A DNA stretch of 64,000 bases. Source: an uncultured Thermotogae bacterium (GTDB taxonomy: Bacteria; Bipolaricaulota; Bipolaricaulia; UBA7950; UBA9294). The notes below the pieces were generated by a model that saw nothing but the letters and a program-made list of their open reading frames with translations, had not been told where the DNA came from and did no database searches. The stretch is taken from the NCBI GenBank assembly GCA_964570515.1, contig CAZMYM010000004.1:15937-79936 (forward strand), written 5' to 3'. The position numbers were made by a program, and so were the translations under genes. Positions 1 through 64,000 of this stretch are shown one piece after another (positions within the stretch are counted from its first letter, which is position 1; each line of letters begins with the position of its first letter).

Positions 1-1315
1 TCGCCATGGCGGATCTCTCGATCGACTCGCAAGCGCTTGCCGTATCGGCCGCGTAGGCTTGCGCCCGATCTCGCGCGGAGTCGGCGGCGTATGCGGAATC
101 GAATGCCGAATCGTAGTCGAAGGCAATCGCCGATGTCGTCTGGATGAGGGCGGAGAGGTTCCAGGCGAGGGCGCTCGCATGCGCGTAGGCCGCGGCCCAA
201 GCCAGATGATGTGCCCTGCGAACCGCGCTCTTGAGATCTTCGACGGTTGCCGCGCCAATCTTATGGTCCTCGATCTCACCGACAGCGAATGCGCCGCTTC
301 CGTCCCAGCCGCCGACTGTGTCAAATGCGGCCTCATCGATCGGGTCAGACGTCAGTGCGAGGCGCAGCCATCGTGGCTCGGACAGCGTCTTCATCCAATC
401 CTGGTCCACCGGAATCGACAGAGCGATGAGCTTCTCTTCCCCGGGCGCCAGATCGACTGGGAGATTTGTCAAGATCCACTCGTCGCCTGAAGCGGACTGT
501 TGCCATTGTCCGTCACGATTGAGGTCGTAGAGCACGTTCAAGTAGCCAGCCTCGGTGGGTGAATGCGCATCGCGGGCAACGGAGATCTGGAGGCGGATGG
601 CACCCGAGGGAAGGAGTTCCACGAACAGGGCGTCATCGATGTCATCGTCCACGAGGTTGGGCACTCGATCAGGATCTTCAGGGTCCATGGCGCCCAGTTC
701 CCGGCTGACCAGGGAGGGGCTGCCAAGAGCGAACCCACCGGCGACTGCCGCGTGCGCGCCTGGCATCCCTTCAACACGGGCATTGGAGGTTTCGTAGAGG
801 GTCGGAAAGCGCCCGATGACATCCTGCGTCGGATCGGCGGCGTAGCCGCATGGCTGATCATCCGGCGCATCGCCGTAGTCAGCGAGAACGGTCTCGGTGA
901 CGATCCGGAACTCGTCAGTCACAAGGCGCATCTCGTTCAGGAAAACGTCGACTCGCCACTGGCCCAGCGGGACATCGTCGGAGATGATGAACTCCTGGGC
1001 CACAGGCGCCATGGCGTACGTCACGCCTTCTGCGCCGACAGCGATGGGGCCGTTCTCGATCCAAAGCCTCCCGTCTGGCGAGAAGAAGCGCCAGGTGAGT
1101 TTCTGCACGTCGTCGATGGGGCCGACGTTCACCCACGAGTGCAGGCACCCGTCTGTCGTTGTGTACTCGCTGACTCGATCGATCGGCGGCAGTCCGGAGA
1201 CGATGGCGTGGTCGATCAGCTCTTGGCCTAGAGCGCCAGCGGCCAACAAGACCACTATGATGACGGGCGCAGACACAACGCCGATTCCAAGAAGTCTGAG
1301 CCTTCCTCTTCTCAT
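1..1315 (-). CDS. Secreted GEVED-domain protein (3' end runs off the window, partial)
   Basis: Own translation of the minus strand: ATG at 1315-1313 preceded by GGAGGA, open frame down to position 1 (not in the ORF track because there is no stop inside the window). Signal-like N-terminus MRRGRLRLLGIGVVSAPVIIVVLLAAGALG. DYGDAP...GEIEDH matches the start and end motifs of the GEVED domain. Confidence 0.6.
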   Translation of the reverse strand, partial: MRRGRLRLLGIGVVSAPVIIVVLLAAGALGQELIDHAIVSGLPPIDRVSEYTTTDGCLHSWVNVGPIDDVQKLTWRFFSPDGRLWIENGPIAVGAEGVTYAMAPVAQEFIISDDVPLGQWRVDVFLNEMRLVTDEFRIVTETVLADYGDAPDDQPCGYAADPTQDVIGRFPTLYETSNARVEGMPGAHAAVAGGFALGSPSLVSRELGAMDPEDPDRVPNLVDDDIDDALFVELLPSGAIRLQISVARDAHSPTEAGYLNVLYDLNRDGQWQQSASGDEWILTNLPVDLAPGEEKLIALSIPVDQDWMKTLSEPRWLRLALTSDPIDEAAFDTVGGWDGSGAFAVGEIEDHKIGAATVEDLKSAVRRAHHLAWAAAYAHASALAWNLSALIQTTSAIAFDYDSAFDSAYAADSARDRAQAYAADTASACESIERSAMA

Positions 1316-1716
1316 ATCGCTCCTCCATGGGTGGAAGCCTTGGTTGTATATCGTATTCCTGCATCATCCCGTTCGACTGATGGTTTTCCCAACACGGGAC
1401 CTAGTATGTGGCACAGACTAGGGGGGCGTTGCGTCCCTGTCAAGTGAAGGACTGCGCTAGAAGACGACTCAGACGGGAACGTACACTGACATGCCCATAG
1501 GAGCAGAGATCTGAGTAGGACTCAGCGTGTCCTTGCGGGCCCCGGTGCAGATCAAGAAGCGATCACACTGGGAGGGCAGTGCGTCGTGCAGGTCTCTCCG
1601 GGTGCGAGGATCCGTCGACTGCGGTGATCTCGTCCGGTGTGCCGGCGGCGCGACGATGGCACCGCCGGTGTGGTGTGTCTGAAGTGCTCCCGCGGATATC
1701 AGCTTCCTCGTCACGG

Positions 1717-2187
1717 CTACGCCGCGATCGGAAGGTAGAGATCGAACACCCATGCCGCGGGGTCCGTCTCGGCCGGGTTTCGGATCTCCTCGAGGCACGT
1801 GCACCAGTTCGGCGGACGCGTGTACGAGCTATCCTCGAACCACGCGACGAGCGCACGCCAGACCTCACCGATGTGCGAGAGCCCGGTGAAGCGGGTCACG
1901 GCGTACTTCGCGCCCGCGACCTCCTTGATCTCGATCGGGTCCTCGGCTTCCACATCCGGCCCGACGACGAGCCAGATTTCGTAGCCGTAGTTCGGGCTTC
2001 CCGGAGAAGGGTTCGGGTTATTGAACCCGAAGGTTCTGTAGTCGGGGGATCCCGGCTCGAGGCCCAGCTTCCGTGCGAACTTGGTGATTATCCCCACGGC
2101 TTGATCCTCCGGGTGCTCTCCATAGCCGAGCGCGCTGGCGATGCGCATCGGCGGGAGATCCACGATCCGTACGTCTTTCAGTGCCAT
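1717..2187 (-). CDS. GyrI-like / AraC-effector-binding-domain small-molecule binding protein
   Basis: Internal start MALKDVRIVDLPPMRIASALGYGE with AAGGAG upstream. The 60 codons upstream in the track ORF are Arg/Ser-rich junk. Length and sequence pattern fit the GyrI-like fold family. Confidence 0.65.
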   Translation of the reverse strand: MALKDVRIVDLPPMRIASALGYGEHPEDQAVGIITKFARKLGLEPGSPDYRTFGFNNPNPSPGSPNYGYEIWLVVGPDVEAEDPIEIKEVAGAKYAVTRFTGLSHIGEVWRALVAWFEDSSYTRPPNWCTCLEEIRNPAETDPAAWVFDLYLPIAA

Positions 2188-2200
2188 GGTGAGTCTCCTT

Positions 2201-2785
2201 TCACAGCTTGAGACGCTCTTCCTGGGAGAGCGCGTTCTCGTAGTCGAAGAACCTGAACGGCACGTCCGGGTTCTCCGAAACGTTGGTCTTGGTGAAACCC
2301 ATCCGCTCGTAGAACCCGTGGTTCTTAGTTGAGAACTCCGGCGTGTCGAGGCTCCATCGGACGACATCAGGATGATGCCGGTACATCTGGCGCAGGATCT
2401 CCTGGCCGATGCCTCGGTCCTGATAGTCCGGATCGACGTAGATCCCCTCGCACGTCCACTCCCCGTTGCCGAGGTCCGGCCGTGCGACGACGAAGAGGCC
2501 GCCGACGATGCGGTCCTCCCCGAGGATGACCTTGTAGTAGGTCGTGTCAGATGCCTTTCGTTCTCCTTCGCTCAGTGATTCGATGACCTTGCGTGTCCAG
2601 CGATACGACACGTGTGGGGGTCCCTTGTCCGGATCGTCCTGAGCCTGATTCGCTTCCCGTAACGCCTCCGGCATCCACTTGCGGTCGTCGTAGAACGCCA
2701 GCGCGGCAACGACAGCGAGTGATCCGGCGTCCTCAGGTGTCGCCGGCTCCAGCCGGACGGGACGAGTCTCGGTTCTTCGTGGCAT
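2201..2785 (-). CDS. GNAT family N-acetyltransferase
   Basis: Motif A-like QDRGIGQEILRQM and C-terminal FYERMGF. Start MPRRTE preceded by AAGGGAAG. 14 nt upstream of the GyrI-like gene, same strand. Confidence 0.75.
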   Translation of the reverse strand: MPRRTETRPVRLEPATPEDAGSLAVVAALAFYDDRKWMPEALREANQAQDDPDKGPPHVSYRWTRKVIESLSEGERKASDTTYYKVILGEDRIVGGLFVVARPDLGNGEWTCEGIYVDPDYQDRGIGQEILRQMYRHHPDVVRWSLDTPEFSTKNHGFYERMGFTKTNVSENPDVPFRFFDYENALSQEERLKL

Positions 2786-2819
2786 GTGCACTTCCCTTGT
2801 CCTCAGTCTGCCGCCTATT

Positions 2820-2838
2820 TGTGACATCCAGTGTCACA
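2820..2838. promoter_or_regulatory. Perfect inverted repeat TGTGACA-N5-TGTCACA in the divergent GNAT / yafY-like intergenic region (candidate operator)
   Basis: Read directly: tgtgacatccagtgtcaca lies between the divergent starts at 2785 and 2869. Confidence 0.4.
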
Positions 2839-2868
2839 GTTGTAGAATGCCGTCACTGGAGGGCGTTC

Positions 2869-3867
2869 ATGCGTGCCGATCGGCTGTTGTCGATCCTGAT
2901 GTTCCTGCAGACGCGCGGTCGTACGACGACCGATCGTCTCGCCCTTGAGTTCGAGGTCTCCCGAAGAACGATCATTCGAGACCTGTACGCGCTCCGCGTC
3001 GCCGGGTTCCCTGTCTACACGGAGAAGGGACCGCACGGCGGCTGCTACTTGCATGAGGAATTTCGGAACACGTTGACGCAGCTGACGTCCGACGAGATCG
3101 CGGCCCTGTTCCTCTCCAGCATTCAACAGCCGCTGAAGGATCTGGGGCTCTCGGCCCCGCTTCGGGGCGCGGTTCTCAAGCTGACGGCGGCGCTTCCCGA
3201 ATCCCGCCAGGCTGCCAGCAGTCACGTGACGAAGCGGATTGTCATCGATTCCACACCCTGGTCCGGACGCGTAGAACCGATTGACCATCTATCCGTGCTT
3301 CACAAGGCGGCGATGGAGGATCGCTGGGTACGTGTGAGCTTCGAGCGCCTGTTCGACGTCGTGACGACGAGGCGGATTGCTCCGTACGGGCTCGTGGCGA
3401 AGGCGGGTGCGTGGTTTGTCGTCTGGGCAGGAGAGGACAGCCGACTGCGCGTCGATCGCCTCTCCAGGATCCGTGAGGCGCAGATGGACGAGGCACGGTT
3501 CGAGCGTCCGAAGGGGTTTGATGTCGAGGTGTTCTGGTCGACGTGGCGGGAGCGGCAGGAGAAGGCTCGCCCGGCGTTCGACGTCAGACTCCGCGTGCGG
3601 AAGCGCGCGCTCACAAACGTCCGCGATGCACTCGGTGAGCGTCGCGGCGTCTTTCCTGACACCGAGAACGCGTCGGATGCGTGGGTCGAGATCGACGTCT
3701 CTTTCCCCTTCTTCGAAGAAGCACGTCGGGACTTGCTGGCGCTCGGTGGGGCGGTGGAGGTGATCCGTCCGAGGGCTCTCCGCGCTTCGATGGCCGACTT
3801 CGCGGAGCAGATCGGGCGGCGCTACGCGGACGAGGGCCCGCTCGATGGGACGGAAGGTCGGGCGTAG
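2869..3867 (+). CDS. YafY-family HTH + WYL domain transcriptional regulator
   Basis: MRADRLLSILMFLQTRGRTTTDRLALEFEVSRRTIIRDLYALRVAGFPV (HTH_11-like). Later RRIAPYGLVAKAGAWFVVW...RVDRLSRI (WYL-like). Confidence 0.8.
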   Translation: MRADRLLSILMFLQTRGRTTTDRLALEFEVSRRTIIRDLYALRVAGFPVYTEKGPHGGCYLHEEFRNTLTQLTSDEIAALFLSSIQQPLKDLGLSAPLRGAVLKLTAALPESRQAASSHVTKRIVIDSTPWSGRVEPIDHLSVLHKAAMEDRWVRVSFERLFDVVTTRRIAPYGLVAKAGAWFVVWAGEDSRLRVDRLSRIREAQMDEARFERPKGFDVEVFWSTWRERQEKARPAFDVRLRVRKRALTNVRDALGERRGVFPDTENASDAWVEIDVSFPFFEEARRDLLALGGAVEVIRPRALRASMADFAEQIGRRYADEGPLDGTEGRA

Positions 3868-3889
3868 AATCGGCGCCAAGGAGGTTGGC

Positions 3890-5764
3890 ATGAACCTTGA
3901 CCGGCTCGTTGCGCGTCTCGCCGAGGAGATCTCGGGGGCGCGTGCGAAGCGCATCGCAGAAGAGATCTCTCAGTTTCACCGGATCCAAGGATCTCCCGGG
4001 TACAACGAGGCGATCGATCACGTGAGCGCGGCGCTCGCGGCCGTCGGCGTCGAATCCAAGGTGCACGAATACCCCGCAGATGGACGGTCGAAGACATACG
4101 AGTGGACGGCGCCTCCTGCGTGGTCCGTCCGGTCCGGATCCCTGTGGCAGACGGAACCGAAAGAACGCGCGTTGGCATCGTTCGATGAGATTCTTCAGTC
4201 GGTGGTCGTGCACTCTCCTGGCGGGGCGGTGGAGGGCGAACTGATCCACGTCGGCAACGGGACGGCGGACGAGGACTATAAGGGAGCGGACGTTGGTGCG
4301 AAGCTGGTTCTTGTCTGCGGGCGAGCCTCTGAGGTCGAGAAGCAGGCGGGACCCAGAGGGGCGGCCGGGATCGTCATCTACCCGGACAGCGAACGGGCGG
4401 CAGCCGATCATGATCTTGTGCAGTACCAGGGGATCTTCCCGCGGGCGGAGGCGATCGAAGCTCTGGTGCCGGCGTTCTCGATCTCCCGTCGAGCAGCCGA
4501 CCGGCTGCTGAAGTCTCTCGATCATGGTCCTGTGAAACTGCGCGGTGAGATCGACGCCGAGTTCATCGACGGACATCTCCGCGTACTGGAGGCGCTCGTC
4601 CGTGGAGAGGATGCCGATGCGGGGGAGGTTGTCCTCGTGGCCCACATTTGCCACCCTCGCCAGTCGGCGAACGACAACGCCTCGGGGAGCGGGCTTCTCG
4701 TCGAGCTGGCGCGGACTCTGCAGGGGCTGCGGGAAGAAGTCGGATTGCGCCACACCGTGCGCTTCGTCTGGGTGCCCGAGTTTTACGGGACGCTCCCGTG
4801 GGCCGTGGCGCACACCGAGGAATTGAAGCGCGCGCACTTCGTGCTCAACCTCGACATGGTCGGACAGTCGCCGGACGTGATCGGGGAACCGTTGCGAGTG
4901 TCTCGTGTTCCGAACGCCATTCCGAGCTACCTGAACGCGTGCATCGCGCCGATTGCGACACGCGTCGCGACGCTTGCCGCCGTCGCACCGGGTGGGTCGC
5001 TGAGGACGTTTCACTGGTCGTTCGACGTGCCGTGCGGAGGGAGCGACCACCTCGTGTTCGGCGCGTCCCCGCACCGGCTGCCGGCGGTGATGCTTCATCA
5101 CGACGATCCGTTCTGGCACACGAGTCTCGATACCGTCGACAAGGTCGATCCGTCTCGGCTGAAGCAGGTCGGGATCCTGAGCGCAACCCTTGCGATGCTG
5201 CCGAGCGTGCACGAGGAAGGTCCGTGCTTTCTGCAAGAGTGGCTCCTTGGCTTCGGCGTGGATGCAATGACCCGGGCGAGTGCCCTCGCCCGTCAGCTTG
5301 GCCCTCGAGATGGACGAAGGCTTCTGGGACTGGCGCTCCGGATCGAGGAGGAACGAGTCGACGACCTGGTTCGGGCTTTCTCGGAGGACCTCGATGCGCC
5401 CTCCGTCGATCGTCACAAGGCCGCGTTGCGCGCCGCCTTTGACCACGTCGCGGGACTCCTGCCGGACGCGGACGGTGCCTCGGCCGGGGACTCGGCGGAA
5501 CGCACACCGAAGCGGATCGTCGACGGGCCGCTCGTCTACGTCGTGACCGAGCGGCTCGACGAGGAGGAGCTGGCCTTCTTCAAGGAGACGCTGTCTGCCG
5601 AACATCGCGCTGTCGCCGAAAGCCTGCTCGGTCTCTGCGACGGGACGCGCACGGTGGAGGAGATCGCGCTGCAGCTCTCTCTCGACTTCGATCGGGCCAT
5701 CCCCGCGGAGGACGTCGAGCGCGGGATCGACCTCCTTGTCAAGGTTGGTTACGCAGAAGGCTAG
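3890..5764 (+). CDS. M28-family zinc peptidase with PA domain and C-terminal winged-helix-like extension
   Basis: Start MNLDRL after AAGGAGG. HICHPRQSANDNASGSGLL and LNLDMVG metal-ligand-like motifs typical of M28/aminopeptidase-like proteins. Confidence 0.6.
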   Translation: MNLDRLVARLAEEISGARAKRIAEEISQFHRIQGSPGYNEAIDHVSAALAAVGVESKVHEYPADGRSKTYEWTAPPAWSVRSGSLWQTEPKERALASFDEILQSVVVHSPGGAVEGELIHVGNGTADEDYKGADVGAKLVLVCGRASEVEKQAGPRGAAGIVIYPDSERAAADHDLVQYQGIFPRAEAIEALVPAFSISRRAADRLLKSLDHGPVKLRGEIDAEFIDGHLRVLEALVRGEDADAGEVVLVAHICHPRQSANDNASGSGLLVELARTLQGLREEVGLRHTVRFVWVPEFYGTLPWAVAHTEELKRAHFVLNLDMVGQSPDVIGEPLRVSRVPNAIPSYLNACIAPIATRVATLAAVAPGGSLRTFHWSFDVPCGGSDHLVFGASPHRLPAVMLHHDDPFWHTSLDTVDKVDPSRLKQVGILSATLAMLPSVHEEGPCFLQEWLLGFGVDAMTRASALARQLGPRDGRRLLGLALRIEEERVDDLVRAFSEDLDAPSVDRHKAALRAAFDHVAGLLPDADGASAGDSAERTPKRIVDGPLVYVVTERLDEEELAFFKETLSAEHRAVAESLLGLCDGTRTVEEIALQLSLDFDRAIPAEDVERGIDLLVKVGYAEG

Positions 5765-5788
5765 TGTGCGAGGGTGCTCGGGAGACAC

Positions 5789-6583
5789 CTACTCGGCGAG
5801 CTTTCGAAGGTAGTAGTAGAGATGGGTGTACCGACACGCGTTCGTCCGCTGCGAGTACTTCGTCCGCCACTCCGCCTCGGTCGGTGCGGCGTCGTCTTCA
5901 CCGCGCAGCTCCGTCCACTCCTCCCCGGAGAGCTTCTCGGCCGCCTCGCGCAAGTAGCGCGCCCGCTTCTCTTTCGAGACGATCTCCCAGCGTGCGACGA
6001 GCGCATCGGCTTTGGAGTCGGTGAACATGCTGTGCAGCGTCCGTTCGCCGTCTTCGTCGCCCCAGAACTCGCCTGGCGACTCCTCCGTGCCGAACCATGC
6101 CTTGGGCCAGGAATCGATCGAGATGACGCCCAGGAAGGCTGAGCCCCCGGGTTTCAGGACGCGTCGCATCTCGTCGATCGCACACTGAGTATCGGCCTTG
6201 GTGAGGTGGCACATCGAGTAGTGCTCGAACACGTAGTCGAAGGAGGCATCCTCGAACGGCATGCTGCGCATGTCCCCGTGCACGAGTTCGATGCTGAGTC
6301 CACGCTCGATGACGTACTCGCGGGCCTTCGCCAAGCTCTCTTCATCGATGTCGAGACCCCACGCTGCCATGCCCTGCTCGGCGAAGAGGGCGACCGGAGG
6401 GACGCGGCCACCGGCGCCGCAATCGAGGATCCGACGTCCTTCGAGGGACTCTCCGACTTCGAGGCGCGACTGGATCAGACTGAGAAAGGCGTAGACGGGG
6501 GTGGCGTTGGCGCGAAGAACTGTCGGCCTCAACGGGTGCCCTCCTCCTGCCCACGCGTAGATTCCTCGGCGGCTGCTAGTCAT
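5789..6583 (-). CDS. Class I SAM-dependent methyltransferase
   Basis: ILDCGAGGG-type motif I (RILDCGAGGRVP), then DMRSMPFEDASFDYVF and VLKPGGSAFL. The start overlaps the stop of the upstream parvulin gene by 8 nt. Confidence 0.7.
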   Translation of the reverse strand: MTSSRRGIYAWAGGGHPLRPTVLRANATPVYAFLSLIQSRLEVGESLEGRRILDCGAGGRVPPVALFAEQGMAAWGLDIDEESLAKAREYVIERGLSIELVHGDMRSMPFEDASFDYVFEHYSMCHLTKADTQCAIDEMRRVLKPGGSAFLGVISIDSWPKAWFGTEESPGEFWGDEDGERTLHSMFTDSKADALVARWEIVSKEKRARYLREAAEKLSGEEWTELRGEDDAAPTEAEWRTKYSQRTNACRYTHLYYYLRKLAE

Positions 6584-6860
6584 CGCTCCGACTGAGAATC
6601 TCGATGATGTGGTAGCCGAACTGCGTCGCGATCGGGCCGTGGATCTCTCCGATCGCGTCGTTGAACACGACGCGGTCGAACTCGGGAACCATTTGCCCCG
6701 GCGAGAACTCTCCCAGATCACCGCCGGATTGCCCGGACGGGCAGTTCGAGTGCTCGGCGGCGAGGTGTTCGAAGTCCGCGCCGTTCTCGAGTTGCCGGAT
6801 CAGTTCCTGGCAGCGTTCTTCGTCGTCGACCAGGATGTGTCGTGCCGTTGCCTTTGCCAT
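6576..6860 (-). CDS. PpiC/parvulin-type peptidyl-prolyl cis-trans isomerase
   Basis: ARHILV...CPSGQSGGDLGEFSPGQMVPEFD...GPIATQFGYHII is the classic single-domain parvulin signature. GGAGGA lies 6 nt before ATG 6860. Confidence 0.85.
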   Translation of the reverse strand: MAKATARHILVDDEERCQELIRQLENGADFEHLAAEHSNCPSGQSGGDLGEFSPGQMVPEFDRVVFNDAIGEIHGPIATQFGYHIIEILSRSDD

Positions 6861-6918
6861 TGCTTCCTCCATCGCGTTGCGGGATTCACGTGCCGCATGA
6901 GCGACCGCGGGCGAGATG

Positions 6919-8037
6919 TTAGTCGGTGCGAAGCCCCTTTGCAGGTGATGTGGAGCGGTTCCGCGATTCGAGGTCCAACAGGTATCGCTTGCGCCACAGC
7001 CCCCCGCTGTAGCCGGTCAGCTTGCCGTCGGCGCCGCCGACCCGATGGCAGGGGACGATGATGGCCACTCTGTTGTCGCCGTTGGCGCGGGCGACGGCGC
7101 GAACGGCGGTCGGCCGCCCGATCGCCTTGGCCTGGTCCTGATACGATCGCGTTTCGCCGTACGGGATGCTGCAGAGCGCGTCCCACACGGTCTCCTGGAA
7201 TGGAGTCCCGGGAAGAACCAGCGGCAGATCGAATGTATGCCGAGCCCCATCGAAGTACTCGGCGAGTTGCGTTTCGAGAGCACCAAGGTGGCGATTCGTG
7301 CCAGGGAGCACTTCCGCATTCAAGCAGTTCCTCAGGCGAGCGATCTGGGTTTCGAGCATCCGGCGATCGGCGAACTCGAGGAGACAGACGCCGACCTCGG
7401 TGGCGGCCGCCAGCATCGGCCCGAGCGGCGACGGGATCCGCGGGACAGTGACAAGGCCTTTGCCGTGCGATCCGCTCGGCGGAGCCCCGGTCGCCTTCTT
7501 GAAGGCGTCGACAAACCCGCTCAGGGAGCCGTGCCCCGTACCGAACGCGGCCGAGGCGACGTCGTCTCCGTTGCGGATCCGACCAAAGGCGGCGCCGAGA
7601 CGAAGGAGCCGGCAGTAGGCATGAAATGTGATCCCATGATGCTGTTTGAACCACCGCCGGACGCGACTCGGTTCGATGCCTCGATTGCGCAAATCCTGAT
7701 CCCTCCAACGCGCGGCGGGATCCTGTTGGACCGCCTACAGGAGTTCTTCGATCCAGTTCGGAGCGCTGCCGAGCGGCTCCATCGGCCGGCAGACCTTGCA
7801 CGGTCTGTACCCATGAGTAAGGGCTTCTTGCGTGGTCGAGAAGAACTCAACGTTCCCTCGCTTGGGTGTTCGCGCAGTGCAGCCGGGTCGACAGAAGATG
7901 CCCGTCGTCCGAACCCCGACCACGAAGATCCCCTCGAACCGCGAGTCCCGCTCGAGGAGTGCGGTATACATGGCCTCTTCGCTCGGGAGACTGCGTCCGT
8001 CCGTGTCGAGACGATCTCGCGTCGCTTGTGTGCTCAT
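6919..8037 (-). pseudogene. ada: Ada-like bifunctional regulator / O6-methylguanine-DNA methyltransferase interrupted by an in-frame TAG (7735-7737)
   Basis: N-terminal Ada Zn-binding domain (FCRPGCTARTPKRGNVEFF...CKVCRP). Then ELL-TAG-AVQQDPAARWRDQDLRNRGIEPSRVRRWFKQHHGITFHAY (AraC HTH) continues in the same frame. C-terminal MGMT with the PCHRV active site. Confidence 0.7.
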
Positions 8038-8218
8038 GACCCGACACTGTAGGACGCGCGCGTAGTCGCCACAACCGGAGACTGAACATGGATGTCGACT
8101 CGGGGTTCGGTGATCTGCAGTCGGTATCGCGTCCGGTCGACGGAGGCGAAGGCCCGACGCGTCAGGAGCAGCGTCAGAAGAGCTGACGCGATATGCGCGA
8201 GCTGCGCGAGATCACGTG

Positions 8219-8911
8219 TCAGAGCGCGAGGAAACGCCGCAGGATCGTGTCGGCCGCGTCGTTTCGCGGCGGCGCGTTGCGGAGCGCGTGGAAGATGTGG
8301 CGTACCGGCTTGCGGCCGAGCAACAACGTGAAGCGGAGGAAGATCCTCGCCTTCCAAGACGACATCTCCGGGTGCGCCTGGATCCCCCAAACGGGCTTGT
8401 TCCCGTAGCGAAGGACGTGCGTGTCACAGTGCCTCGTTCGCCCGAGCTTCCGCCAAGGAGCAGGTGGATCGACGGCCTCGTCGAAGTGATAGACGAACGT
8501 GTTCCACGGGTTCGGGAGCCCGTCGAACAGCGGATCGGATTCGACCATCTCGATCTCGCCCCAGCCGACCTCCGGCGGGTCCGACTGTCGCAGATATTCA
8601 GAACCGGACAGCGCGTAGACGAGCATCTGGTGCCCGAAGCAGGACCCGAGGACGGGAATCCCACGAGCCACGGCGTCGCGGATCAGCTCCTTCTCTGCCC
8701 CGAACCACGGGTTCGGCTCGAGAATCGAACCCTCCGACCCGGTGAGGATGATATGGGTGAAGCCATCGAGCGGCGGAATCGCCGCCCGGGACGGAATGTT
8801 CACCGTCCGCGTGTCGATCCCCTTCAGGTGCGCCTTCCAATGCCAGCATGGCTTGAACACGAATCGATGCACCGCGTTGTCGACGATGAGGACGAAGGCA
8901 TGCTCCGGCAT
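8219..8911 (-). CDS. Class I glutamine amidotransferase-like protein (paralog 1)
   Basis: GSCFGHQML nucleophile-elbow motif and GIQAHPE. The start is uncertain (8911 by alignment with the paralog at 15874..16572, alternative ATG at 8977). Confidence 0.7.
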   Translation of the reverse strand: MPEHAFVLIVDNAVHRFVFKPCWHWKAHLKGIDTRTVNIPSRAAIPPLDGFTHIILTGSEGSILEPNPWFGAEKELIRDAVARGIPVLGSCFGHQMLVYALSGSEYLRQSDPPEVGWGEIEMVESDPLFDGLPNPWNTFVYHFDEAVDPPAPWRKLGRTRHCDTHVLRYGNKPVWGIQAHPEMSSWKARIFLRFTLLLGRKPVRHIFHALRNAPPRNDAADTILRRFLAL

Positions 8912-9029
8912 GCCCGGAGTATAGCCGGTGGTATCGTGTTGGCTCGGCAGCGTCTCATCTGTATCCTGCGTATACATTCAACCGTGTGATACTGCGTTAG
9001 TAGTGCACGAAGGCAAGGAAGGAGCGACC

Positions 9030-9746
9030 ATGGCCGGGAATGTGGAATCAGGTAAGAGAGAGACAAGGAATGTCCTTGCGTACAGCGTGCTGGGCATCTC
9101 AGCAGCTGGGATCTTGGCGCTGGCCGGGTTCGCTGTTGGATCGAAGAGCGCTGATGCCAAGGAGATCTTCAACATCGTACTTCCTGTGTTCGCGACGTGG
9201 GTCGGGACGGTGTTGGCGTTCTACTTCGGTCGAGAGAATTTCGAATCGGCCAATCGAGAAGTCCGACAAATGGTCGACAAGCTGTCACCCGCGCAACGGG
9301 CGCAGGCAGCAATCTCAACGATCATGCGTGACGTGGTTCGAACGACGTGCTTCCGCCTGTCCGCGGAGCGGACAGAGGAGACCGCGAAGGTCAAGGATCT
9401 GCGTGAGCTGTTCGAGAAAGCCGGCATAACGCGTGTCCCCGTGCTCACGGAGGACGGGAACGCGAAGTACATGATCCACGAGAGCAGCGTTACGAAGTAC
9501 CTGGCTGGCGACGCACACAGCGAGGGCGATCCACTCAGCAAGCTGGTGACTGCACACCATGATCTCGTCTCGTTGAACAAGGGTTTCATTGTGGTGTCGG
9601 GAGCAACGCCGATTGTCACGGCGAAGATCAGGATGGAGCAGACCTCCTCGTGTCAGGACATCTTCGTCACGAAGACCGGGGGAGCTGACGAGCCCGTGCT
9701 CGGATGGGTGTCGAACATCCGTCTGGCGAAGTCCATCGAGGCGTAG
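9030..9746 (+). CDS. Membrane-anchored CBS-pair domain protein
   Basis: Start MAGNVE after AAGGAAGGAG. Two predicted TM helices (LAYSVLGISAAGILALAGFAV, IFNIVLPVFATWVGTVLAFYF), followed by two CBS-like repeats (ITRVPVLTEDG..., IFVTKTGGADEPVLGWVS). Confidence 0.65.
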   Translation: MAGNVESGKRETRNVLAYSVLGISAAGILALAGFAVGSKSADAKEIFNIVLPVFATWVGTVLAFYFGRENFESANREVRQMVDKLSPAQRAQAAISTIMRDVVRTTCFRLSAERTEETAKVKDLRELFEKAGITRVPVLTEDGNAKYMIHESSVTKYLAGDAHSEGDPLSKLVTAHHDLVSLNKGFIVVSGATPIVTAKIRMEQTSSCQDIFVTKTGGADEPVLGWVSNIRLAKSIEA

Positions 9747-9785
9747 CCTGAGCCGAATGAACGTACGATCGAACCGACGGCGCCT

Positions 9786-17639: not shown

Positions 17640-18557
17640 TTGATACGCACCGAGGAACTCACGCGTGCGTTCGGAAGGCGGCTGGCCGTCGATCGGCTTT
17701 CGCTCGAGATTGGCGAGGGCGAAATCGTCGGCCTCCTCGGCCCGAACGGAGCGGGGAAGACGACGACCCTACGGATGATCGCCGGGATCATCGCGCCCTC
17801 GTCCGGTCACGTTGACGTCGCCGGGATCGATCCGGCGGCGGAGCCGGCACGAGTGCACGAGTCGATCGGTCTGCTCACTGAGTCGCCCGGTTTCTACGAT
17901 CGGATGTCCGCGGAGCGGAATCTGGCCTACTTCGCGTGCTTCTATCGCGCCCTCGATGTGCGTCGCGCCGTGGACGCGGCGCTCAACCTCGTCGGGCTCG
18001 CCGATCGCGGTCGCGACCGCGTGGGCACCTTCTCCAAGGGGATGAAGCAACGATTGGCCCTCGCGCGGGCGCTTGTCCACGAGCCGAGGATCCTTCTGCT
18101 CGACGAGCCGACGGCCGCGCTCGACCCGGAGGCGGCGAAGGGTCTGCGAACGCTGATTCTGCAGTTCAAGGCCGAAGGCCGCGCGGTGCTTCTCTCCACC
18201 CACAATTTGTCCGAAGCGGAGGAGTTGAGCGACCGGATTGCAGTCCTTCGCACGAGACTGCTTGCGCTGGATTCGCCGCGGACGCTTCGGGAAGCGGGGA
18301 AGGCTCGCCTCGTTCGTGTGAAGGCCGAAGCTTGGGACGGAGATCTGATCCGCCGAATCGAGAACGAATCCTACGTCCTCAGCGTCACGCAAGAGGGCGG
18401 CGAAGTGGCTCGGTTTCGTCTCGAGGATCCGACCGATGACCGGCCGCGCCTCGTCGCGTTTCTGGTTCAGCATGGAGTGGAGATCCTGGAGGTTGCAGAG
18501 GAGACGCGGACGCTTGAAGACGTCTATCTCGATCTCGTACGGGACGTGGATCCATGA
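17640..18557 (+). CDS. ABC transporter ATP-binding protein
   Basis: Walker A GPNGAGKTT, signature FSKGMKQRL, Walker B LLLDEP. TTG start. Confidence 0.9.
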   Translation: MIRTEELTRAFGRRLAVDRLSLEIGEGEIVGLLGPNGAGKTTTLRMIAGIIAPSSGHVDVAGIDPAAEPARVHESIGLLTESPGFYDRMSAERNLAYFACFYRALDVRRAVDAALNLVGLADRGRDRVGTFSKGMKQRLALARALVHEPRILLLDEPTAALDPEAAKGLRTLILQFKAEGRAVLLSTHNLSEAEELSDRIAVLRTRLLALDSPRTLREAGKARLVRVKAEAWDGDLIRRIENESYVLSVTQEGGEVARFRLEDPTDDRPRLVAFLVQHGVEILEVAEETRTLEDVYLDLVRDVDP

Positions 18558-19327
18558 TCCGACGGATTCGCAACATTCTCTTCAAAGAGTGGATCGGGAT
18601 GGCGACGACGCCGTCCAGTCTGTTGTTTGCCGTCGTGATTCCGCTTCTTCTCGTCGGACAGGCGACCTTTCTGTCGTGGATTCTCCCGCGATTCCTTTCG
18701 CCCGGAGCGCTGGGGCTTGCGCTGCCCGGCACCGACTGGCTGACGGAAGCGGAGCGGTTCCGCGTGCTCATCCTGTCGCAGTTCCGTTTCTTCGTGCTCC
18801 TGATTCCGGCGATGATCGCGAACGTCTTTGCGACGCTCTCGATCGTCGAGGAGAAGGTGACGCGGACGCTGGAGCCGCTTCTGGCGACGCCGGTTCGGAC
18901 GTGGGAACTCCTGGTCGGAAAGACGCTCTCCGGAGCGATCCCGGCGTTTCTCATTGCATGGGCGAGCTCAGGTCTGTTAGTGCTTATCGCCTCCATGCTC
19001 GGCTGGGGACCGCTCCTGGAGCACGTCGTGACGACTTCGTGGTATCTGTCGTTGTTTCTGTTGACGCCGACGATCTCGATCATGAGCTTCGTTCTCGGGG
19101 TGATCGGCTCGTCGCGGGCGAGCGACGCCAAGAGCGCACAGAGCCTCTCGGTGCTCGTGGTTCTTCCGATCTTCGCGCTGATCGCGGTGCAGGTGACGGG
19201 GCTCGTGTGGTTCACGCCGTTTCTGACGTGGCTTGTCGCCCTCGGTCTGGCGGTGGCCGATGTCCTGCTTCTGGGGGTGGCGGCACGCTTGTTCGCGCGC
19301 GAATCGATCGTGACCCGATGGCGGTAG
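18554..19327 (+). CDS. ABC-2 type transporter permease
   Basis: 4-nt overlap with the ATPase gene; multi-TM hydrophobic profile. Confidence 0.75.
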   Translation: MIRRIRNILFKEWIGMATTPSSLLFAVVIPLLLVGQATFLSWILPRFLSPGALGLALPGTDWLTEAERFRVLILSQFRFFVLLIPAMIANVFATLSIVEEKVTRTLEPLLATPVRTWELLVGKTLSGAIPAFLIAWASSGLLVLIASMLGWGPLLEHVVTTSWYLSLFLLTPTISIMSFVLGVIGSSRASDAKSAQSLSVLVVLPIFALIAVQVTGLVWFTPFLTWLVALGLAVADVLLLGVAARLFARESIVTRWR

Positions 19328-19391
19328 TTGCCCGGTGGTCGACGCGTTCCAGAGTGAGTAGCATTCGCGGGATCTGATTCGGGGCGGTGCG

Positions 19392-20564
19392 ATGAGAGAC
19401 TTGTTCCGCAAGAACCGGCGCTTGTTCATCTTCCTTGTCGTTGCCAACTTCCTGCTGCAGTTCGGTCACCGCATCTGGCAGGCGACGTTCAACAACTTCG
19501 TCGTTGAGCGGATCGGCATCGGACCGGACGCTGTCGGGTGGATCCAGAGTGTGCGGGAGATCCCGGGCCTCCTCGCAATCGGCCTCGCGGTGCTTGCGCT
19601 CATCTTCTCCGAGCTGCGCATTGTCGCTGCGAGCATCGTGCTGCTCGGTGTGGGGATCTTGCTGACTGGACAGGCGACGACGGTCCCAATGCTTCTCGTG
19701 GCGACAGTGGTGATGAGTATCGGGTTCCACTTCTTCGGCCCGGCGAGCAATGGCGCGCTGATGATGAGCGTGGACAAGCCGGATGGGCCACGGGCGCTCG
19801 GCTGGATGAGGACGATTGCCGCGGCCGCAGGCGTGCTTGGCACCGTGGTCATTCTGTTGCTGGTCGAGCGCATCGGCTACCAAGCGCTCTTTCTCACCGT
19901 CGGTGCGGTCGTGATCGCGGGAGGCCTGATCCTGTTCCCTCTCGGGTCAGGAGGACACAACCTGCCGCCTCGCCGCAAGGCGAAGTTCCGGAGGCGCTAC
20001 TGGGTCTTCTACGTCCTCGCTTTCCTCGCAGGCAGTCGCCGGCACATCCTGACGACGTTCGCTCCGTTTCTCTTGGTCAGGGACTTCCACGTGGCGGTGC
20101 AAGTCATGTCGATCCTGTATCTCGCAAACTCCCTGATCAACATGTACGCGCACCAGAGGATCGGCAAGGCGATCGCGCGGTTCGGGGAGCGCTGGATCCT
20201 CTCGGTCGCCTACATTGCGCTGATCCCGGTGTTCCTTGGGTACGCGCTGGTACCGTATCTGCCGATCCTGTTTGGCCTGTTCGCGCTCGACAGTGTTCTG
20301 TTCAGCTTCAATGCAGGGCTGACGACGTACATCCACAAGATTGCGGTCTCTCCGGAAGAGCTGACGAGCAACCTCGCGGCGCAAGAGGCGATCGGTCACA
20401 TCGCGGCGGTGTTCATGCCTGCCTTCGGTGGGATTCTGTGGGTGACTCTCGGCTCGCGGGCGCCGTTCCTCATCGGTGTGGGAATTGCGGTCGTCTCTCT
20501 TGCGATGGCCCAGTTCGTCAGAGTGCCCCGTGACGTCGCGCGCAGCGGATCTGCGGTCACGTGA
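19392..20564 (+). CDS. MFS transporter
   Basis: About 12 hydrophobic segments over 390 aa. Confidence 0.7.
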   Translation: MRDLFRKNRRLFIFLVVANFLLQFGHRIWQATFNNFVVERIGIGPDAVGWIQSVREIPGLLAIGLAVLALIFSELRIVAASIVLLGVGILLTGQATTVPMLLVATVVMSIGFHFFGPASNGALMMSVDKPDGPRALGWMRTIAAAAGVLGTVVILLLVERIGYQALFLTVGAVVIAGGLILFPLGSGGHNLPPRRKAKFRRRYWVFYVLAFLAGSRRHILTTFAPFLLVRDFHVAVQVMSILYLANSLINMYAHQRIGKAIARFGERWILSVAYIALIPVFLGYALVPYLPILFGLFALDSVLFSFNAGLTTYIHKIAVSPEELTSNLAAQEAIGHIAAVFMPAFGGILWVTLGSRAPFLIGVGIAVVSLAMAQFVRVPRDVARSGSAVT

Positions 20565-20608
20565 GCGGGGTGCGGGTATGATTCACGGGAAGGAGATCTA
20601 GTCGACAC

Positions 20609-21568
20609 ATGGACGACATCAGCATCAAACCTTTTACGGTGAGCGGGGCGATCGGTCCCGAGGATACCACGGGGCGGACGGCCGGTTCGTTCATCGGAGA
20701 CGTTCTTGCCGAGAACGGAATCGAGCTGCACGACAAGGACGTTCTCGCGCTGAGTTCGAAGGTTGTGTCGTTCTTCGAAGGGGGCCTCCTCCGGCTGAAG
20801 GACGTGCACGCCTCGCGGAAGGCGCGTCTCCTCGGACGCGTTTTCGGCAAAGATCCTCGGAAACTCCAAGTCCTCATGGAGACGGGCAGGGTCCTCGCCG
20901 TCGTGCCGCTCAAGAGGATTCTTAGAATTCCCAGCATGAGACGAATGATGATCGAACGATCGGCGAATCCCGCCGCGATGCTCGAGGGATACAGCAAGAT
21001 CAACAACTACACGTTCGTCGTTCGAGCTCATGCGGCATACCTTGATGAGGCCGGGATCGACCACACGAATTCGCCTGAGGGTTACATCTCCGTGCTTCCG
21101 CCCGACCCGTGCGCGACGGCGGCCAAGATCCGCGCCGAGCTGATGAAGCGATTTGGGCAGGACGTCGCAGTGATCATCACCGACACGGTGACGTGCGTTG
21201 GGCGGTTGGGCTCTCAGGACGTCGCGATCGGCTTCGCGGGAATCGATCCGACTACCAGGGAAACCTTCAGTGATGACCTGTTCGGCGTGCCGAGATCCGG
21301 CGGGATCGACGTGGTCATCGACTCGATCGCCGGACTGGCCGGGCTGGTAATGGGACAGACGATCGAGCGGACGCCGGGCGTCCTCGTCCGCGGCCTGAGC
21401 TACGAGCCTGAGAGAGAGGAAGACGCCGGTCGCGGGATGGGAATCCTCGGCTATCCTCGCGGAGCGCTGTGGCGGATGATCGTCGCCGGCGTTGTGGCGA
21501 CGGCGTGGTTCCGCATCGCGAATCTGCTGACGTTCCAGCGCTGGCCGAAGCGCTCGCGGTCAATCTAG
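20609..21568 (+). CDS. Coenzyme F420-0:L-glutamate ligase (CofE/FbiB N-domain)-like protein with C-terminal TM tail
   Basis: DKDVLALSSKVVS, AGIDHTNSPEG, VIITDT and VAIGFAGI motifs resemble the F420 gamma-glutamyl ligase family. Confidence 0.55.
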   Translation: MDDISIKPFTVSGAIGPEDTTGRTAGSFIGDVLAENGIELHDKDVLALSSKVVSFFEGGLLRLKDVHASRKARLLGRVFGKDPRKLQVLMETGRVLAVVPLKRILRIPSMRRMMIERSANPAAMLEGYSKINNYTFVVRAHAAYLDEAGIDHTNSPEGYISVLPPDPCATAAKIRAELMKRFGQDVAVIITDTVTCVGRLGSQDVAIGFAGIDPTTRETFSDDLFGVPRSGGIDVVIDSIAGLAGLVMGQTIERTPGVLVRGLSYEPEREEDAGRGMGILGYPRGALWRMIVAGVVATAWFRIANLLTFQRWPKRSRSI

Positions 21569-23046
21569 CTGAGAGAGAGCGCGTCGTTCGGAGAGCCGAA
21601 GACGTCTTCGAACCGGTCCGGTCGACGCCACACTTCGATCTTGTCATTGCTTCGAATCGCGACCTTCGCCGGACGCGGGAAGCCGCAGCTGTGGGAGGCA
21701 AAGTGATCGGCGCCGTAGGCTCCGGTGTGATAGAGGACGAATCGCTCTCCACGGATCGGTATCCGGTTCAATGGCACCTTGGCCTTGCTGATCATGTCGC
21801 CGGAGAAGCAGAGGCGGCCGGCGAGGAACGCCTCGGCGGTCCGATCGTCTTTCCGGAGCGGTAAGACGGCGGCGGGGAACACGTCCGGGCTGATCAGATT
21901 CGTGCCGTGGTTGTTGATCCCCAGATCGAGAGAAACCACGCTGTGACCGAGCACGTCTTTCACGCCCATCACCTGGGTCAGGGTTATGCCGGCGGTCGCC
22001 ATCAGCGCGCGTCCGGGCTCGGCGATCACGGTCGGCGATCCCAGATCCGCGAGGCGGTCGACCGTCGTTCGTCCGTCTGCGAATCGGTGTCGAAACAGGT
22101 GCTCAAGCATCAGACTCGCCGGACATGCAGTCCAGTAGGATTTACCGATCCAGTCCGGCTCTGCGACATCGGAGGTGCGGACGTGCGCGTAGCCCATCGG
22201 CTGGTCGTTCCACGTGACAGCGTCCGGGGCCTCCGCACCCCCGCGGAGACGGGCGAGAAGCCTCTCCCGGAACCGCTCCCAGGGTTCCTTGGAGAGAAAA
22301 CGCACGGGGAACCCGCCTCCGACATCGATGATCTCGACGCTGAGGCCGGCCCGGTGGGCCGCGTCGGCGAGGTCGAACAGGTGGACGAGCAAACGCTCGT
22401 AGCCTGCGGGATCGGCGATCTGAGTTCCGATGTGCGCCGAGACTCCACGAAAATGGAGTGCGGGCGTCCTGCGGAGTCGACGAAAGAGCTCATCGGCCTC
22501 GTCGAGGTGGAAGCCGAACTTCGTCCAGTCGGAGGCGGTCGTCTGATCTTCGGACGTGAGGCCGGAGAGAGGCATCCCGCGGAAGCGGACGAGCACCTCG
22601 GGAGGACGGCTGCGCATGTCTGCGAGAGCCTCCAATCTTGCGAGTTCGTCGTCGTTGTCGACCGCGACGACCGCGCCGGCGTCGACGGCATCACCAAGAT
22701 AGACGTCCGATTTCGCGTTGCCGTTGCACGTGATCCGGCCCGGTTCGATCCCCTCTTCCAGTGCAGCGCGAAGCTCGAATTCGGACGCGACGTCGGCACC
22801 GAGTCCGAGTGTTCTTGCCGCACGGATCGCGCCGCGGCAGGGGTTGGACTTGACTGCGAAGGCGACGATCGTGTTTGGGTAGTGATCTCGCGCGTTGCCG
22901 AGAAAGGCGCGCGCGTTGACGGCCATCTCGTCGACGAAGAAAACGTGGATGGGAAGGCCGAATTGCTTCACGACGCGATCGATCGAGGACCCGTGGCGGG
23001 TCATCAATCCGTCGAGGCGGCAGGTCGTGCTTTCGCTCTTCGCCAT
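21565..23046 (-). CDS. Type III PLP-dependent decarboxylase (Orn/DAP/Arg decarboxylase family)
   Basis: AVKSNP PLP-lysine motif, IDVGGGFPV, and a C-terminal beta-barrel region. AAGGAG RBS. Confidence 0.7.
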   Translation of the reverse strand: MAKSESTTCRLDGLMTRHGSSIDRVVKQFGLPIHVFFVDEMAVNARAFLGNARDHYPNTIVAFAVKSNPCRGAIRAARTLGLGADVASEFELRAALEEGIEPGRITCNGNAKSDVYLGDAVDAGAVVAVDNDDELARLEALADMRSRPPEVLVRFRGMPLSGLTSEDQTTASDWTKFGFHLDEADELFRRLRRTPALHFRGVSAHIGTQIADPAGYERLLVHLFDLADAAHRAGLSVEIIDVGGGFPVRFLSKEPWERFRERLLARLRGGAEAPDAVTWNDQPMGYAHVRTSDVAEPDWIGKSYWTACPASLMLEHLFRHRFADGRTTVDRLADLGSPTVIAEPGRALMATAGITLTQVMGVKDVLGHSVVSLDLGINNHGTNLISPDVFPAAVLPLRKDDRTAEAFLAGRLCFSGDMISKAKVPLNRIPIRGERFVLYHTGAYGADHFASHSCGFPRPAKVAIRSNDKIEVWRRPDRFEDVFGSPNDALSLS

Positions 23047-23404
23047 CTTGCTCCTTGGAATCCGTGCTCCGAATCACGGCATGGTACGAGAATGCGCCCT
23101 CCCTGTCAGCTCATTCGGGGATCGGAGCGTGTGAGCTTTGGCTCAGACAGATGTCCGTGACGCAGCTCACAGAGCCGATGCGTGGATCCCGTCTCCCGCC
23201 AACGCAGCAAGCGACGATCGGAAGCCTACTACGCGAGGGAGACGGCTTTGTGCGAGACGATGGGGCGCGCCTTCCCCGGTCGCCACAGGAAGGAGCAGGA
23301 GCCATCGGACGTCGACAGTTGTCCAGGCGGGCGGTTTCTCCAGTGGGGCCTTGTCGGGGATCGGTTGTCGTGCTACGCTGGCGGTAGAATTAAGGAGGTG
23401 GCAA

Positions 23405-23506
23405 ATGCCCATCGTGATCGAGATCACTGCCGGAATGCTTCTCGCCTTCTTCTGGGCGTTCTGGGTGCTCGCGTTTGGGGGCTGGTGGTGCGGCGGCGGC
23501 TGCTAG
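23405..23506 (+). CDS. 33-aa hydrophobic Cys-terminal peptide
   Basis: MPIVIEITAGMLLAFFWAFWVLAFGGWWCGGGC, preceded by a near-perfect SD TTAAGGAGGTGGCAA-ATG. Confidence 0.45.
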   Translation: MPIVIEITAGMLLAFFWAFWVLAFGGWWCGGGC

Positions 23507-23577
23507 GTCGACGCTTCGCGCGAGTGCAGCCCGTACGACACACGAAAGAACGAATACGGATTGCCGCCTTGGGGAGG

Positions 23578-24663
23578 ATGATCCTCGTATCCTCCCTTCT
23601 CCTTTTGCTCGTCTTCGGAGTTGTTCAGGCCCAGGATCGCGAGCGGTTCGCGAGCGAGACGGGACTGGATATCGATCTCGTCAACGTCATTGAGGCGGAC
23701 GTTGGCGGGGCGGAACTGGCTGTCATCTTCGTGTTCATCAACGAGCGGACGTTCGACAGCAAGATTTCGGCGTCTCTTCGCGCCACGCTTCTGCCCTATC
23801 TCGGCCGCAACGCCGTGTACGTGAACCCGAACGTCAAAACGGTCACTTCGCAGTTCCCGTTCGACCCACTCATGATCTCCGTCCAACCCTCAGGGGAAGC
23901 GACGTTTGCACCGCGGCTCGGGGCATGGGTGGAGATCACGCCCGGATTCCTTGGCGGGCGGTTTGAGGTCAATCCGGCGGGATCCTCCCAGGGCTCCGGA
24001 GCCGAGGGGATTCTCGTTTTGGAGGACGCGATCGACCCTGACCAGCCGTTCGACATGATCTACATGGGGCAGCGGACAACGTTCGTGATCTCAGTAACTG
24101 CGCCGTCGGCCGTTGCGCCGATTCCAGGTGCGTACGCGGCAGCCACAGAGTCGCATGCGCCAATTGAGGTCCCGCTTCTCGAGGACGTCGCGACGCTCGA
24201 AGAGATCCTCGGGTTGCCCGACTTCTCGTCGGAATCGATGGCCGCACTGTTCGACCTTGACACCGATGCTGTACGTGCAGCCGAGACCACGTTCTCGAAC
24301 GGCGAGGTTCTGAGGTTCCTCTTCGTCCGACTCGATGAGGGTGTTCGCGACAGCGCGCTCGGCGAGGAACTCATTGCAGCGCTCGATCCGGTCATCGGTA
24401 CCGGTGCCGTGATGGTGTGGGCGTTCTCCCCGACCGGCGTGGGTTTCTCATCGAGAGGTTTCCAGATTCACCAATCGGAGAAGGCCTACGAATTCTGGAG
24501 CTCAGCGTCATTTGTTGAGCTGACGGCCGGCTTCATCCACGTCGAGTATGTCGAGGCGGGTCAGATGGTTGCGGCCGTCATACGCTTGCCGCAGGGCGTG
24601 GAACCTGATGTACCTTTCGTCATTCAGTACGCTTCCACAAGAGTAAGAGTGAGCTTCCCTTGA
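23578..24663 (+). CDS. Secreted hypothetical protein
   Basis: Signal-like MILVSSLLLLLVFGVVQAQD. Good GC3 codon bias. No domain recognised. The start has unusually tight RBS spacing. Confidence 0.5.
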   Translation: MILVSSLLLLLVFGVVQAQDRERFASETGLDIDLVNVIEADVGGAELAVIFVFINERTFDSKISASLRATLLPYLGRNAVYVNPNVKTVTSQFPFDPLMISVQPSGEATFAPRLGAWVEITPGFLGGRFEVNPAGSSQGSGAEGILVLEDAIDPDQPFDMIYMGQRTTFVISVTAPSAVAPIPGAYAAATESHAPIEVPLLEDVATLEEILGLPDFSSESMAALFDLDTDAVRAAETTFSNGEVLRFLFVRLDEGVRDSALGEELIAALDPVIGTGAVMVWAFSPTGVGFSSRGFQIHQSEKAYEFWSSASFVELTAGFIHVEYVEAGQMVAAVIRLPQGVEPDVPFVIQYASTRVRVSFP

Positions 24664-24730
24664 AGCGGCAGGCGCCCTCGGGGCACCCGGCCGATGTCCG
24701 CGGTTGGTGCCCATTCGGAGGGAGCGTAAT

Positions 24731-25291
24731 GTGCGTCTGATCCTCGCTTCGGCCTCCCCTAGACGACGGGAGCTGCTATCGCGGATCACGAGCGAGTTCA
24801 TCGTGGTCCCCAGCCTCGGTGCAGAACCAACCAGCGGCGATCCACGCGAGCGCGTCCTGAAAGGAGCCTGCGCCAAGGCACATGAGGTCTCGATCCACCA
24901 TCAGGGCGTGATCATCGCCGCGGACACGCTCGTCGTCGTCGACGAGGCCGTTCTCGGGAAACCCGAGTCGCGCGACGATGCGAGGCGGATGCTCGAGACG
25001 CTGAGCGGGCGGGAGCACTCCGTACTGACGGGTCTGTGCGTCCTCTCCACGCAGAGCGGAGAGGAGCGATCGGCTGTCGAAGAGACGCTCGTGCGATTGC
25101 GCACGCTTGAGAGCACCGAGATCGAGGCGTACCTGGAGTCCGGCGAGCCCGACGACAAGGCCGGCTCCTATGCGATTCAGGGTCGCGCGGCCCTCTTCGT
25201 CGAGCGGATTTGCGGGGACTACTTCAACGTGATGGGGCTCCCGCTCTACCGACTCGGGTTGCTCTTGCGGGAGGTGGGCGTTCGCGTGTAG
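24731..25291 (+). CDS. maf: Maf-like nucleoside-triphosphate pyrophosphatase
   Basis: VRLILASASPRRRELL, ADTVV, DKAGSYAIQG. GTG start after GGAGGGAG. Confidence 0.85.
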   Translation: MRLILASASPRRRELLSRITSEFIVVPSLGAEPTSGDPRERVLKGACAKAHEVSIHHQGVIIAADTLVVVDEAVLGKPESRDDARRMLETLSGREHSVLTGLCVLSTQSGEERSAVEETLVRLRTLESTEIEAYLESGEPDDKAGSYAIQGRAALFVERICGDYFNVMGLPLYRLGLLLREVGVRV

Positions 25292-25355
25292 CCTCAAGGC
25301 ACACAGGACGAGCGGTTCGATCCACTGTTTTCCAGATGTCGGAAGGAGAACGACG

Positions 25356-26216
25356 ATGGGGGAGAAGCGAAAACACAGCATCCACACGATCCAGAGGATG
25401 AAGACAGACGGCGAGAAGGTCGCCTGGCTGACGGCGTACGACTACCCCACCGCGGCCTTCGCCGAAGCAGCCGGCATGGACATGCTCCTCGTCGGCGATT
25501 CGCTCGGGATGTGCGTGTACGGTTACGAAGGAACGGTCCCGGTGACGATGGATCAGTGCATCGTCCATTGCGAGGCGGTGCGTCGTGGAGCCCCCAACAC
25601 GTTCGTCATGGGGGACATGCCGTTCATGAGCTATCAAGTGAGCGACGAGGATGCGGCGCGAAACGCGGGCCGATTCTTGAAGGAGGCCGGCGTCGATGCG
25701 GTCAAGCTCGAGGGCGGGAAGCGTGTAATCACCCGGATCAAGGCGATCCTCGACGCCGGAATTGTCGTCTGCGGGCACATCGGACTGACACCGCAGAGTT
25801 CGGGTCAGTTGGGCGGCCACAAGGCGCAAGGAAGAACGATCGCGTCCGCGCGCCTGCTGATCGAAGACGCGCTCGCAATTGAAGCGGCCGGAGCGCAGTT
25901 GCTTCTCCTCGAAGCGGTTCCTCCGGAGGTTGCCGGATTCATCGCGCGGAAGCTCTCGATACCGGTTCTGAGCATCGGGGCGGGGGGCGAATGCGACGGG
26001 CAACTGCTGATCGTGTCAGATCTGATCGGCCAATTCCAGGCGTTCACGCCGAAGTTCGTCAAGAAGTACTGCAACGTCGCGGAGGTAGTCACCGAGGCGA
26101 TGCGGGCATACGTCGCCGACGTCAAGGCGGGTCAGTTTCCGGAGGACGAGCACTGCTATCACATGCTCAAGGACGAAGCCGGCGAGTTCGCCGATCTGAT
26201 CAAGGAATTCGAGTAG
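25356..26216 (+). CDS. panB: 3-methyl-2-oxobutanoate hydroxymethyltransferase
   Basis: LTAYDYPTA, LLVGDSLGM, MPFMSYQ, VKLEGG, GHIGLTPQS. Confidence 0.9.
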   Translation: MGEKRKHSIHTIQRMKTDGEKVAWLTAYDYPTAAFAEAAGMDMLLVGDSLGMCVYGYEGTVPVTMDQCIVHCEAVRRGAPNTFVMGDMPFMSYQVSDEDAARNAGRFLKEAGVDAVKLEGGKRVITRIKAILDAGIVVCGHIGLTPQSSGQLGGHKAQGRTIASARLLIEDALAIEAAGAQLLLLEAVPPEVAGFIARKLSIPVLSIGAGGECDGQLLIVSDLIGQFQAFTPKFVKKYCNVAEVVTEAMRAYVADVKAGQFPEDEHCYHMLKDEAGEFADLIKEFE

Positions 26217-26295
26217 TCGTCCGCGATGGATTCGCGCGATTTACAGTGTCCGGGCAAGATGGCGATCGACAACGAACGGTGGCAAGGAGGGCGGG

Positions 26296-27561
26296 ATGAG
26301 TGATCTACGGCAGAGGCTGATGATCGGCGAGGACTCGCTGCGGCAGATCAACGAGCTGCTGCTCGATCCGGGCTCGGAAGTGATCAACGAGCTTCTGAGA
26401 ATCGTGGAGAAGCACGGTGGCCCGGAGCAGATCAACGCCAAGGCGGTCGAGGCGAGGAAGCCGGCGAACCTGCTCGAACGGCTGAAGAAGAGCCAGTCCC
26501 CGTACGTCGCCGACATCGAGTGGCTGACCGGAGAGCGGGATCGTGGCGCGTTCATCTCGATCGCCGATTACCGAAAGAAGGTCCTCGGAGAGCGGGCCGG
26601 CTCAATGACGTTCGATGCGGGACATGCGGTCACGCTCGAGATCAGCGCGCTGCAGTTCTTCCCGTGGTTGATCGCCGAGGCCAAGCAGGCGATTCGTGCC
26701 GGCGAGGTGATGCCCGGACGGTACATCCGCGTCCGCAACATGGCTGAGCAGGTTGAGGATCAGGGCGACACGCTCGCCGTCGCCGCAGCGATGCAGATCG
26801 TCGGCGCAAGCTACGTCGAAACGCTCGACACCAAGGGAACCGACGGCTCGAACATCCACCTCGGGGGACCGGCCACGATCACCGGGTACTTCGGCGGGGT
26901 CGGGCAACCGAACGAGCACGCGCTGCAGTGGGTCGACGAGTTCCTCGGGTACTACACGGAGTACGGAATCCGTCAGGTCCTGAACATCAACCCCGGTACG
27001 GTGCTTCTCGGGTACCTCCTACACAAGCTGGGGATCGACATCGAGTTCAAGATTTCCGTCTACATGGGCAATGACAATCCGTACGCGGCGCTGTGGACGC
27101 TGATCGGGGCGAAGCTGTTCGAGCGCGAGGACGGGACGACGTCGCTCATCGGCTTCAACTGGGCGAACTCGGTCGACAACACGACGATCGAGAAGGGAGC
27201 CGCGATTCGGAAGGCTCTCGGATTCGAGAGCGTCGTTCGCTTCGAGCATCACATCACCGAGACGCAGAAGTCGATCGTCATCCAGCCGTACGACCGAACC
27301 GACGAGCTCGTCGAACTGGCCGATCACGTCGCCAACATCTCCGCGAAGCACGAAGGCGGGAAGCCGGACGTCGACTCCGCGCGCGACCATCCGTCGGACA
27401 TTCTGGAATACTTCCTGCCGAAGGCGGAAATCGAGGCGCAAGGGCTGATGCCGGCGTTGGAAAGGAGCTACCTCGACAAGCACGATGCGCTGAATCGAAC
27501 GGCCGAGGCGCTGACCGAGAAGGGTTTGCCCTTCATCGCGGCCTCGAACCTGCATCGCTGA
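26296..27561 (+). CDS. Conserved-looking hypothetical protein (421 aa), no family recognised
   Basis: AAGGAGGG RBS and strong codon bias. No motif I can name. Confidence 0.55.
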   Translation: MSDLRQRLMIGEDSLRQINELLLDPGSEVINELLRIVEKHGGPEQINAKAVEARKPANLLERLKKSQSPYVADIEWLTGERDRGAFISIADYRKKVLGERAGSMTFDAGHAVTLEISALQFFPWLIAEAKQAIRAGEVMPGRYIRVRNMAEQVEDQGDTLAVAAAMQIVGASYVETLDTKGTDGSNIHLGGPATITGYFGGVGQPNEHALQWVDEFLGYYTEYGIRQVLNINPGTVLLGYLLHKLGIDIEFKISVYMGNDNPYAALWTLIGAKLFEREDGTTSLIGFNWANSVDNTTIEKGAAIRKALGFESVVRFEHHITETQKSIVIQPYDRTDELVELADHVANISAKHEGGKPDVDSARDHPSDILEYFLPKAEIEAQGLMPALERSYLDKHDALNRTAEALTEKGLPFIAASNLHR

Positions 27562-27601
27562 ACCCTCTCGGGAGAGGTGCGTTAGGGGGAGGGCGGCGGC
27601 G

Positions 27602-28258
27602 GAGCCCGACCTCACGGCGACGTTTCTTCCGAAGCCGATCTTCGGCGAAGCGGGCAACGGAATGCACCTTCACCAGTACCTGGCGAAGGGCGGAGTCAAT
27701 CTGTTCCGAGACGGCAGCGAGCTGTCCGAGCTTGCGCTCTGCTACATCGGCGGACTGCTCACGCACGGACGAAGCCTGATGGGGTTGACGAATCCGTCGA
27801 CCAACTCGTATCGCCGCTTGGTGCCCGGACACGAAGCGCCCGTCAGCTTTCTGTTCGGCGCTGCAAATCGGAGTGCCGCGATACGCGTGCCCGCGTACGC
27901 CCGCGAAGATGAAATGCGTATCGAGCTCCGCACGATGGATGCAACCTGTAATCCGTATCTCGCATTTGCCGGGATCCTGCTTGCGGGGGTTGACGGGATT
28001 TTGCGCAATCTCAACGCGACGGAACTAGGATTGGGACCTTGCAAGGAGGACGTCTACGAGAAGGGTGCAGGCGACCCCGCTCCACGACGACTCACGGAAG
28101 CGCTCGAAGCCCTGGCCGATGATCGCGACTACCTCGTGGTGGACGGAGCGTTCACCGAGGACCTGCTCGACGCATGGATTCGGGCACAACGCCTCAACGC
28201 AGACGAGGTCGCAGCTCGCCCGCATTCGCACGAATTCTCGCTGTACTACGATCTGTAG
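27602..28258 (+). pseudogene. glnA: 5'-truncated type I glutamine synthetase (C-terminal about 215 aa only)
   Basis: The frame reads TFLPKPIFGEAGNGMHLHQ...NPSTNSYRRLVPGHEAPV...NRSAAIRVP...NPYLAFAGILLAGVDG. GS similarity starts about 40 nt after the preceding gene's stop, and the N-terminal beta-grasp and half of the catalytic domain are absent. Confidence 0.75.
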
Positions 28259-28342
28259 TCTGCGCGAACGCCCGCCAAGCAACGGCGATACCCCTCGCTG
28301 GCGGCGCGGGCAGCGCCACACGGCACACGCACGAGCTTCGGC

Positions 28343-28519
28343 CTACTTCTTCTTTCTCTCTTCCCTGTCGAGGTACTGGAGGATCGCTTCGACGACGAGG
28401 TAGTTGATCGAACGATCGACTCTCTTGGCGAGTCGATCGAGTCGTTCGATCGGCTTCCTGTCGAGCTTACTCTTCGGAATGTAGATTGACAGGGTAGTAA
28501 CTTCGCTCTTACGGACCAC
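28343..28519 (-). CDS. Ribbon-helix-helix (CopG/Arc/MetJ-like) protein, orphan
   Basis: GTG start after GGGAGGTG. VRKSEVTTLSIYIPKSKLDRKPIERLDRLAKRVDRSINYLVVEAILQYL fits beta-strand, helix, helix. Confidence 0.6.
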   Translation of the reverse strand: MVRKSEVTTLSIYIPKSKLDRKPIERLDRLAKRVDRSINYLVVEAILQYLDREERKKK

Positions 28520-28681
28520 CTCGCTCACCTCCCTTTGGCGCCGAAAGGCCCCTAAGTCATCCTGTAGCCTACAGCAAACCATGGGTTCGCGACAAATCGA
28601 GCGAGAATCAAACGAATGAGGGAGGTCCTAGACGGCCCCTCCCTCGCGTACTTGTGCCGAGGTCTGTCGGCGCTGGGATCT

Positions 28682-29383
28682 CTAGCGCACGACGAAACGG
28701 AACGTGTAGTAGATGATGGAACGCCCTTCGGGGCTTTTCACCATCATCTGTCCGCCGAACGGGATCCGCTCATCCTTGCACTCGTCGCCGAACGGGCGAG
28801 AAGCCTCCATTCGCGAGAGACCGCTGGGCCGCAGCTCGCCACACTCGATGGCGAGAACGAAGGTGAAGGTCCCGTCGTCGAGAACATCTGAAGACACGCT
28901 CCATCCAGCTTCCTGATCCCAGTCGAACTCGGACACAGGGATGATCGCGTCGAACAGGTCGCCGGACGGCGCAACGGAGATCGTTGTGCCGGGTGCTCCG
29001 AGATACGTGAGATTCTCCTCGCTTAGCACCTTGACCGTGTTGCCGTTCGGGAGCTGGATCGAGCAGCGATCCCACAGAATGTTGATCACGTCGCCCGATA
29101 CGTTGTGCAGCCAGAACGGTAGGCGGCTCTGCAGCCCCTCCTCCGAGTACGATGCGTCGAAGGCGATTCGGATCGTCCCATCCTGGAAGACGGCCTTCTC
29201 CGAATAGACGGGATCGAGCATTTCCAGCGTGTCTTCCTGGAGGACCGTCACTTCTCCCGAGGCGATCACTTCCGGTTCCAATTGAACAACGGGTTCCTGC
29301 GTGGTCGGAGCGACGACCATCCCCACCAGCAGAATGGCCCCCATGATGGCGGCGATCACTGCCACTTTGCCTAGATCGTTCAC
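28682..29383 (-). CDS. N-terminally membrane-anchored hypothetical protein
   Basis: MNDLGKVAVIAAIMGAILLVGMVVA anchor. No domain recognised. Confidence 0.5.
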   Translation of the reverse strand: MNDLGKVAVIAAIMGAILLVGMVVAPTTQEPVVQLEPEVIASGEVTVLQEDTLEMLDPVYSEKAVFQDGTIRIAFDASYSEEGLQSRLPFWLHNVSGDVINILWDRCSIQLPNGNTVKVLSEENLTYLGAPGTTISVAPSGDLFDAIIPVSEFDWDQEAGWSVSSDVLDDGTFTFVLAIECGELRPSGLSRMEASRPFGDECKDERIPFGGQMMVKSPEGRSIIYYTFRFVVR

Positions 29384-30271
29384 GTTCTCTCACCCCTTTG
29401 CCGACAGAGTTCGCCGGAATCGTTTCATGCTAGCCGGTCTAGCGTGCTGAAGTGCGCGCCGTGTGGCCCTTTGCGAACAGACGTCTGTCCCTCGTGACTC
29501 GGCGAGGAAATCCGCGGTTCCGGCGTGTCGAGGTGTCGACGACGTCAGATTGGACCGAAGTTGAGGTGGACGGGGCCGATTGGACTGTCGACTGGTTAGC
29601 GGCGGACATCAACGTGCCCATGCTGCACGTGTATACCACGACGGGACTGCGGCTTGAGAAGCCCTGCTGCACGGAGACGCGGGCGACCGTTCAGTTCGAT
29701 CTCCTTGTGTCCCCATCTGGGGCGTAGGAGGCCACGTGGACAATCGGCAAGGGCGGCCACGGGATGACGCAGGTGAAGGTCTTCGCGGTACCTGGCGGCA
29801 ACGAAGAGGAGCCGATTCGGCTTGCAGCAATCCAGCTACGCGAGAAGGACGGCCTGGAGGTCTACGACCTGATCAAGCCGCAGGCTGTTGCATGAGAGCG
29901 GTCGCCGGATTGAAGCGCCCTCACGACCATCCGTGCCATTGCCCCACTCACAAGCCTCAAGACGCTGCAGCTCTCCAGCAGCGTCGTGTTCGACCTCACT
30001 CCACTGCAGGACCTTGCTCGTCTTCAGTAGCCAGGAGTAGCCCGATAGCGAACGTCCATGCGCTTCAATCCTTGCCGAAACCGAGGCATCTTCACCGGAG
30101 GACAACGCCATCGAGGACATCACCGGGCTCGTCGACGACCCTCCCAGGTGGGTTCGAGGCCGCCTGGCGATTCCGCTCTGGTGACCCTCTTCTCTCCTCC
30201 TACCTCGACTCGCCGCCCTGCAAGCAGTATTGCGGAACCTGACACGTTGGTCTGGCACTCGTGCCGCTCGG

Positions 30272-31018
30272 CTATCCACCACCGATGTTGATTGTGGGGC
30301 GGTCGTCGGTAGACGGTGAAGAGAGCTCATAGAGGGCGAACTCCTCGAAGTAGATGCGCACGGGAACCTGATCGAACGAACCTGCGGCGAGACCCACCAA
30401 CCAGGTGTCCGTTGTGCCGCGACGGACTGTCGTGGGCGTTCCGGTTACCACCGCCAAGTCGGATGAAGCGCCCATCTTGAATGTTCCCGCGCTGCTGTTG
30501 TTGATCCGGACCTCGACCGTATCGCCTTCGACGGTCAGGCGCAGGGTGTTTGTCACTGCTTCTCCCTGTTTGACGCGCCTGCTCTCCTTCCAGTCTATCG
30601 GCGACGTCTGCCACTTGCCGCCGAGCTGCGATTGCACAGAGAACCACCCGGTCGGCGTGATCGTGAAGAGCAAGAAGTTGTCATTGTCGATACCCCAGAT
30701 GATGCCGTAGTTCGAGCCCGTGCTGAATCCGCGTGCTGAGCCAGAGATCTCGACGATGAAGTTGTCGGGAACATCGTCGTGCGGAGCCCAGCTCCACCAC
30801 AAGTAGTAGTCTTTGGTGAGCTTCACTTGGTACTTCCCATTGCGGTATGAAACCGATCCCGTGTCGCTCTCGTCCTCCAGCCACCCGCTTCCCGGATTGT
30901 CGAAGCGGTCATAGTAGATTGCCTCGATTTCCGTCGCGTGGAGGATCACGGCGATCACGAGAACGCCGACGAGTCCAAGCATCACGCCAAGAACAACCCC
31001 GCGGTTTGTGTTGATCAT
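30272..31018 (-). CDS. Membrane-anchored protein with a jelly-roll (LamG/DUF1080-like) module shared with the C-terminus of the C11 peptidase
   Basis: TM anchor VVLGVMLGLVGVLVIAVIL. FDNPGSGWL...YRNGKYQV...NFIVEIS...YGIIWG...NFLLFTI...GW aligns with 36000-36560. Confidence 0.6.
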   Translation of the reverse strand: MINTNRGVVLGVMLGLVGVLVIAVILHATEIEAIYYDRFDNPGSGWLEDESDTGSVSYRNGKYQVKLTKDYYLWWSWAPHDDVPDNFIVEISGSARGFSTGSNYGIIWGIDNDNFLLFTITPTGWFSVQSQLGGKWQTSPIDWKESRRVKQGEAVTNTLRLTVEGDTVEVRINNSSAGTFKMGASSDLAVVTGTPTTVRRGTTDTWLVGLAAGSFDQVPVRIYFEEFALYELSSPSTDDRPTINIGGG

Positions 31019-31839
31019 TTCGGTGCAGGCAGCCTCCTTCAGAGTAACGCCGTAGCTGTGGCCAGTGTAAGAAATCCGTCGAGTGTGGGCAAGAAAGCAT
31101 CTGCTCGCGCGATAGGGGGAAACCTGTGACTTGGTTTCCGGGAGTAAGCCTCAAGGAGACGGCCCTGACGTCGGGATTCAGCCCGTCAACGGGGCGCGGC
31201 CCATCACTCTCGGAGGAGTGGCAACAGAAGACGGCCGATATCGCAGGAGAGCATGCAGAAGAAGATGCCTGTGCATGTGAGGTTCTGTATGGTTCTGCGG
31301 CACAAGGCGTGGAACGCCAGGCGTTGTCGGATGTGGTGGAGAGCCTTGCGACCGACGGGCTCCTGCGGAGGTCAGCGAAGAATAAAGGGGCGAGGGAGAG
31401 ACGAGTCGCCTATCGCCAGGCAAGATACGGTTCTTGGGTGCGAAATCCTTTGGTCGTCGGTGACGCGAATCGTCACCGTGTCACACGTGGAACTCGGAGC
31501 CAAGACGTCGAAAACGTCCCTCCTCCCGACAATGGGGGGGGCGGCATCGATGAAGCCTACCGATCTCACGGGAAAGAACGAAGACTCGTTCTGCGCACGT
31601 ATGTATCCGTCGACGTCGATCTCCGCGCCGACAAGATGCGTGATCCCGATACGCACTTCGGACAGATAGCCCAACATGCTCCCACCGCAACACCCGAGTA
31701 CGTTCGCGTCTTGGATCCTGCGAGATCGGTTTCCAGTGCACCTGCTACCCACGTTGGTAGCACCGAGATGTCGGCTCCGCTTTCCAGATTGTCCAGTTTC
31801 GCAGTACTGTCTACAGTTGGCGAGCTGAAGGAGGAGAGG

Positions 31840-32584
31840 ATGAGGGAGTTCATCAAGAAGCGGCCGGTGCTGAATTTCTCGGTGTTCATCGTCGTGTGGA
31901 CCTGGATTCTCATGGCGGTGATCATCGCGCTCGTTCCGGTCGATCCGGTAGCAGGACCGCAATTCGTGCATGTTGCCCTTGTCTTCTTTGTGGCGAGTGC
32001 GTCCTATCTGGTACGCGGCTTCCTTCCTGTTCATCCCCGCCGTCATCGCGGCGAGCGTCCTGATCCGAGGGCTCTTCGGCGCGGATCTCACGGGACTCGA
32101 TGTGCTGGGATAACTAGCCTTTGCGGTCCCAATCGCCCTGCTCGCGGCTGTCATGGAGGAGTTCGGCTGGCGCGGGTTCATGCTGCCGAGGTTGTTGGAG
32201 CGAGGTAGTGCGCTCAAGGCCGCCCTCATTGTCGGCGTAGTGTGGGCGCTCTGGCACGCACCGATCAACTACATGGGCCTCTCCAAGTACGGTTGGCAGG
32301 CGTTGCCGATCCTCCTTGTCCTGGCGATCCTACCGATCGCACAGACGGTGCCGATGGTGTGGATCCACAACAGCGCGAAGCAGAGCATGCTGATGATGGT
32401 TCTGACGCACGTCAGCATCACCGGCGGGTTCATCATCTTCGCGTTGCCCAATGCCAACGCGGCGGCCGAGCTGAGGGGAGATCTGTTCACCGCGGGGACG
32501 CTCGCCCTCGCGGCGATCGTCATCGTTGCCGTATTCGGTGCGAAGCGACTGACCCGCTCGATGAAGCCGAGAGCAGGCGCATGA
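31840..32584 (+). pseudogene. CPBP-family intramembrane glutamic endopeptidase (CAAX protease/Abi-like), disrupted
   Basis: Good start (GAAGGAGGAGAGG-ATG, MREFIKKRPVLNFSVFIVVWTWILMAVII). The frame is lost near 32005 and there is an in-frame TAA at 32111-32113. The downstream part carries EEFGWRGF and WALWHAPINY motifs. Confidence 0.65.
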
Positions 32585-33615
32585 AGGCCGTCGCTTTCGA
32601 ACGATACGGATCTCCGAACGTGCTGTCGCTCCGGGACATTGACACTCCGGCCCCGCGGGATGACGAGATTCTCGTTAAGGTCCGCGCAGCCGCGGTGAAT
32701 CCGCAGGACTGGCATTGCCTGCGGGGCAGGCCGCTCTTGGCCCGGCTGTTGGTTGGCGGGTTGCTGAAGCCGGGGCATCAGGTCCTGGGCTCGGATATTG
32801 CAGGGACCGTTGAGGCGGTCGGGGCGACCGTCGCGCGGTTCGCACCGGGTGATGACGTGTTCGCGATGAGTTTCAAGCACGGGGCGTTCGCCGAGTACGC
32901 CGTCCTCCCGGCTTCCGCGGTGGTCGCTGTGAAGCCGTCGGCGCTTCCCTTCGAAGAGGCGGCCGCTGTGCCGATGGCGGGCGTGATGGCGTTGATGGGG
33001 CTTCGGGATCAGGCGAAGCTCAAGCCGGGGCAGAAAGTGCTGATCAATGGCGCATCCGGTGGGATCGGAACGTTCGCGGTGCAGATTGCGGTGGCCCTCG
33101 GAGCCGAGGTGACCGGCGTGTGCAGCACGCGGAATCTGGATTTGGTGCGCTCACTCGGCGCGGATCGGGTGATCGACTACACGAAGACGGACTTCACCCG
33201 CGAGGACACGCGTTACGACCTGATCTTCGACGTGGTGGCGAAACGCACATTCGGCGAGTGTCGGCGTGCGCTGACCCGCAACGGGATCTACGTCAGCACG
33301 GCCTTCTCTCTGGGCCTTTTGCTTCGGTCGTTGTGGGTCGCGCTGACGAGCGGCAGGAGGCTGAAACCGATGCTCCAGCGCCCCACCCAGGCCGACCTGG
33401 CCGTCGTAAGAGAACTCATCGAAGCCGGTGCCGTCCGTGCAGTCATCGATCGACGCTACCCGCTGGCTGAGGTGCCGGAGGCCATCTTGTATGTCGAGAA
33501 GGGCCACGCGCGGGGGAAGGTTGTCATCGAGGTGGCGTCCGGAAGCGAGGGGCAGCATGAAGATCGTCGCGGTGATGGGCAGCTACCGCTGGACAGGGCA
33601 AACGGCTCCCTTTGA
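32581..33615 (+). CDS. Zinc-type alcohol dehydrogenase / NADPH:quinone oxidoreductase family (MDR) protein
   Basis: MKAVAFERYGSPNVLSL..., INGASGGIGTFAVQIA Rossmann motif, GHARGKVVIEV. The 3' end reads through into a 25-codon fragment of an FMN-reductase gene start (33557-33634, other frame). Confidence 0.8.
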   Translation: MKAVAFERYGSPNVLSLRDIDTPAPRDDEILVKVRAAAVNPQDWHCLRGRPLLARLLVGGLLKPGHQVLGSDIAGTVEAVGATVARFAPGDDVFAMSFKHGAFAEYAVLPASAVVAVKPSALPFEEAAAVPMAGVMALMGLRDQAKLKPGQKVLINGASGGIGTFAVQIAVALGAEVTGVCSTRNLDLVRSLGADRVIDYTKTDFTREDTRYDLIFDVVAKRTFGECRRALTRNGIYVSTAFSLGLLLRSLWVALTSGRRLKPMLQRPTQADLAVVRELIEAGAVRAVIDRRYPLAEVPEAILYVEKGHARGKVVIEVASGSEGQHEDRRGDGQLPLDRANGSL

Positions 33616-33847
33616 CAAGATGATGGTGACCTAAGCAGCCGATCGAGGTCGGCGCGCAAGGCTGCGGGGAGCGCTCCACGGGTTTCTCGCAGGGCCTCGT
33701 ATTCCTGATCAGGTGACCTCACTCGTCGCTCCTTTGGATCGTGAGCCTCTCTGAGACCCTCAGTTGACCTGCGGCCGCGACCCTCGCTAGGATGGCGTTC
33801 TCCCAATTCCTAAGGTGGCAAGACGGGAACGGCAAAAGGAGGTGCAC

Positions 33848-36571
33848 ATGTTTCATTCCCGGAACCGAAGGCGGCTGGCGTCCGTGGGAATCGCTCTTGT
33901 TGTGTCAGTCTTCTCGCTGGTGGCGTGCGTCGCCCAGGTGGTCGCGGACGACGCGTCGTGGTTGATCTTGCTCTATTTCGACGCGGATGATGAGATGCTC
34001 GAGCAGAGCATCTGGGCGGACTTGAACGAGGCCGAGTGGGTCGGGTCGACCGATGAGGTGACCATTGTCGCGCAGCTCGATCGGTACGATGGCGGATTCG
34101 AAGGAGACGGCGGCTGGTCGACGACTCGCCGATACCGGATCACACGCGATGACGACTTCTTTGCCCTTGGCTCGCCCGTCCTGATGGAGCTGGGTGAGGT
34201 GAACATGGGCCGCGGGCAGACGCTTGTGGACTTCGCCACCTGGGCGATCGCAACGTATCCAGCCGATCGCGTCGGTCTCATCCTGTCCGACCACGGGGCC
34301 GGGTGGCCCGGCGGCTGGTACGACCACGAACCACCACCGGCGGACAACCTCGCGCTATCTGAGTTGGATGGGGCACTTCAGGAGATCCGCGACCAAACGG
34401 GGCTCGCTCGGTTCGATCTAATCGGCTTCGACGCCTGCCTGATGTCGCACCTCGAGGTGGCCAGCGCCGTCGCCCCACATGCGCGGGTCATGGTGGCGTC
34501 GCAAGAGGTCGAACCCGGGATCGGTTGGGCCTACGCGGCGTTTCTCGACGACCTGACCAACAGACCGCAGATGACGGCTGCGGAGTTGGCGGGTTCGATC
34601 GTCGCGAGTTACCTCGAAGGAGATCGCACCATCGTCGATCCGCGAGTCCGGACGCTGTTCTTCATGGAGCAGTTCTACGAGATGACGGACGAGGCGCGGA
34701 GTGTCGTTCGCCAGGCGAATGCGAGCCAGCTCGCTCAGATCATTGAGGACGTCGGGGTCGCCAGCGAGGCCGACATGCTCGAGTCCCTTGGGATTGCCGC
34801 CAGCACGCTGGCCGCGATTGATCTCACCCGGCTCGATTCGGTCCACGCCGCCCTTGACGGGTTCGTCTCCGTGATTCAAGAAATTGACCAGGCCGCCATC
34901 GCCGAGGCCCGTGCCTACGCGCAATCGTTCGAGAGCGTGTTTGGTGAAGACGTGCCGCCGTCCTACATCGACCTCGGACACTTCGTGCGTCTCGTCCAGG
35001 CCGAAGCCGGCGATTCGGCGATTGCCAACGTAGCGACGGCGCTTCTTGATGCGATCGATCGCGCAGTGGTCGCCGAGCGGCACGGCAATGCACGGATGGG
35101 AGCTTCGGGTCTTTCGATCTATTTCCCCAACGCCGCGCTATTCGGTGGCGACCAATCCGGCCTCGCCGCGTATCGGGGAACCGCGGATCGGTTCGCGCTT
35201 CGCTCAACGTGGGACGACTATCTTTCGTATCACTTCATCGGCGGGGAGATCTCCGCTCCGGGGCAAGGAGAGATCACGATCCTGCCGCTTTCCACCACCG
35301 ATACCGTCCTCGCGCCGGGCGAGATCGCGGTGATCGATACGGAGATCACCGGTGACAACATCGGCTTCGTCTACCTGTTTGTCGGTCTGCACTTCCCGGA
35401 GGACAACTCGTTCTTGATCGTCGACCGCGACTTCGTCGAGGAGGAATCGAAGCTCGTCGGCGGGGTCTACTTGCCCGATTGGCCGAAGGACGAGGCGATC
35501 ACGCTGTCGTTCGTGTGGAAAGCAGAACTGTGGAGCATCGACGACGAACAGACGAGCGAATTCGTGCTGATCCCTCCGGAGTCGTTCGGTGCTTCGCCGG
35601 AGCTGGCCACCTACGGTGTCGAGGGGGTTTATCTGTTTGCCGAAAGCGGCGAAACCCGCGATGCGATGGCGATCTTCCAGGACGGAGAACTGCAACGGGT
35701 GATTGGTTTCGCGAGCGAAGACGGGGTCGGCGCCCCGCGGCAGATCCAGATTCGCCCGGGAGACATGTTTACCGCGCTCCATCACTGGTTGAACATCGTC
35801 GACGAGACCACGGCAGAGGTCGAGTACTCGACCAGCGAGGGACCGACGTTCACATTCGGCGGAGAGCCGCTCACGTGGGACACGTTCCCCGCGTTCACCG
35901 GGGATTACCTCGTCGGCTTTCAGGTTGAGGATCTGGAAGGATCGGTGACCGAGGAGTACGTTTGGTATACCGTGTCCGACGATCCCGCCCTGCTGTGGAC
36001 CGAGGGCACGTTGTTTCGTGACAACTTCGTGCCAGGAGAGAGCGACTGGCTCGTCGAGGATTGGGGCACCGGCGCCGCGTACTACATCGAGGATCTGCAG
36101 CGCTACGGCCTGTGGGTTGGTGACGCAGGCTCGTACAGTCTGGCGTGGTCCCCGCACGCCGACACGTACCCGGGCAGCTTCGTGGTGGAGGTCGACGCGG
36201 CGCTCGACTCCGGTCCGGAGGACGGTGAGTACGGCATCGTGTGGGGGCCGGACTCGGAGACGTTCTACGCGCTTCAGGTCAGCGCCGACGGGTGGTGCAA
36301 GCTCGAGTGGCTGCTGGACGGGGAATGGCAGCCGCGAGTGCTCGACTGGACGGAGTGTCCGGAGGCTCTGGTGGGATACCAGGCGAACCAGCTTCGCGTC
36401 GTCGTCAACGGAGACGAGATTACGCTTGTCGTCAACGAGGGGGTCGTCGCCACCATCGCCAGTCCGAATCTCGGCCCGGGGCAGATCGGCGTCATCGCCG
36501 AGACGTACGAGACGCCGGACGTCTGGACCTGGTTCGACAACTTCCAGGTCTGGACGCTGGAGGGCGGCTAG
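33848..36571 (+). CDS. Clostripain-family (C11) cysteine peptidase with large C-terminal extension ending in a jelly-roll module
   Basis: AAAGGAGGTG RBS and a signal/anchor sequence. LILSDHGAGW (catalytic His region) and LIGFDACLMS (catalytic Cys region). Confidence 0.75.
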   Translation: MFHSRNRRRLASVGIALVVSVFSLVACVAQVVADDASWLILLYFDADDEMLEQSIWADLNEAEWVGSTDEVTIVAQLDRYDGGFEGDGGWSTTRRYRITRDDDFFALGSPVLMELGEVNMGRGQTLVDFATWAIATYPADRVGLILSDHGAGWPGGWYDHEPPPADNLALSELDGALQEIRDQTGLARFDLIGFDACLMSHLEVASAVAPHARVMVASQEVEPGIGWAYAAFLDDLTNRPQMTAAELAGSIVASYLEGDRTIVDPRVRTLFFMEQFYEMTDEARSVVRQANASQLAQIIEDVGVASEADMLESLGIAASTLAAIDLTRLDSVHAALDGFVSVIQEIDQAAIAEARAYAQSFESVFGEDVPPSYIDLGHFVRLVQAEAGDSAIANVATALLDAIDRAVVAERHGNARMGASGLSIYFPNAALFGGDQSGLAAYRGTADRFALRSTWDDYLSYHFIGGEISAPGQGEITILPLSTTDTVLAPGEIAVIDTEITGDNIGFVYLFVGLHFPEDNSFLIVDRDFVEEESKLVGGVYLPDWPKDEAITLSFVWKAELWSIDDEQTSEFVLIPPESFGASPELATYGVEGVYLFAESGETRDAMAIFQDGELQRVIGFASEDGVGAPRQIQIRPGDMFTALHHWLNIVDETTAEVEYSTSEGPTFTFGGEPLTWDTFPAFTGDYLVGFQVEDLEGSVTEEYVWYTVSDDPALLWTEGTLFRDNFVPGESDWLVEDWGTGAAYYIEDLQRYGLWVGDAGSYSLAWSPHADTYPGSFVVEVDAALDSGPEDGEYGIVWGPDSETFYALQVSADGWCKLEWLLDGEWQPRVLDWTECPEALVGYQANQLRVVVNGDEITLVVNEGVVATIASPNLGPGQIGVIAETYETPDVWTWFDNFQVWTLEGG

Positions 36572-36811
36572 GAGACCGCTTCCGTTGCGTTCGCCGATTG
36601 CCGTGAGGCCACGTGCGGAGGTTGGGCGACGGGGACTGCCGTGAGTCGGACCGTTACGGCGAGCGAGCGTTTCGGCTCCACGAGAAAGACCCCGCCTTCG
36701 TCTCAGAGGTGAGTTCACGTCCGCCGTGTCAGGGCCGGTCGTCCAGACTGGCTCTGAGAAGCAAACTGAGCATCTGCGGCTGACCATGTGGAACCACGAA
36801 GGGGGATCGGA

Positions 36812-37258
36812 ATGAGTGACCGAGCGAAACAGATCCTTAGCTTCGCCGTTGCGAAGGAGACGGCGGCCGAGCAGTTCTACCTTCGCTGGGCCGACCGCTG
36901 TGAGGATGGAGACGTGGAGCGCCTCCTCAGGGAGCTGGCAGCGGAAGAGCGCGTCCACATCGAGAAGCTATCCAACATCGCGCCCGAAGCGCTCGTCGCC
37001 GAGGGCACGGCGCCGGCGGAGTTTGGACTCGTGAAGGAGCTGCCTGAGGCGCCCGACGAACGAGAGATGACGGTCTTGGATGCGCTGTCGGTGGCCATCA
37101 AGCGGGAAGAAACAGCAGTCGCCCTCTATGAACGAATGCGTGGCGCTTCGACGACTGAAGAGGGCCTGTTCGCGGCCCTCGTCGAGGAGGAGAGGCGCCA
37201 CAAGCACCGTTTGGAGCTGAAGTACGCGCTGCTCAAAAGCCGGCTAGAGAGGGGGTAG
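36812..37258 (+). CDS. Ferritin-like / rubrerythrin-family protein
   Basis: Two E-x-x-H-type helices (AAEERVHIEKL; EEERRHKHRLE) in a four-helix-bundle-sized protein. Confidence 0.55.
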   Translation: MSDRAKQILSFAVAKETAAEQFYLRWADRCEDGDVERLLRELAAEERVHIEKLSNIAPEALVAEGTAPAEFGLVKELPEAPDEREMTVLDALSVAIKREETAVALYERMRGASTTEEGLFAALVEEERRHKHRLELKYALLKSRLERG

Positions 37259-37352
37259 GAGCGAGGTGCTGAAGCTGGGAACTTTCGTGAACGGTCCGAG
37301 GTCGGCAAGCTTCGCGTCGTGATCGACATCCAGGCCTCAATGGGAGGGTGAG

Positions 37353-37703
37353 ATGAAGATCGTAGCGCTCATGGGGAGTTACCGGAAAGGTAAGACGATC
37401 GACACCCTCGTCAATCGAGCGATCAAAGGCGTACGAAGCGGCGATCCAGGGGGCGAAGTCGAGAAGATCGTGCTGATCGACCGGCACATCGAGTACTGCC
37501 GCAACTGCGGTGTCTGTCGGAACGATGACCCCGGCAAGCGGATCGCTCGTTGTGCCATTGACGATGACATGCAGCGGCGGGAATCCCAAGGGGGCTGGCG
37601 GCTTCTGGCGCGGCCTGGGCCGGGCGGGTACACTCGGGCTCAGATTCTGCAAGCAGTTCACTCGCATACCGACAAAACACCCATTGCAGACAACCCGAGC
37701 TGA
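37353..37703 (+). pseudogene. NADPH-dependent FMN reductase / flavodoxin-like protein, apparently C-terminally truncated
   Basis: MKIVALMGSYRKGKTIDTLV...CRNCGVCRNDD...CAIDDDM is a typical N-terminal half. After about 73 aa the sequence turns into Gly/Arg junk, and the helicase gene's RBS follows. Confidence 0.45.
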
Positions 37704-37743
37704 GCGTGCGACTTGGCTCAACGGAGCCAAGGAGTGTTTCCTA

Positions 37744-38955
37744 TTGAGTTTTGAACAGTTCTCGTTTGACCGGCGCATTGGCGCCGGAGTGAAGTCCGTT
37801 GGCTACACTGTTCCCACACCGATCCAGCAGAAGGCCATCCCGGTCGTTCTCAAGGGGCGCGACGTGCTGGGCCTAGCCCAGACCGGAACAGGGAAGACGG
37901 CCGCATTCGTGCTGCCGATTCTCCAGCGTCTGAGCCAGGGGCCGCGCGGCAGAGTTCGGGCCCTGATCGTGGCCCCGACCCGCGAGCTGGCTGAGCAGAT
38001 CCACCAGGACATCGTCAAGCTGGGCCGCGAGACGAAGATTCGCAGCGTCACGATCTACGGCGGCGTGAGCAAGGGACCGCAGCTTGCTGCGCTACGCCGA
38101 GGAGCGGAGATCGTGGTCGCATGCCCTGGGCGCTTGCTCGATCACGTCGACGCGCGGGGGATCGATCTGTCCCACGTGGAGGTACTGGTTCTCGATGAGG
38201 CCGACCGCATGTGCGACATGGGCTTCCTCCCCGATATTCGGCGGATCATTCAGCAGGTGCCGGAGAAGCGGCAGACGCTCTTCTTTGCGGCGACCATGCC
38301 CAGGGACACCCGTGCCCTCGCCGACAGGATTCTCAGTGATCCGGAGACGGTACAGATCGGATCGATTGCTCCGGCACGAACGGTCTCGCACGCCCTCTAT
38401 CCGGTGCCCGAAGACCGCCGAAAGGAGCTTCTCCTTGCGATGCTTCGGCGGACATCGACCGGGCGTGTTCTCGTTTTCACGCGCACCAAGCACCGAGCTA
38501 AGAGCCTTGCGGTCTACATGAAGAAGCACGGACATCGCGCGGCCGCGCTCCAGGGGAACATGAGTCAGAATCAACGACAGCAGGCAATGAACGGCTTCCG
38601 CAGCGGGAAGATCGACATGCTCGTGGCGACCGACATCGCGGCCCGAGGGATCGACGTATCGCAGATCTCCCACGTGATCAACTTCGACATGCCCAACACG
38701 GTCGATGCCTACACCCATCGGATCGGGCGAACCGGCCGGGCCGAGCGCTCGGGCGAAGCGTTCACGTTCGCGGTGTGGAGCGACGGCGTGATGGTCCGGC
38801 AAATCGAGAAGACGCTGGGGACTCGGCTCGAACGACGCCGGCTTCCCGATTTCGACTACGGCGGCGGGTTCGATCCCGAGCGCCAGTTCCCGCGAAGAAG
38901 CTCGAACTCATCGAGTTTCAGTCGTTCCTACGGAGGCCGTCGCTCCCGCCGGTGA
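37744..38955 (+). CDS. DEAD-box ATP-dependent RNA helicase
   Basis: Q motif TPIQ, AQTGTGKT, PTRELA, DEAD (VLDEADRM), SAT-like FAAT, and HRIGRTGRA. TTG start after AAGGAG. Confidence 0.85.
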   Translation: MSFEQFSFDRRIGAGVKSVGYTVPTPIQQKAIPVVLKGRDVLGLAQTGTGKTAAFVLPILQRLSQGPRGRVRALIVAPTRELAEQIHQDIVKLGRETKIRSVTIYGGVSKGPQLAALRRGAEIVVACPGRLLDHVDARGIDLSHVEVLVLDEADRMCDMGFLPDIRRIIQQVPEKRQTLFFAATMPRDTRALADRILSDPETVQIGSIAPARTVSHALYPVPEDRRKELLLAMLRRTSTGRVLVFTRTKHRAKSLAVYMKKHGHRAAALQGNMSQNQRQQAMNGFRSGKIDMLVATDIAARGIDVSQISHVINFDMPNTVDAYTHRIGRTGRAERSGEAFTFAVWSDGVMVRQIEKTLGTRLERRRLPDFDYGGGFDPERQFPRRSSNSSSFSRSYGGRRSRR

Positions 38956-39050
38956 GAGTGCGGCAGGAAGAAGACGGCCGTTCCCGCAAGATGGTGAAGG
39001 TCCGCTCCTCGAGTCCTAGCGCCCGCAGGCTCCGATTCCAGGGGAGACGG

Positions 39051-40517
39051 TCATCCGAAACTCTTGCGGAAGTGGTATCCGTATATGGTCAGAGTGATCG
39101 CGAGCGGAAACGCGCTGGGGCGGTGGCAGAGTGCCCACGCCAAGAGCTTCCAGTACTGAGATCTCTCCCGGTCCAGGATCCCCAGGTGGTAGATGGAGCG
39201 GAAGAGCGCCAGGATGTGCTGGAGGTCCAGGTGGGTTCTGTTCCTCGGGAGCGTGTACTCTCGCAGGAAGACCCTGATGCGTCGGTAGTGGGCGCGGGGG
39301 GCGTAGATGGTCTGCATGATTCTGCGGTATCCCGTCTGCAGCGTATCAAGCTCCATGTTCGGGATGATGTTCGTTGTTCCGTCTGCGTTGTCGCCTGACA
39401 CCTGGTCTCGCAGACGCCCTTCCTTAGTGAGGCGGTCGTAGAGCTTCGTTCCCGGGATTGCCTGGAGCAGCCCGACCATCGCGGTCACGATCCCGCTCTT
39501 CTGGATGAAATCAATCTGGCACTGGAAGATCGAAGGTGTATCGTGATCGAATCCGACGATGAAGCCGCCCTGCACTTGCAGGCCGGCCTGCTGGATGCGC
39601 TTGACGTCGTCGATCATGTTGCGGTTCGTGTTCAGATGCTTGCCGCATTCGGCCAAGCTGGCCTCTTCCGGCGTCTCAATCCCAATGAAGACCGTGGTGA
39701 ATCCCGCGTCGACCATCAACTGCATCAGCTCATCGTCGTCCGCCAGATTAATGGAGACCTCGGTGGCAAACTGCACGCCCTCCTTGTCTTTTCGCCACTC
39801 GATCAGCGCGGGCAACAGCTCGTCCTTCAGATATCGCTTGTTGCCGATGAGGTTGTCATCTCCGGAGAAGATCGGGCCATGCCACCCGAGCTCGTAGAGT
39901 CCGTCGAGCTCGGCAATGACCTGGTCCGCAGCCTTGACGCGCGTTCGGTGACCGAACAGCTCGGTCACACTGCAGAATTCGCAGTTGTACGGGCAGCCGC
40001 GCGAGAACTGCACGATCATCGAAGCGTATCGGCGCATGTCGACCAGATCCCACAACGGAATGGGGCTCTGGCGGATGTCGGCGAACTCGGACGTCGTGTA
40101 GAGCCTTTTGGGGCGCCCGTCAGCCAGGTCGGCAAGAAAGAGGGGGAGGGTCAGCTCACCCTCGTTCAGCACGAAGTGGTCGACCTCATCGAACTGGTCA
40201 CGTTCGGTGGTGAACATCGGGCCGCCAGCAACGACGGCGAGCCCCGCGGCTTTGCACTGCCCGATGATCTGACGGGCTGAACCCCTTTGGATGGCCATGG
40301 CGCTGATGAAGGCGTAGTCTGCCCACTGCAGGTCGCCTGGGGTCAGCGTCGACACATTGGTGTCCACCAAGCGCTTCTCCCAATCCGGTGGCAGCATCGC
40401 AGCAACTGTCAGGAGTCCGAGAGGCGGTGAGAAGGCACGCTTCCGAATGAACCGAAGTGCGTACTTGAAGCTCCAGAACGTATCCGGGAACTGAGGGTAA
40501 ATCAGCAAGACATTCAT
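39051..40517 (-). CDS. B12-binding-domain radical SAM protein with DUF4070-like C-terminus (paralog 1)
   Basis: SRGCPYNCEFCS (CxxxCxxC), an N-terminal cobalamin-binding-like region, and a conserved C-terminal tail. Confidence 0.8.
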   Translation of the reverse strand: MNVLLIYPQFPDTFWSFKYALRFIRKRAFSPPLGLLTVAAMLPPDWEKRLVDTNVSTLTPGDLQWADYAFISAMAIQRGSARQIIGQCKAAGLAVVAGGPMFTTERDQFDEVDHFVLNEGELTLPLFLADLADGRPKRLYTTSEFADIRQSPIPLWDLVDMRRYASMIVQFSRGCPYNCEFCSVTELFGHRTRVKAADQVIAELDGLYELGWHGPIFSGDDNLIGNKRYLKDELLPALIEWRKDKEGVQFATEVSINLADDDELMQLMVDAGFTTVFIGIETPEEASLAECGKHLNTNRNMIDDVKRIQQAGLQVQGGFIVGFDHDTPSIFQCQIDFIQKSGIVTAMVGLLQAIPGTKLYDRLTKEGRLRDQVSGDNADGTTNIIPNMELDTLQTGYRRIMQTIYAPRAHYRRIRVFLREYTLPRNRTHLDLQHILALFRSIYHLGILDRERSQYWKLLAWALCHRPSAFPLAITLTIYGYHFRKSFG

Positions 40518-40809
40518 CGGACCCTCCCCAACAGGCTCAACGCACTGCCATTCCTCGCGCGTTCACCGCAGTCGGCACGCACTCGAAGCGACCCCATTGT
40601 AGGGCGGTGCGGAGCCGCTTCAAGAGATGGACTGGTTGAGGTAAAAGGGAAGCAAGGCAAGGCGAACCCGATTTCTGAGCCTGGGGGATCGGACGTGGAA
40701 CGCGTTCGGCGCTGTCTCCTGGTGATGCATGGCCGCCTGCTCAAGTGCGCGATTCGAGAAGGTGCGGTTGGCAACGACATGTCGTCTGGGCTTCCGAAGG
40801 GCTCCGCTC

Positions 40810-40837
40810 TTGACAACGAGAGCGATCGCCCTATCAT
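40810..40837 (+). promoter_or_regulatory. Sigma-70-like promoter for the arsR-led operon (TTGACA-16-TATCAT)
   Basis: Read directly, 37 nt upstream of arsR ATG 40874. Confidence 0.4.
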
Positions 40838-40873
40838 TATTGCAAGAATGCACAATGTACCAAGGGAGTCAGG

Positions 40874-41158
40874 ATGAGAGAGACAGCCCCATTGACGCTT
40901 ATCGGAAAGGCCCTGTCCCATCCGCTGCGCGAGCGGATGCTTTGGCTGCTTGCCGACGGAGAGCGGTGCGGCTGCGAATTCTCTCCCGAGCTTGGCGTCG
41001 ATCCTTCGGTCGTCTCGCGGTATCTCGCGATCCTTGAACGCGCGGGGCTTGTCACATCCCGAAGGGAAGGCGTTCGTGTGATGTGGCAGCTCGCCGATCC
41101 GCAGTTGTTGGAAGTGCTGGTGCAATTGGCGGAGCTGACGACGGAGAAGGTGGCCTGA
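40874..41158 (+). CDS. ArsR/SmtB-family metalloregulator
   Basis: LSHPLRERMLWLL...GERCGCEF...VVSRYLAILERAGLV. Confidence 0.8.
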   Translation: MRETAPLTLIGKALSHPLRERMLWLLADGERCGCEFSPELGVDPSVVSRYLAILERAGLVTSRREGVRVMWQLADPQLLEVLVQLAELTTEKVA

Positions 41159-41159
41159 A

Positions 41160-42467
41160 TTGAAGCGTGAGTTGCGGATCTTCGCGATCATCTCCGGAGC
41201 CTTCCTGTTTGCGTACCTCGTCCCGTTCTCGAGCGCCGCGGTGCGCAGCGCGATCATGGAAGCCTTCCACATGCTTCAGGAGTACGCGCGCGAGCACGTC
41301 CTGCTCTGCCTAGTTCCCGCGTTCTTCATCGCAGGGGCGATTGCCGTGTTCATCTCGCAGGCAAGCGTCATCAAGTACCTCGGCGGAAAGGCCAACAAGG
41401 TTGTCGCTTACGGAGTGGGAGCCGTCTCCGGCGCGATTCTCGCGGTCTGCTCCTGTACCGTCCTCCCTCTGTTTGCCGGCATCTACAAGCGGGGGGCGGG
41501 CCTCGGACCGGCCATTGCCTTCCTTTACTCAGGGCCGGCGATCAACATCCTTGCGATCATCCTGACGGGGCGAATCCTTGGCATCGAGTTCGGACTGGCG
41601 AGAGCTCTGGGGGCGATCGTTTTCGCTGTCGTCATAGGACTGGCGATGCAGTTCCTGTTCCGCAAGGAAGAAGCGGAGAAGCAGGAGGCGGCGATGGCGG
41701 CGCCGATGCCGGAAGACGGGAAACCGATCTGGAAGACAGCGATTCCGATCGCGATGATGATCCTGTTCCTCGTCTTTGTGAACTGGGGCAAGCCGGGAAG
41801 CCTGTCGATCATGACGACGGCGGGCGAGAGGATCGTCGCGACGCGCGCCGGCGAAACGGCGGACGACGTGCTCGTGAAGCTGCCCGGCTCCGATGAGCTA
41901 TCGAGCGTCTCCAAGGGAGAGATCGAATCGCTGCAGTATGCGCCGTCGCCATACGCGTCGATCTACAACTCCCGCTTCTACATTGCCGGCGCGTTTCTGC
42001 TGGTGCTCGTCGGCCTGATGATCCGCTGGTATTCCAAGGAGGAAGCGTTGGAATGGGGCGGATCGACGTGGTCGTACGCCAAGCTCATCTTGCCGTACCT
42101 GTTCGGAGGCGTGCTGATCGCTGGCTTCCTGCTCGGGCGGCCGGGACACACAGCGCTGATCCCACCGGAATGGATCAGCGGCGCCGTGGGCGGGAATAGC
42201 TGGGCGTCGAACTTCGTCGCCAGCCTTGCGGGCGCACTGATGTACTTCGCCACATTGACGGAGCTGCCGATTCTTCAGGGATTGATGGGTTCAGGAATGG
42301 GAGACGGTCCAGCGCTGGCACTCCTTCTGGCCGGTCCGGCGCTATCGCTGCCGAACATGCTGGTCATCCGCAAGATCCTGGGAACGAAGAAGACGCTGGC
42401 CTACGTGCTGCTTGTGGTCATTGCGGCGACGCTCACGGGCAAGATCTTCGGCGCCATTGTCGGCTAG
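41160..42467 (+). CDS. Permease of the ArsP / DUF318 (predicted permease) family
   Basis: CSCTVLPLFAGIYKRGAGLGPAIAFLYSGPAINILAI and a second repeat half. TTG start 1 nt after the arsR stop. Confidence 0.7.
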   Translation: MKRELRIFAIISGAFLFAYLVPFSSAAVRSAIMEAFHMLQEYAREHVLLCLVPAFFIAGAIAVFISQASVIKYLGGKANKVVAYGVGAVSGAILAVCSCTVLPLFAGIYKRGAGLGPAIAFLYSGPAINILAIILTGRILGIEFGLARALGAIVFAVVIGLAMQFLFRKEEAEKQEAAMAAPMPEDGKPIWKTAIPIAMMILFLVFVNWGKPGSLSIMTTAGERIVATRAGETADDVLVKLPGSDELSSVSKGEIESLQYAPSPYASIYNSRFYIAGAFLLVLVGLMIRWYSKEEALEWGGSTWSYAKLILPYLFGGVLIAGFLLGRPGHTALIPPEWISGAVGGNSWASNFVASLAGALMYFATLTELPILQGLMGSGMGDGPALALLLAGPALSLPNMLVIRKILGTKKTLAYVLLVVIAATLTGKIFGAIVG

Positions 42468-42484
42468 CTAAGAAGGAGGACGGG

Positions 42485-42718
42485 ATGAAGATCGAGATTC
42501 TGGGAACGGGATGCCCCAAGTGTGAAGCTCTCGCGAGAAACGTCGAAACCGCAGTTCGCGAACTGGGCGTCGAGGCGGAGATTGTGAAGGTTACAGACAT
42601 CGTCGAAATCGCCAATCGTGGCGTGATGATGACGCCTGCGCTGTCGGTGGATGATGACATCAAGCTTGTCGGTAAGGTTGCGACCGCTGAGGAACTCAAG
42701 AGGCTCCTGACGTCGTGA
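42485..42718 (+). CDS. Small thioredoxin-fold protein (redox-active disulfide protein 2 / TM0996-MTH895 type)
   Basis: MKIEILGTGCPKCEAL...TPALSVDD. Confidence 0.8.
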   Translation: MKIEILGTGCPKCEALARNVETAVRELGVEAEIVKVTDIVEIANRGVMMTPALSVDDDIKLVGKVATAEELKRLLTS

Positions 42719-42725
42719 GAGGTAG

Positions 42726-43385
42726 ATGTGCATGAAGATCGCGAAGCTCGCGGTGACGGTGACGCTTCTGCTCTTCGTGGGTGCGACAGTCGGCGTGCTG
42801 ATCGCACAAGAAGCAACGCACTCCGAAGTGGCCGCGGGTGAGGACGCTGCGCCATCAACCGAACCCGAGATCGAGACTGGCTCAGATGTGGCATCTCAAA
42901 CATCTCCAGAGACGCCGGAAGAGTCGCCAGCCGCAACGGGGATCGACGAGTCACTGCCCACTCAGGAGACTGCGATCGCCACAGAAGTTGACGGAAGCGA
43001 AGAAACCACCACGGCAGGGGCAGCGTACGTCGAAGGAAGCTCGTCGTCATCGTGCGTGGTTGACGCGATCTACTTCCACAACACGGCTCGCTGCTACACA
43101 TGCAGGAACATCGAGGCGACAGCCAGGGCGCTGCTCGAGGCAGAGTTCGCGGGGGAACTAGCCGAAGGACGCTTGCGCTGGTCGGCCATCAACATGGAGA
43201 CGGAGCGCCGCTACGTCGATCAGTACAGCCTCGTGATGCCGACCTTGATCCTCGTGCGAGTCGTTGACGATGAGGCGCAGGACTGGGTAGCCCTGGACGA
43301 AACGTGGACCTTGATCCGAGACGAGTCGAGGTTCTCAATGTACGTCAAGAACAGCACAAGCGAGTTCCTCGGGGAATGCCCATGA
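42726..43385 (+). CDS. Membrane-anchored acidic-linker protein with C-terminal CxxC thioredoxin-like domain (resembles the ArsF-type family)
   Basis: TM anchor, a Glu/Thr/Pro-rich linker, then VVDAIYFHNTARCYTCRNIE. Alternative start at 42732. Confidence 0.5.
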   Translation: MCMKIAKLAVTVTLLLFVGATVGVLIAQEATHSEVAAGEDAAPSTEPEIETGSDVASQTSPETPEESPAATGIDESLPTQETAIATEVDGSEETTTAGAAYVEGSSSSSCVVDAIYFHNTARCYTCRNIEATARALLEAEFAGELAEGRLRWSAINMETERRYVDQYSLVMPTLILVRVVDDEAQDWVALDETWTLIRDESRFSMYVKNSTSEFLGECP

Positions 43386-44071
43386 GCGGCCTTGCAGTGG
43401 CTGCGGCATCCGCACTGTGGTTTGGCATCCTCACGTCGGTGAGCCCCTGTCCATTGGCGACGAATATCACGGCGATCTCCTTCGTCGGTCGCAGGACGGG
43501 CTCGCCAAGCGGGGTCCTTCTCACGGGGCTTCTCTATACTGCGGGCCGGGCACTTGTCTACGTGGCAATCGCGATGCTTCTGGTGACCAGCATCCTCTCG
43601 GCTCCGACGGTCTCGCTGACACTCCAGATGTGGATGAACAAGCTTCTGGGGCCCATCCTGATTCTTGTCGGGATGGTCATCCTCGGGCTCGTTCGAATCC
43701 GCTTTCGTGGTAGAGGAATGAGCGAGCGATTGCAGCACCGTGTGGAGCGATGGGGTCTGCTGGGAGCACTGGCACTCGGCATGCTCTTCGCTCTCTCGTT
43801 TTGCCCAGTGTCCGCCACCCTCTTCTTCGGGAGTCTCCTGCCGCTTGCCGTCAAGCACGGTTCGGGATTCTTGCTTCCATTGCTCTACGGAGTCGGAACG
43901 GCGATCCCCGTCATCATCTTCGCTGTCGTCTTGGCCTTTGGTGCTCGCTGGCTGGGGAAGATGTTCGAGCGGGTCACGCAAGTTGAGCGGTGGATGCGCG
44001 CGGCCACCGGCTTCGTGTTCATTGGCGTAGGGGTCTACATGTCGTTGGCGTACGTATACCGCGTTCTGTAG
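43376..44071 (+). CDS. CcdA/DsbD-family thiol:disulfide electron-transfer membrane protein
   Basis: LTSVSPCPL and FALSFCPVS, the paired Cys-Pro motifs of the DsbD beta-domain family. Confidence 0.75.
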   Translation: MPMSGLAVAAASALWFGILTSVSPCPLATNITAISFVGRRTGSPSGVLLTGLLYTAGRALVYVAIAMLLVTSILSAPTVSLTLQMWMNKLLGPILILVGMVILGLVRIRFRGRGMSERLQHRVERWGLLGALALGMLFALSFCPVSATLFFGSLLPLAVKHGSGFLLPLLYGVGTAIPVIIFAVVLAFGARWLGKMFERVTQVERWMRAATGFVFIGVGVYMSLAYVYRVL

Positions 44072-44100
44072 AGGAAGTGCGGTCCCACGAGGAGGTCGAC

Positions 44101-44421
44101 ATGAGACTGCTGGCAGAGTGGTTCCCGGAGTTCGCAGAGAAGTTCGACGAGATCGACGAGATCTATCGCGAGAAGCGGTCGATCGACGAGAAGACGTACC
44201 AGTTCATCTGCTTCGCCCTTTCGATCAAGAACCGATCGAAACCGTGTCTGCTCAAGCACTTCAAGGGCGCAATGGAAGCCGGTGCGACGCTCAAAGAACT
44301 CGCCTACATCATGGCGCTGACCTTCCGCGAGAGCGTCGGCGGCGACGATTGCTGGACACACGACGCGCTCGGAGACGTGCAGAAGCTCCTCGCCGAGAAC
44401 ATCCAGTGCTGCCCGAAGTAG
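44101..44421 (+). CDS. Carboxymuconolactone decarboxylase / AhpD-like family protein
   Basis: GAGGAGG RBS. The helical pattern EKTYQFICFALSIKNRSKPCLLKHFKGAMEAGAT fits this family. Confidence 0.65.
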   Translation: MRLLAEWFPEFAEKFDEIDEIYREKRSIDEKTYQFICFALSIKNRSKPCLLKHFKGAMEAGATLKELAYIMALTFRESVGGDDCWTHDALGDVQKLLAENIQCCPK

Positions 44422-44715
44422 GTGTGCGTTCCGCCAAAAGTGCCCGGCGACTGCCCATGGAAGGAGCCCAGAGAAGGGGCTCGCGGGGCTGGCGGTGACT
44501 CCCGAGTCGTGCATCGATGAACTGCCGAAATCGATGGTCGATGACGCGAATTGCATGGGCTTCCCGTTGATTGGGGGATGAGCGGAGGAACGCAGCCAGA
44601 CATGATGCCCCGGAGGGCACGCCTTGCGTCAATCACACAGCGTAGTTCATCCTCGGCCGGGGTTCGCGACGGGTTGGAGGTTTGGCGGAGACCGCGTTCA
44701 CTGGCGAGGGGTGGG

Positions 44716-45702
44716 ATGGTAGGACAGGCGTTGAATGCACACCAGATTGGCGCAACAGCCCGTGAGAGGCTTCACGATCCTGATCGGGCGTGGTCTGTGC
44801 TTGCATCGGTGACTGGGGCGATCTACTTGGAGAGTGATTCCGGGGACATCCTTTGGATCGCAGCCAACGCGTCCGCGTTGCACCAGCGCGCCATCCTGCT
44901 TCCTCATCTGCCAACGGATCTCCCGCCCGCGGGAAGCACATGTGCCATCGATGTTGGATGCTTGCGTGTTGGAGAGGATCTGGTCGTGGGGACTTCCGAG
45001 GCTCGTGTCTGGCTCCCGGAGGCTCTGGGACAAGAAGGAGTCTTCGCACCGGGACTCATGAAACGGACGGCCGCCGCCATCGAGCGGATCGCGTTGTGCT
45101 TGCCCCCGACAGGGGTTTTCGCCCGCGTCGCATTCTCCCCTGTAACAGGCGACTTCCGTTGTTCTCGTGAGATGCTCGGAGCACAGGTGCTTTCCGTTGC
45201 TGATCGCGCGGTCGCTTCCCTCTGCCGAATCTCGTTGGGGCGTGCGCTGCCAGAAGCTCTTGACCAAGTCACTGGCTTGGTCGGCCTGGGCGAAGGGCTT
45301 ACGCCCTCCGGAGACGACGTTCTTGGTGGATTCCTGTTCACCCTTCGAACGCTTGACTCCATTCTCCAAGGCCGGCTTGAGATCGACTGGCCGCACGTCG
45401 AGACATGGCTGCGACGAGTCGAGGGGCGCACGAACAGAATCAGCTTCTGTATCCTCGCCGATCACGCACGTGGGGAAGCGACTGCACCCCTGGCCGAGTT
45501 CGTGCAAGCGATTGCGGTGGGCTCATCTCAGGAGCGCGTTGAGGGTCTCGGAGCCAGAGTAGCGCGGATCGGCCAATCATCCGGGTGGGAGCTGCTTGCG
45601 GGCGTGTACTGCGCGTGTTCGGCGATCACAAGAATCATGGACCGACCATCCGATGGTCAGAACGCTGATCCCGCCCTGCAGCAACGCGACCTCGCACTCT
45701 GA
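44716..45702 (+). CDS. DUF2877 (AllH-like) domain protein
   Basis: GLGEGLTPSGDDVLGGFLF is the hallmark motif of DUF2877. The start is uncertain. Confidence 0.5.
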   Translation: MVGQALNAHQIGATARERLHDPDRAWSVLASVTGAIYLESDSGDILWIAANASALHQRAILLPHLPTDLPPAGSTCAIDVGCLRVGEDLVVGTSEARVWLPEALGQEGVFAPGLMKRTAAAIERIALCLPPTGVFARVAFSPVTGDFRCSREMLGAQVLSVADRAVASLCRISLGRALPEALDQVTGLVGLGEGLTPSGDDVLGGFLFTLRTLDSILQGRLEIDWPHVETWLRRVEGRTNRISFCILADHARGEATAPLAEFVQAIAVGSSQERVEGLGARVARIGQSSGWELLAGVYCACSAITRIMDRPSDGQNADPALQQRDLAL

Positions 45703-45837
45703 ACCTCGCAGGAGGTTGCGCGTGTCTGCTGACGTCAAGCTCAGGATCCAGGCAATGCGGTTTCGGCTTCTCTGTCGTGGCCGGAGCTTCGTCTTGGTTC
45801 CGGAGCGGGACTGAGTCACTGGTCGGGGTAGGTCGAA

Positions 45838-45866
45838 TTGACTAGTTAGATAGTTGGTTGTATAGT
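45838..45866 (+). promoter_or_regulatory. Near-consensus sigma-70 promoter TTGACT-17-TATAGT
   Basis: Read directly in a locally AT-rich patch, 18 nt before ATG 45884. Confidence 0.55.
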
Positions 45867-45883
45867 TCTGCCGGTGATATGGC

Positions 45884-46057
45884 ATGGCTCGTCCGAAGCG
45901 AGATGCGAGCAATCCCCTCGTGATGAAGAATTTCATGGCGCCCGCCAAGCTGCTGGCCCTACTGCAGAAATTGTCGGACAGCGAGGGAGTCTCGGAATCC
46001 GAAATCATCCGCACGGCCCTGGAGCAGTACGTAACAGACGCACTTGAGCCCGGATGA
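45884..46057 (+). CDS. 57-aa ribbon-helix-helix-like protein
   Basis: MARPKRDASNPLVMKNFMAPAKLLALLQKLSDSEGVSESEIIRTALEQYV fits strand, helix, helix. Below the ORF-track cut-off. Confidence 0.5.
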   Translation: MARPKRDASNPLVMKNFMAPAKLLALLQKLSDSEGVSESEIIRTALEQYVTDALEPG

Positions 46058-46131
46058 AGGCGGATCCTTGGAAGGAGTCGTGAGTGCGGCGATGCCGCTG
46101 AGAAGGAAAGCCTGCTAGAAAGAGGACTGAC

Positions 46132-47616
46132 ACGAACATTCTGCTGATCTACCCCGAAGTACCGCCGACATTCTGGAGTTTCAAACGTGCGCTCGGCTTC
46201 ATCGGTCGAAAGGCCTCGTCGCCCCCCCTCGGTCTGCTCACGGTGGCTGCAATGCTGCCGTCCGACTGGTCACTGAAACTCGTCGACGCGAGTGTTCGGA
46301 AGCTGACCGACAAGCATTTGGCGTGGGCCGACTACGCCTTCGTGAGTGGGATGATCGTGCAGCGGGAATCCGCGCGCGGGATTATCGATCGATGCAGGGG
46401 GGCGGGGCTCAAGGTTGTCGCGGGCGGCCCTCTCTTCACCAGCGAGCACGAGGACTTCGATGGTGTCGACCACTTCGTGCTCAACGAGGCCGAGATCACG
46501 CTGCCGCTGTTCCTCGAGGATCTCAGAGCCGGTCAAGCGAAACCGCTGTACACGTCTCCCGAGTTTGCCGACATCCGACGGAGCCCGACGCCACGCTGGG
46601 AGCTGGCTGAGCTCGATCGCTACGCGTCGATGAGTGTCCAGTATTCGCGCGGATGTCCGTACGACTGCGAGTTCTGCAACGTGACGACGCTGTTCGGACA
46701 CAAGTGGCGCACGAAGACGACCGGCCAAGTGCTCTCGGAGCTTGACGGTCTTCGCGCCGCCGGTTGGCGAGGGGGCGTCTTCTTCGTGGATGACAACCTG
46801 ATTGGGAACAGGAAGGCTCTCAAAGAGGATCTCCTGCCGGCGCTGATCGAGTGGCAGAAGGGGAAGGGCATGCCGCTTCAGACGCAGCTTTCGATTGATC
46901 TAGCGGACGACGAACCCTTGACACACATGATGGTGGAGGCGGGTTTTCGAACCGTCTTCATCGGGATCGAGACGCCCGACGAGGAGAGCCTGGCAGAGTG
47001 CAACAAACGGCAGAACAAAGGACGAAACCTCGTAGAAGACGTCAAGCGGTTGCAGAGAGCCGGCCTGGAGGTGCAGGGCGGCTTCATCGTTGGATTCGAT
47101 CACGATTCGCCGTCGATCTTCCAGCGGCAGATTGAGTTCATCCAGAAGAGCGGAATCGTGACGGCGATGGTTGGCCTGCTCCAGGCTCCTCCCGGGACGA
47201 AGCTCAATGAGCGTCTCAAGAGAGACGGCCGACTGACCGAGAAGAGCTCGGGAGACAACGTCGACGGATCGACGAACATCGTGCCGATCATGGATCTCGC
47301 GGCACTACGAGAGGGATACGAGAGAATCCTGAAGACGATCTACTCCCCGAAGCCTTACTACAAGCGCGTGAGAACCTTCTTGCGTGAGTACAAGGCGCCG
47401 GCGATTCGCGACTCGCTCAGCGTTCGTCATATCCTGGCTTTCTTCCGGTCCGTCCTCCGGCTTGGGATCGTCGGCAGGGAGCGCTTGCAGTACTGGAAGC
47501 TCCTCATCTGGACGATCTTCCGCCGTCCGAAACGCTTCCCGATGGCCGTCACATTCGCGATCTACGGATTCCACTTCAGGAAGACCTGTAAGCAACACGT
47601 TGCCTCCTCGAGCTAG
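46132..47616 (+). CDS. B12-binding-domain radical SAM protein with DUF4070-like C-terminus (paralog 2); canonical start codon position is ACG
   Basis: In-frame [23 protein letters not shown] aligns with [23 protein letters not shown] of paralog 1. AAGAGGA RBS lies 6 nt upstream of ACG 46132. [12 protein letters not shown]. The first canonical start is GTG 46243. Confidence 0.7.
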   Translation, partial: [494 protein letters not shown]

Positions 47617-47909
47617 CGTCCGACGGTCCTTCCGGGGCCGTGCATAGCGCGCAAAGGGAGTTGGCCCTCACGTGCCCGGCGCTGTCAAAGCGTCGTCTGC
47701 AACATGAGGGAGTTCTATCCGCAATTGGATGCCGGAAGCCCCAGGAACCATGGCCGTTCTTCTTGGTGGTCCGCAGCATTGGGGCGCGAGGCTTGGACAA
47801 GAAGGATCCGGTGGGCTGAAGGACGGGAGTTGCGGTAGCAGTTGACAACGGAGTTCAGCACATGGGGCCTTCGGCATCAAGCCCCCAACGTACAAGAGGA
47901 GGATCCATC

Positions 47910-48695
47910 ATGGCAGAGCGCGAAACCGGGAAAGTCAAGTGGTTCAACGACGCCAAAGGGTTCGGCTTCATCGAGCGACCTCAAGGCGGAGACGTGTTCG
48001 TTCACTTCAGTTCTGTTCGCGGGACAGGCTTCAAGACGCTGACTGAGGGGCAGAGCGTGGACTACGTCGTCGTCGAGGGCGAAAAGGGCCCCCAGGCACA
48101 GGACGTGGGCCCCGCTGCGGCCGACATTCCGCAGAGACTGAGAGACCTGGAGGCGGCGAGCGTCGCGACCACAGTGGCCGAGCCTCCGGTGGTCTCTCCG
48201 GCTCTGGCAGAGGAAGTGGGTCCGATCGAGGCCGAAGCAGCAGCTGAATCCGGGGCAGAGGGAGAGGATCTCGTCGAGGCCGAGGCCGCAGCGGGCTCTG
48301 AGGCAGAGGAAGAGAGCTCCACCGAAGCCGAGATTGCGGCTGACGATGAGGTGGATGAGGAGACCGCCGTCGAGCCTCAGGTCGCAGCCGAGTCCGATAC
48401 GGAGGAAGTGAACGCCATCGAGTCCGCAGCTGACGTTGAGACGGAGGAAGAGGATCTCGTCGAGGCCGAGGTTGCGGCTGACGTTGAGGCGGAGGAAGAG
48501 AACTCCACCGAAGCCGAGATTGCGGCTGACGATGAGGTGGATGAGGAGACCGCCGTCGAGCCTCAGGTCGCAGCTGAGTCCGATACGGAGGAAGTGAACG
48601 CCCTCGAGCCCACGGCTGACGTTGAGGCGGAGGAAGAGAGCGCTATCGAGCCCACGGCTGACGTTGAGGCGGACGAACCAGCGCTCATTCAATAG
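47910..48695 (+). CDS. Cold-shock domain protein fused to an approximately 190-aa hyper-acidic repeat tail
   Basis: [25 protein letters not shown] (RNP1) and DVFVHFS (RNP2). Then an E/D/A-rich tail with two full 62-aa repeats. Confidence 0.8.
48264..48690 (+). repeat. 186-bp tandem repeat (2.3 copies) encoding the acidic tail
   Basis: gaggatctcgtcgaggccgag recurs at 48264 and 48450, with stretches longer than 100 bp nearly identical. Confidence 0.8.
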
Positions 48696-48722
48696 CGAGG
48701 GTCGAGTCGGGATGGAAGCCAG

Positions 48723-48758
48723 CGGTGCAGGCGCAGTGCCTGCACCGCGTTTCTTTTG
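48723..48758 (+). terminator. Rho-independent terminator after the csp-fusion gene
   Basis: cggtgcaggc-gcagt-gcctgcaccg stem-loop followed by cgtttcttttg. Confidence 0.6.
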
Positions 48759-49065
48759 GTTCTGACCGGCACGGGAGAGTCGAAGCTCTCCGGTGATTGC
48801 AGTTTGCGAGTCGGATGAGGGCGGTGAGCGGACATGGAAGCTCTTCGTGCGTGATCGTGTGACTGCAGCTTGGCGCTTGGGGGGACTGAGTGCGAGCCAC
48901 GGCCGTCGGCTGTGTCGAGGTGATCGATGGCCGGCTCCCGCCACAGCCTCCCACGCGCAGGAGCTTGGATTCGCTCGAAGACCGATGTAGGCTCGATGCT
49001 GTTGATGGGAAGACCTGCCCAAACTACGCATACGGCGGAGGGCCGGATGAGTGAAGGGGGGCGCG

Positions 49066-49635
49066 ATGAAGAGAATCACCCCAGTACTTGCTGCCTTGGC
49101 GCTCGTGCTCGTGGCCTTCATGCTGGTCTCATGCGGAAGCAACGAACTGCTCAAGTCTGAATCTTCCGCCGGCCTGAACGGAGGATTCGAACTCACGGAC
49201 GGAGGGTACCCGATCAACTGGGCCTTTGGCCCGAACCCGGAGGCGATGGAATCCTACCGGGTGTCCGTTGATACGACGCGTTCCGTGGAAGGGAGCAACT
49301 CACTTCAAGTTGCGAGCACGCGGGGCGACCAAACCAAGGCCTTCCGCAGTCGACGCGTTCCCGTCGAATCGGGTAGGGACTACAGGATTGCCTTCTCCGT
49401 CATGAACGAAGGGTGTTCACTGAGGGTGAACCGGACCATGACGAACGCATGGGGGACGACGCACATGCGTTCAGAGATCATTGCCGAGAGCTCGGACGCT
49501 ACGGGCGAGTGGGCGCAGTTCGAAGAGATCCTCACGGTGGCGGAAGGCGAGGCCTACGTCTTCCTCACCTTCCTAGTGGATGGGGTCGGCATACTACGGC
49601 GCGACGACGTGAGAGTTGCTTGTCTTGCTCGATGA
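49066..49635 (+). CDS. Lipoprotein with CBM4/9-like (galactose-binding-like) beta-sandwich
   Basis: Lipobox AFMLVSCGS. GGFELTDGGYPINW is typical of CBM_4_9-type modules. Confidence 0.55.
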   Translation: MKRITPVLAALALVLVAFMLVSCGSNELLKSESSAGLNGGFELTDGGYPINWAFGPNPEAMESYRVSVDTTRSVEGSNSLQVASTRGDQTKAFRSRRVPVESGRDYRIAFSVMNEGCSLRVNRTMTNAWGTTHMRSEIIAESSDATGEWAQFEEILTVAEGEAYVFLTFLVDGVGILRRDDVRVACLAR

Positions 49636-49810
49636 GTACGACATGGTGATTGTCACGACGGCAGATCCGTTCTACGTGATTCACACGGGCGAAGCATGGA
49701 AGAGCGAGAAGGCGTGCTTCGATCTGGTCGGCCGATTCGTCGAATCTCTACCGTAGGAACCAAGATCAGGCCAGCGCGAGGATTCGGATGTGATGGCACA
49801 AGGAGATGCG

Positions 49811-50293
49811 ATGTATACCCCAGGAGCCTTGCTCGACCTCCACGAACGCGGCCACCGCAACTTGGCGGCTTTGCTGGCACACTGCCGCGAACTCACGGCA
49901 GATGAAGTCGACCAGGAGATGCCCGGCTTCGGCTATCCGACAGTCCGGCTTCAACTGCACCATGCCATTGGCGCCGAGAAGTACTGGATGGGCGTCCTCC
50001 AGGGACGCATGGACGCCGACGATGATTCGCCCGATTACCCAACGATCGAATCGCTGGAGCGATACCGTGAGCAGGTCTCCGCGGCCACCGAGGCCTACTT
50101 GCGTGCGGCCTCGGAGGAGGAACTGGACACCGCCCGCCCGATGATTACCTGGGGGAACAAAGAGCGAGTGCTGATCCCGGCTCACGTGTTCGCGCGCACG
50201 CTTGTGCACATCTACCACCACATGGGGCAAGTCGCCGCCATGTGCAGGCTACTGGGGAAGCCGACCCAAGGCCTGGACTTCCCGATCACCTGA
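49811..50293 (+). CDS. DinB-family (DinB_2) four-helix-bundle protein
   Basis: AAGGAG RBS. HxxxxExxW-type helices (LQLHHAIGAEKYWM; HIYHHMGQVAAM). Confidence 0.7.
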   Translation: MYTPGALLDLHERGHRNLAALLAHCRELTADEVDQEMPGFGYPTVRLQLHHAIGAEKYWMGVLQGRMDADDDSPDYPTIESLERYREQVSAATEAYLRAASEEELDTARPMITWGNKERVLIPAHVFARTLVHIYHHMGQVAAMCRLLGKPTQGLDFPIT

Positions 50294-50551
50294 AGCGTCA
50301 CGCAGTGTGTTCGGAGTGAATCGTGCGTTGCTGTCAAGAGAAGGACTCCTGCTGAGATCCTCTCTGGGTGTGGCACGCGCCGCGCAGTGAGCGCCCGGAC
50401 TTCCGAAACAGCACGATCACCTCACGGGCCTCACGCCTCCGGGCGCGGGGCTCTTGCTTCGCGGGAATCTAGTGATGCAGACCCTGTCCGCCGACGTGTG
50501 GACGCTCGAAATGGGGTATGCGTTCCGCGATTCGGGTATGCGTCCCCCAAT

Positions 50552-50777
50552 TCAGGCTTCGGGGATGGATAGACCGCGGCAGATCTTCCTGGCAAGGAGG
50601 TTCGGAATCTCCGTGTGTCGCGGCACTGCCTCGACTTGACCAGTTGAGGGGTTTAGCCAAAGCGAGTGAGAAGAACCCTCACGCTTGAGAGTGCAACCGT
50701 GACGCCGGAGCCTAGCAGGCGAACGTCAGTTCGCCGTCGGGCATGCCGAGCTTCACGCTCGGCATCGGCCGCTTCAT
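50552..50777 (-). pseudogene. hicA: hicA-like mRNA-interferase toxin gene with a 1-nt frameshift
   Basis: ATGA overlap with the hicB stop. Frame 1 gives MKRPMPSVKLGMPDGELTFAC-stop. The +1 frame continues ARLRRHGCTLKREGSSHSLWLNPSTGQVEAVPRHTEIPNLLARKICRGLSIPEA. The span of 226 nt is not a multiple of 3. Confidence 0.6.
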
Positions 50778-50989
50778 CCAACCTTGACGATGGCGCGAAC
50801 CGCATCTTCAGGCACGCCTCGAAGGCCCTCCTCACGACGATCTTCGAGGATCAGCTCGATGGCCTCAGAGAGGTTCTTCAGACACTCCGCTTCGCTCTTC
50901 CCTTGTCCGTTGGCTCCAGGGATCTCTGGGCAGTAACCGATGTACCACTCGCCGTCGCGCTCGATCACGGCCGTGAACTCATTTGTCAT
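50774..50989 (-). CDS. hicB: HicB-family (UPF0150) antitoxin, short form
   Basis: FTAVIERDGEWYIGYCPEIPGANGQGKSEAECLKNLSEAIELILE. GGAGGA RBS. Confidence 0.8.
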   Translation of the reverse strand: MTNEFTAVIERDGEWYIGYCPEIPGANGQGKSEAECLKNLSEAIELILEDRREEGLRGVPEDAVRAIVKVG

Positions 50990-51120
50990 CGTAGATCCTC
51001 CAATCCATCAGCGTACTCCGACGCTCGACGGCGGTCAATGCCCGGTCTTCTTGATGCGCAGCTTTCGGACGACGAAGGAGTGCATGCTTCCCAGATCCCT
51101 TCACCCAACAACAGCAGAAA

Positions 51121-51167
51121 AGAAGACCTGACCCAGAGTGCGCCGGGGTCAAGTCTTGTTTCTTGAC
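51121..51167. repeat. Inverted pair of the dispersed repeat (agaagacctgaccc ... ggggtcaagtcttgtttcttgac)
   Basis: Read directly. The right copy itself contains the GTCAAG-N8-CTTGAC hairpin. Confidence 0.5.
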
Positions 51168-51266
51168 TTCCCTGCACCGCTGGACTGCGTGAGGGTCTCT
51201 CGACAGATCGCCGTAGCTCTTCAGCGCAAGTCAAGACAATGCGTGCGTTGTCTTCTGGACCCGGAT

Positions 51267-51289
51267 GTCAAAGAACAAGACTTGACCCC
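51267..51289 (-). repeat. Dispersed repeat copy (reverse complement ggggtcaagtcttgttctttgac)
   Basis: Read directly. Confidence 0.5.
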
Positions 51290-51454
51290 GCTGCCGCCTT
51301 GTTCTTCCTCGGCGAAGGGATCTTGTGGGTCGACACGTCGTTCGTGGGCGAGCTGAGGCCGGAGCATCTGAGATGAGGGAACAGGGGACGCAGTGGTCAT
51401 TGTGCGGATCGTGCCGCCGGGAGTTCCGTATTGTGTCACCAGAACTACCGACAG

Positions 51455-51886
51455 CTACGGTCGCTGAAGCCAGCCGGGGCAAGCGTCGGGAATGCTGTCC
51501 GACGCCGGGATGTACGGCTTGATGTCGAGCAGCGGCGTGCCGTCGAGCATGTCGACACCGTTCACATGGAGAACACCTCTCTCGATTCGGTCGAGCTTCA
51601 CGATGGAGAGCCCGATCGGATTCGGCCGATGAGGGGACCGCGAGGCGAACAAGCCACGTGTCTGCGTCTGCTTGGGCGGGACGACCTTGAGATGGAACCC
51701 TTCGCTTCGATTGAAGTGCCAGATCAGAATGACGTGTGAGAAGCCGTCGAGATCCTTCAGCCCGGCGCGGTACGCCTGGAACACCTCAACCGTCCCCTTG
51801 ATCCCGGCTGCTTGAGATGTGGATCTCGGCATGCGTTCCGTGGCGGCAAACGGCGTGTGGATCACTCCGATCGGCTGTATCTCCAT
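51455..51886 (-). CDS. trmO: tRNA (t6A37-N6)-methyltransferase TrmO/TsaA family
   Basis: MEIQPIGVIHTPF..., SHVILIWHF, RSPHRPNPIGLSIVKL, VDMLDGTPLLDIKPY. Confidence 0.8.
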   Translation of the reverse strand: MEIQPIGVIHTPFAATERMPRSTSQAAGIKGTVEVFQAYRAGLKDLDGFSHVILIWHFNRSEGFHLKVVPPKQTQTRGLFASRSPHRPNPIGLSIVKLDRIERGVLHVNGVDMLDGTPLLDIKPYIPASDSIPDACPGWLQRP

Positions 51887-52136
51887 GTTGAACGGCCCTT
51901 TCGGCGTCGATTCCGCATTGCGATGGATCACCCATCTTACTCGGGAAGCACGGCCAAGCCGATCCGTCGTGCGGTTCTCATTTCGCTGTGTCTGAGGATG
52001 TGCGGCTCTCGCGGTGCAGCGAGTTTGATCGTCAGAGAACGAGTCAAGCTGCGGCGCACTACCAGGAACAGCAAGAATAGAGACCTGAACATCCCTCTTG
52101 ACAAACACTGCGTTTTCGGAGGTTTCCCCCGAGTCC

Positions 52137-54077
52137 CTATCCAGTGTGCAGAATCGCGTTGTATGCCATCAAGGCGGCGTCAGCCCTTGCGCATGAAACC
52201 CACAGCTCAGGAATCACGCTGCAGAGATATCGCAAGTGCGAGTGGAACCCAATGCCAGCTTCGCGCTCCAAGTCACCCAGCGCCAATTCCGTCAGCCATT
52301 CACCTGCGAAATCTCGCCACTCCTCCATTCCGGCGCGGCTGGCAGAGGCAACGAGACATATCCGCACAGCCTCTTCTGTGGACAGCGAGTATTGAGCGTC
52401 TCGCATGTATCTCCGAACGAGAACTCGCAACTCGTTTGCGAGAGTGTGGCTCCTACCAACGACAGCAACCGTGGCCAATCCGCTCAATATGGTCAGAAGC
52501 TGCGTCCTGTCTTCCACGTTTGCGAGCCGATAGCTGCCGAGCTTCAAGGCCCTTGCCGCCAAGTCTGCGTGGTCCGCACCAACGCGGAAGATCAAAGCGG
52601 AATTCACAAGAGCAATGAAAGACGATGGTCCCACCACCTCAGCACTGAGTTGCGTCTCAATCGCCTCGACGATCGCGGCAGGCAGCATGTTCCGTGAGTT
52701 CTCGGTGCCTTCCAGTGGTCCGGGCATGTAGAGAGTGAAGGAATCATTGAGCGACTGGATCACCCCCGACTCAGCCCCAAGAATGATGTCATATAGGCGT
52801 TCTCCCCTGATGTTCTGCTCGTCGTTGACTGCCGCGATCATGATTCGGCCAAGGAATCCCGCCCTCATTTGCGAAGGCGTCGCAAGGCCAGGCCTCCAGT
52901 GTGGTTCCAGACGCAGATCAGCGACCGATTGCAGGTAGAACTGTTCCCCGCGGTTCCTGAACGCCCAGTCATGAAACGCATCGACATCAATAGCTGAGTT
53001 CACAAGCTGGCGGTGTATCAATGCAGCCTGTGACAAGGCTGTGAGTCTTCTGAAGAAGGGAGGCTCTGCTGGCATCAGCCGGGCTCTTGACAACTCCCCA
53101 TCTACGAGCATGAACAACGCCGAGAGAAGCTTGAAATCGCTTGCCTGGCCGTCAACGTCATCGTCGCGAATTCGCTCAATCAGCCGGACTAGAGCCGATT
53201 CAATCTCAGGTATCGACGGCAGAATGCGCAAACCAACTTCAATTGCTCCGATCTGGGAGATCCTATCTCCTTGCTTGTCCAAGAAGACGAAAGCGCGAGC
53301 AATGTCCTCTCGAGGCAACCGGTCCACATCAATCTCAGCTGTCATCGAAGGATGCGATGCCAGATAGAGGAAACACAAGAGCCCATCATACGGTCGCCAT
53401 GCGAGCAGCCGATCCAGGAACTCTCTGCCGCCACGGGCTGCATACTCATGAATGGAGGAACTCCCGTCATATGCGCCCACAAGCCTTTCGTAGTAACGGC
53501 GTGACAGGGGCACCAGAGAATGGATACTGCTTTGTCCGTCTAGCATCTCACGGCGTATGGATCTTGCTCTTTCGATCGGTGTGTCGCGCAGGTCATTGTG
53601 AAACGCATCGACCTCGTCATCGTCGAGAGGGCGTTCTGCAAGAACATCGCGCCAGGCAGCTCGATCACCGCTTGGCAGATTGACGTCAGAAGCAGACTCA
53701 TCAAGTGAACGCAGACGCGCGTCGGTATCCGGGGAAAGCACGGCGTAGCCTGGCAGGTTGAGTCGCTGCTCGCCACGTGAGAGCCTGATAGCAGGCAGCT
53801 GTCCGCCCTCGCTGACGTCCTCGACCTTCCACTTCTCGTCGTTCGTGTCAGTCACTTCCTTGACCAATGCACCTGCAAGAATCTCGCGAATGGCTTTGAA
53901 GAGCTCGAAACGCGGAATGGAGATACCAGATTCGCCGAAGTGAAGGATGGCCTCCGCCTCAATACCGTACTCATCCCGGAAATCCGGCTCCTCAAGCAAG
54001 GCGTTGCGTATCATTGGAGGCACGAGTCCCAGAGCCGCGTATGCTAGTGCTGATCTGACATCCGGACTATTGGTCAC
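52137..54077 (-). CDS. 646-aa all-helical protein, no recognisable domain (island gene 3)
   Basis: GTG start overlaps the upstream stop (GTGA at 54074-54077) with GGAGAG 5 nt upstream. AT-richer codon usage than the flanks. Confidence 0.7.
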   Translation of the reverse strand: MTNSPDVRSALAYAALGLVPPMIRNALLEEPDFRDEYGIEAEAILHFGESGISIPRFELFKAIREILAGALVKEVTDTNDEKWKVEDVSEGGQLPAIRLSRGEQRLNLPGYAVLSPDTDARLRSLDESASDVNLPSGDRAAWRDVLAERPLDDDEVDAFHNDLRDTPIERARSIRREMLDGQSSIHSLVPLSRRYYERLVGAYDGSSSIHEYAARGGREFLDRLLAWRPYDGLLCFLYLASHPSMTAEIDVDRLPREDIARAFVFLDKQGDRISQIGAIEVGLRILPSIPEIESALVRLIERIRDDDVDGQASDFKLLSALFMLVDGELSRARLMPAEPPFFRRLTALSQAALIHRQLVNSAIDVDAFHDWAFRNRGEQFYLQSVADLRLEPHWRPGLATPSQMRAGFLGRIMIAAVNDEQNIRGERLYDIILGAESGVIQSLNDSFTLYMPGPLEGTENSRNMLPAAIVEAIETQLSAEVVGPSSFIALVNSALIFRVGADHADLAARALKLGSYRLANVEDRTQLLTILSGLATVAVVGRSHTLANELRVLVRRYMRDAQYSLSTEEAVRICLVASASRAGMEEWRDFAGEWLTELALGDLEREAGIGFHSHLRYLCSVIPELWVSCARADAALMAYNAILHTG

Positions 54078-57000
54078 GGTGCTCTCCGTTCGTCTAGATG
54101 CGAGTCAGCAATCTCCGCGATCTTTCTTCTGTGCCAATCCATGATCAAGTCGAACAGATCGGGATACTGCTCCTTGATGGGAGCCAATACCCTGACCTCA
54201 ATCCAGCTCCAGTATTCGTCGTTGACATGCTGGGGTGTCTCCGGCAAAGGTGCAAGCATCATCAAGATCAGCACGCCTCTTCCTGCACGGACAACACTGT
54301 CTCCACTCTCACTGCCGAAGCGGTGAGCCCACCCTCGAACATCAACTTGATCCAGGATCCAGTCTGATCGCGCTCGCACGCAAGAGGGATCGCCATCAGG
54401 CTTCCACAGGTTCCTCAGCGTTCGGATGAGCACCCTGAGCGTCGTATCCAGCCAGAATGACTCCTCCGGAAGCTGAAGCCATCTGGTCATTCGAGCATGC
54501 AGCATGTTCTCCCGAATAGCTTTCAGTTCAGCTATCTCAATCACCTTGGCATCCTTGACTTCCGAAGCGCTGAGATGGCCTGCGAGTTCGTCGCCATCTA
54601 TGGATACGAAGAAGTATCCGCTGCGGCGAACGACAGTCCTGTATCCCAATCGCTCTTCAGGGGATATGGAACCAGCGGCAACCAGTGCATCTAGCAGATC
54701 CAAAGTTGAATAGACCCGCGCTTGCGACTCACCATGATTGATGCTGGCATGCTTATTGACAAACCTGTCGTCCACTATGATTGCGTCACAATCACTTGCC
54801 AACGCAATGGCACGAGCAGTGGGATGCTCGAATAGCGATTGCTCGTCAGGCGCACGCGCGCTCTGACGTTTTGCCACCGTGACCTTCCCCGACTCTATCC
54901 GTGACTTGATGGCAAGACGGATGCGCTCTATGGCGTTGTTGACCTTGTCGGAGAGAGTCTCATAAGCGATGAGCATGTTGCTCTCCAGCACCGACCTGTG
55001 CGAGACGATCAATCTGAAACCCGCGGCCTTGAGTCTGTCCAGCATTCCAAGATTAAGGAAATATGCTAGAGCCAGGTCATCCAGATACAGGATTGCCCCA
55101 TCGGCAATGTCTGGCTCATGTGGCCAAGGTTTCTCGTGAAGTTGCAGAAAGGCATGCGCCTTCTTGTACTCCTCGGCGGCCAGGTGCCCCATGTGCTGTA
55201 ACTTGTCCACAATGGACTGGCAACTACTCACGATAGCCGCGTGAGTTCCCAGATCTGCTTCCTCCTCCATGAGAGAACCCAGCCGATGCACTGGAGACGA
55301 TCGAACAACGATACGCTGAATCTCTTCATCGTCTCTTGCCCTACCTGCCTCTGCAATGAGTAGCGCTAGCTCATCGCCAATCTGAGCAGATAGATCACTG
55401 TCCGGTTCCGAGCTTGGGGAGAGTCCCTGCAGAACATCTGTCGCCAGTAGATTGCGAATCCGATGCGCGTCTCTAATCCTACTGGGCTGATGATATGCAG
55501 CCTTCTGCTTCTCCTGAAAAAGCCACGCGAGAGTGGAATGCGGCACATAGACCGTGTCAAATGCATCAAACGCCTTGTCAAGCAGATTCAAGTGGCTCAA
55601 GGTGAGCAATGCAGTTGCATCGATTCCAACCGCTTTGTCCGTCTGAAGTACTGCCGGATGCCGCTTGCCGCTATACGCTGGAATAGCACCTCTTCGACGC
55701 GGATCGTTCTCCGAGAGGTTCGCTAGGGCTGGGAGAAGCATTAGATCGAGAAGCGACTTGTTGAGGAAGTCAGCAGCAATGAACATCGGGATGTCGCCAC
55801 GGCTCAACTGCTCCCACACATCAGACTCTCGACGATCCCATTCAGGCTTCCGGTTTAGTACATCCCTCAGGGTCAGTTTGCGGATTGGCCCGCCATCCCC
55901 GGAGAGCTCAGCGGCGGCGCGAAGCCACGCGGTGACTTCCGCATCGTCCTCCCAACCGGCGCTTGCGGCCAGGAAGTAGGCGGACGCGAGGATCCCGGCA
56001 TCATCACTGCCCCTATCCGCTGCCGCGAACAGCAACTCCTTAGCGTTTGGTGAATTCAGTTGGAAAGCCAGCTGAGCAGCGTGGATCAACTCCTGTGCGT
56101 TCCTCTCATCTTTTCCCGCGCACTCGCTCGCGACAAACGCAGAAAGAGAATTCCAATCACCCAGGAAGATTCCAAGATTTACCTGCAATGCTCGATAATT
56201 CGGATCATCCTGCTTATCACTGAGCTTCGATAACTCGGAGCGAGCCTCCAGAAGCTTCCCCTCGTAGAACAAGGACCAGCAATAGAGCATCTGTAGGTTC
56301 CTTGATTGAACGAGCAGCGTCGTGTTGGTCTCCAGAAACTCGACAAGTTGCCCGTCCTTCTTGGTCTTGCCTAGAGCGATCGCGAATCGCTCAGCGTCGC
56401 GCACCGAGCGAGTTCTTTCGAATAGCATCTCTCCGTAATGGCAAACGCTGTCCCACTTGCTTTCGGACTCAAGCTCGTCAACCAAGGAAGCCAGATCGCT
56501 TAGCGAGTTGGTTTCCTTGAACTGCGCCCGTCTGGCATCAACCTGATCAGTTCCCTCTGCCTCGGCAATCAGTATCCGAAGGCGCTTCTCGTCCGCTTCT
56601 GAAACACCCTCTCCCGACAGAAGCTGCAGACACTCAGTCGCTCTTTGAGGCATCCCGGCTTTCGCGAACCTCTCGATCTGGAGGATTCGCATCGCCCTTG
56701 TGTCAATATGTTTGGAGAGCTGGTCGTAGTGGCGGGCTACGAAGTACGCCACATCCTCTGGAGTTTTCTGAGTGAAGGCGAGGGCAAAGCGGGCAATCGC
56801 AGCGTCTTGTGTGATCTCGCCGTGGAGAGCGATATGCTGCTCGATCTCCTGCTCGACTGCCGCAAGATTCAGTTTGACGCCAAATTGCAGGCCAAGAGGG
56901 ACAAGGCGAAGAGCGGACTTGGGATTCTGGAGCTTAGCCTCAAGTCGTTGCCTTCCTTCGTGTGATTCCTCGGGATCTCTCAGCTCAAGCCAAAGCGCGT

Positions 57001-57871
57001 ACTCATCATCCACTGATGCTGCGCGAGGGCAATCAAGTTGCCGTGCAGCGTCTGCAGCGCTAATGAAGTGGCGATGTGCAGTTTGGCGGCTTTCCATCGC
57101 AGTCGCATCCGAGGCAAGAGGGAAGTTCGCTGCGTCAAATGGCAACTGGTTGAGCACTCGAGTGCGGAACTCTGTCGGCACAACGACTATGAGGTGAGTT
57201 ATTGCCATCATGTGATGCAGGGCTGGCGATTCGTCCACGTCCTGATCACTTAGCACACTGAGAGCGTTCTTCGCGGCATCCCATTGGGCGAGTTGAAGCT
57301 GCTGCTGCAGGAGATAGAACTTGCCGTCAGGGCCCAGGTCCGAGACTCCAAGGCCAGCCGTTTTCAGCCATTCAAGGGCTCCATCTGCGCCTTCATGATG
57401 CGCAACAATCATTAGGGCCGCTGACTTTGAGGCGGGAGAGTCAATACTCGCAAGACTGCTCAGCGCAGCGCTCTTGTCACCTCTCCGCGAAGCAATGAAG
57501 GCATCTGCGATGTCGATCTCCGGCAGGTGTGCTAACGTCTTTGCGAGCCCAACGTACTCTTCTGCTTTCTCCAGTTCTGCTGTTGGCGATAGAAGACGGG
57601 CGCACCAAGCCAATGCCCGGCCTCGTACAGCTCCAGTTCCCCCAGAAAGATCTCCGTCAACGAGTTTCTCGCCAAGCGTCAATGAAAAGGTAGATCTGTC
57701 GAACTCCAGGAAGAATCTCGACTTGCGCAGAATGTCGACGTCATCCTCGGTCCTCTGGTCAACAAGCTCTGTTGGGAACTCCAGAGAGGAATAGTTGATG
57801 TCTCCGCCGATCTGTACGTTAAATGAACCGTCACCCGAAGAGATCGTTTGCTTATTCCTCTTTGGCATCAT
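54074..57871 (-). CDS. 1265-aa protein: N-terminal SG..S.NVQ.GGDI motif, about 700 aa of TPR-like helical repeats, C-terminal region with PIN-like acidic motifs (island gene 2)
   Basis: Start MMPKRNKQTISSGDGSFNVQIGGDINY. Later AVGIDATALLTLSHLN and ALASDCDAIIVDDRFVNK. Uninterrupted 3.8-kb ORF in an AT-richer island. Confidence 0.7.
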   Translation of the reverse strand: MMPKRNKQTISSGDGSFNVQIGGDINYSSLEFPTELVDQRTEDDVDILRKSRFFLEFDRSTFSLTLGEKLVDGDLSGGTGAVRGRALAWCARLLSPTAELEKAEEYVGLAKTLAHLPEIDIADAFIASRRGDKSAALSSLASIDSPASKSAALMIVAHHEGADGALEWLKTAGLGVSDLGPDGKFYLLQQQLQLAQWDAAKNALSVLSDQDVDESPALHHMMAITHLIVVVPTEFRTRVLNQLPFDAANFPLASDATAMESRQTAHRHFISAADAARQLDCPRAASVDDEYALWLELRDPEESHEGRQRLEAKLQNPKSALRLVPLGLQFGVKLNLAAVEQEIEQHIALHGEITQDAAIARFALAFTQKTPEDVAYFVARHYDQLSKHIDTRAMRILQIERFAKAGMPQRATECLQLLSGEGVSEADEKRLRILIAEAEGTDQVDARRAQFKETNSLSDLASLVDELESESKWDSVCHYGEMLFERTRSVRDAERFAIALGKTKKDGQLVEFLETNTTLLVQSRNLQMLYCWSLFYEGKLLEARSELSKLSDKQDDPNYRALQVNLGIFLGDWNSLSAFVASECAGKDERNAQELIHAAQLAFQLNSPNAKELLFAAADRGSDDAGILASAYFLAASAGWEDDAEVTAWLRAAAELSGDGGPIRKLTLRDVLNRKPEWDRRESDVWEQLSRGDIPMFIAADFLNKSLLDLMLLPALANLSENDPRRRGAIPAYSGKRHPAVLQTDKAVGIDATALLTLSHLNLLDKAFDAFDTVYVPHSTLAWLFQEKQKAAYHQPSRIRDAHRIRNLLATDVLQGLSPSSEPDSDLSAQIGDELALLIAEAGRARDDEEIQRIVVRSSPVHRLGSLMEEEADLGTHAAIVSSCQSIVDKLQHMGHLAAEEYKKAHAFLQLHEKPWPHEPDIADGAILYLDDLALAYFLNLGMLDRLKAAGFRLIVSHRSVLESNMLIAYETLSDKVNNAIERIRLAIKSRIESGKVTVAKRQSARAPDEQSLFEHPTARAIALASDCDAIIVDDRFVNKHASINHGESQARVYSTLDLLDALVAAGSISPEERLGYRTVVRRSGYFFVSIDGDELAGHLSASEVKDAKVIEIAELKAIRENMLHARMTRWLQLPEESFWLDTTLRVLIRTLRNLWKPDGDPSCVRARSDWILDQVDVRGWAHRFGSESGDSVVRAGRGVLILMMLAPLPETPQHVNDEYWSWIEVRVLAPIKEQYPDLFDLIMDWHRRKIAEIADSHLDERRAP

Positions 57872-58070
57872 TCCGTGCGGTTTTGCTCTTGATGTGCATG
57901 TCGTGACCGACTTGGACGTTCGTCGAACTACTGCCAGATCGGATCTTCTGAGATGGACCCGCCTTCTTGCGCCGACAGACCACACGCCCTAGCCCCGCCA
58001 GCAACACCAGGCCAGCTCCGGAGAACAGCCACTCCTTATTGTCCAGAATCCACTGCCCAAATCTGGCCAT
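57852..58070 (-). CDS. 72-aa single-pass membrane protein (island gene 1)
   Basis: GAGGAG RBS. MARFGQWILDNKEWLFSGAGLVLLAGLGRVVCRRKK, then SQKIRSGSSSTNVQVGHDMHI. Overlaps the next ORF by 20 nt. Confidence 0.5.
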   Translation of the reverse strand: MARFGQWILDNKEWLFSGAGLVLLAGLGRVVCRRKKAGPSQKIRSGSSSTNVQVGHDMHIKSKTARNDAKEE

Positions 58071-58316
58071 TCCTGGTCTCCTCTCTCATTCTCGTTAGAA
58101 GCGTCTTCTTCGAGCCTACATCCCTAGCCTTGCATGGACAAGCCCAAGACGTGCACCGGCTGACTGCAACGGCCCAAGGGCAGGTAGCTGAGTGGAATCT
58201 TGCCCGCAGCCCCTCCGACTTGCGTTCGCGCTGTGGTCGAGGATTCCCCACGCATCCAGGAGTGCGGGGACAGAGCTACGTACCTGGATGTGTGCCAGCC
58301 TCCTGCTGACAGCAAG

Positions 58317-58339
58317 CGTCGGGCCTTGCCTCAGCATTC
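58317..58339 (+). repeat. Degenerate dispersed-repeat copy (cgtcgggccttgcctcagcattc) 3' of the qor remnant
   Basis: Occupies the same position as copy 59463-59485 does relative to the intact qor stop. Confidence 0.35.
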
Positions 58340-58371
58340 GCCGAGGCTCTTCTCAACCCGCCGCGCCCTAC

Positions 58372-58655
58372 TCACTCGCTCACGGTGATCACGACCTTGC
58401 CTCGAACGTGTCCCGCTTCCAGATACCACATAGCCTCGGCGATCTCGTTCAGTGGGTAGGTCTTGTCGATGGCCGGCGTGATCTTGCCGGCCGCGATGAG
58501 CTCTCTTTGGAAGCCCAGATCCTGGTTGGGCTTGTCATTGACCGGGGCCAGTGTTTGGCCCACGAACGGAGAGAGTAGGACACACTTGAGCTGCTGGATC
58601 ATCGGTCCGAGCCAACGGCCGCTGCGCCCCCGGGGGTGCCGTGGAACCCTTTAGG
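58372..58655 (-). pseudogene. 3' fragment of an MDR quinone-oxidoreductase gene, also frameshifted
   Basis: LLSPFVGQTLAPVNDKPNQDLGFQRELIAAGKITPAIDKTYPL...GKVVITVSE is about 75% identical by eye to the C-terminus of 59521..60498. Upstream, ALTPKGFHGTPGG lies in another frame. Homology stops at a dispersed-repeat copy. Confidence 0.7.
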
Positions 58656-58680
58656 CGTCAGGGCGTGATCCTCTGGGGGC

Positions 58681-58697
58681 GGGCCTTTGTTCTTGAA
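58681..58697 (+). repeat. Dispersed repeat copy (gggcctttgttcttgaa) at the breakpoint of the qor remnant
   Basis: Read directly. Confidence 0.35.
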
Positions 58698-58856
58698 TTA
58701 AGGTTCTCCGGCTACTGGATTGCGATCGACGCGATCACCTCGCTCAACCCCTCGACAAGCTGATTGAGCATTTCGGAAGGTCGCTGCTCGAGGGCGTCAC
58801 GGCAGTGGAGAACTGCGACGCGGATTTTGCCTGCCATTGATGTTTCGTCCTGACAG

Positions 58857-58873
58857 AGTATTATTCTAATACT
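58857..58873. promoter_or_regulatory. Palindrome AGTATTA-N3-TAATACT upstream of abrB/relE (candidate autoregulatory operator)
   Basis: Read directly, 24 nt before GTG 58897, in an AT-rich promoter-like patch. Confidence 0.4.
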
Positions 58874-58896
58874 ATGCGAGTGGAGGAGGGAACCCA

Positions 58897-59154
58897 GTGC
58901 CGACCGTGAAAATCCGCACGAACCGCCAAGTGACCGTACCGAAGGTCATTTTCGATGACCTCGGCCTCAAGGAAGGCGACTACGTTGACGTAAGCCTCCA
59001 GGGAAGCGACATCGTGATCCGTCCAAAGCGTCTCGTGGACTTCGATGACACGCTCAGCCCCGAAGAAGAGCAGCTCGTCGAAAGGGGATTCCGCGAGCTA
59101 CGCCAGGGTAAGTCCGTTGCCTGGAGCGCGCTGAAGGATGAACTGGGCGTGTAA
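58897..59154 (+). CDS. AbrB/MazE/SpoVT-family antitoxin
   Basis: TVKIRTNRQVTVPKVIFDDLGLKEGDYVDVSLQGSDIVIRP is a swapped-hairpin SpoVT-AbrB motif. Confidence 0.8.
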   Translation: MPTVKIRTNRQVTVPKVIFDDLGLKEGDYVDVSLQGSDIVIRPKRLVDFDDTLSPEEEQLVERGFRELRQGKSVAWSALKDELGV

Positions 59155-59404
59155 TCTCTCGCGGCAAGCCGCGAAGCAGTTGCGCTCTTTGCCGCGGGAC
59201 AGGCTCGGACAAGTCGCCCGGGCGATCGATGAGATCGGGGAGGATCCGACGCTCGGCGATGTGCGTCCGATCAAGAGCGGCCGGTTCAAAGGCGCTGTTC
59301 GCAAGCGCGTCGGCCCATACCGGATCGTCTACTCGATCGACCCTGATGCCCGAGAGGTTGACGTCGCTGCCATCCTCACTCGCGGCGACACAACGTACCA
59401 CTAA
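59138..59404 (+). CDS. RelE/ParE-family toxin
   Basis: 17-nt overlap with the antitoxin. KQLRSLP...GKRVGPYRIVYSIDPDAREVDVAAILTRGDTTY fits this family. Confidence 0.8.
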   Translation: MNWACNLSRQAAKQLRSLPRDRLGQVARAIDEIGEDPTLGDVRPIKSGRFKGAVRKRVGPYRIVYSIDPDAREVDVAAILTRGDTTYH

Positions 59405-59462
59405 CCAGCGGGTCGCCAAGGTACGAGGTCTCTAGTCCTGGTGTTTGCGCCATCGCAGCCAT

Positions 59463-59485
59463 CGGGTCAAGCCTTGCTTCTTGAC
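59463..59485 (+). repeat. Dispersed repeat copy cgggtcaagccttgcttcttgac (GTCAAG-N8-CTTGAC hairpin)
   Basis: Read directly, between the relE stop and the qor stop. Confidence 0.5.
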
Positions 59486-59520
59486 AATCCCCGCGGAGAT
59501 CCCGGTTCCCTGCACGCGAT

Positions 59521-60498
59521 TCACTCGCCCACGCTGACGACAACCTTCCCTCGAACGCGGCCGGTTTCCAGATAGCGCATTGCCCGGGCGGTCTCGGTCA
59601 GCGGGTAGGTCTTGTCGATGACGGGTGTGACCTTGCCAGCTTCGATGAGCTCTCTCAAGAAGTCCAGATCCTGGTTGGGCTTGTCGTTCACCGGGGCCAA
59701 TCTCTGGCTGACGAACGGCGAGAGCAGGGTGGCTTTGAACTGTAGCGCCATCGGGCCGAACCATTCGCCTTTTTCCCCTCCGGTGGTGCCGTAGAAGCCG
59801 TTGGGCGTCAGTGCGCGCCGGCATTCGGCCAGCGTGTGATTGCCCACGAGGTCTAGAATCATGTCGTAGCGCTCCTTGCTGCGAGTAGTGAAATCCTCCT
59901 GCGCGTAGTCGATGACGTGATCGGCGCCGAGTGAGCGCACCAGTTCGATGTTCTTGGCGCTGCACACGCCGGTGACCTCAGCGCCCAGCGCTTTGGCGAT
60001 CTGCACGGCGAACGTGCCGACTCCGCCTGACGCCCCATTGATCAACACCTTCTGCCCCGGCTTGGCCTGTCCTGCGTCACGCAAGCCGATGAGGGCGGTT
60101 TGCGCGGCCATCGGCACTGCCGCCGCCTGCTCAAACGTCAGGTTGGCGGGCCTCGCCCTCAGCTTCTTCTCAGGCACGCTGATGTATTCGGCACAGGCTC
60201 CAACGCCGACTTCTGCGTAGACCTCATCGCCGGGACGGAATCGCGTCACGTGCCCCCCGACGGACTCAACCTGACCGGCCATGTCGCTACCGAGGATGGT
60301 CGCTCGCTTGGGTTTCCGCAGGCCCGTCAGCAAGCGCATGGGATAGGGGAGGCCTCTCAGGAAATGCCAGTCATACGGATTGAGGCCTGCCGCGCGCACG
60401 CGAATCAGAACCTCGTTGTGGTTTGGAAGCGGCTTGTCAACGTCCCTGAGTTCCAGAACATCCGGAGAACCGTACCTGGTGTAGACGATCGCTTTCAT
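59521..60498 (-). CDS. MDR-family NADPH:quinone oxidoreductase
   Basis: MKAIVYTRYGSPDVLEL, INGASGGVGTFAVQIA, GRVRGKVVVSV. Confidence 0.85.
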   Translation of the reverse strand: MKAIVYTRYGSPDVLELRDVDKPLPNHNEVLIRVRAAGLNPYDWHFLRGLPYPMRLLTGLRKPKRATILGSDMAGQVESVGGHVTRFRPGDEVYAEVGVGACAEYISVPEKKLRARPANLTFEQAAAVPMAAQTALIGLRDAGQAKPGQKVLINGASGGVGTFAVQIAKALGAEVTGVCSAKNIELVRSLGADHVIDYAQEDFTTRSKERYDMILDLVGNHTLAECRRALTPNGFYGTTGGEKGEWFGPMALQFKATLLSPFVSQRLAPVNDKPNQDLDFLRELIEAGKVTPVIDKTYPLTETARAMRYLETGRVRGKVVVSVGE

Positions 60499-60508
60499 GC
60501 TGTACTCC

Positions 60509-61471
60509 CTATCCGCCGTCGATCACGGTGATGACGACTTTCCCTTGGGCGTGGCCTTCATCCAGATATCCGAATGCCTCAGGGGTCTCGCTGAATGGGT
60601 ATGTGCGATCAATGACCGGCGTGACCTTGCCTGCTTCGATCAGCTCCCCCAGAAGAACCAGGTCCTCATGCTTCGGGACTGCGAGGAGCATGCTCCCCTG
60701 GCTGCGCAGGAACATTGACAATGCGAATGCCTTGATGACGTACCCCATGCCGGCATGGCCCGTATTGGGTTGGACCTTTCCTTGGGGAGTGAGCGCCCGC
60801 CGCAGATCGGAGAACGAGTGGTTCCCCACGTTGTCGAGGATGAGATCGTAGCGCCGCGGGCCCTTCGTGAAATCCTCCTGTGTGTAGTCGATGACATGGT
60901 CCGCGCCGATCGACCGCACCATCTCCACATTCCTCGTGCTGCAGACGCCGGTCACGTCTGCACCGAGCGACTTGGCGATCTGGACGGCGAACGTTCCTAC
61001 GCCTCCGGACGCACCGTTGATCAGAACCTGCTGGCCGGGCTGGACCTTGCCTGCATCGCGAAGCTCCACAAGGGCGGTGATTGCCGCAGTCGGGACGGCC
61101 GCCGCCTGCTCGAACGTCAGATTGGCTGGCTTGGTCGCGATCTTGCCTTCCGGAGCACGCACGTACTCGGCAAGCGTTCTGCTGTACGAACCGAATACCT
61201 CGTCACCCGGTCGAAAACCCGTCACGCTCTTGCCGACGGCCTCGACACACCCAGCCATGTCCCAGCCAGGCACGTGGTTCTTTGGTCTTGGAAAACCGAC
61301 GGACAGGCGGACCATCCAAGGTACGCCTCTCATCATGAATACGTCGCCGGCGTTGATGGCGGCCGCGTGCACGCGCACCAGGACGTCGTCATCCGTGACC
61401 GCCGGCTTGTCGATTTCTTTGAGTTCGAGGACTTCCGATCCACCGTATGCGCTCTGAACGATTGCCTTCAC
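60509..61471 (-). CDS. MDR-family NADPH:quinone oxidoreductase (tandem paralog)
   Basis: MKAIVQSAYGGSEVLEL, INGASGGVGTFAVQIA, GHAQGKVVITV. Confidence 0.85.
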   Translation of the reverse strand: MKAIVQSAYGGSEVLELKEIDKPAVTDDDVLVRVHAAAINAGDVFMMRGVPWMVRLSVGFPRPKNHVPGWDMAGCVEAVGKSVTGFRPGDEVFGSYSRTLAEYVRAPEGKIATKPANLTFEQAAAVPTAAITALVELRDAGKVQPGQQVLINGASGGVGTFAVQIAKSLGADVTGVCSTRNVEMVRSIGADHVIDYTQEDFTKGPRRYDLILDNVGNHSFSDLRRALTPQGKVQPNTGHAGMGYVIKAFALSMFLRSQGSMLLAVPKHEDLVLLGELIEAGKVTPVIDRTYPFSETPEAFGYLDEGHAQGKVVITVIDGG

Positions 61472-61472
61472 A

Positions 61473-61655
61473 TCATCCTCGCTTGCCTGAGATGAGCGAG
61501 GCGATCAGGAGCCCCGCGCCGATCCCGATCAGCAACGATGCGATGAATGCGAGAACCGACGCTTGAAGGAAGATGAAGCCGACGCCCAACCCGATCAGTG
61601 TCGTCCCTCCAATGGCCAGTCCACCCCGATCCGTTGCCCTGCGCTTCTCAGTCAC
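61473..61655 (-). CDS. 60-aa Gly-rich two-TM membrane protein
   Basis: GGLAIGGTTLIGLGVGFIFL...LLIGIGAGLLIASLI. Its stop lies 1 nt before the qor start. Confidence 0.45.
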   Translation of the reverse strand: MTEKRRATDRGGLAIGGTTLIGLGVGFIFLQASVLAFIASLLIGIGAGLLIASLISGKRG

Positions 61656-61708
61656 TCGAATGACCTCCCATGCGCTTGTTGCGGGATCCTTGTAGTCCTC
61701 TTCTTACC

Positions 61709-64000: not shown

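What the first reader, a model, noticed from the sequence alone, without database searches (positions are those of the whole stretch)
52137..58070. AT-richer island carrying a translationally coupled three-gene operon of unknown function (72-aa TM protein, 1265-aa helical-repeat protein, 646-aa orphan): candidate novel defence/conflict system
Three minus-strand ORFs are packed with overlaps: a 20-nt overlap at 57852-57871 and a GTGA overlap at 54074-54077. The first has a good RBS (GAGGAG). Hand counts of sample 60-nt lines give about 50-53% GC inside the island versus about 65-67% in the flanking qor genes, so the block looks horizontally acquired. It sits between a decayed hicBA module plus trmO on one side and a qor gene stump plus an intact abrB/relE pair on the other, which is the classic defence-island neighbourhood. 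Neither large protein has an ATPase, helicase, methylase or other obvious catalytic signature that I can read. The only hints are TPR-like repeats and two PIN-like acidic motifs. A membrane peptide, a giant repeat scaffold/sensor and an orphan partner do not match any named system I know.
Basis: partly seen in the sequence, partly recalled or inferred. Interest (0 to 1): 0.85.

Follow-up and report, generated by a model that had tools for sequence, protein, structure and literature searches.

The report
Defence operon with matched amyloid-like tags
This three-gene block is a horizontally acquired variant of a known bacterial anti-virus system (TPR-GreA/B-C-PIN), and its giant sensor protein and a tiny membrane protein carry the same 20-residue tag, which probably lets the sensor trigger the membrane protein to kill an infected cell.

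Summary
The three overlapping minus-strand genes, the RBS and a composition dip are real.

The proteins are not orphans. The 1265-aa protein hits Pfam HTH_upst_double_PIN (E 1.6e-25) and PIN-TPR-GreABC (E 2.8e-16). The 646-aa protein hits Permuted_GreAB-C (29.8 bits, cut-off 27). The block is therefore a split branch of the TPR-GreA/B-C-PIN (TGP) conflict systems (Kaur 2021). One TGP member, E. coli Bab/Agp, was shown in a 2024 preprint to give abortive infection through amyloid signalling.

The two large genes are adjacent or fused in almost every related locus I could check, across many phyla, often inside defence islands.

Residues 41-60 of the 72-aa protein and residues 8-27 of the 1265-aa protein both carry Q-x-I-x-S-G-x-x-S-x-N-V-Q-x-G-x-D. 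The motif is conserved and co-varies in all 22 genome loci of this class. It sits where relatives carry HNH, TIR or SMEK effector domains.

The same membrane-helix+motif module also pairs with LPO_1073/Vpar_1526 and Abi_alpha proteins, including in an E. coli P2-like element.

Verdict: a new variant of a known kind. The amyloid-like coupling is inferred, not shown.

The parts
57852..58070 (-). Gene 1: 72-aa single-pass membrane protein, the proposed abortive-infection effector
   Evidence: ORF. Homologs lie immediately upstream of the sensor gene in 22 of 22 distinct genome loci of the short-N-terminus class. The family has 1381 50%-identity cluster representatives at E<=1e-3.
57975..58031 (-). 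Predicted transmembrane helix, residues 14-32 (WLFSGAGLVLLAGLGRVVC), followed by RRKK (57963-57974)
   Evidence: Kyte-Doolittle 19-residue mean is 1.72 here and 1.5-2.25 in all family members. It is always followed by 2-4 K/R, which implies a cytoplasmic C-terminus. W14, F16 and G18 are invariant.
57891..57950 (-). Effector-side copy of the shared motif, residues 41-60 (QKIRSGSSSTNVQVGHDMHI)
   Evidence: Ungapped alignment to sensor residues 8-27 scores 52 (BLOSUM62). None of 20000 shuffles reaches this score (maximum 47). The motif is conserved in all family members.
58078..58083 (-). Ribosome-binding site GAGGAG, 7 nt upstream of the gene-1 ATG
   Evidence: Read directly from the sequence.
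54074..57871 (-). Gene 2: 1265-aa sensor/nuclease with an N-terminal motif, helical repeats, an HTH, a double PIN and a conserved C-terminal region
   Evidence: Pfam PF24407 (E 1.6e-25) and PF20698 (E 2.8e-16). The search found 819 homologs, and the 120 listed are 57-100% identical.
57791..57850 (-). Sensor-side copy of the shared motif, residues 8-27 (QTISSGDGSFNVQIGGDINY)
   Evidence: Q8, I10, S12, G13, S16, N18 and D24 are invariant in 15 short-class homologs. Nucleotide identity to the effector copy is 33/60 overall and only 7/20 at third codon positions, so the similarity is kept at protein level.
55892..57781 (-). Alpha-helical repeat (TPR-like) region, about residues 31-660
   Evidence: Only weak sequence support for TPR: TPR_19 at E 0.12 and PDB TPR protein 6deh at E 0.24. 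The region is conserved across the family. It was not modelled structurally.
55661..55870 (-). HTH domain, residues 668-737
   Evidence: Pfam PF24407 HTH_upst_double_PIN, 89.7 bits against a cut-off of 27.
54737..55639 (-). Double PIN nuclease region, about residues 745-1045 (best Pfam stretch 929-1042, coordinates 54746-55087)
   Evidence: Pfam PF20698, two stretches, 60.4 bits against a cut-off of 27.8. E787, E841, D873, E913, D931, D1034 and D1035 are conserved in at least 132 of 136 homologs.
52137..54077 (-). Gene 3: 646-aa partner with an N-terminal beta domain and a long alpha-solenoid
   Evidence: The search found 937 homologs. The 120 listed are 57-100% identical and 119 of them carry PF24388. 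The gene is immediately downstream of, or fused to, gene 2 in nearly all loci. AlphaFold2 model has pLDDT 86.9 and pTM 0.85.
53781..53933 (-). Permuted GreA/B-C-like domain, residues 49-99 (structural beta domain about 43-107)
   Evidence: Pfam PF24388, E 4.7e-7, 29.8 bits against a cut-off of 27. The model shows 6 strands plus 1 helix. Foldseek found no GreA match, so the structural test is inconclusive.
52146..53729 (-). Alpha-solenoid, residues 117-644, role unknown
   Evidence: AlphaFold2 model. Foldseek finds only generic TPR/HEAT/ARM repeats, best E 0.012.
57852..57871 (-). Overlap between gene 1 and gene 2 (17 nt if gene 2 starts at 57868)
   Evidence: ORF coordinates. In 13 of the 22 genome loci the sensor's motif begins 2 nt after the end of the small gene, the same spacing as in the window.
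54074..54077 (-). GTGA overlap between the gene 2 stop and the gene 3 start
   Evidence: ORF coordinates. The same 4-nt overlap occurs in L004, L005 and L064-L066. The junction is replaced by an in-frame fusion (about 1900-2070 aa) in many relatives.

Best explanation
The block is a horizontally acquired three-gene variant of the TPR-GreA/B-C-PIN (TGP) anti-invader systems.

Proposed roles:
- The 1265-aa protein (helical repeats, HTH, two PIN nuclease domains) and the 646-aa protein (permuted GreA/B-C-like domain plus alpha-solenoid) act as one sensor/nuclease unit. They are a single polypeptide in many relatives.
- By analogy with the TGP model, the GreA/B-C-like domain docks on RNA polymerase. 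The unit then detects or attacks transcription that a phage has hijacked, using the PIN domains.
- Most relatives carry a fused killing domain (HNH, TIR, SMEK and others) at the sensor's N-terminus. This version carries only a 20-residue motif there.
- The same motif sits on the cytoplasmic tail of the co-translated 72-aa single-pass membrane protein.
- I propose that activation, probably by oligomerisation, makes the sensor's motif adopt a cross-beta (amyloid-like) fold. That fold templates the motif on the small protein. The small protein's helices then cluster in the membrane and kill or arrest the infected cell (abortive infection).

Shown here: the domain content, the strict gene linkage and fusion, the shared co-varying motif, the variable effector slot, and the defence-island context.

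Inferred: RNA polymerase binding, PIN activity, the amyloid nature of the motif interaction, membrane damage, and anti-phage function.
For: Family membership:
- Pfam hits above curated cut-offs on both large proteins.
- PF24388 is on 119 of 120 listed partner homologs.

Linkage of genes 2 and 3:
- A partner homolog lies directly downstream of the sensor, or is fused to it, in nearly all of 59 loci.
- About 2000-aa fusion proteins carry PF24407, PF20698 and PF24388 together.

The N-terminus is an effector slot:
- Homologs carry HNH_2, TIR_2, SMEK_N, a DUF626/LmuA-like domain or unannotated modules upstream of the same core.

The shared motif:
- The window pair scores 52, and none of 20000 shuffles reaches that.
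- The motif is present in both proteins in 22 of 22 distinct genome loci. Cognate pairs are more alike than non-cognate ones (p=0.009).
- An independent metagenome set gives p=0.0016 for this class and p<2e-5 overall.
- Codon-position identities of 0.64/0.76/0.35 show selection on the protein rather than a DNA repeat.
- The motif pattern occurs nowhere else in any ORF of the window or of the 63 loci held at that point.

Generality of the principle:
- A second, different matched motif links a two-helix small protein to the 1291-aa sensor class in 3 of 3 loci.
- The same membrane-helix+motif module pairs with LPO_1073/Vpar_1526 proteins (37 loci) and with an Abi_alpha protein (1 locus).

Precedent:
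- In Bab/Agp, a TGP protein and a small membrane-targeting protein share an amyloid motif (N-terminal on the sensor, C-terminal on the effector). Beta-breaker mutations in either copy abolish T5 resistance.

Defence and mobility context:
-.
- The composition shift supports recent acquisition.
Against: - No experiment or structural prediction here shows that the motif forms amyloid. It has only two glycines and differs from what the preprint reports for BASS11.
- The GreA/B-C assignment rests on one Pfam hit just above threshold. Foldseek on the isolated domain model (pLDDT 75.6) found no GreA, GreB or Gfh1 match.
- TPR assignment is weak at sequence level.
- The sensor pair is unusually conserved for an immune gene: 57-85% identity across phyla in the listed hits, apart from the window's own sequence.
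- No relative was found on phage genomes or viral contigs.
- PADLOC does not list the large proteins.
- In some relatives (170-310 aa) the helix+motif unit is N-terminal to another domain. The motif is therefore not always a free C-terminal tail.
- The permutation tests do not fully correct for shared ancestry of the loci.
Confidence: 0.6

Rival explanations
1. It is the same TGP-type defence system, but the shared motif is an ordinary one-to-one docking element rather than a self-propagating amyloid. It could work by beta-strand pairing, or as a peptide bound in the groove of the helical repeats. In that case the small protein would be tethered, sequestered or released by the sensor.
For: - The motif directly precedes the helical-repeat region of the sensor, and TPR-like arrays commonly bind extended peptides (established knowledge).
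- Cognate co-variation fits any specific pairwise contact.
- In longer relatives the motif is internal, between the helix and another domain.
Against: - The architecture matches every known amyloid-signalling pair: the same short N/Q/S/G-rich motif on both partners, C-terminal on a small membrane protein, N-terminal on the sensor, encoded by adjacent genes.
- Some family members carry the motif twice in tandem (P0376), as in HET-s.
- A homotypic motif is not what a groove-ligand pair normally looks like.
Confidence: 0.2
2. The signal runs the other way. The 72-aa membrane protein is the sensor or anchor, detecting for example membrane perturbation at phage entry or lysis. It recruits or activates the cytoplasmic PIN nuclease complex, which is then the real effector.
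For: - The large protein has its own conserved nuclease residues.
- The helix+motif module serves several partner families (LPO_1073, Abi_alpha, this sensor). It could therefore be a common input device rather than a common output.
Against: - In homologs the position of the motif is taken by bona fide killing domains (HNH, TIR, SMEK), not by sensor domains.
- A 1421-aa class has hydrophobic helices fused in that same slot.
- In Bab/Agp the small protein executes death and the TGP protein controls it.
Confidence: 0.1
3. It is not an immune system. It could be an addiction or toxin-antitoxin-like module of mobile DNA, or an accessory RNA-surveillance or transcription factor with a housekeeping role.
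For: - The pair is very strongly conserved (57% identity or more across phyla).
- It sits next to toxin-antitoxin genes in the window.
- It is often on integrative islands or plasmids.
- There is no experimental evidence for defence in this branch.
Against: - Distribution is sporadic: 53 loci were found among the 185,579 species representatives scanned, although the scan relied on two peptide patterns.
- Relatives are embedded in R-M, BREX and other defence loci.
- The N-terminal modules are swappable effector domains typical of immune proteins.
- The parent family has a validated anti-phage member.
Confidence: 0.06

Closest known systems
TPR-GreA/B-C-PIN (TGP) conflict systems (Kaur, Iyer, Burroughs, Aravind, eLife 2021, PMC8195603)
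   Same: - A PIN domain of the TGP-specific Pfam family (PF20698).
- Helical repeats and a GreA/B-C-type domain.
- A constant core behind a highly variable N-terminal effector or adaptor.
- Sporadic distribution in defence contexts.
   Different: - In the part of the supplement I read, canonical TGPs are single proteins with the order TPR, GreAB-C, PIN.
- Here the GreA/B-C-like domain is circularly permuted according to the Pfam model. It lies after the PIN region on a separate (or C-terminally fused) 646-aa protein with a large alpha-solenoid.
- The core also has an extra HTH and two PIN domains.
- The core is highly conserved rather than 'rapidly evolving'.
Bab/Agp of E. coli ECOR25 (Ibarlosa et al., bioRxiv 10.1101/2024.11.07.622273)
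   Same: - A small membrane-targeting protein is encoded directly upstream of a TGP-type sensor.
- A short motif of about 20 residues is shared between the C-terminal part of the small protein and the N-terminus of the sensor.
- Abortive infection is the predicted outcome.
   Different: - Bab is 109 aa with an ~80-residue helical Bell-like ('Babybell') domain. The protein here is 72 aa with a single hydrophobic helix and no further domain.
- The motif here appears to differ from BASS11. The preprint reports four glycines, I87-G88-S89-V90 and N100 in Bab, and N12 in Agp. I could not compare directly because the BASS11 sequence is not in the accessible text.
- Agp is a one-protein TGP. Here the sensor is split into two proteins.
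Bell/NLR pairs with BASS1-10 motifs (Dyrka et al. 2020, bioRxiv 10.1101/2020.01.06.895854) and fungal HET-S/NWD2
   Same: - The matched-motif principle: effector C-terminus and receptor N-terminus, encoded by adjacent genes.
- Several unrelated motif families share the same architecture.
- Pair identity is about 40-60%.
   Different: - The receptor is not an NLR/STAND NTPase.
- The effector lacks a Bell/HeLo domain.
- The window's own pair has a V-Q-[VI]-G core that recalls the RHIM/BASS3 G-phi-Q-phi-G signature. The family consensus (N-V-[QI]-A-G-R-D) does not keep it.
PADLOC candidate system PDC-M43 (protein PDC-M43A)
   Same: The N-terminal ~50-60 positions of the PDC-M43A profile match the helix module of the 72-aa protein and its relatives (E 2.4e-5 to 2.8e-8).
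   Different: - True PDC-M43A proteins (for example L129, E 4e-49) are about 200 aa and have a different C-terminal domain.
- In these proteins the downstream gene's N-terminus shows no motif.

Membership tests
TGP (TPR-GreA/B-C-PIN) system | PIN domain of the TGP-specific type | tested here: met
   PF20698 at 60.4 bits against a cut-off of 27.8, in two stretches. Acidic residues D931, D1034 and D1035 are conserved in at least 132 of 136 homologs.
TGP (TPR-GreA/B-C-PIN) system | GreA/B C-terminal-type (RNA-polymerase-binding) domain | tested here: inconclusive
   PF24388 Permuted_GreAB-C scores 29.8 bits against a cut-off of 27 and is on 119 of 120 listed homologs. Foldseek of the isolated domain model found no GreA, GreB or Gfh1. 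A circular permutation would hinder that sequence-order-dependent search. The PDB profile search found nothing.
TGP (TPR-GreA/B-C-PIN) system | TPR repeat array | tested here: inconclusive
   Only TPR_19 at E 0.12 and PDB 6deh at E 0.24. Precomputed TPR_19 is listed on 2 of 120 homologs.
TGP (TPR-GreA/B-C-PIN) system | Variable N-terminal effector or effector-associated adaptor in front of a constant core | tested here: met
   HNH_2, TIR_2, SMEK_N, DUF626/LmuA-like, hydrophobic and unannotated N-terminal modules occur in homologs. The window carries the short-motif version.
TGP (TPR-GreA/B-C-PIN) system | All domains in one stand-alone polypeptide, in the order TPR, GreAB-C, PIN | tested here: not met
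   The domains are split over two overlapping genes, with the GreAB-C-like domain after the PIN region. They are fused in that same order in about 2000-aa relatives. This makes it a distinct branch rather than a canonical member.
Amyloid-signalling pair (BASS-type, as in Bab/Agp) | Same short motif at the effector C-terminus and the receptor N-terminus, encoded by adjacent genes | tested here: met
   The window pair is 10/20 identical with score 52, and none of 20000 shuffles reaches that. The motif is present in 22 of 22 genome loci and in all 19 pairs of this class compared in the metagenome set.
Amyloid-signalling pair (BASS-type, as in Bab/Agp) | Co-evolution of the two motif copies | tested here: met
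   Permutation tests give p=0.009, p=0.0016 and p<2e-5. Shared ancestry of the loci is not fully controlled.
Amyloid-signalling pair (BASS-type, as in Bab/Agp) | Motif forms cross-beta fibrils and templates its partner (prion-like) | not testable with these tools
   This needs peptide fibrillation, ThT/Congo red binding, ssNMR and foci assays. No multimer structure prediction was available.
Amyloid-signalling pair (BASS-type, as in Bab/Agp) | Motif belongs to the named family BASS11 | not testable with these tools
   The BASS11 sequence or logo appears only in figures, and no supplement is held as text. The residue positions reported in the text do not fit the register of this motif.
Amyloid-signalling pair (BASS-type, as in Bab/Agp) | Effector has a Bell/HeLo-like helical bundle | tested here: not met
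   The small protein is 72 aa with one hydrophobic helix and no Pfam domain. It is too short for the ~80-residue Babybell domain.

The most novel reading that the evidence does not exclude
The 72-aa protein may represent a large, undescribed family of minimal 'membrane helix + amyloid-like tag' death effectors.

- The family has at least 1381 clusters at 50% identity.
- Its consensus is NKEW[LI]FSGxG (helix), then K/R, then Q-x-I-x-S-G-x-x-S-x-N-[VI]-Q-x-G-x-D.
- At least three unrelated partner families are wired to it through a matching N-terminal tag: the split TGP sensors, the uncharacterised LPO_1073/Vpar_1526 proteins (including a pair in an E. coli P2-like element), and Abi_alpha.

If the tag is a true templating amyloid, this would be a new bacterial amyloid-signalling motif family. 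Amyloid-controlled abortive infection would then be far more widespread and modular than the single Bab/Agp example suggests.
Probability: 0.4. Interest if true: 0.78.

Novelty: new variant of a known kind. Interest (0 to 1): 0.62.

Why it matters
- Amyloid signalling in bacterial immunity currently rests on one experimentally studied pair, Bab/Agp.
- This locus shows the same logic in a different branch of the family, with a different tag and a far simpler effector: one membrane helix and a 20-residue tail.
- The same effector module is shared by other partner families of unknown function, LPO_1073/Vpar_1526 and Abi_alpha. That gives these families a testable functional context.
- It also offers a very small, tractable model for how cross-beta templating could be converted into membrane damage.
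- The strong conservation of the sensor pair across phyla suggests it guards a conserved host machine, presumably RNA polymerase, rather than recognising variable phage proteins.
- Cultured carriers exist: Salinisphaera sp. PC39, Synechococcus sp. ATX 2A4, Nitrosomonas sp. ANs5, an Agrobacterium fabrum plasmid, and E. coli strains carrying the LPO_1073 pair.

Tried and rejected
Structure and sequence searches with no useful result:
- Foldseek of the full 646-aa model against the PDB found only generic alpha-solenoids, best E 0.012.
- Foldseek of the isolated N-terminal domain found nothing significant and no GreA.
- Profile searches of both large families against PDB sequences found nothing.
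- A local search for a greA gene to build a comparison profile found none in the window or the loci.

Mobility and boundaries:
- tblastn against 50,697 phage genomes and a scan of IMG/VR viral contigs found no relative of the sensor.
- The promoter/terminator consensus scan found no more sites than shuffled sequence gives, and none upstream of gene 1.
- A search for att-like direct repeats flanking the island found only short chance matches.

Source organism:
- It could not be determined. The identical sequence occurs only on metagenome contigs, and the cluster look-up returned no names.
- The window has no tRNA gene and no Rfam match.

Comparisons I could not complete:
- The BASS11 sequence is not in the accessible text and no supplement is held.
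- A literature search for the permuted-GreAB-C / double-PIN branch and for LPO_1073 in a defence context found nothing.

Ideas rejected:
- The two motif copies are not a recent DNA duplication. Third-codon-position identity is only 0.35.
- The JGI name 'LPXTG-motif cell wall-anchored protein', given to a 93%-identical homolog of the small protein (P0241), is not a real sortase signal. The window protein's own TIGR01167 hit sits exactly at the cut-off and is explained by a hydrophobic helix plus a basic tail.

Full report
**1. Observation**

The three minus-strand ORFs exist as described: 57852-58070 (72 aa), 54074-57871 (1265 aa) and 52137-54077 (646 aa). Public gene calls on identical metagenome contigs start the middle gene at the second of two ATGs, 57868.

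Gene 1 overlaps gene 2 by 17-20 nt. Gene 2 overlaps gene 3 by GTGA. GAGGAG lies 7 nt upstream of the first ATG.

It is 55.4% GC, against 62.0 +/- 1.2% for 463 non-overlapping windows of the same length (minimum 59.2%). GC3 is 0.59-0.66, against 0.71-0.78 in the flanking genes.

- a MazE/AbrB-type antitoxin with a ParE/RelE toxin;
- the last 85 codons of a qor paralog;
- three intact qor genes;
- TrmO_N;
- a sub-threshold HicB-like ORF.

I found no att-like repeats, no convincing promoter or terminator, and no tRNA gene.

**2. What the proteins are**

The proteins are not orphans.
- The 1265-aa protein hits Pfam PF24407 HTH_upst_double_PIN (residues 668-737, E 1.6e-25) and PF20698 'PIN domain associated with the TPR-GreAB-C-PIN system' (two stretches, best 929-1042, E 2.8e-16).
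- The 646-aa protein hits PF24388 Permuted_GreAB-C (residues 49-99, 29.8 bits against a cut-off of 27).

PADLOC and NCBIfam do not recognise the large proteins.

The TPR-GreA/B-C-PIN (TGP) architecture was defined by Kaur et al. 2021 (PMC8195603). It is a constant core behind a variable N-terminal effector. The authors proposed that it docks on RNA polymerase through the GreA/B-C domain, cuts transcripts with the PIN domain, and unleashes the N-terminal effector as a back-up.

One TGP system, Bab/Agp of E. coli ECOR25, has been shown to give abortive infection against T5. In that system a motif named BASS11 lies at the C-terminus of the 109-aa membrane-targeting Bab and at the N-terminus of the TGP protein Agp. 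It forms amyloid. Beta-breaker mutations in either copy abolish defence, as do mutations in the GreA/B-C domain (bioRxiv 10.1101/2024.11.07.622273).

**3. Relatives and gene linkage**

The sensor search found 819 homologs, and the 120 listed are 57-100% identical over the core. The partner search found 937 homologs. The 120 listed are 57-100% identical, and 119 of them carry PF24388.

A pattern scan of one genome per species found 53 loci. They come from very different lineages: Paenibacillus, Trueperaceae, Latescibacterota, Nitrosomonas, Synechococcus, Salinisphaera, Desulfobacterales, Verrucomicrobia, and one contig binned as Thorarchaeota.

In nearly all loci with enough sequence, the 646-aa homolog is directly downstream with the same 4-nt overlap, or is fused in frame into a protein of about 1900-2070 aa. 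The two large genes therefore form one functional unit.

Acidic residues expected of active PIN domains are conserved in at least 132 of 136 homologs: E787, E841, D873, E913, D931, D1034 and D1035.

**4. Structure**

An AlphaFold2 model of the 646-aa protein (pLDDT 86.9, pTM 0.85) shows a small beta-rich domain with one helix (about residues 43-107), followed by a 530-residue alpha-solenoid.
- Foldseek finds only generic helical repeats for the whole model.
- Foldseek finds nothing significant for the isolated N-terminal domain.
- PDB sequence profiles find nothing.

The GreA/B-C assignment therefore rests on the Pfam profile alone. A circular permutation would hamper Foldseek, so I rate this feature inconclusive. 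The TPR character of sensor residues 31-660 is also only weakly supported by sequence.

**5.

Residues 41-60 of the 72-aa protein (QKIRSGSSSTNVQVGHDMHI) align without gaps to residues 8-27 of the sensor (QTISSGDGSFNVQIGGDINY). The score is 52, and none of 20000 shuffles reaches it (maximum 47).

Sensor homologs fall into N-terminal classes. Most carry a fused HNH domain. Others carry TIR, SMEK, a DUF626/LmuA-like domain, hydrophobic segments or unannotated modules. About 14 of the 120 listed have only a short N-terminus with the conserved pattern Q-x-I-x-S-G-D-x-S-x-N-[VIL]-[QI]-x-x-x-D.

In all 22 distinct genome loci of that short class, and only there, a 68-112-aa ORF lies immediately upstream. 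Gene callers often miss it. Each of these ORFs has one hydrophobic helix (Kyte-Doolittle mean 1.5-2.25), then 2-4 basic residues, then the same motif.

The evidence that this is a selected, specific pairing:
- Mean identity between the two copies is 11.4/20.
- Cognate pairs are more alike than non-cognate pairs (permutation p=0.009).
- The two coding segments are 55% identical in DNA. Third codon positions are near random (0.35), against 0.64 and 0.76 at positions 1 and 2. The similarity is therefore maintained at protein level.
- The pattern occurs in no other ORF of the window or of the 63 loci held at that point.

The motif occupies the effector slot of the family, and the small protein is the obvious candidate for an effector supplied in trans.

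**6. Generality**

(a) A second matched motif. A different sensor class (1291-1292 aa) has a different N-terminal motif, QSIIAR[DN]I.DSTIIQ. Its upstream gene encodes a 105-121-aa protein with two hydrophobic helices and a C-terminal GQ[FY]IRTRNVKNS[TN]IIQI tail. This held in 3 of 3 loci examined.

(b) A large module family. A profile of the small protein, searched against 1.84 billion cluster representatives, finds 1381 members at E<=1e-3. Most are 56-90 aa with the same layout. Some are longer, with an extra C-terminal domain or tandem copies.

(c) Other partner families. I fetched 80 metagenome loci using the helix pattern. Of the 70 with a downstream ORF:
- 21 have this TGP-type sensor;
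- 37 have a 283-364-aa LPO_1073/Vpar_1526 family protein (NCBIfam NF045477, E 1e-68 to 1e-90, no Pfam or PADLOC hit), whose N-terminus carries the same motif just before the NF045477 domain;
- one has an Abi_alpha protein with the motif.

Cognate co-variation is again significant: p=0.0016 for the sensor class, p<2e-5 for the LPO_1073 class, and p<2e-5 overall.

(d) An E. coli example. An E. coli P2-like element carries a two-helix small protein plus an LPO_1073 pair with matching motifs. The pair lies between the replication endonuclease/DinI genes and the portal gene, next to genes that PADLOC lists as Hp1-Hp3. That region is a known defence hotspot of P2-like phages. This last point is my own knowledge and was not checked here. 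The pair is present in 6 of 5426 complete E. coli genomes.

**7. Context**

Relatives of the window's sensor pair occur:
- between hsdS/hsdM and hsdR of type I R-M operons;
- beside RloB, DUF1156 and DUF499;
- beside BrxL;
- on a P4-like integrase island in Thiobacillus;
- on a conjugative Agrobacterium fabrum plasmid, next to an integrase, VapBC and HsdR.

I found none on phage genomes or viral contigs.

**8. Mechanism**

See the best explanation. The shown steps are domain content, linkage and fusion, the matched co-varying motif, the effector-slot logic, and the context. The inferred steps are RNA polymerase docking, PIN cleavage, oligomerisation-driven cross-beta nucleation, templating of the small protein, and membrane failure.

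The main rival keeps the defence role but treats the motif as an ordinary docking element. A second rival reverses the direction of the signal. A third denies an immune role.

**9. Comparison and novelty**

The locus is a distinct branch of TGP: split, with a permuted GreAB-C-like domain, an extra HTH and a double PIN. Pfam models exist for this branch. I found no description of it in the searchable literature.

It works like Bab/Agp but fails two membership features. It has no Bell-like domain, and its motif seems different from BASS11. I could not test the second point directly.

I rate it a new variant of a known kind. The broader helix+motif module shared with LPO_1073 and Abi_alpha proteins is the most novel element. 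It is a lead rather than a demonstrated amyloid system.

Noticed in passing
L064:5675-5995 and 6001-6240; L065:2679-2996; L066:2478-2843: A second matched-motif class. The 1291-1292-aa sensor homologs carry QSIIAR[DN]I.DSTIIQ near their N-terminus. The upstream 105-121-aa protein has two hydrophobic helices and ends in GQ[FY]IRTRNVKNS[TN]IIQI[RK]KDKE (8-9 of 16 identical).
   Followed up: partly
L087, L091, L100, L111 and 33 other loci of L067-L146 (e.g. L111:6995-7198 and 7185-8231): The same membrane-helix+motif small protein pairs with LPO_1073/Vpar_1526 family proteins (NCBIfam NF045477, function unknown, no Pfam or PADLOC hit). The N-terminus of each carries the matching motif immediately before the NF045477 domain.
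   Followed up: partly
L126:387-614 and 601-1389: A helix+motif small protein lies upstream of a 262-aa Abi_alpha protein (PF14337, E 3e-24; PADLOC PDC-S47). Its N-terminus reads QSQKASEGAAQIQAGGNVNI, which makes it a third partner family.
   Followed up: no
L147:3746-4858 (E. coli plasmid NZ_CP148400.1; also chromosome NZ_CP028732.1:1683554-1684666): An E. coli P2-like element carries an 81-aa two-helix protein ending in SQSVGDNSTAVQARGDIKI, followed by an LPO_1073 protein starting MFSDKQKQQIGNNSYAIQAGNNVNV. The pair lies between the replication endonuclease/DinI genes and the portal gene, next to PADLOC Hp1-Hp3 genes. It is present in 6 of 5426 complete E. coli genomes.
   Followed up: partly
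P0257, P0275, P0322, P0376 and P0281/P0299/P0324/P0392/P0399: Some family members have the helix+motif unit duplicated in tandem, or two motif copies in a row. Others (170-310 aa) have it N-terminal to further domains, including a recurrent ~100-residue C-terminal domain (…FIREFFVLP…LDVLEE.GF…).
   Followed up: no
L060:2901-19778 and L061:1173-19911: HNH- and TIR-headed versions of the sensor pair sit inside type I R-M operons, between hsdS/hsdM and hsdR. A conserved 148-aa gene (PADLOC PDC-M50A) and an AAA_14/DUF4143 gene (PDC-S01) lie alongside them.
   Followed up: no
P0033, P0036 (L062:8001-12266), P0112, P0116, P0119, P0120: A 1420-aa sensor class has an N-terminal ~190-residue module with long hydrophobic, glycine-rich segments (…AQMLFYGSALLAIASIGGATLPGILGTLAATVGINVL…). 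This may be a membrane-active effector fused in cis in the same slot as the motif.
   Followed up: no
window 58375-58629, 58897-59404, 59521-62725 and 32581-33543: The window holds a qor paralog array: three tandem intact copies, a fourth at 32.6 kb, and a C-terminal stump. The stump lies between the MazE/ParE pair and the operon, so the toxin-antitoxin insertion may be what removed the first 240 codons of that qor copy, rather than the defence operon.
   Followed up: partly
window 57852-58070: JGI annotates a 93%-identical homolog of the 72-aa protein (P0241) as 'LPXTG-motif cell wall-anchored protein'. The window protein itself hits TIGR01167 exactly at its cut-off (15.9 bits). This looks like a misannotation caused by a hydrophobic helix followed by basic residues. 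NCBI names HNH-headed sensor homologs simply 'HNH endonuclease'.
   Followed up: yes
L007 (JABCTJ010000080.1, 12-kb contig binned as Candidatus Thorarchaeota): A sensor pair 62% identical to the window's lies on a contig assigned to an Asgard archaeon MAG. This is either inter-domain transfer or a binning error.
   Followed up: no
L063:5206-11711 (Agrobacterium fabrum pAtN33_94, NZ_CP125096.1): A distant (36% identical) sensor pair lies on a conjugative plasmid of a cultured strain. Its 265-residue N-terminal module matches PADLOC DUF626_VIII (E 2e-26). The pair is flanked by an integrase, VapBC and an HsdR-like gene.
   Followed up: partly
window 1-64000: The whole 64-kb window has no tRNA gene and no Rfam family at gathering threshold. 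The identical sequence is known only from metagenome contigs (ENA ERZ27315834, JGI 3300025698), and the source organism could not be named.
   Followed up: partly
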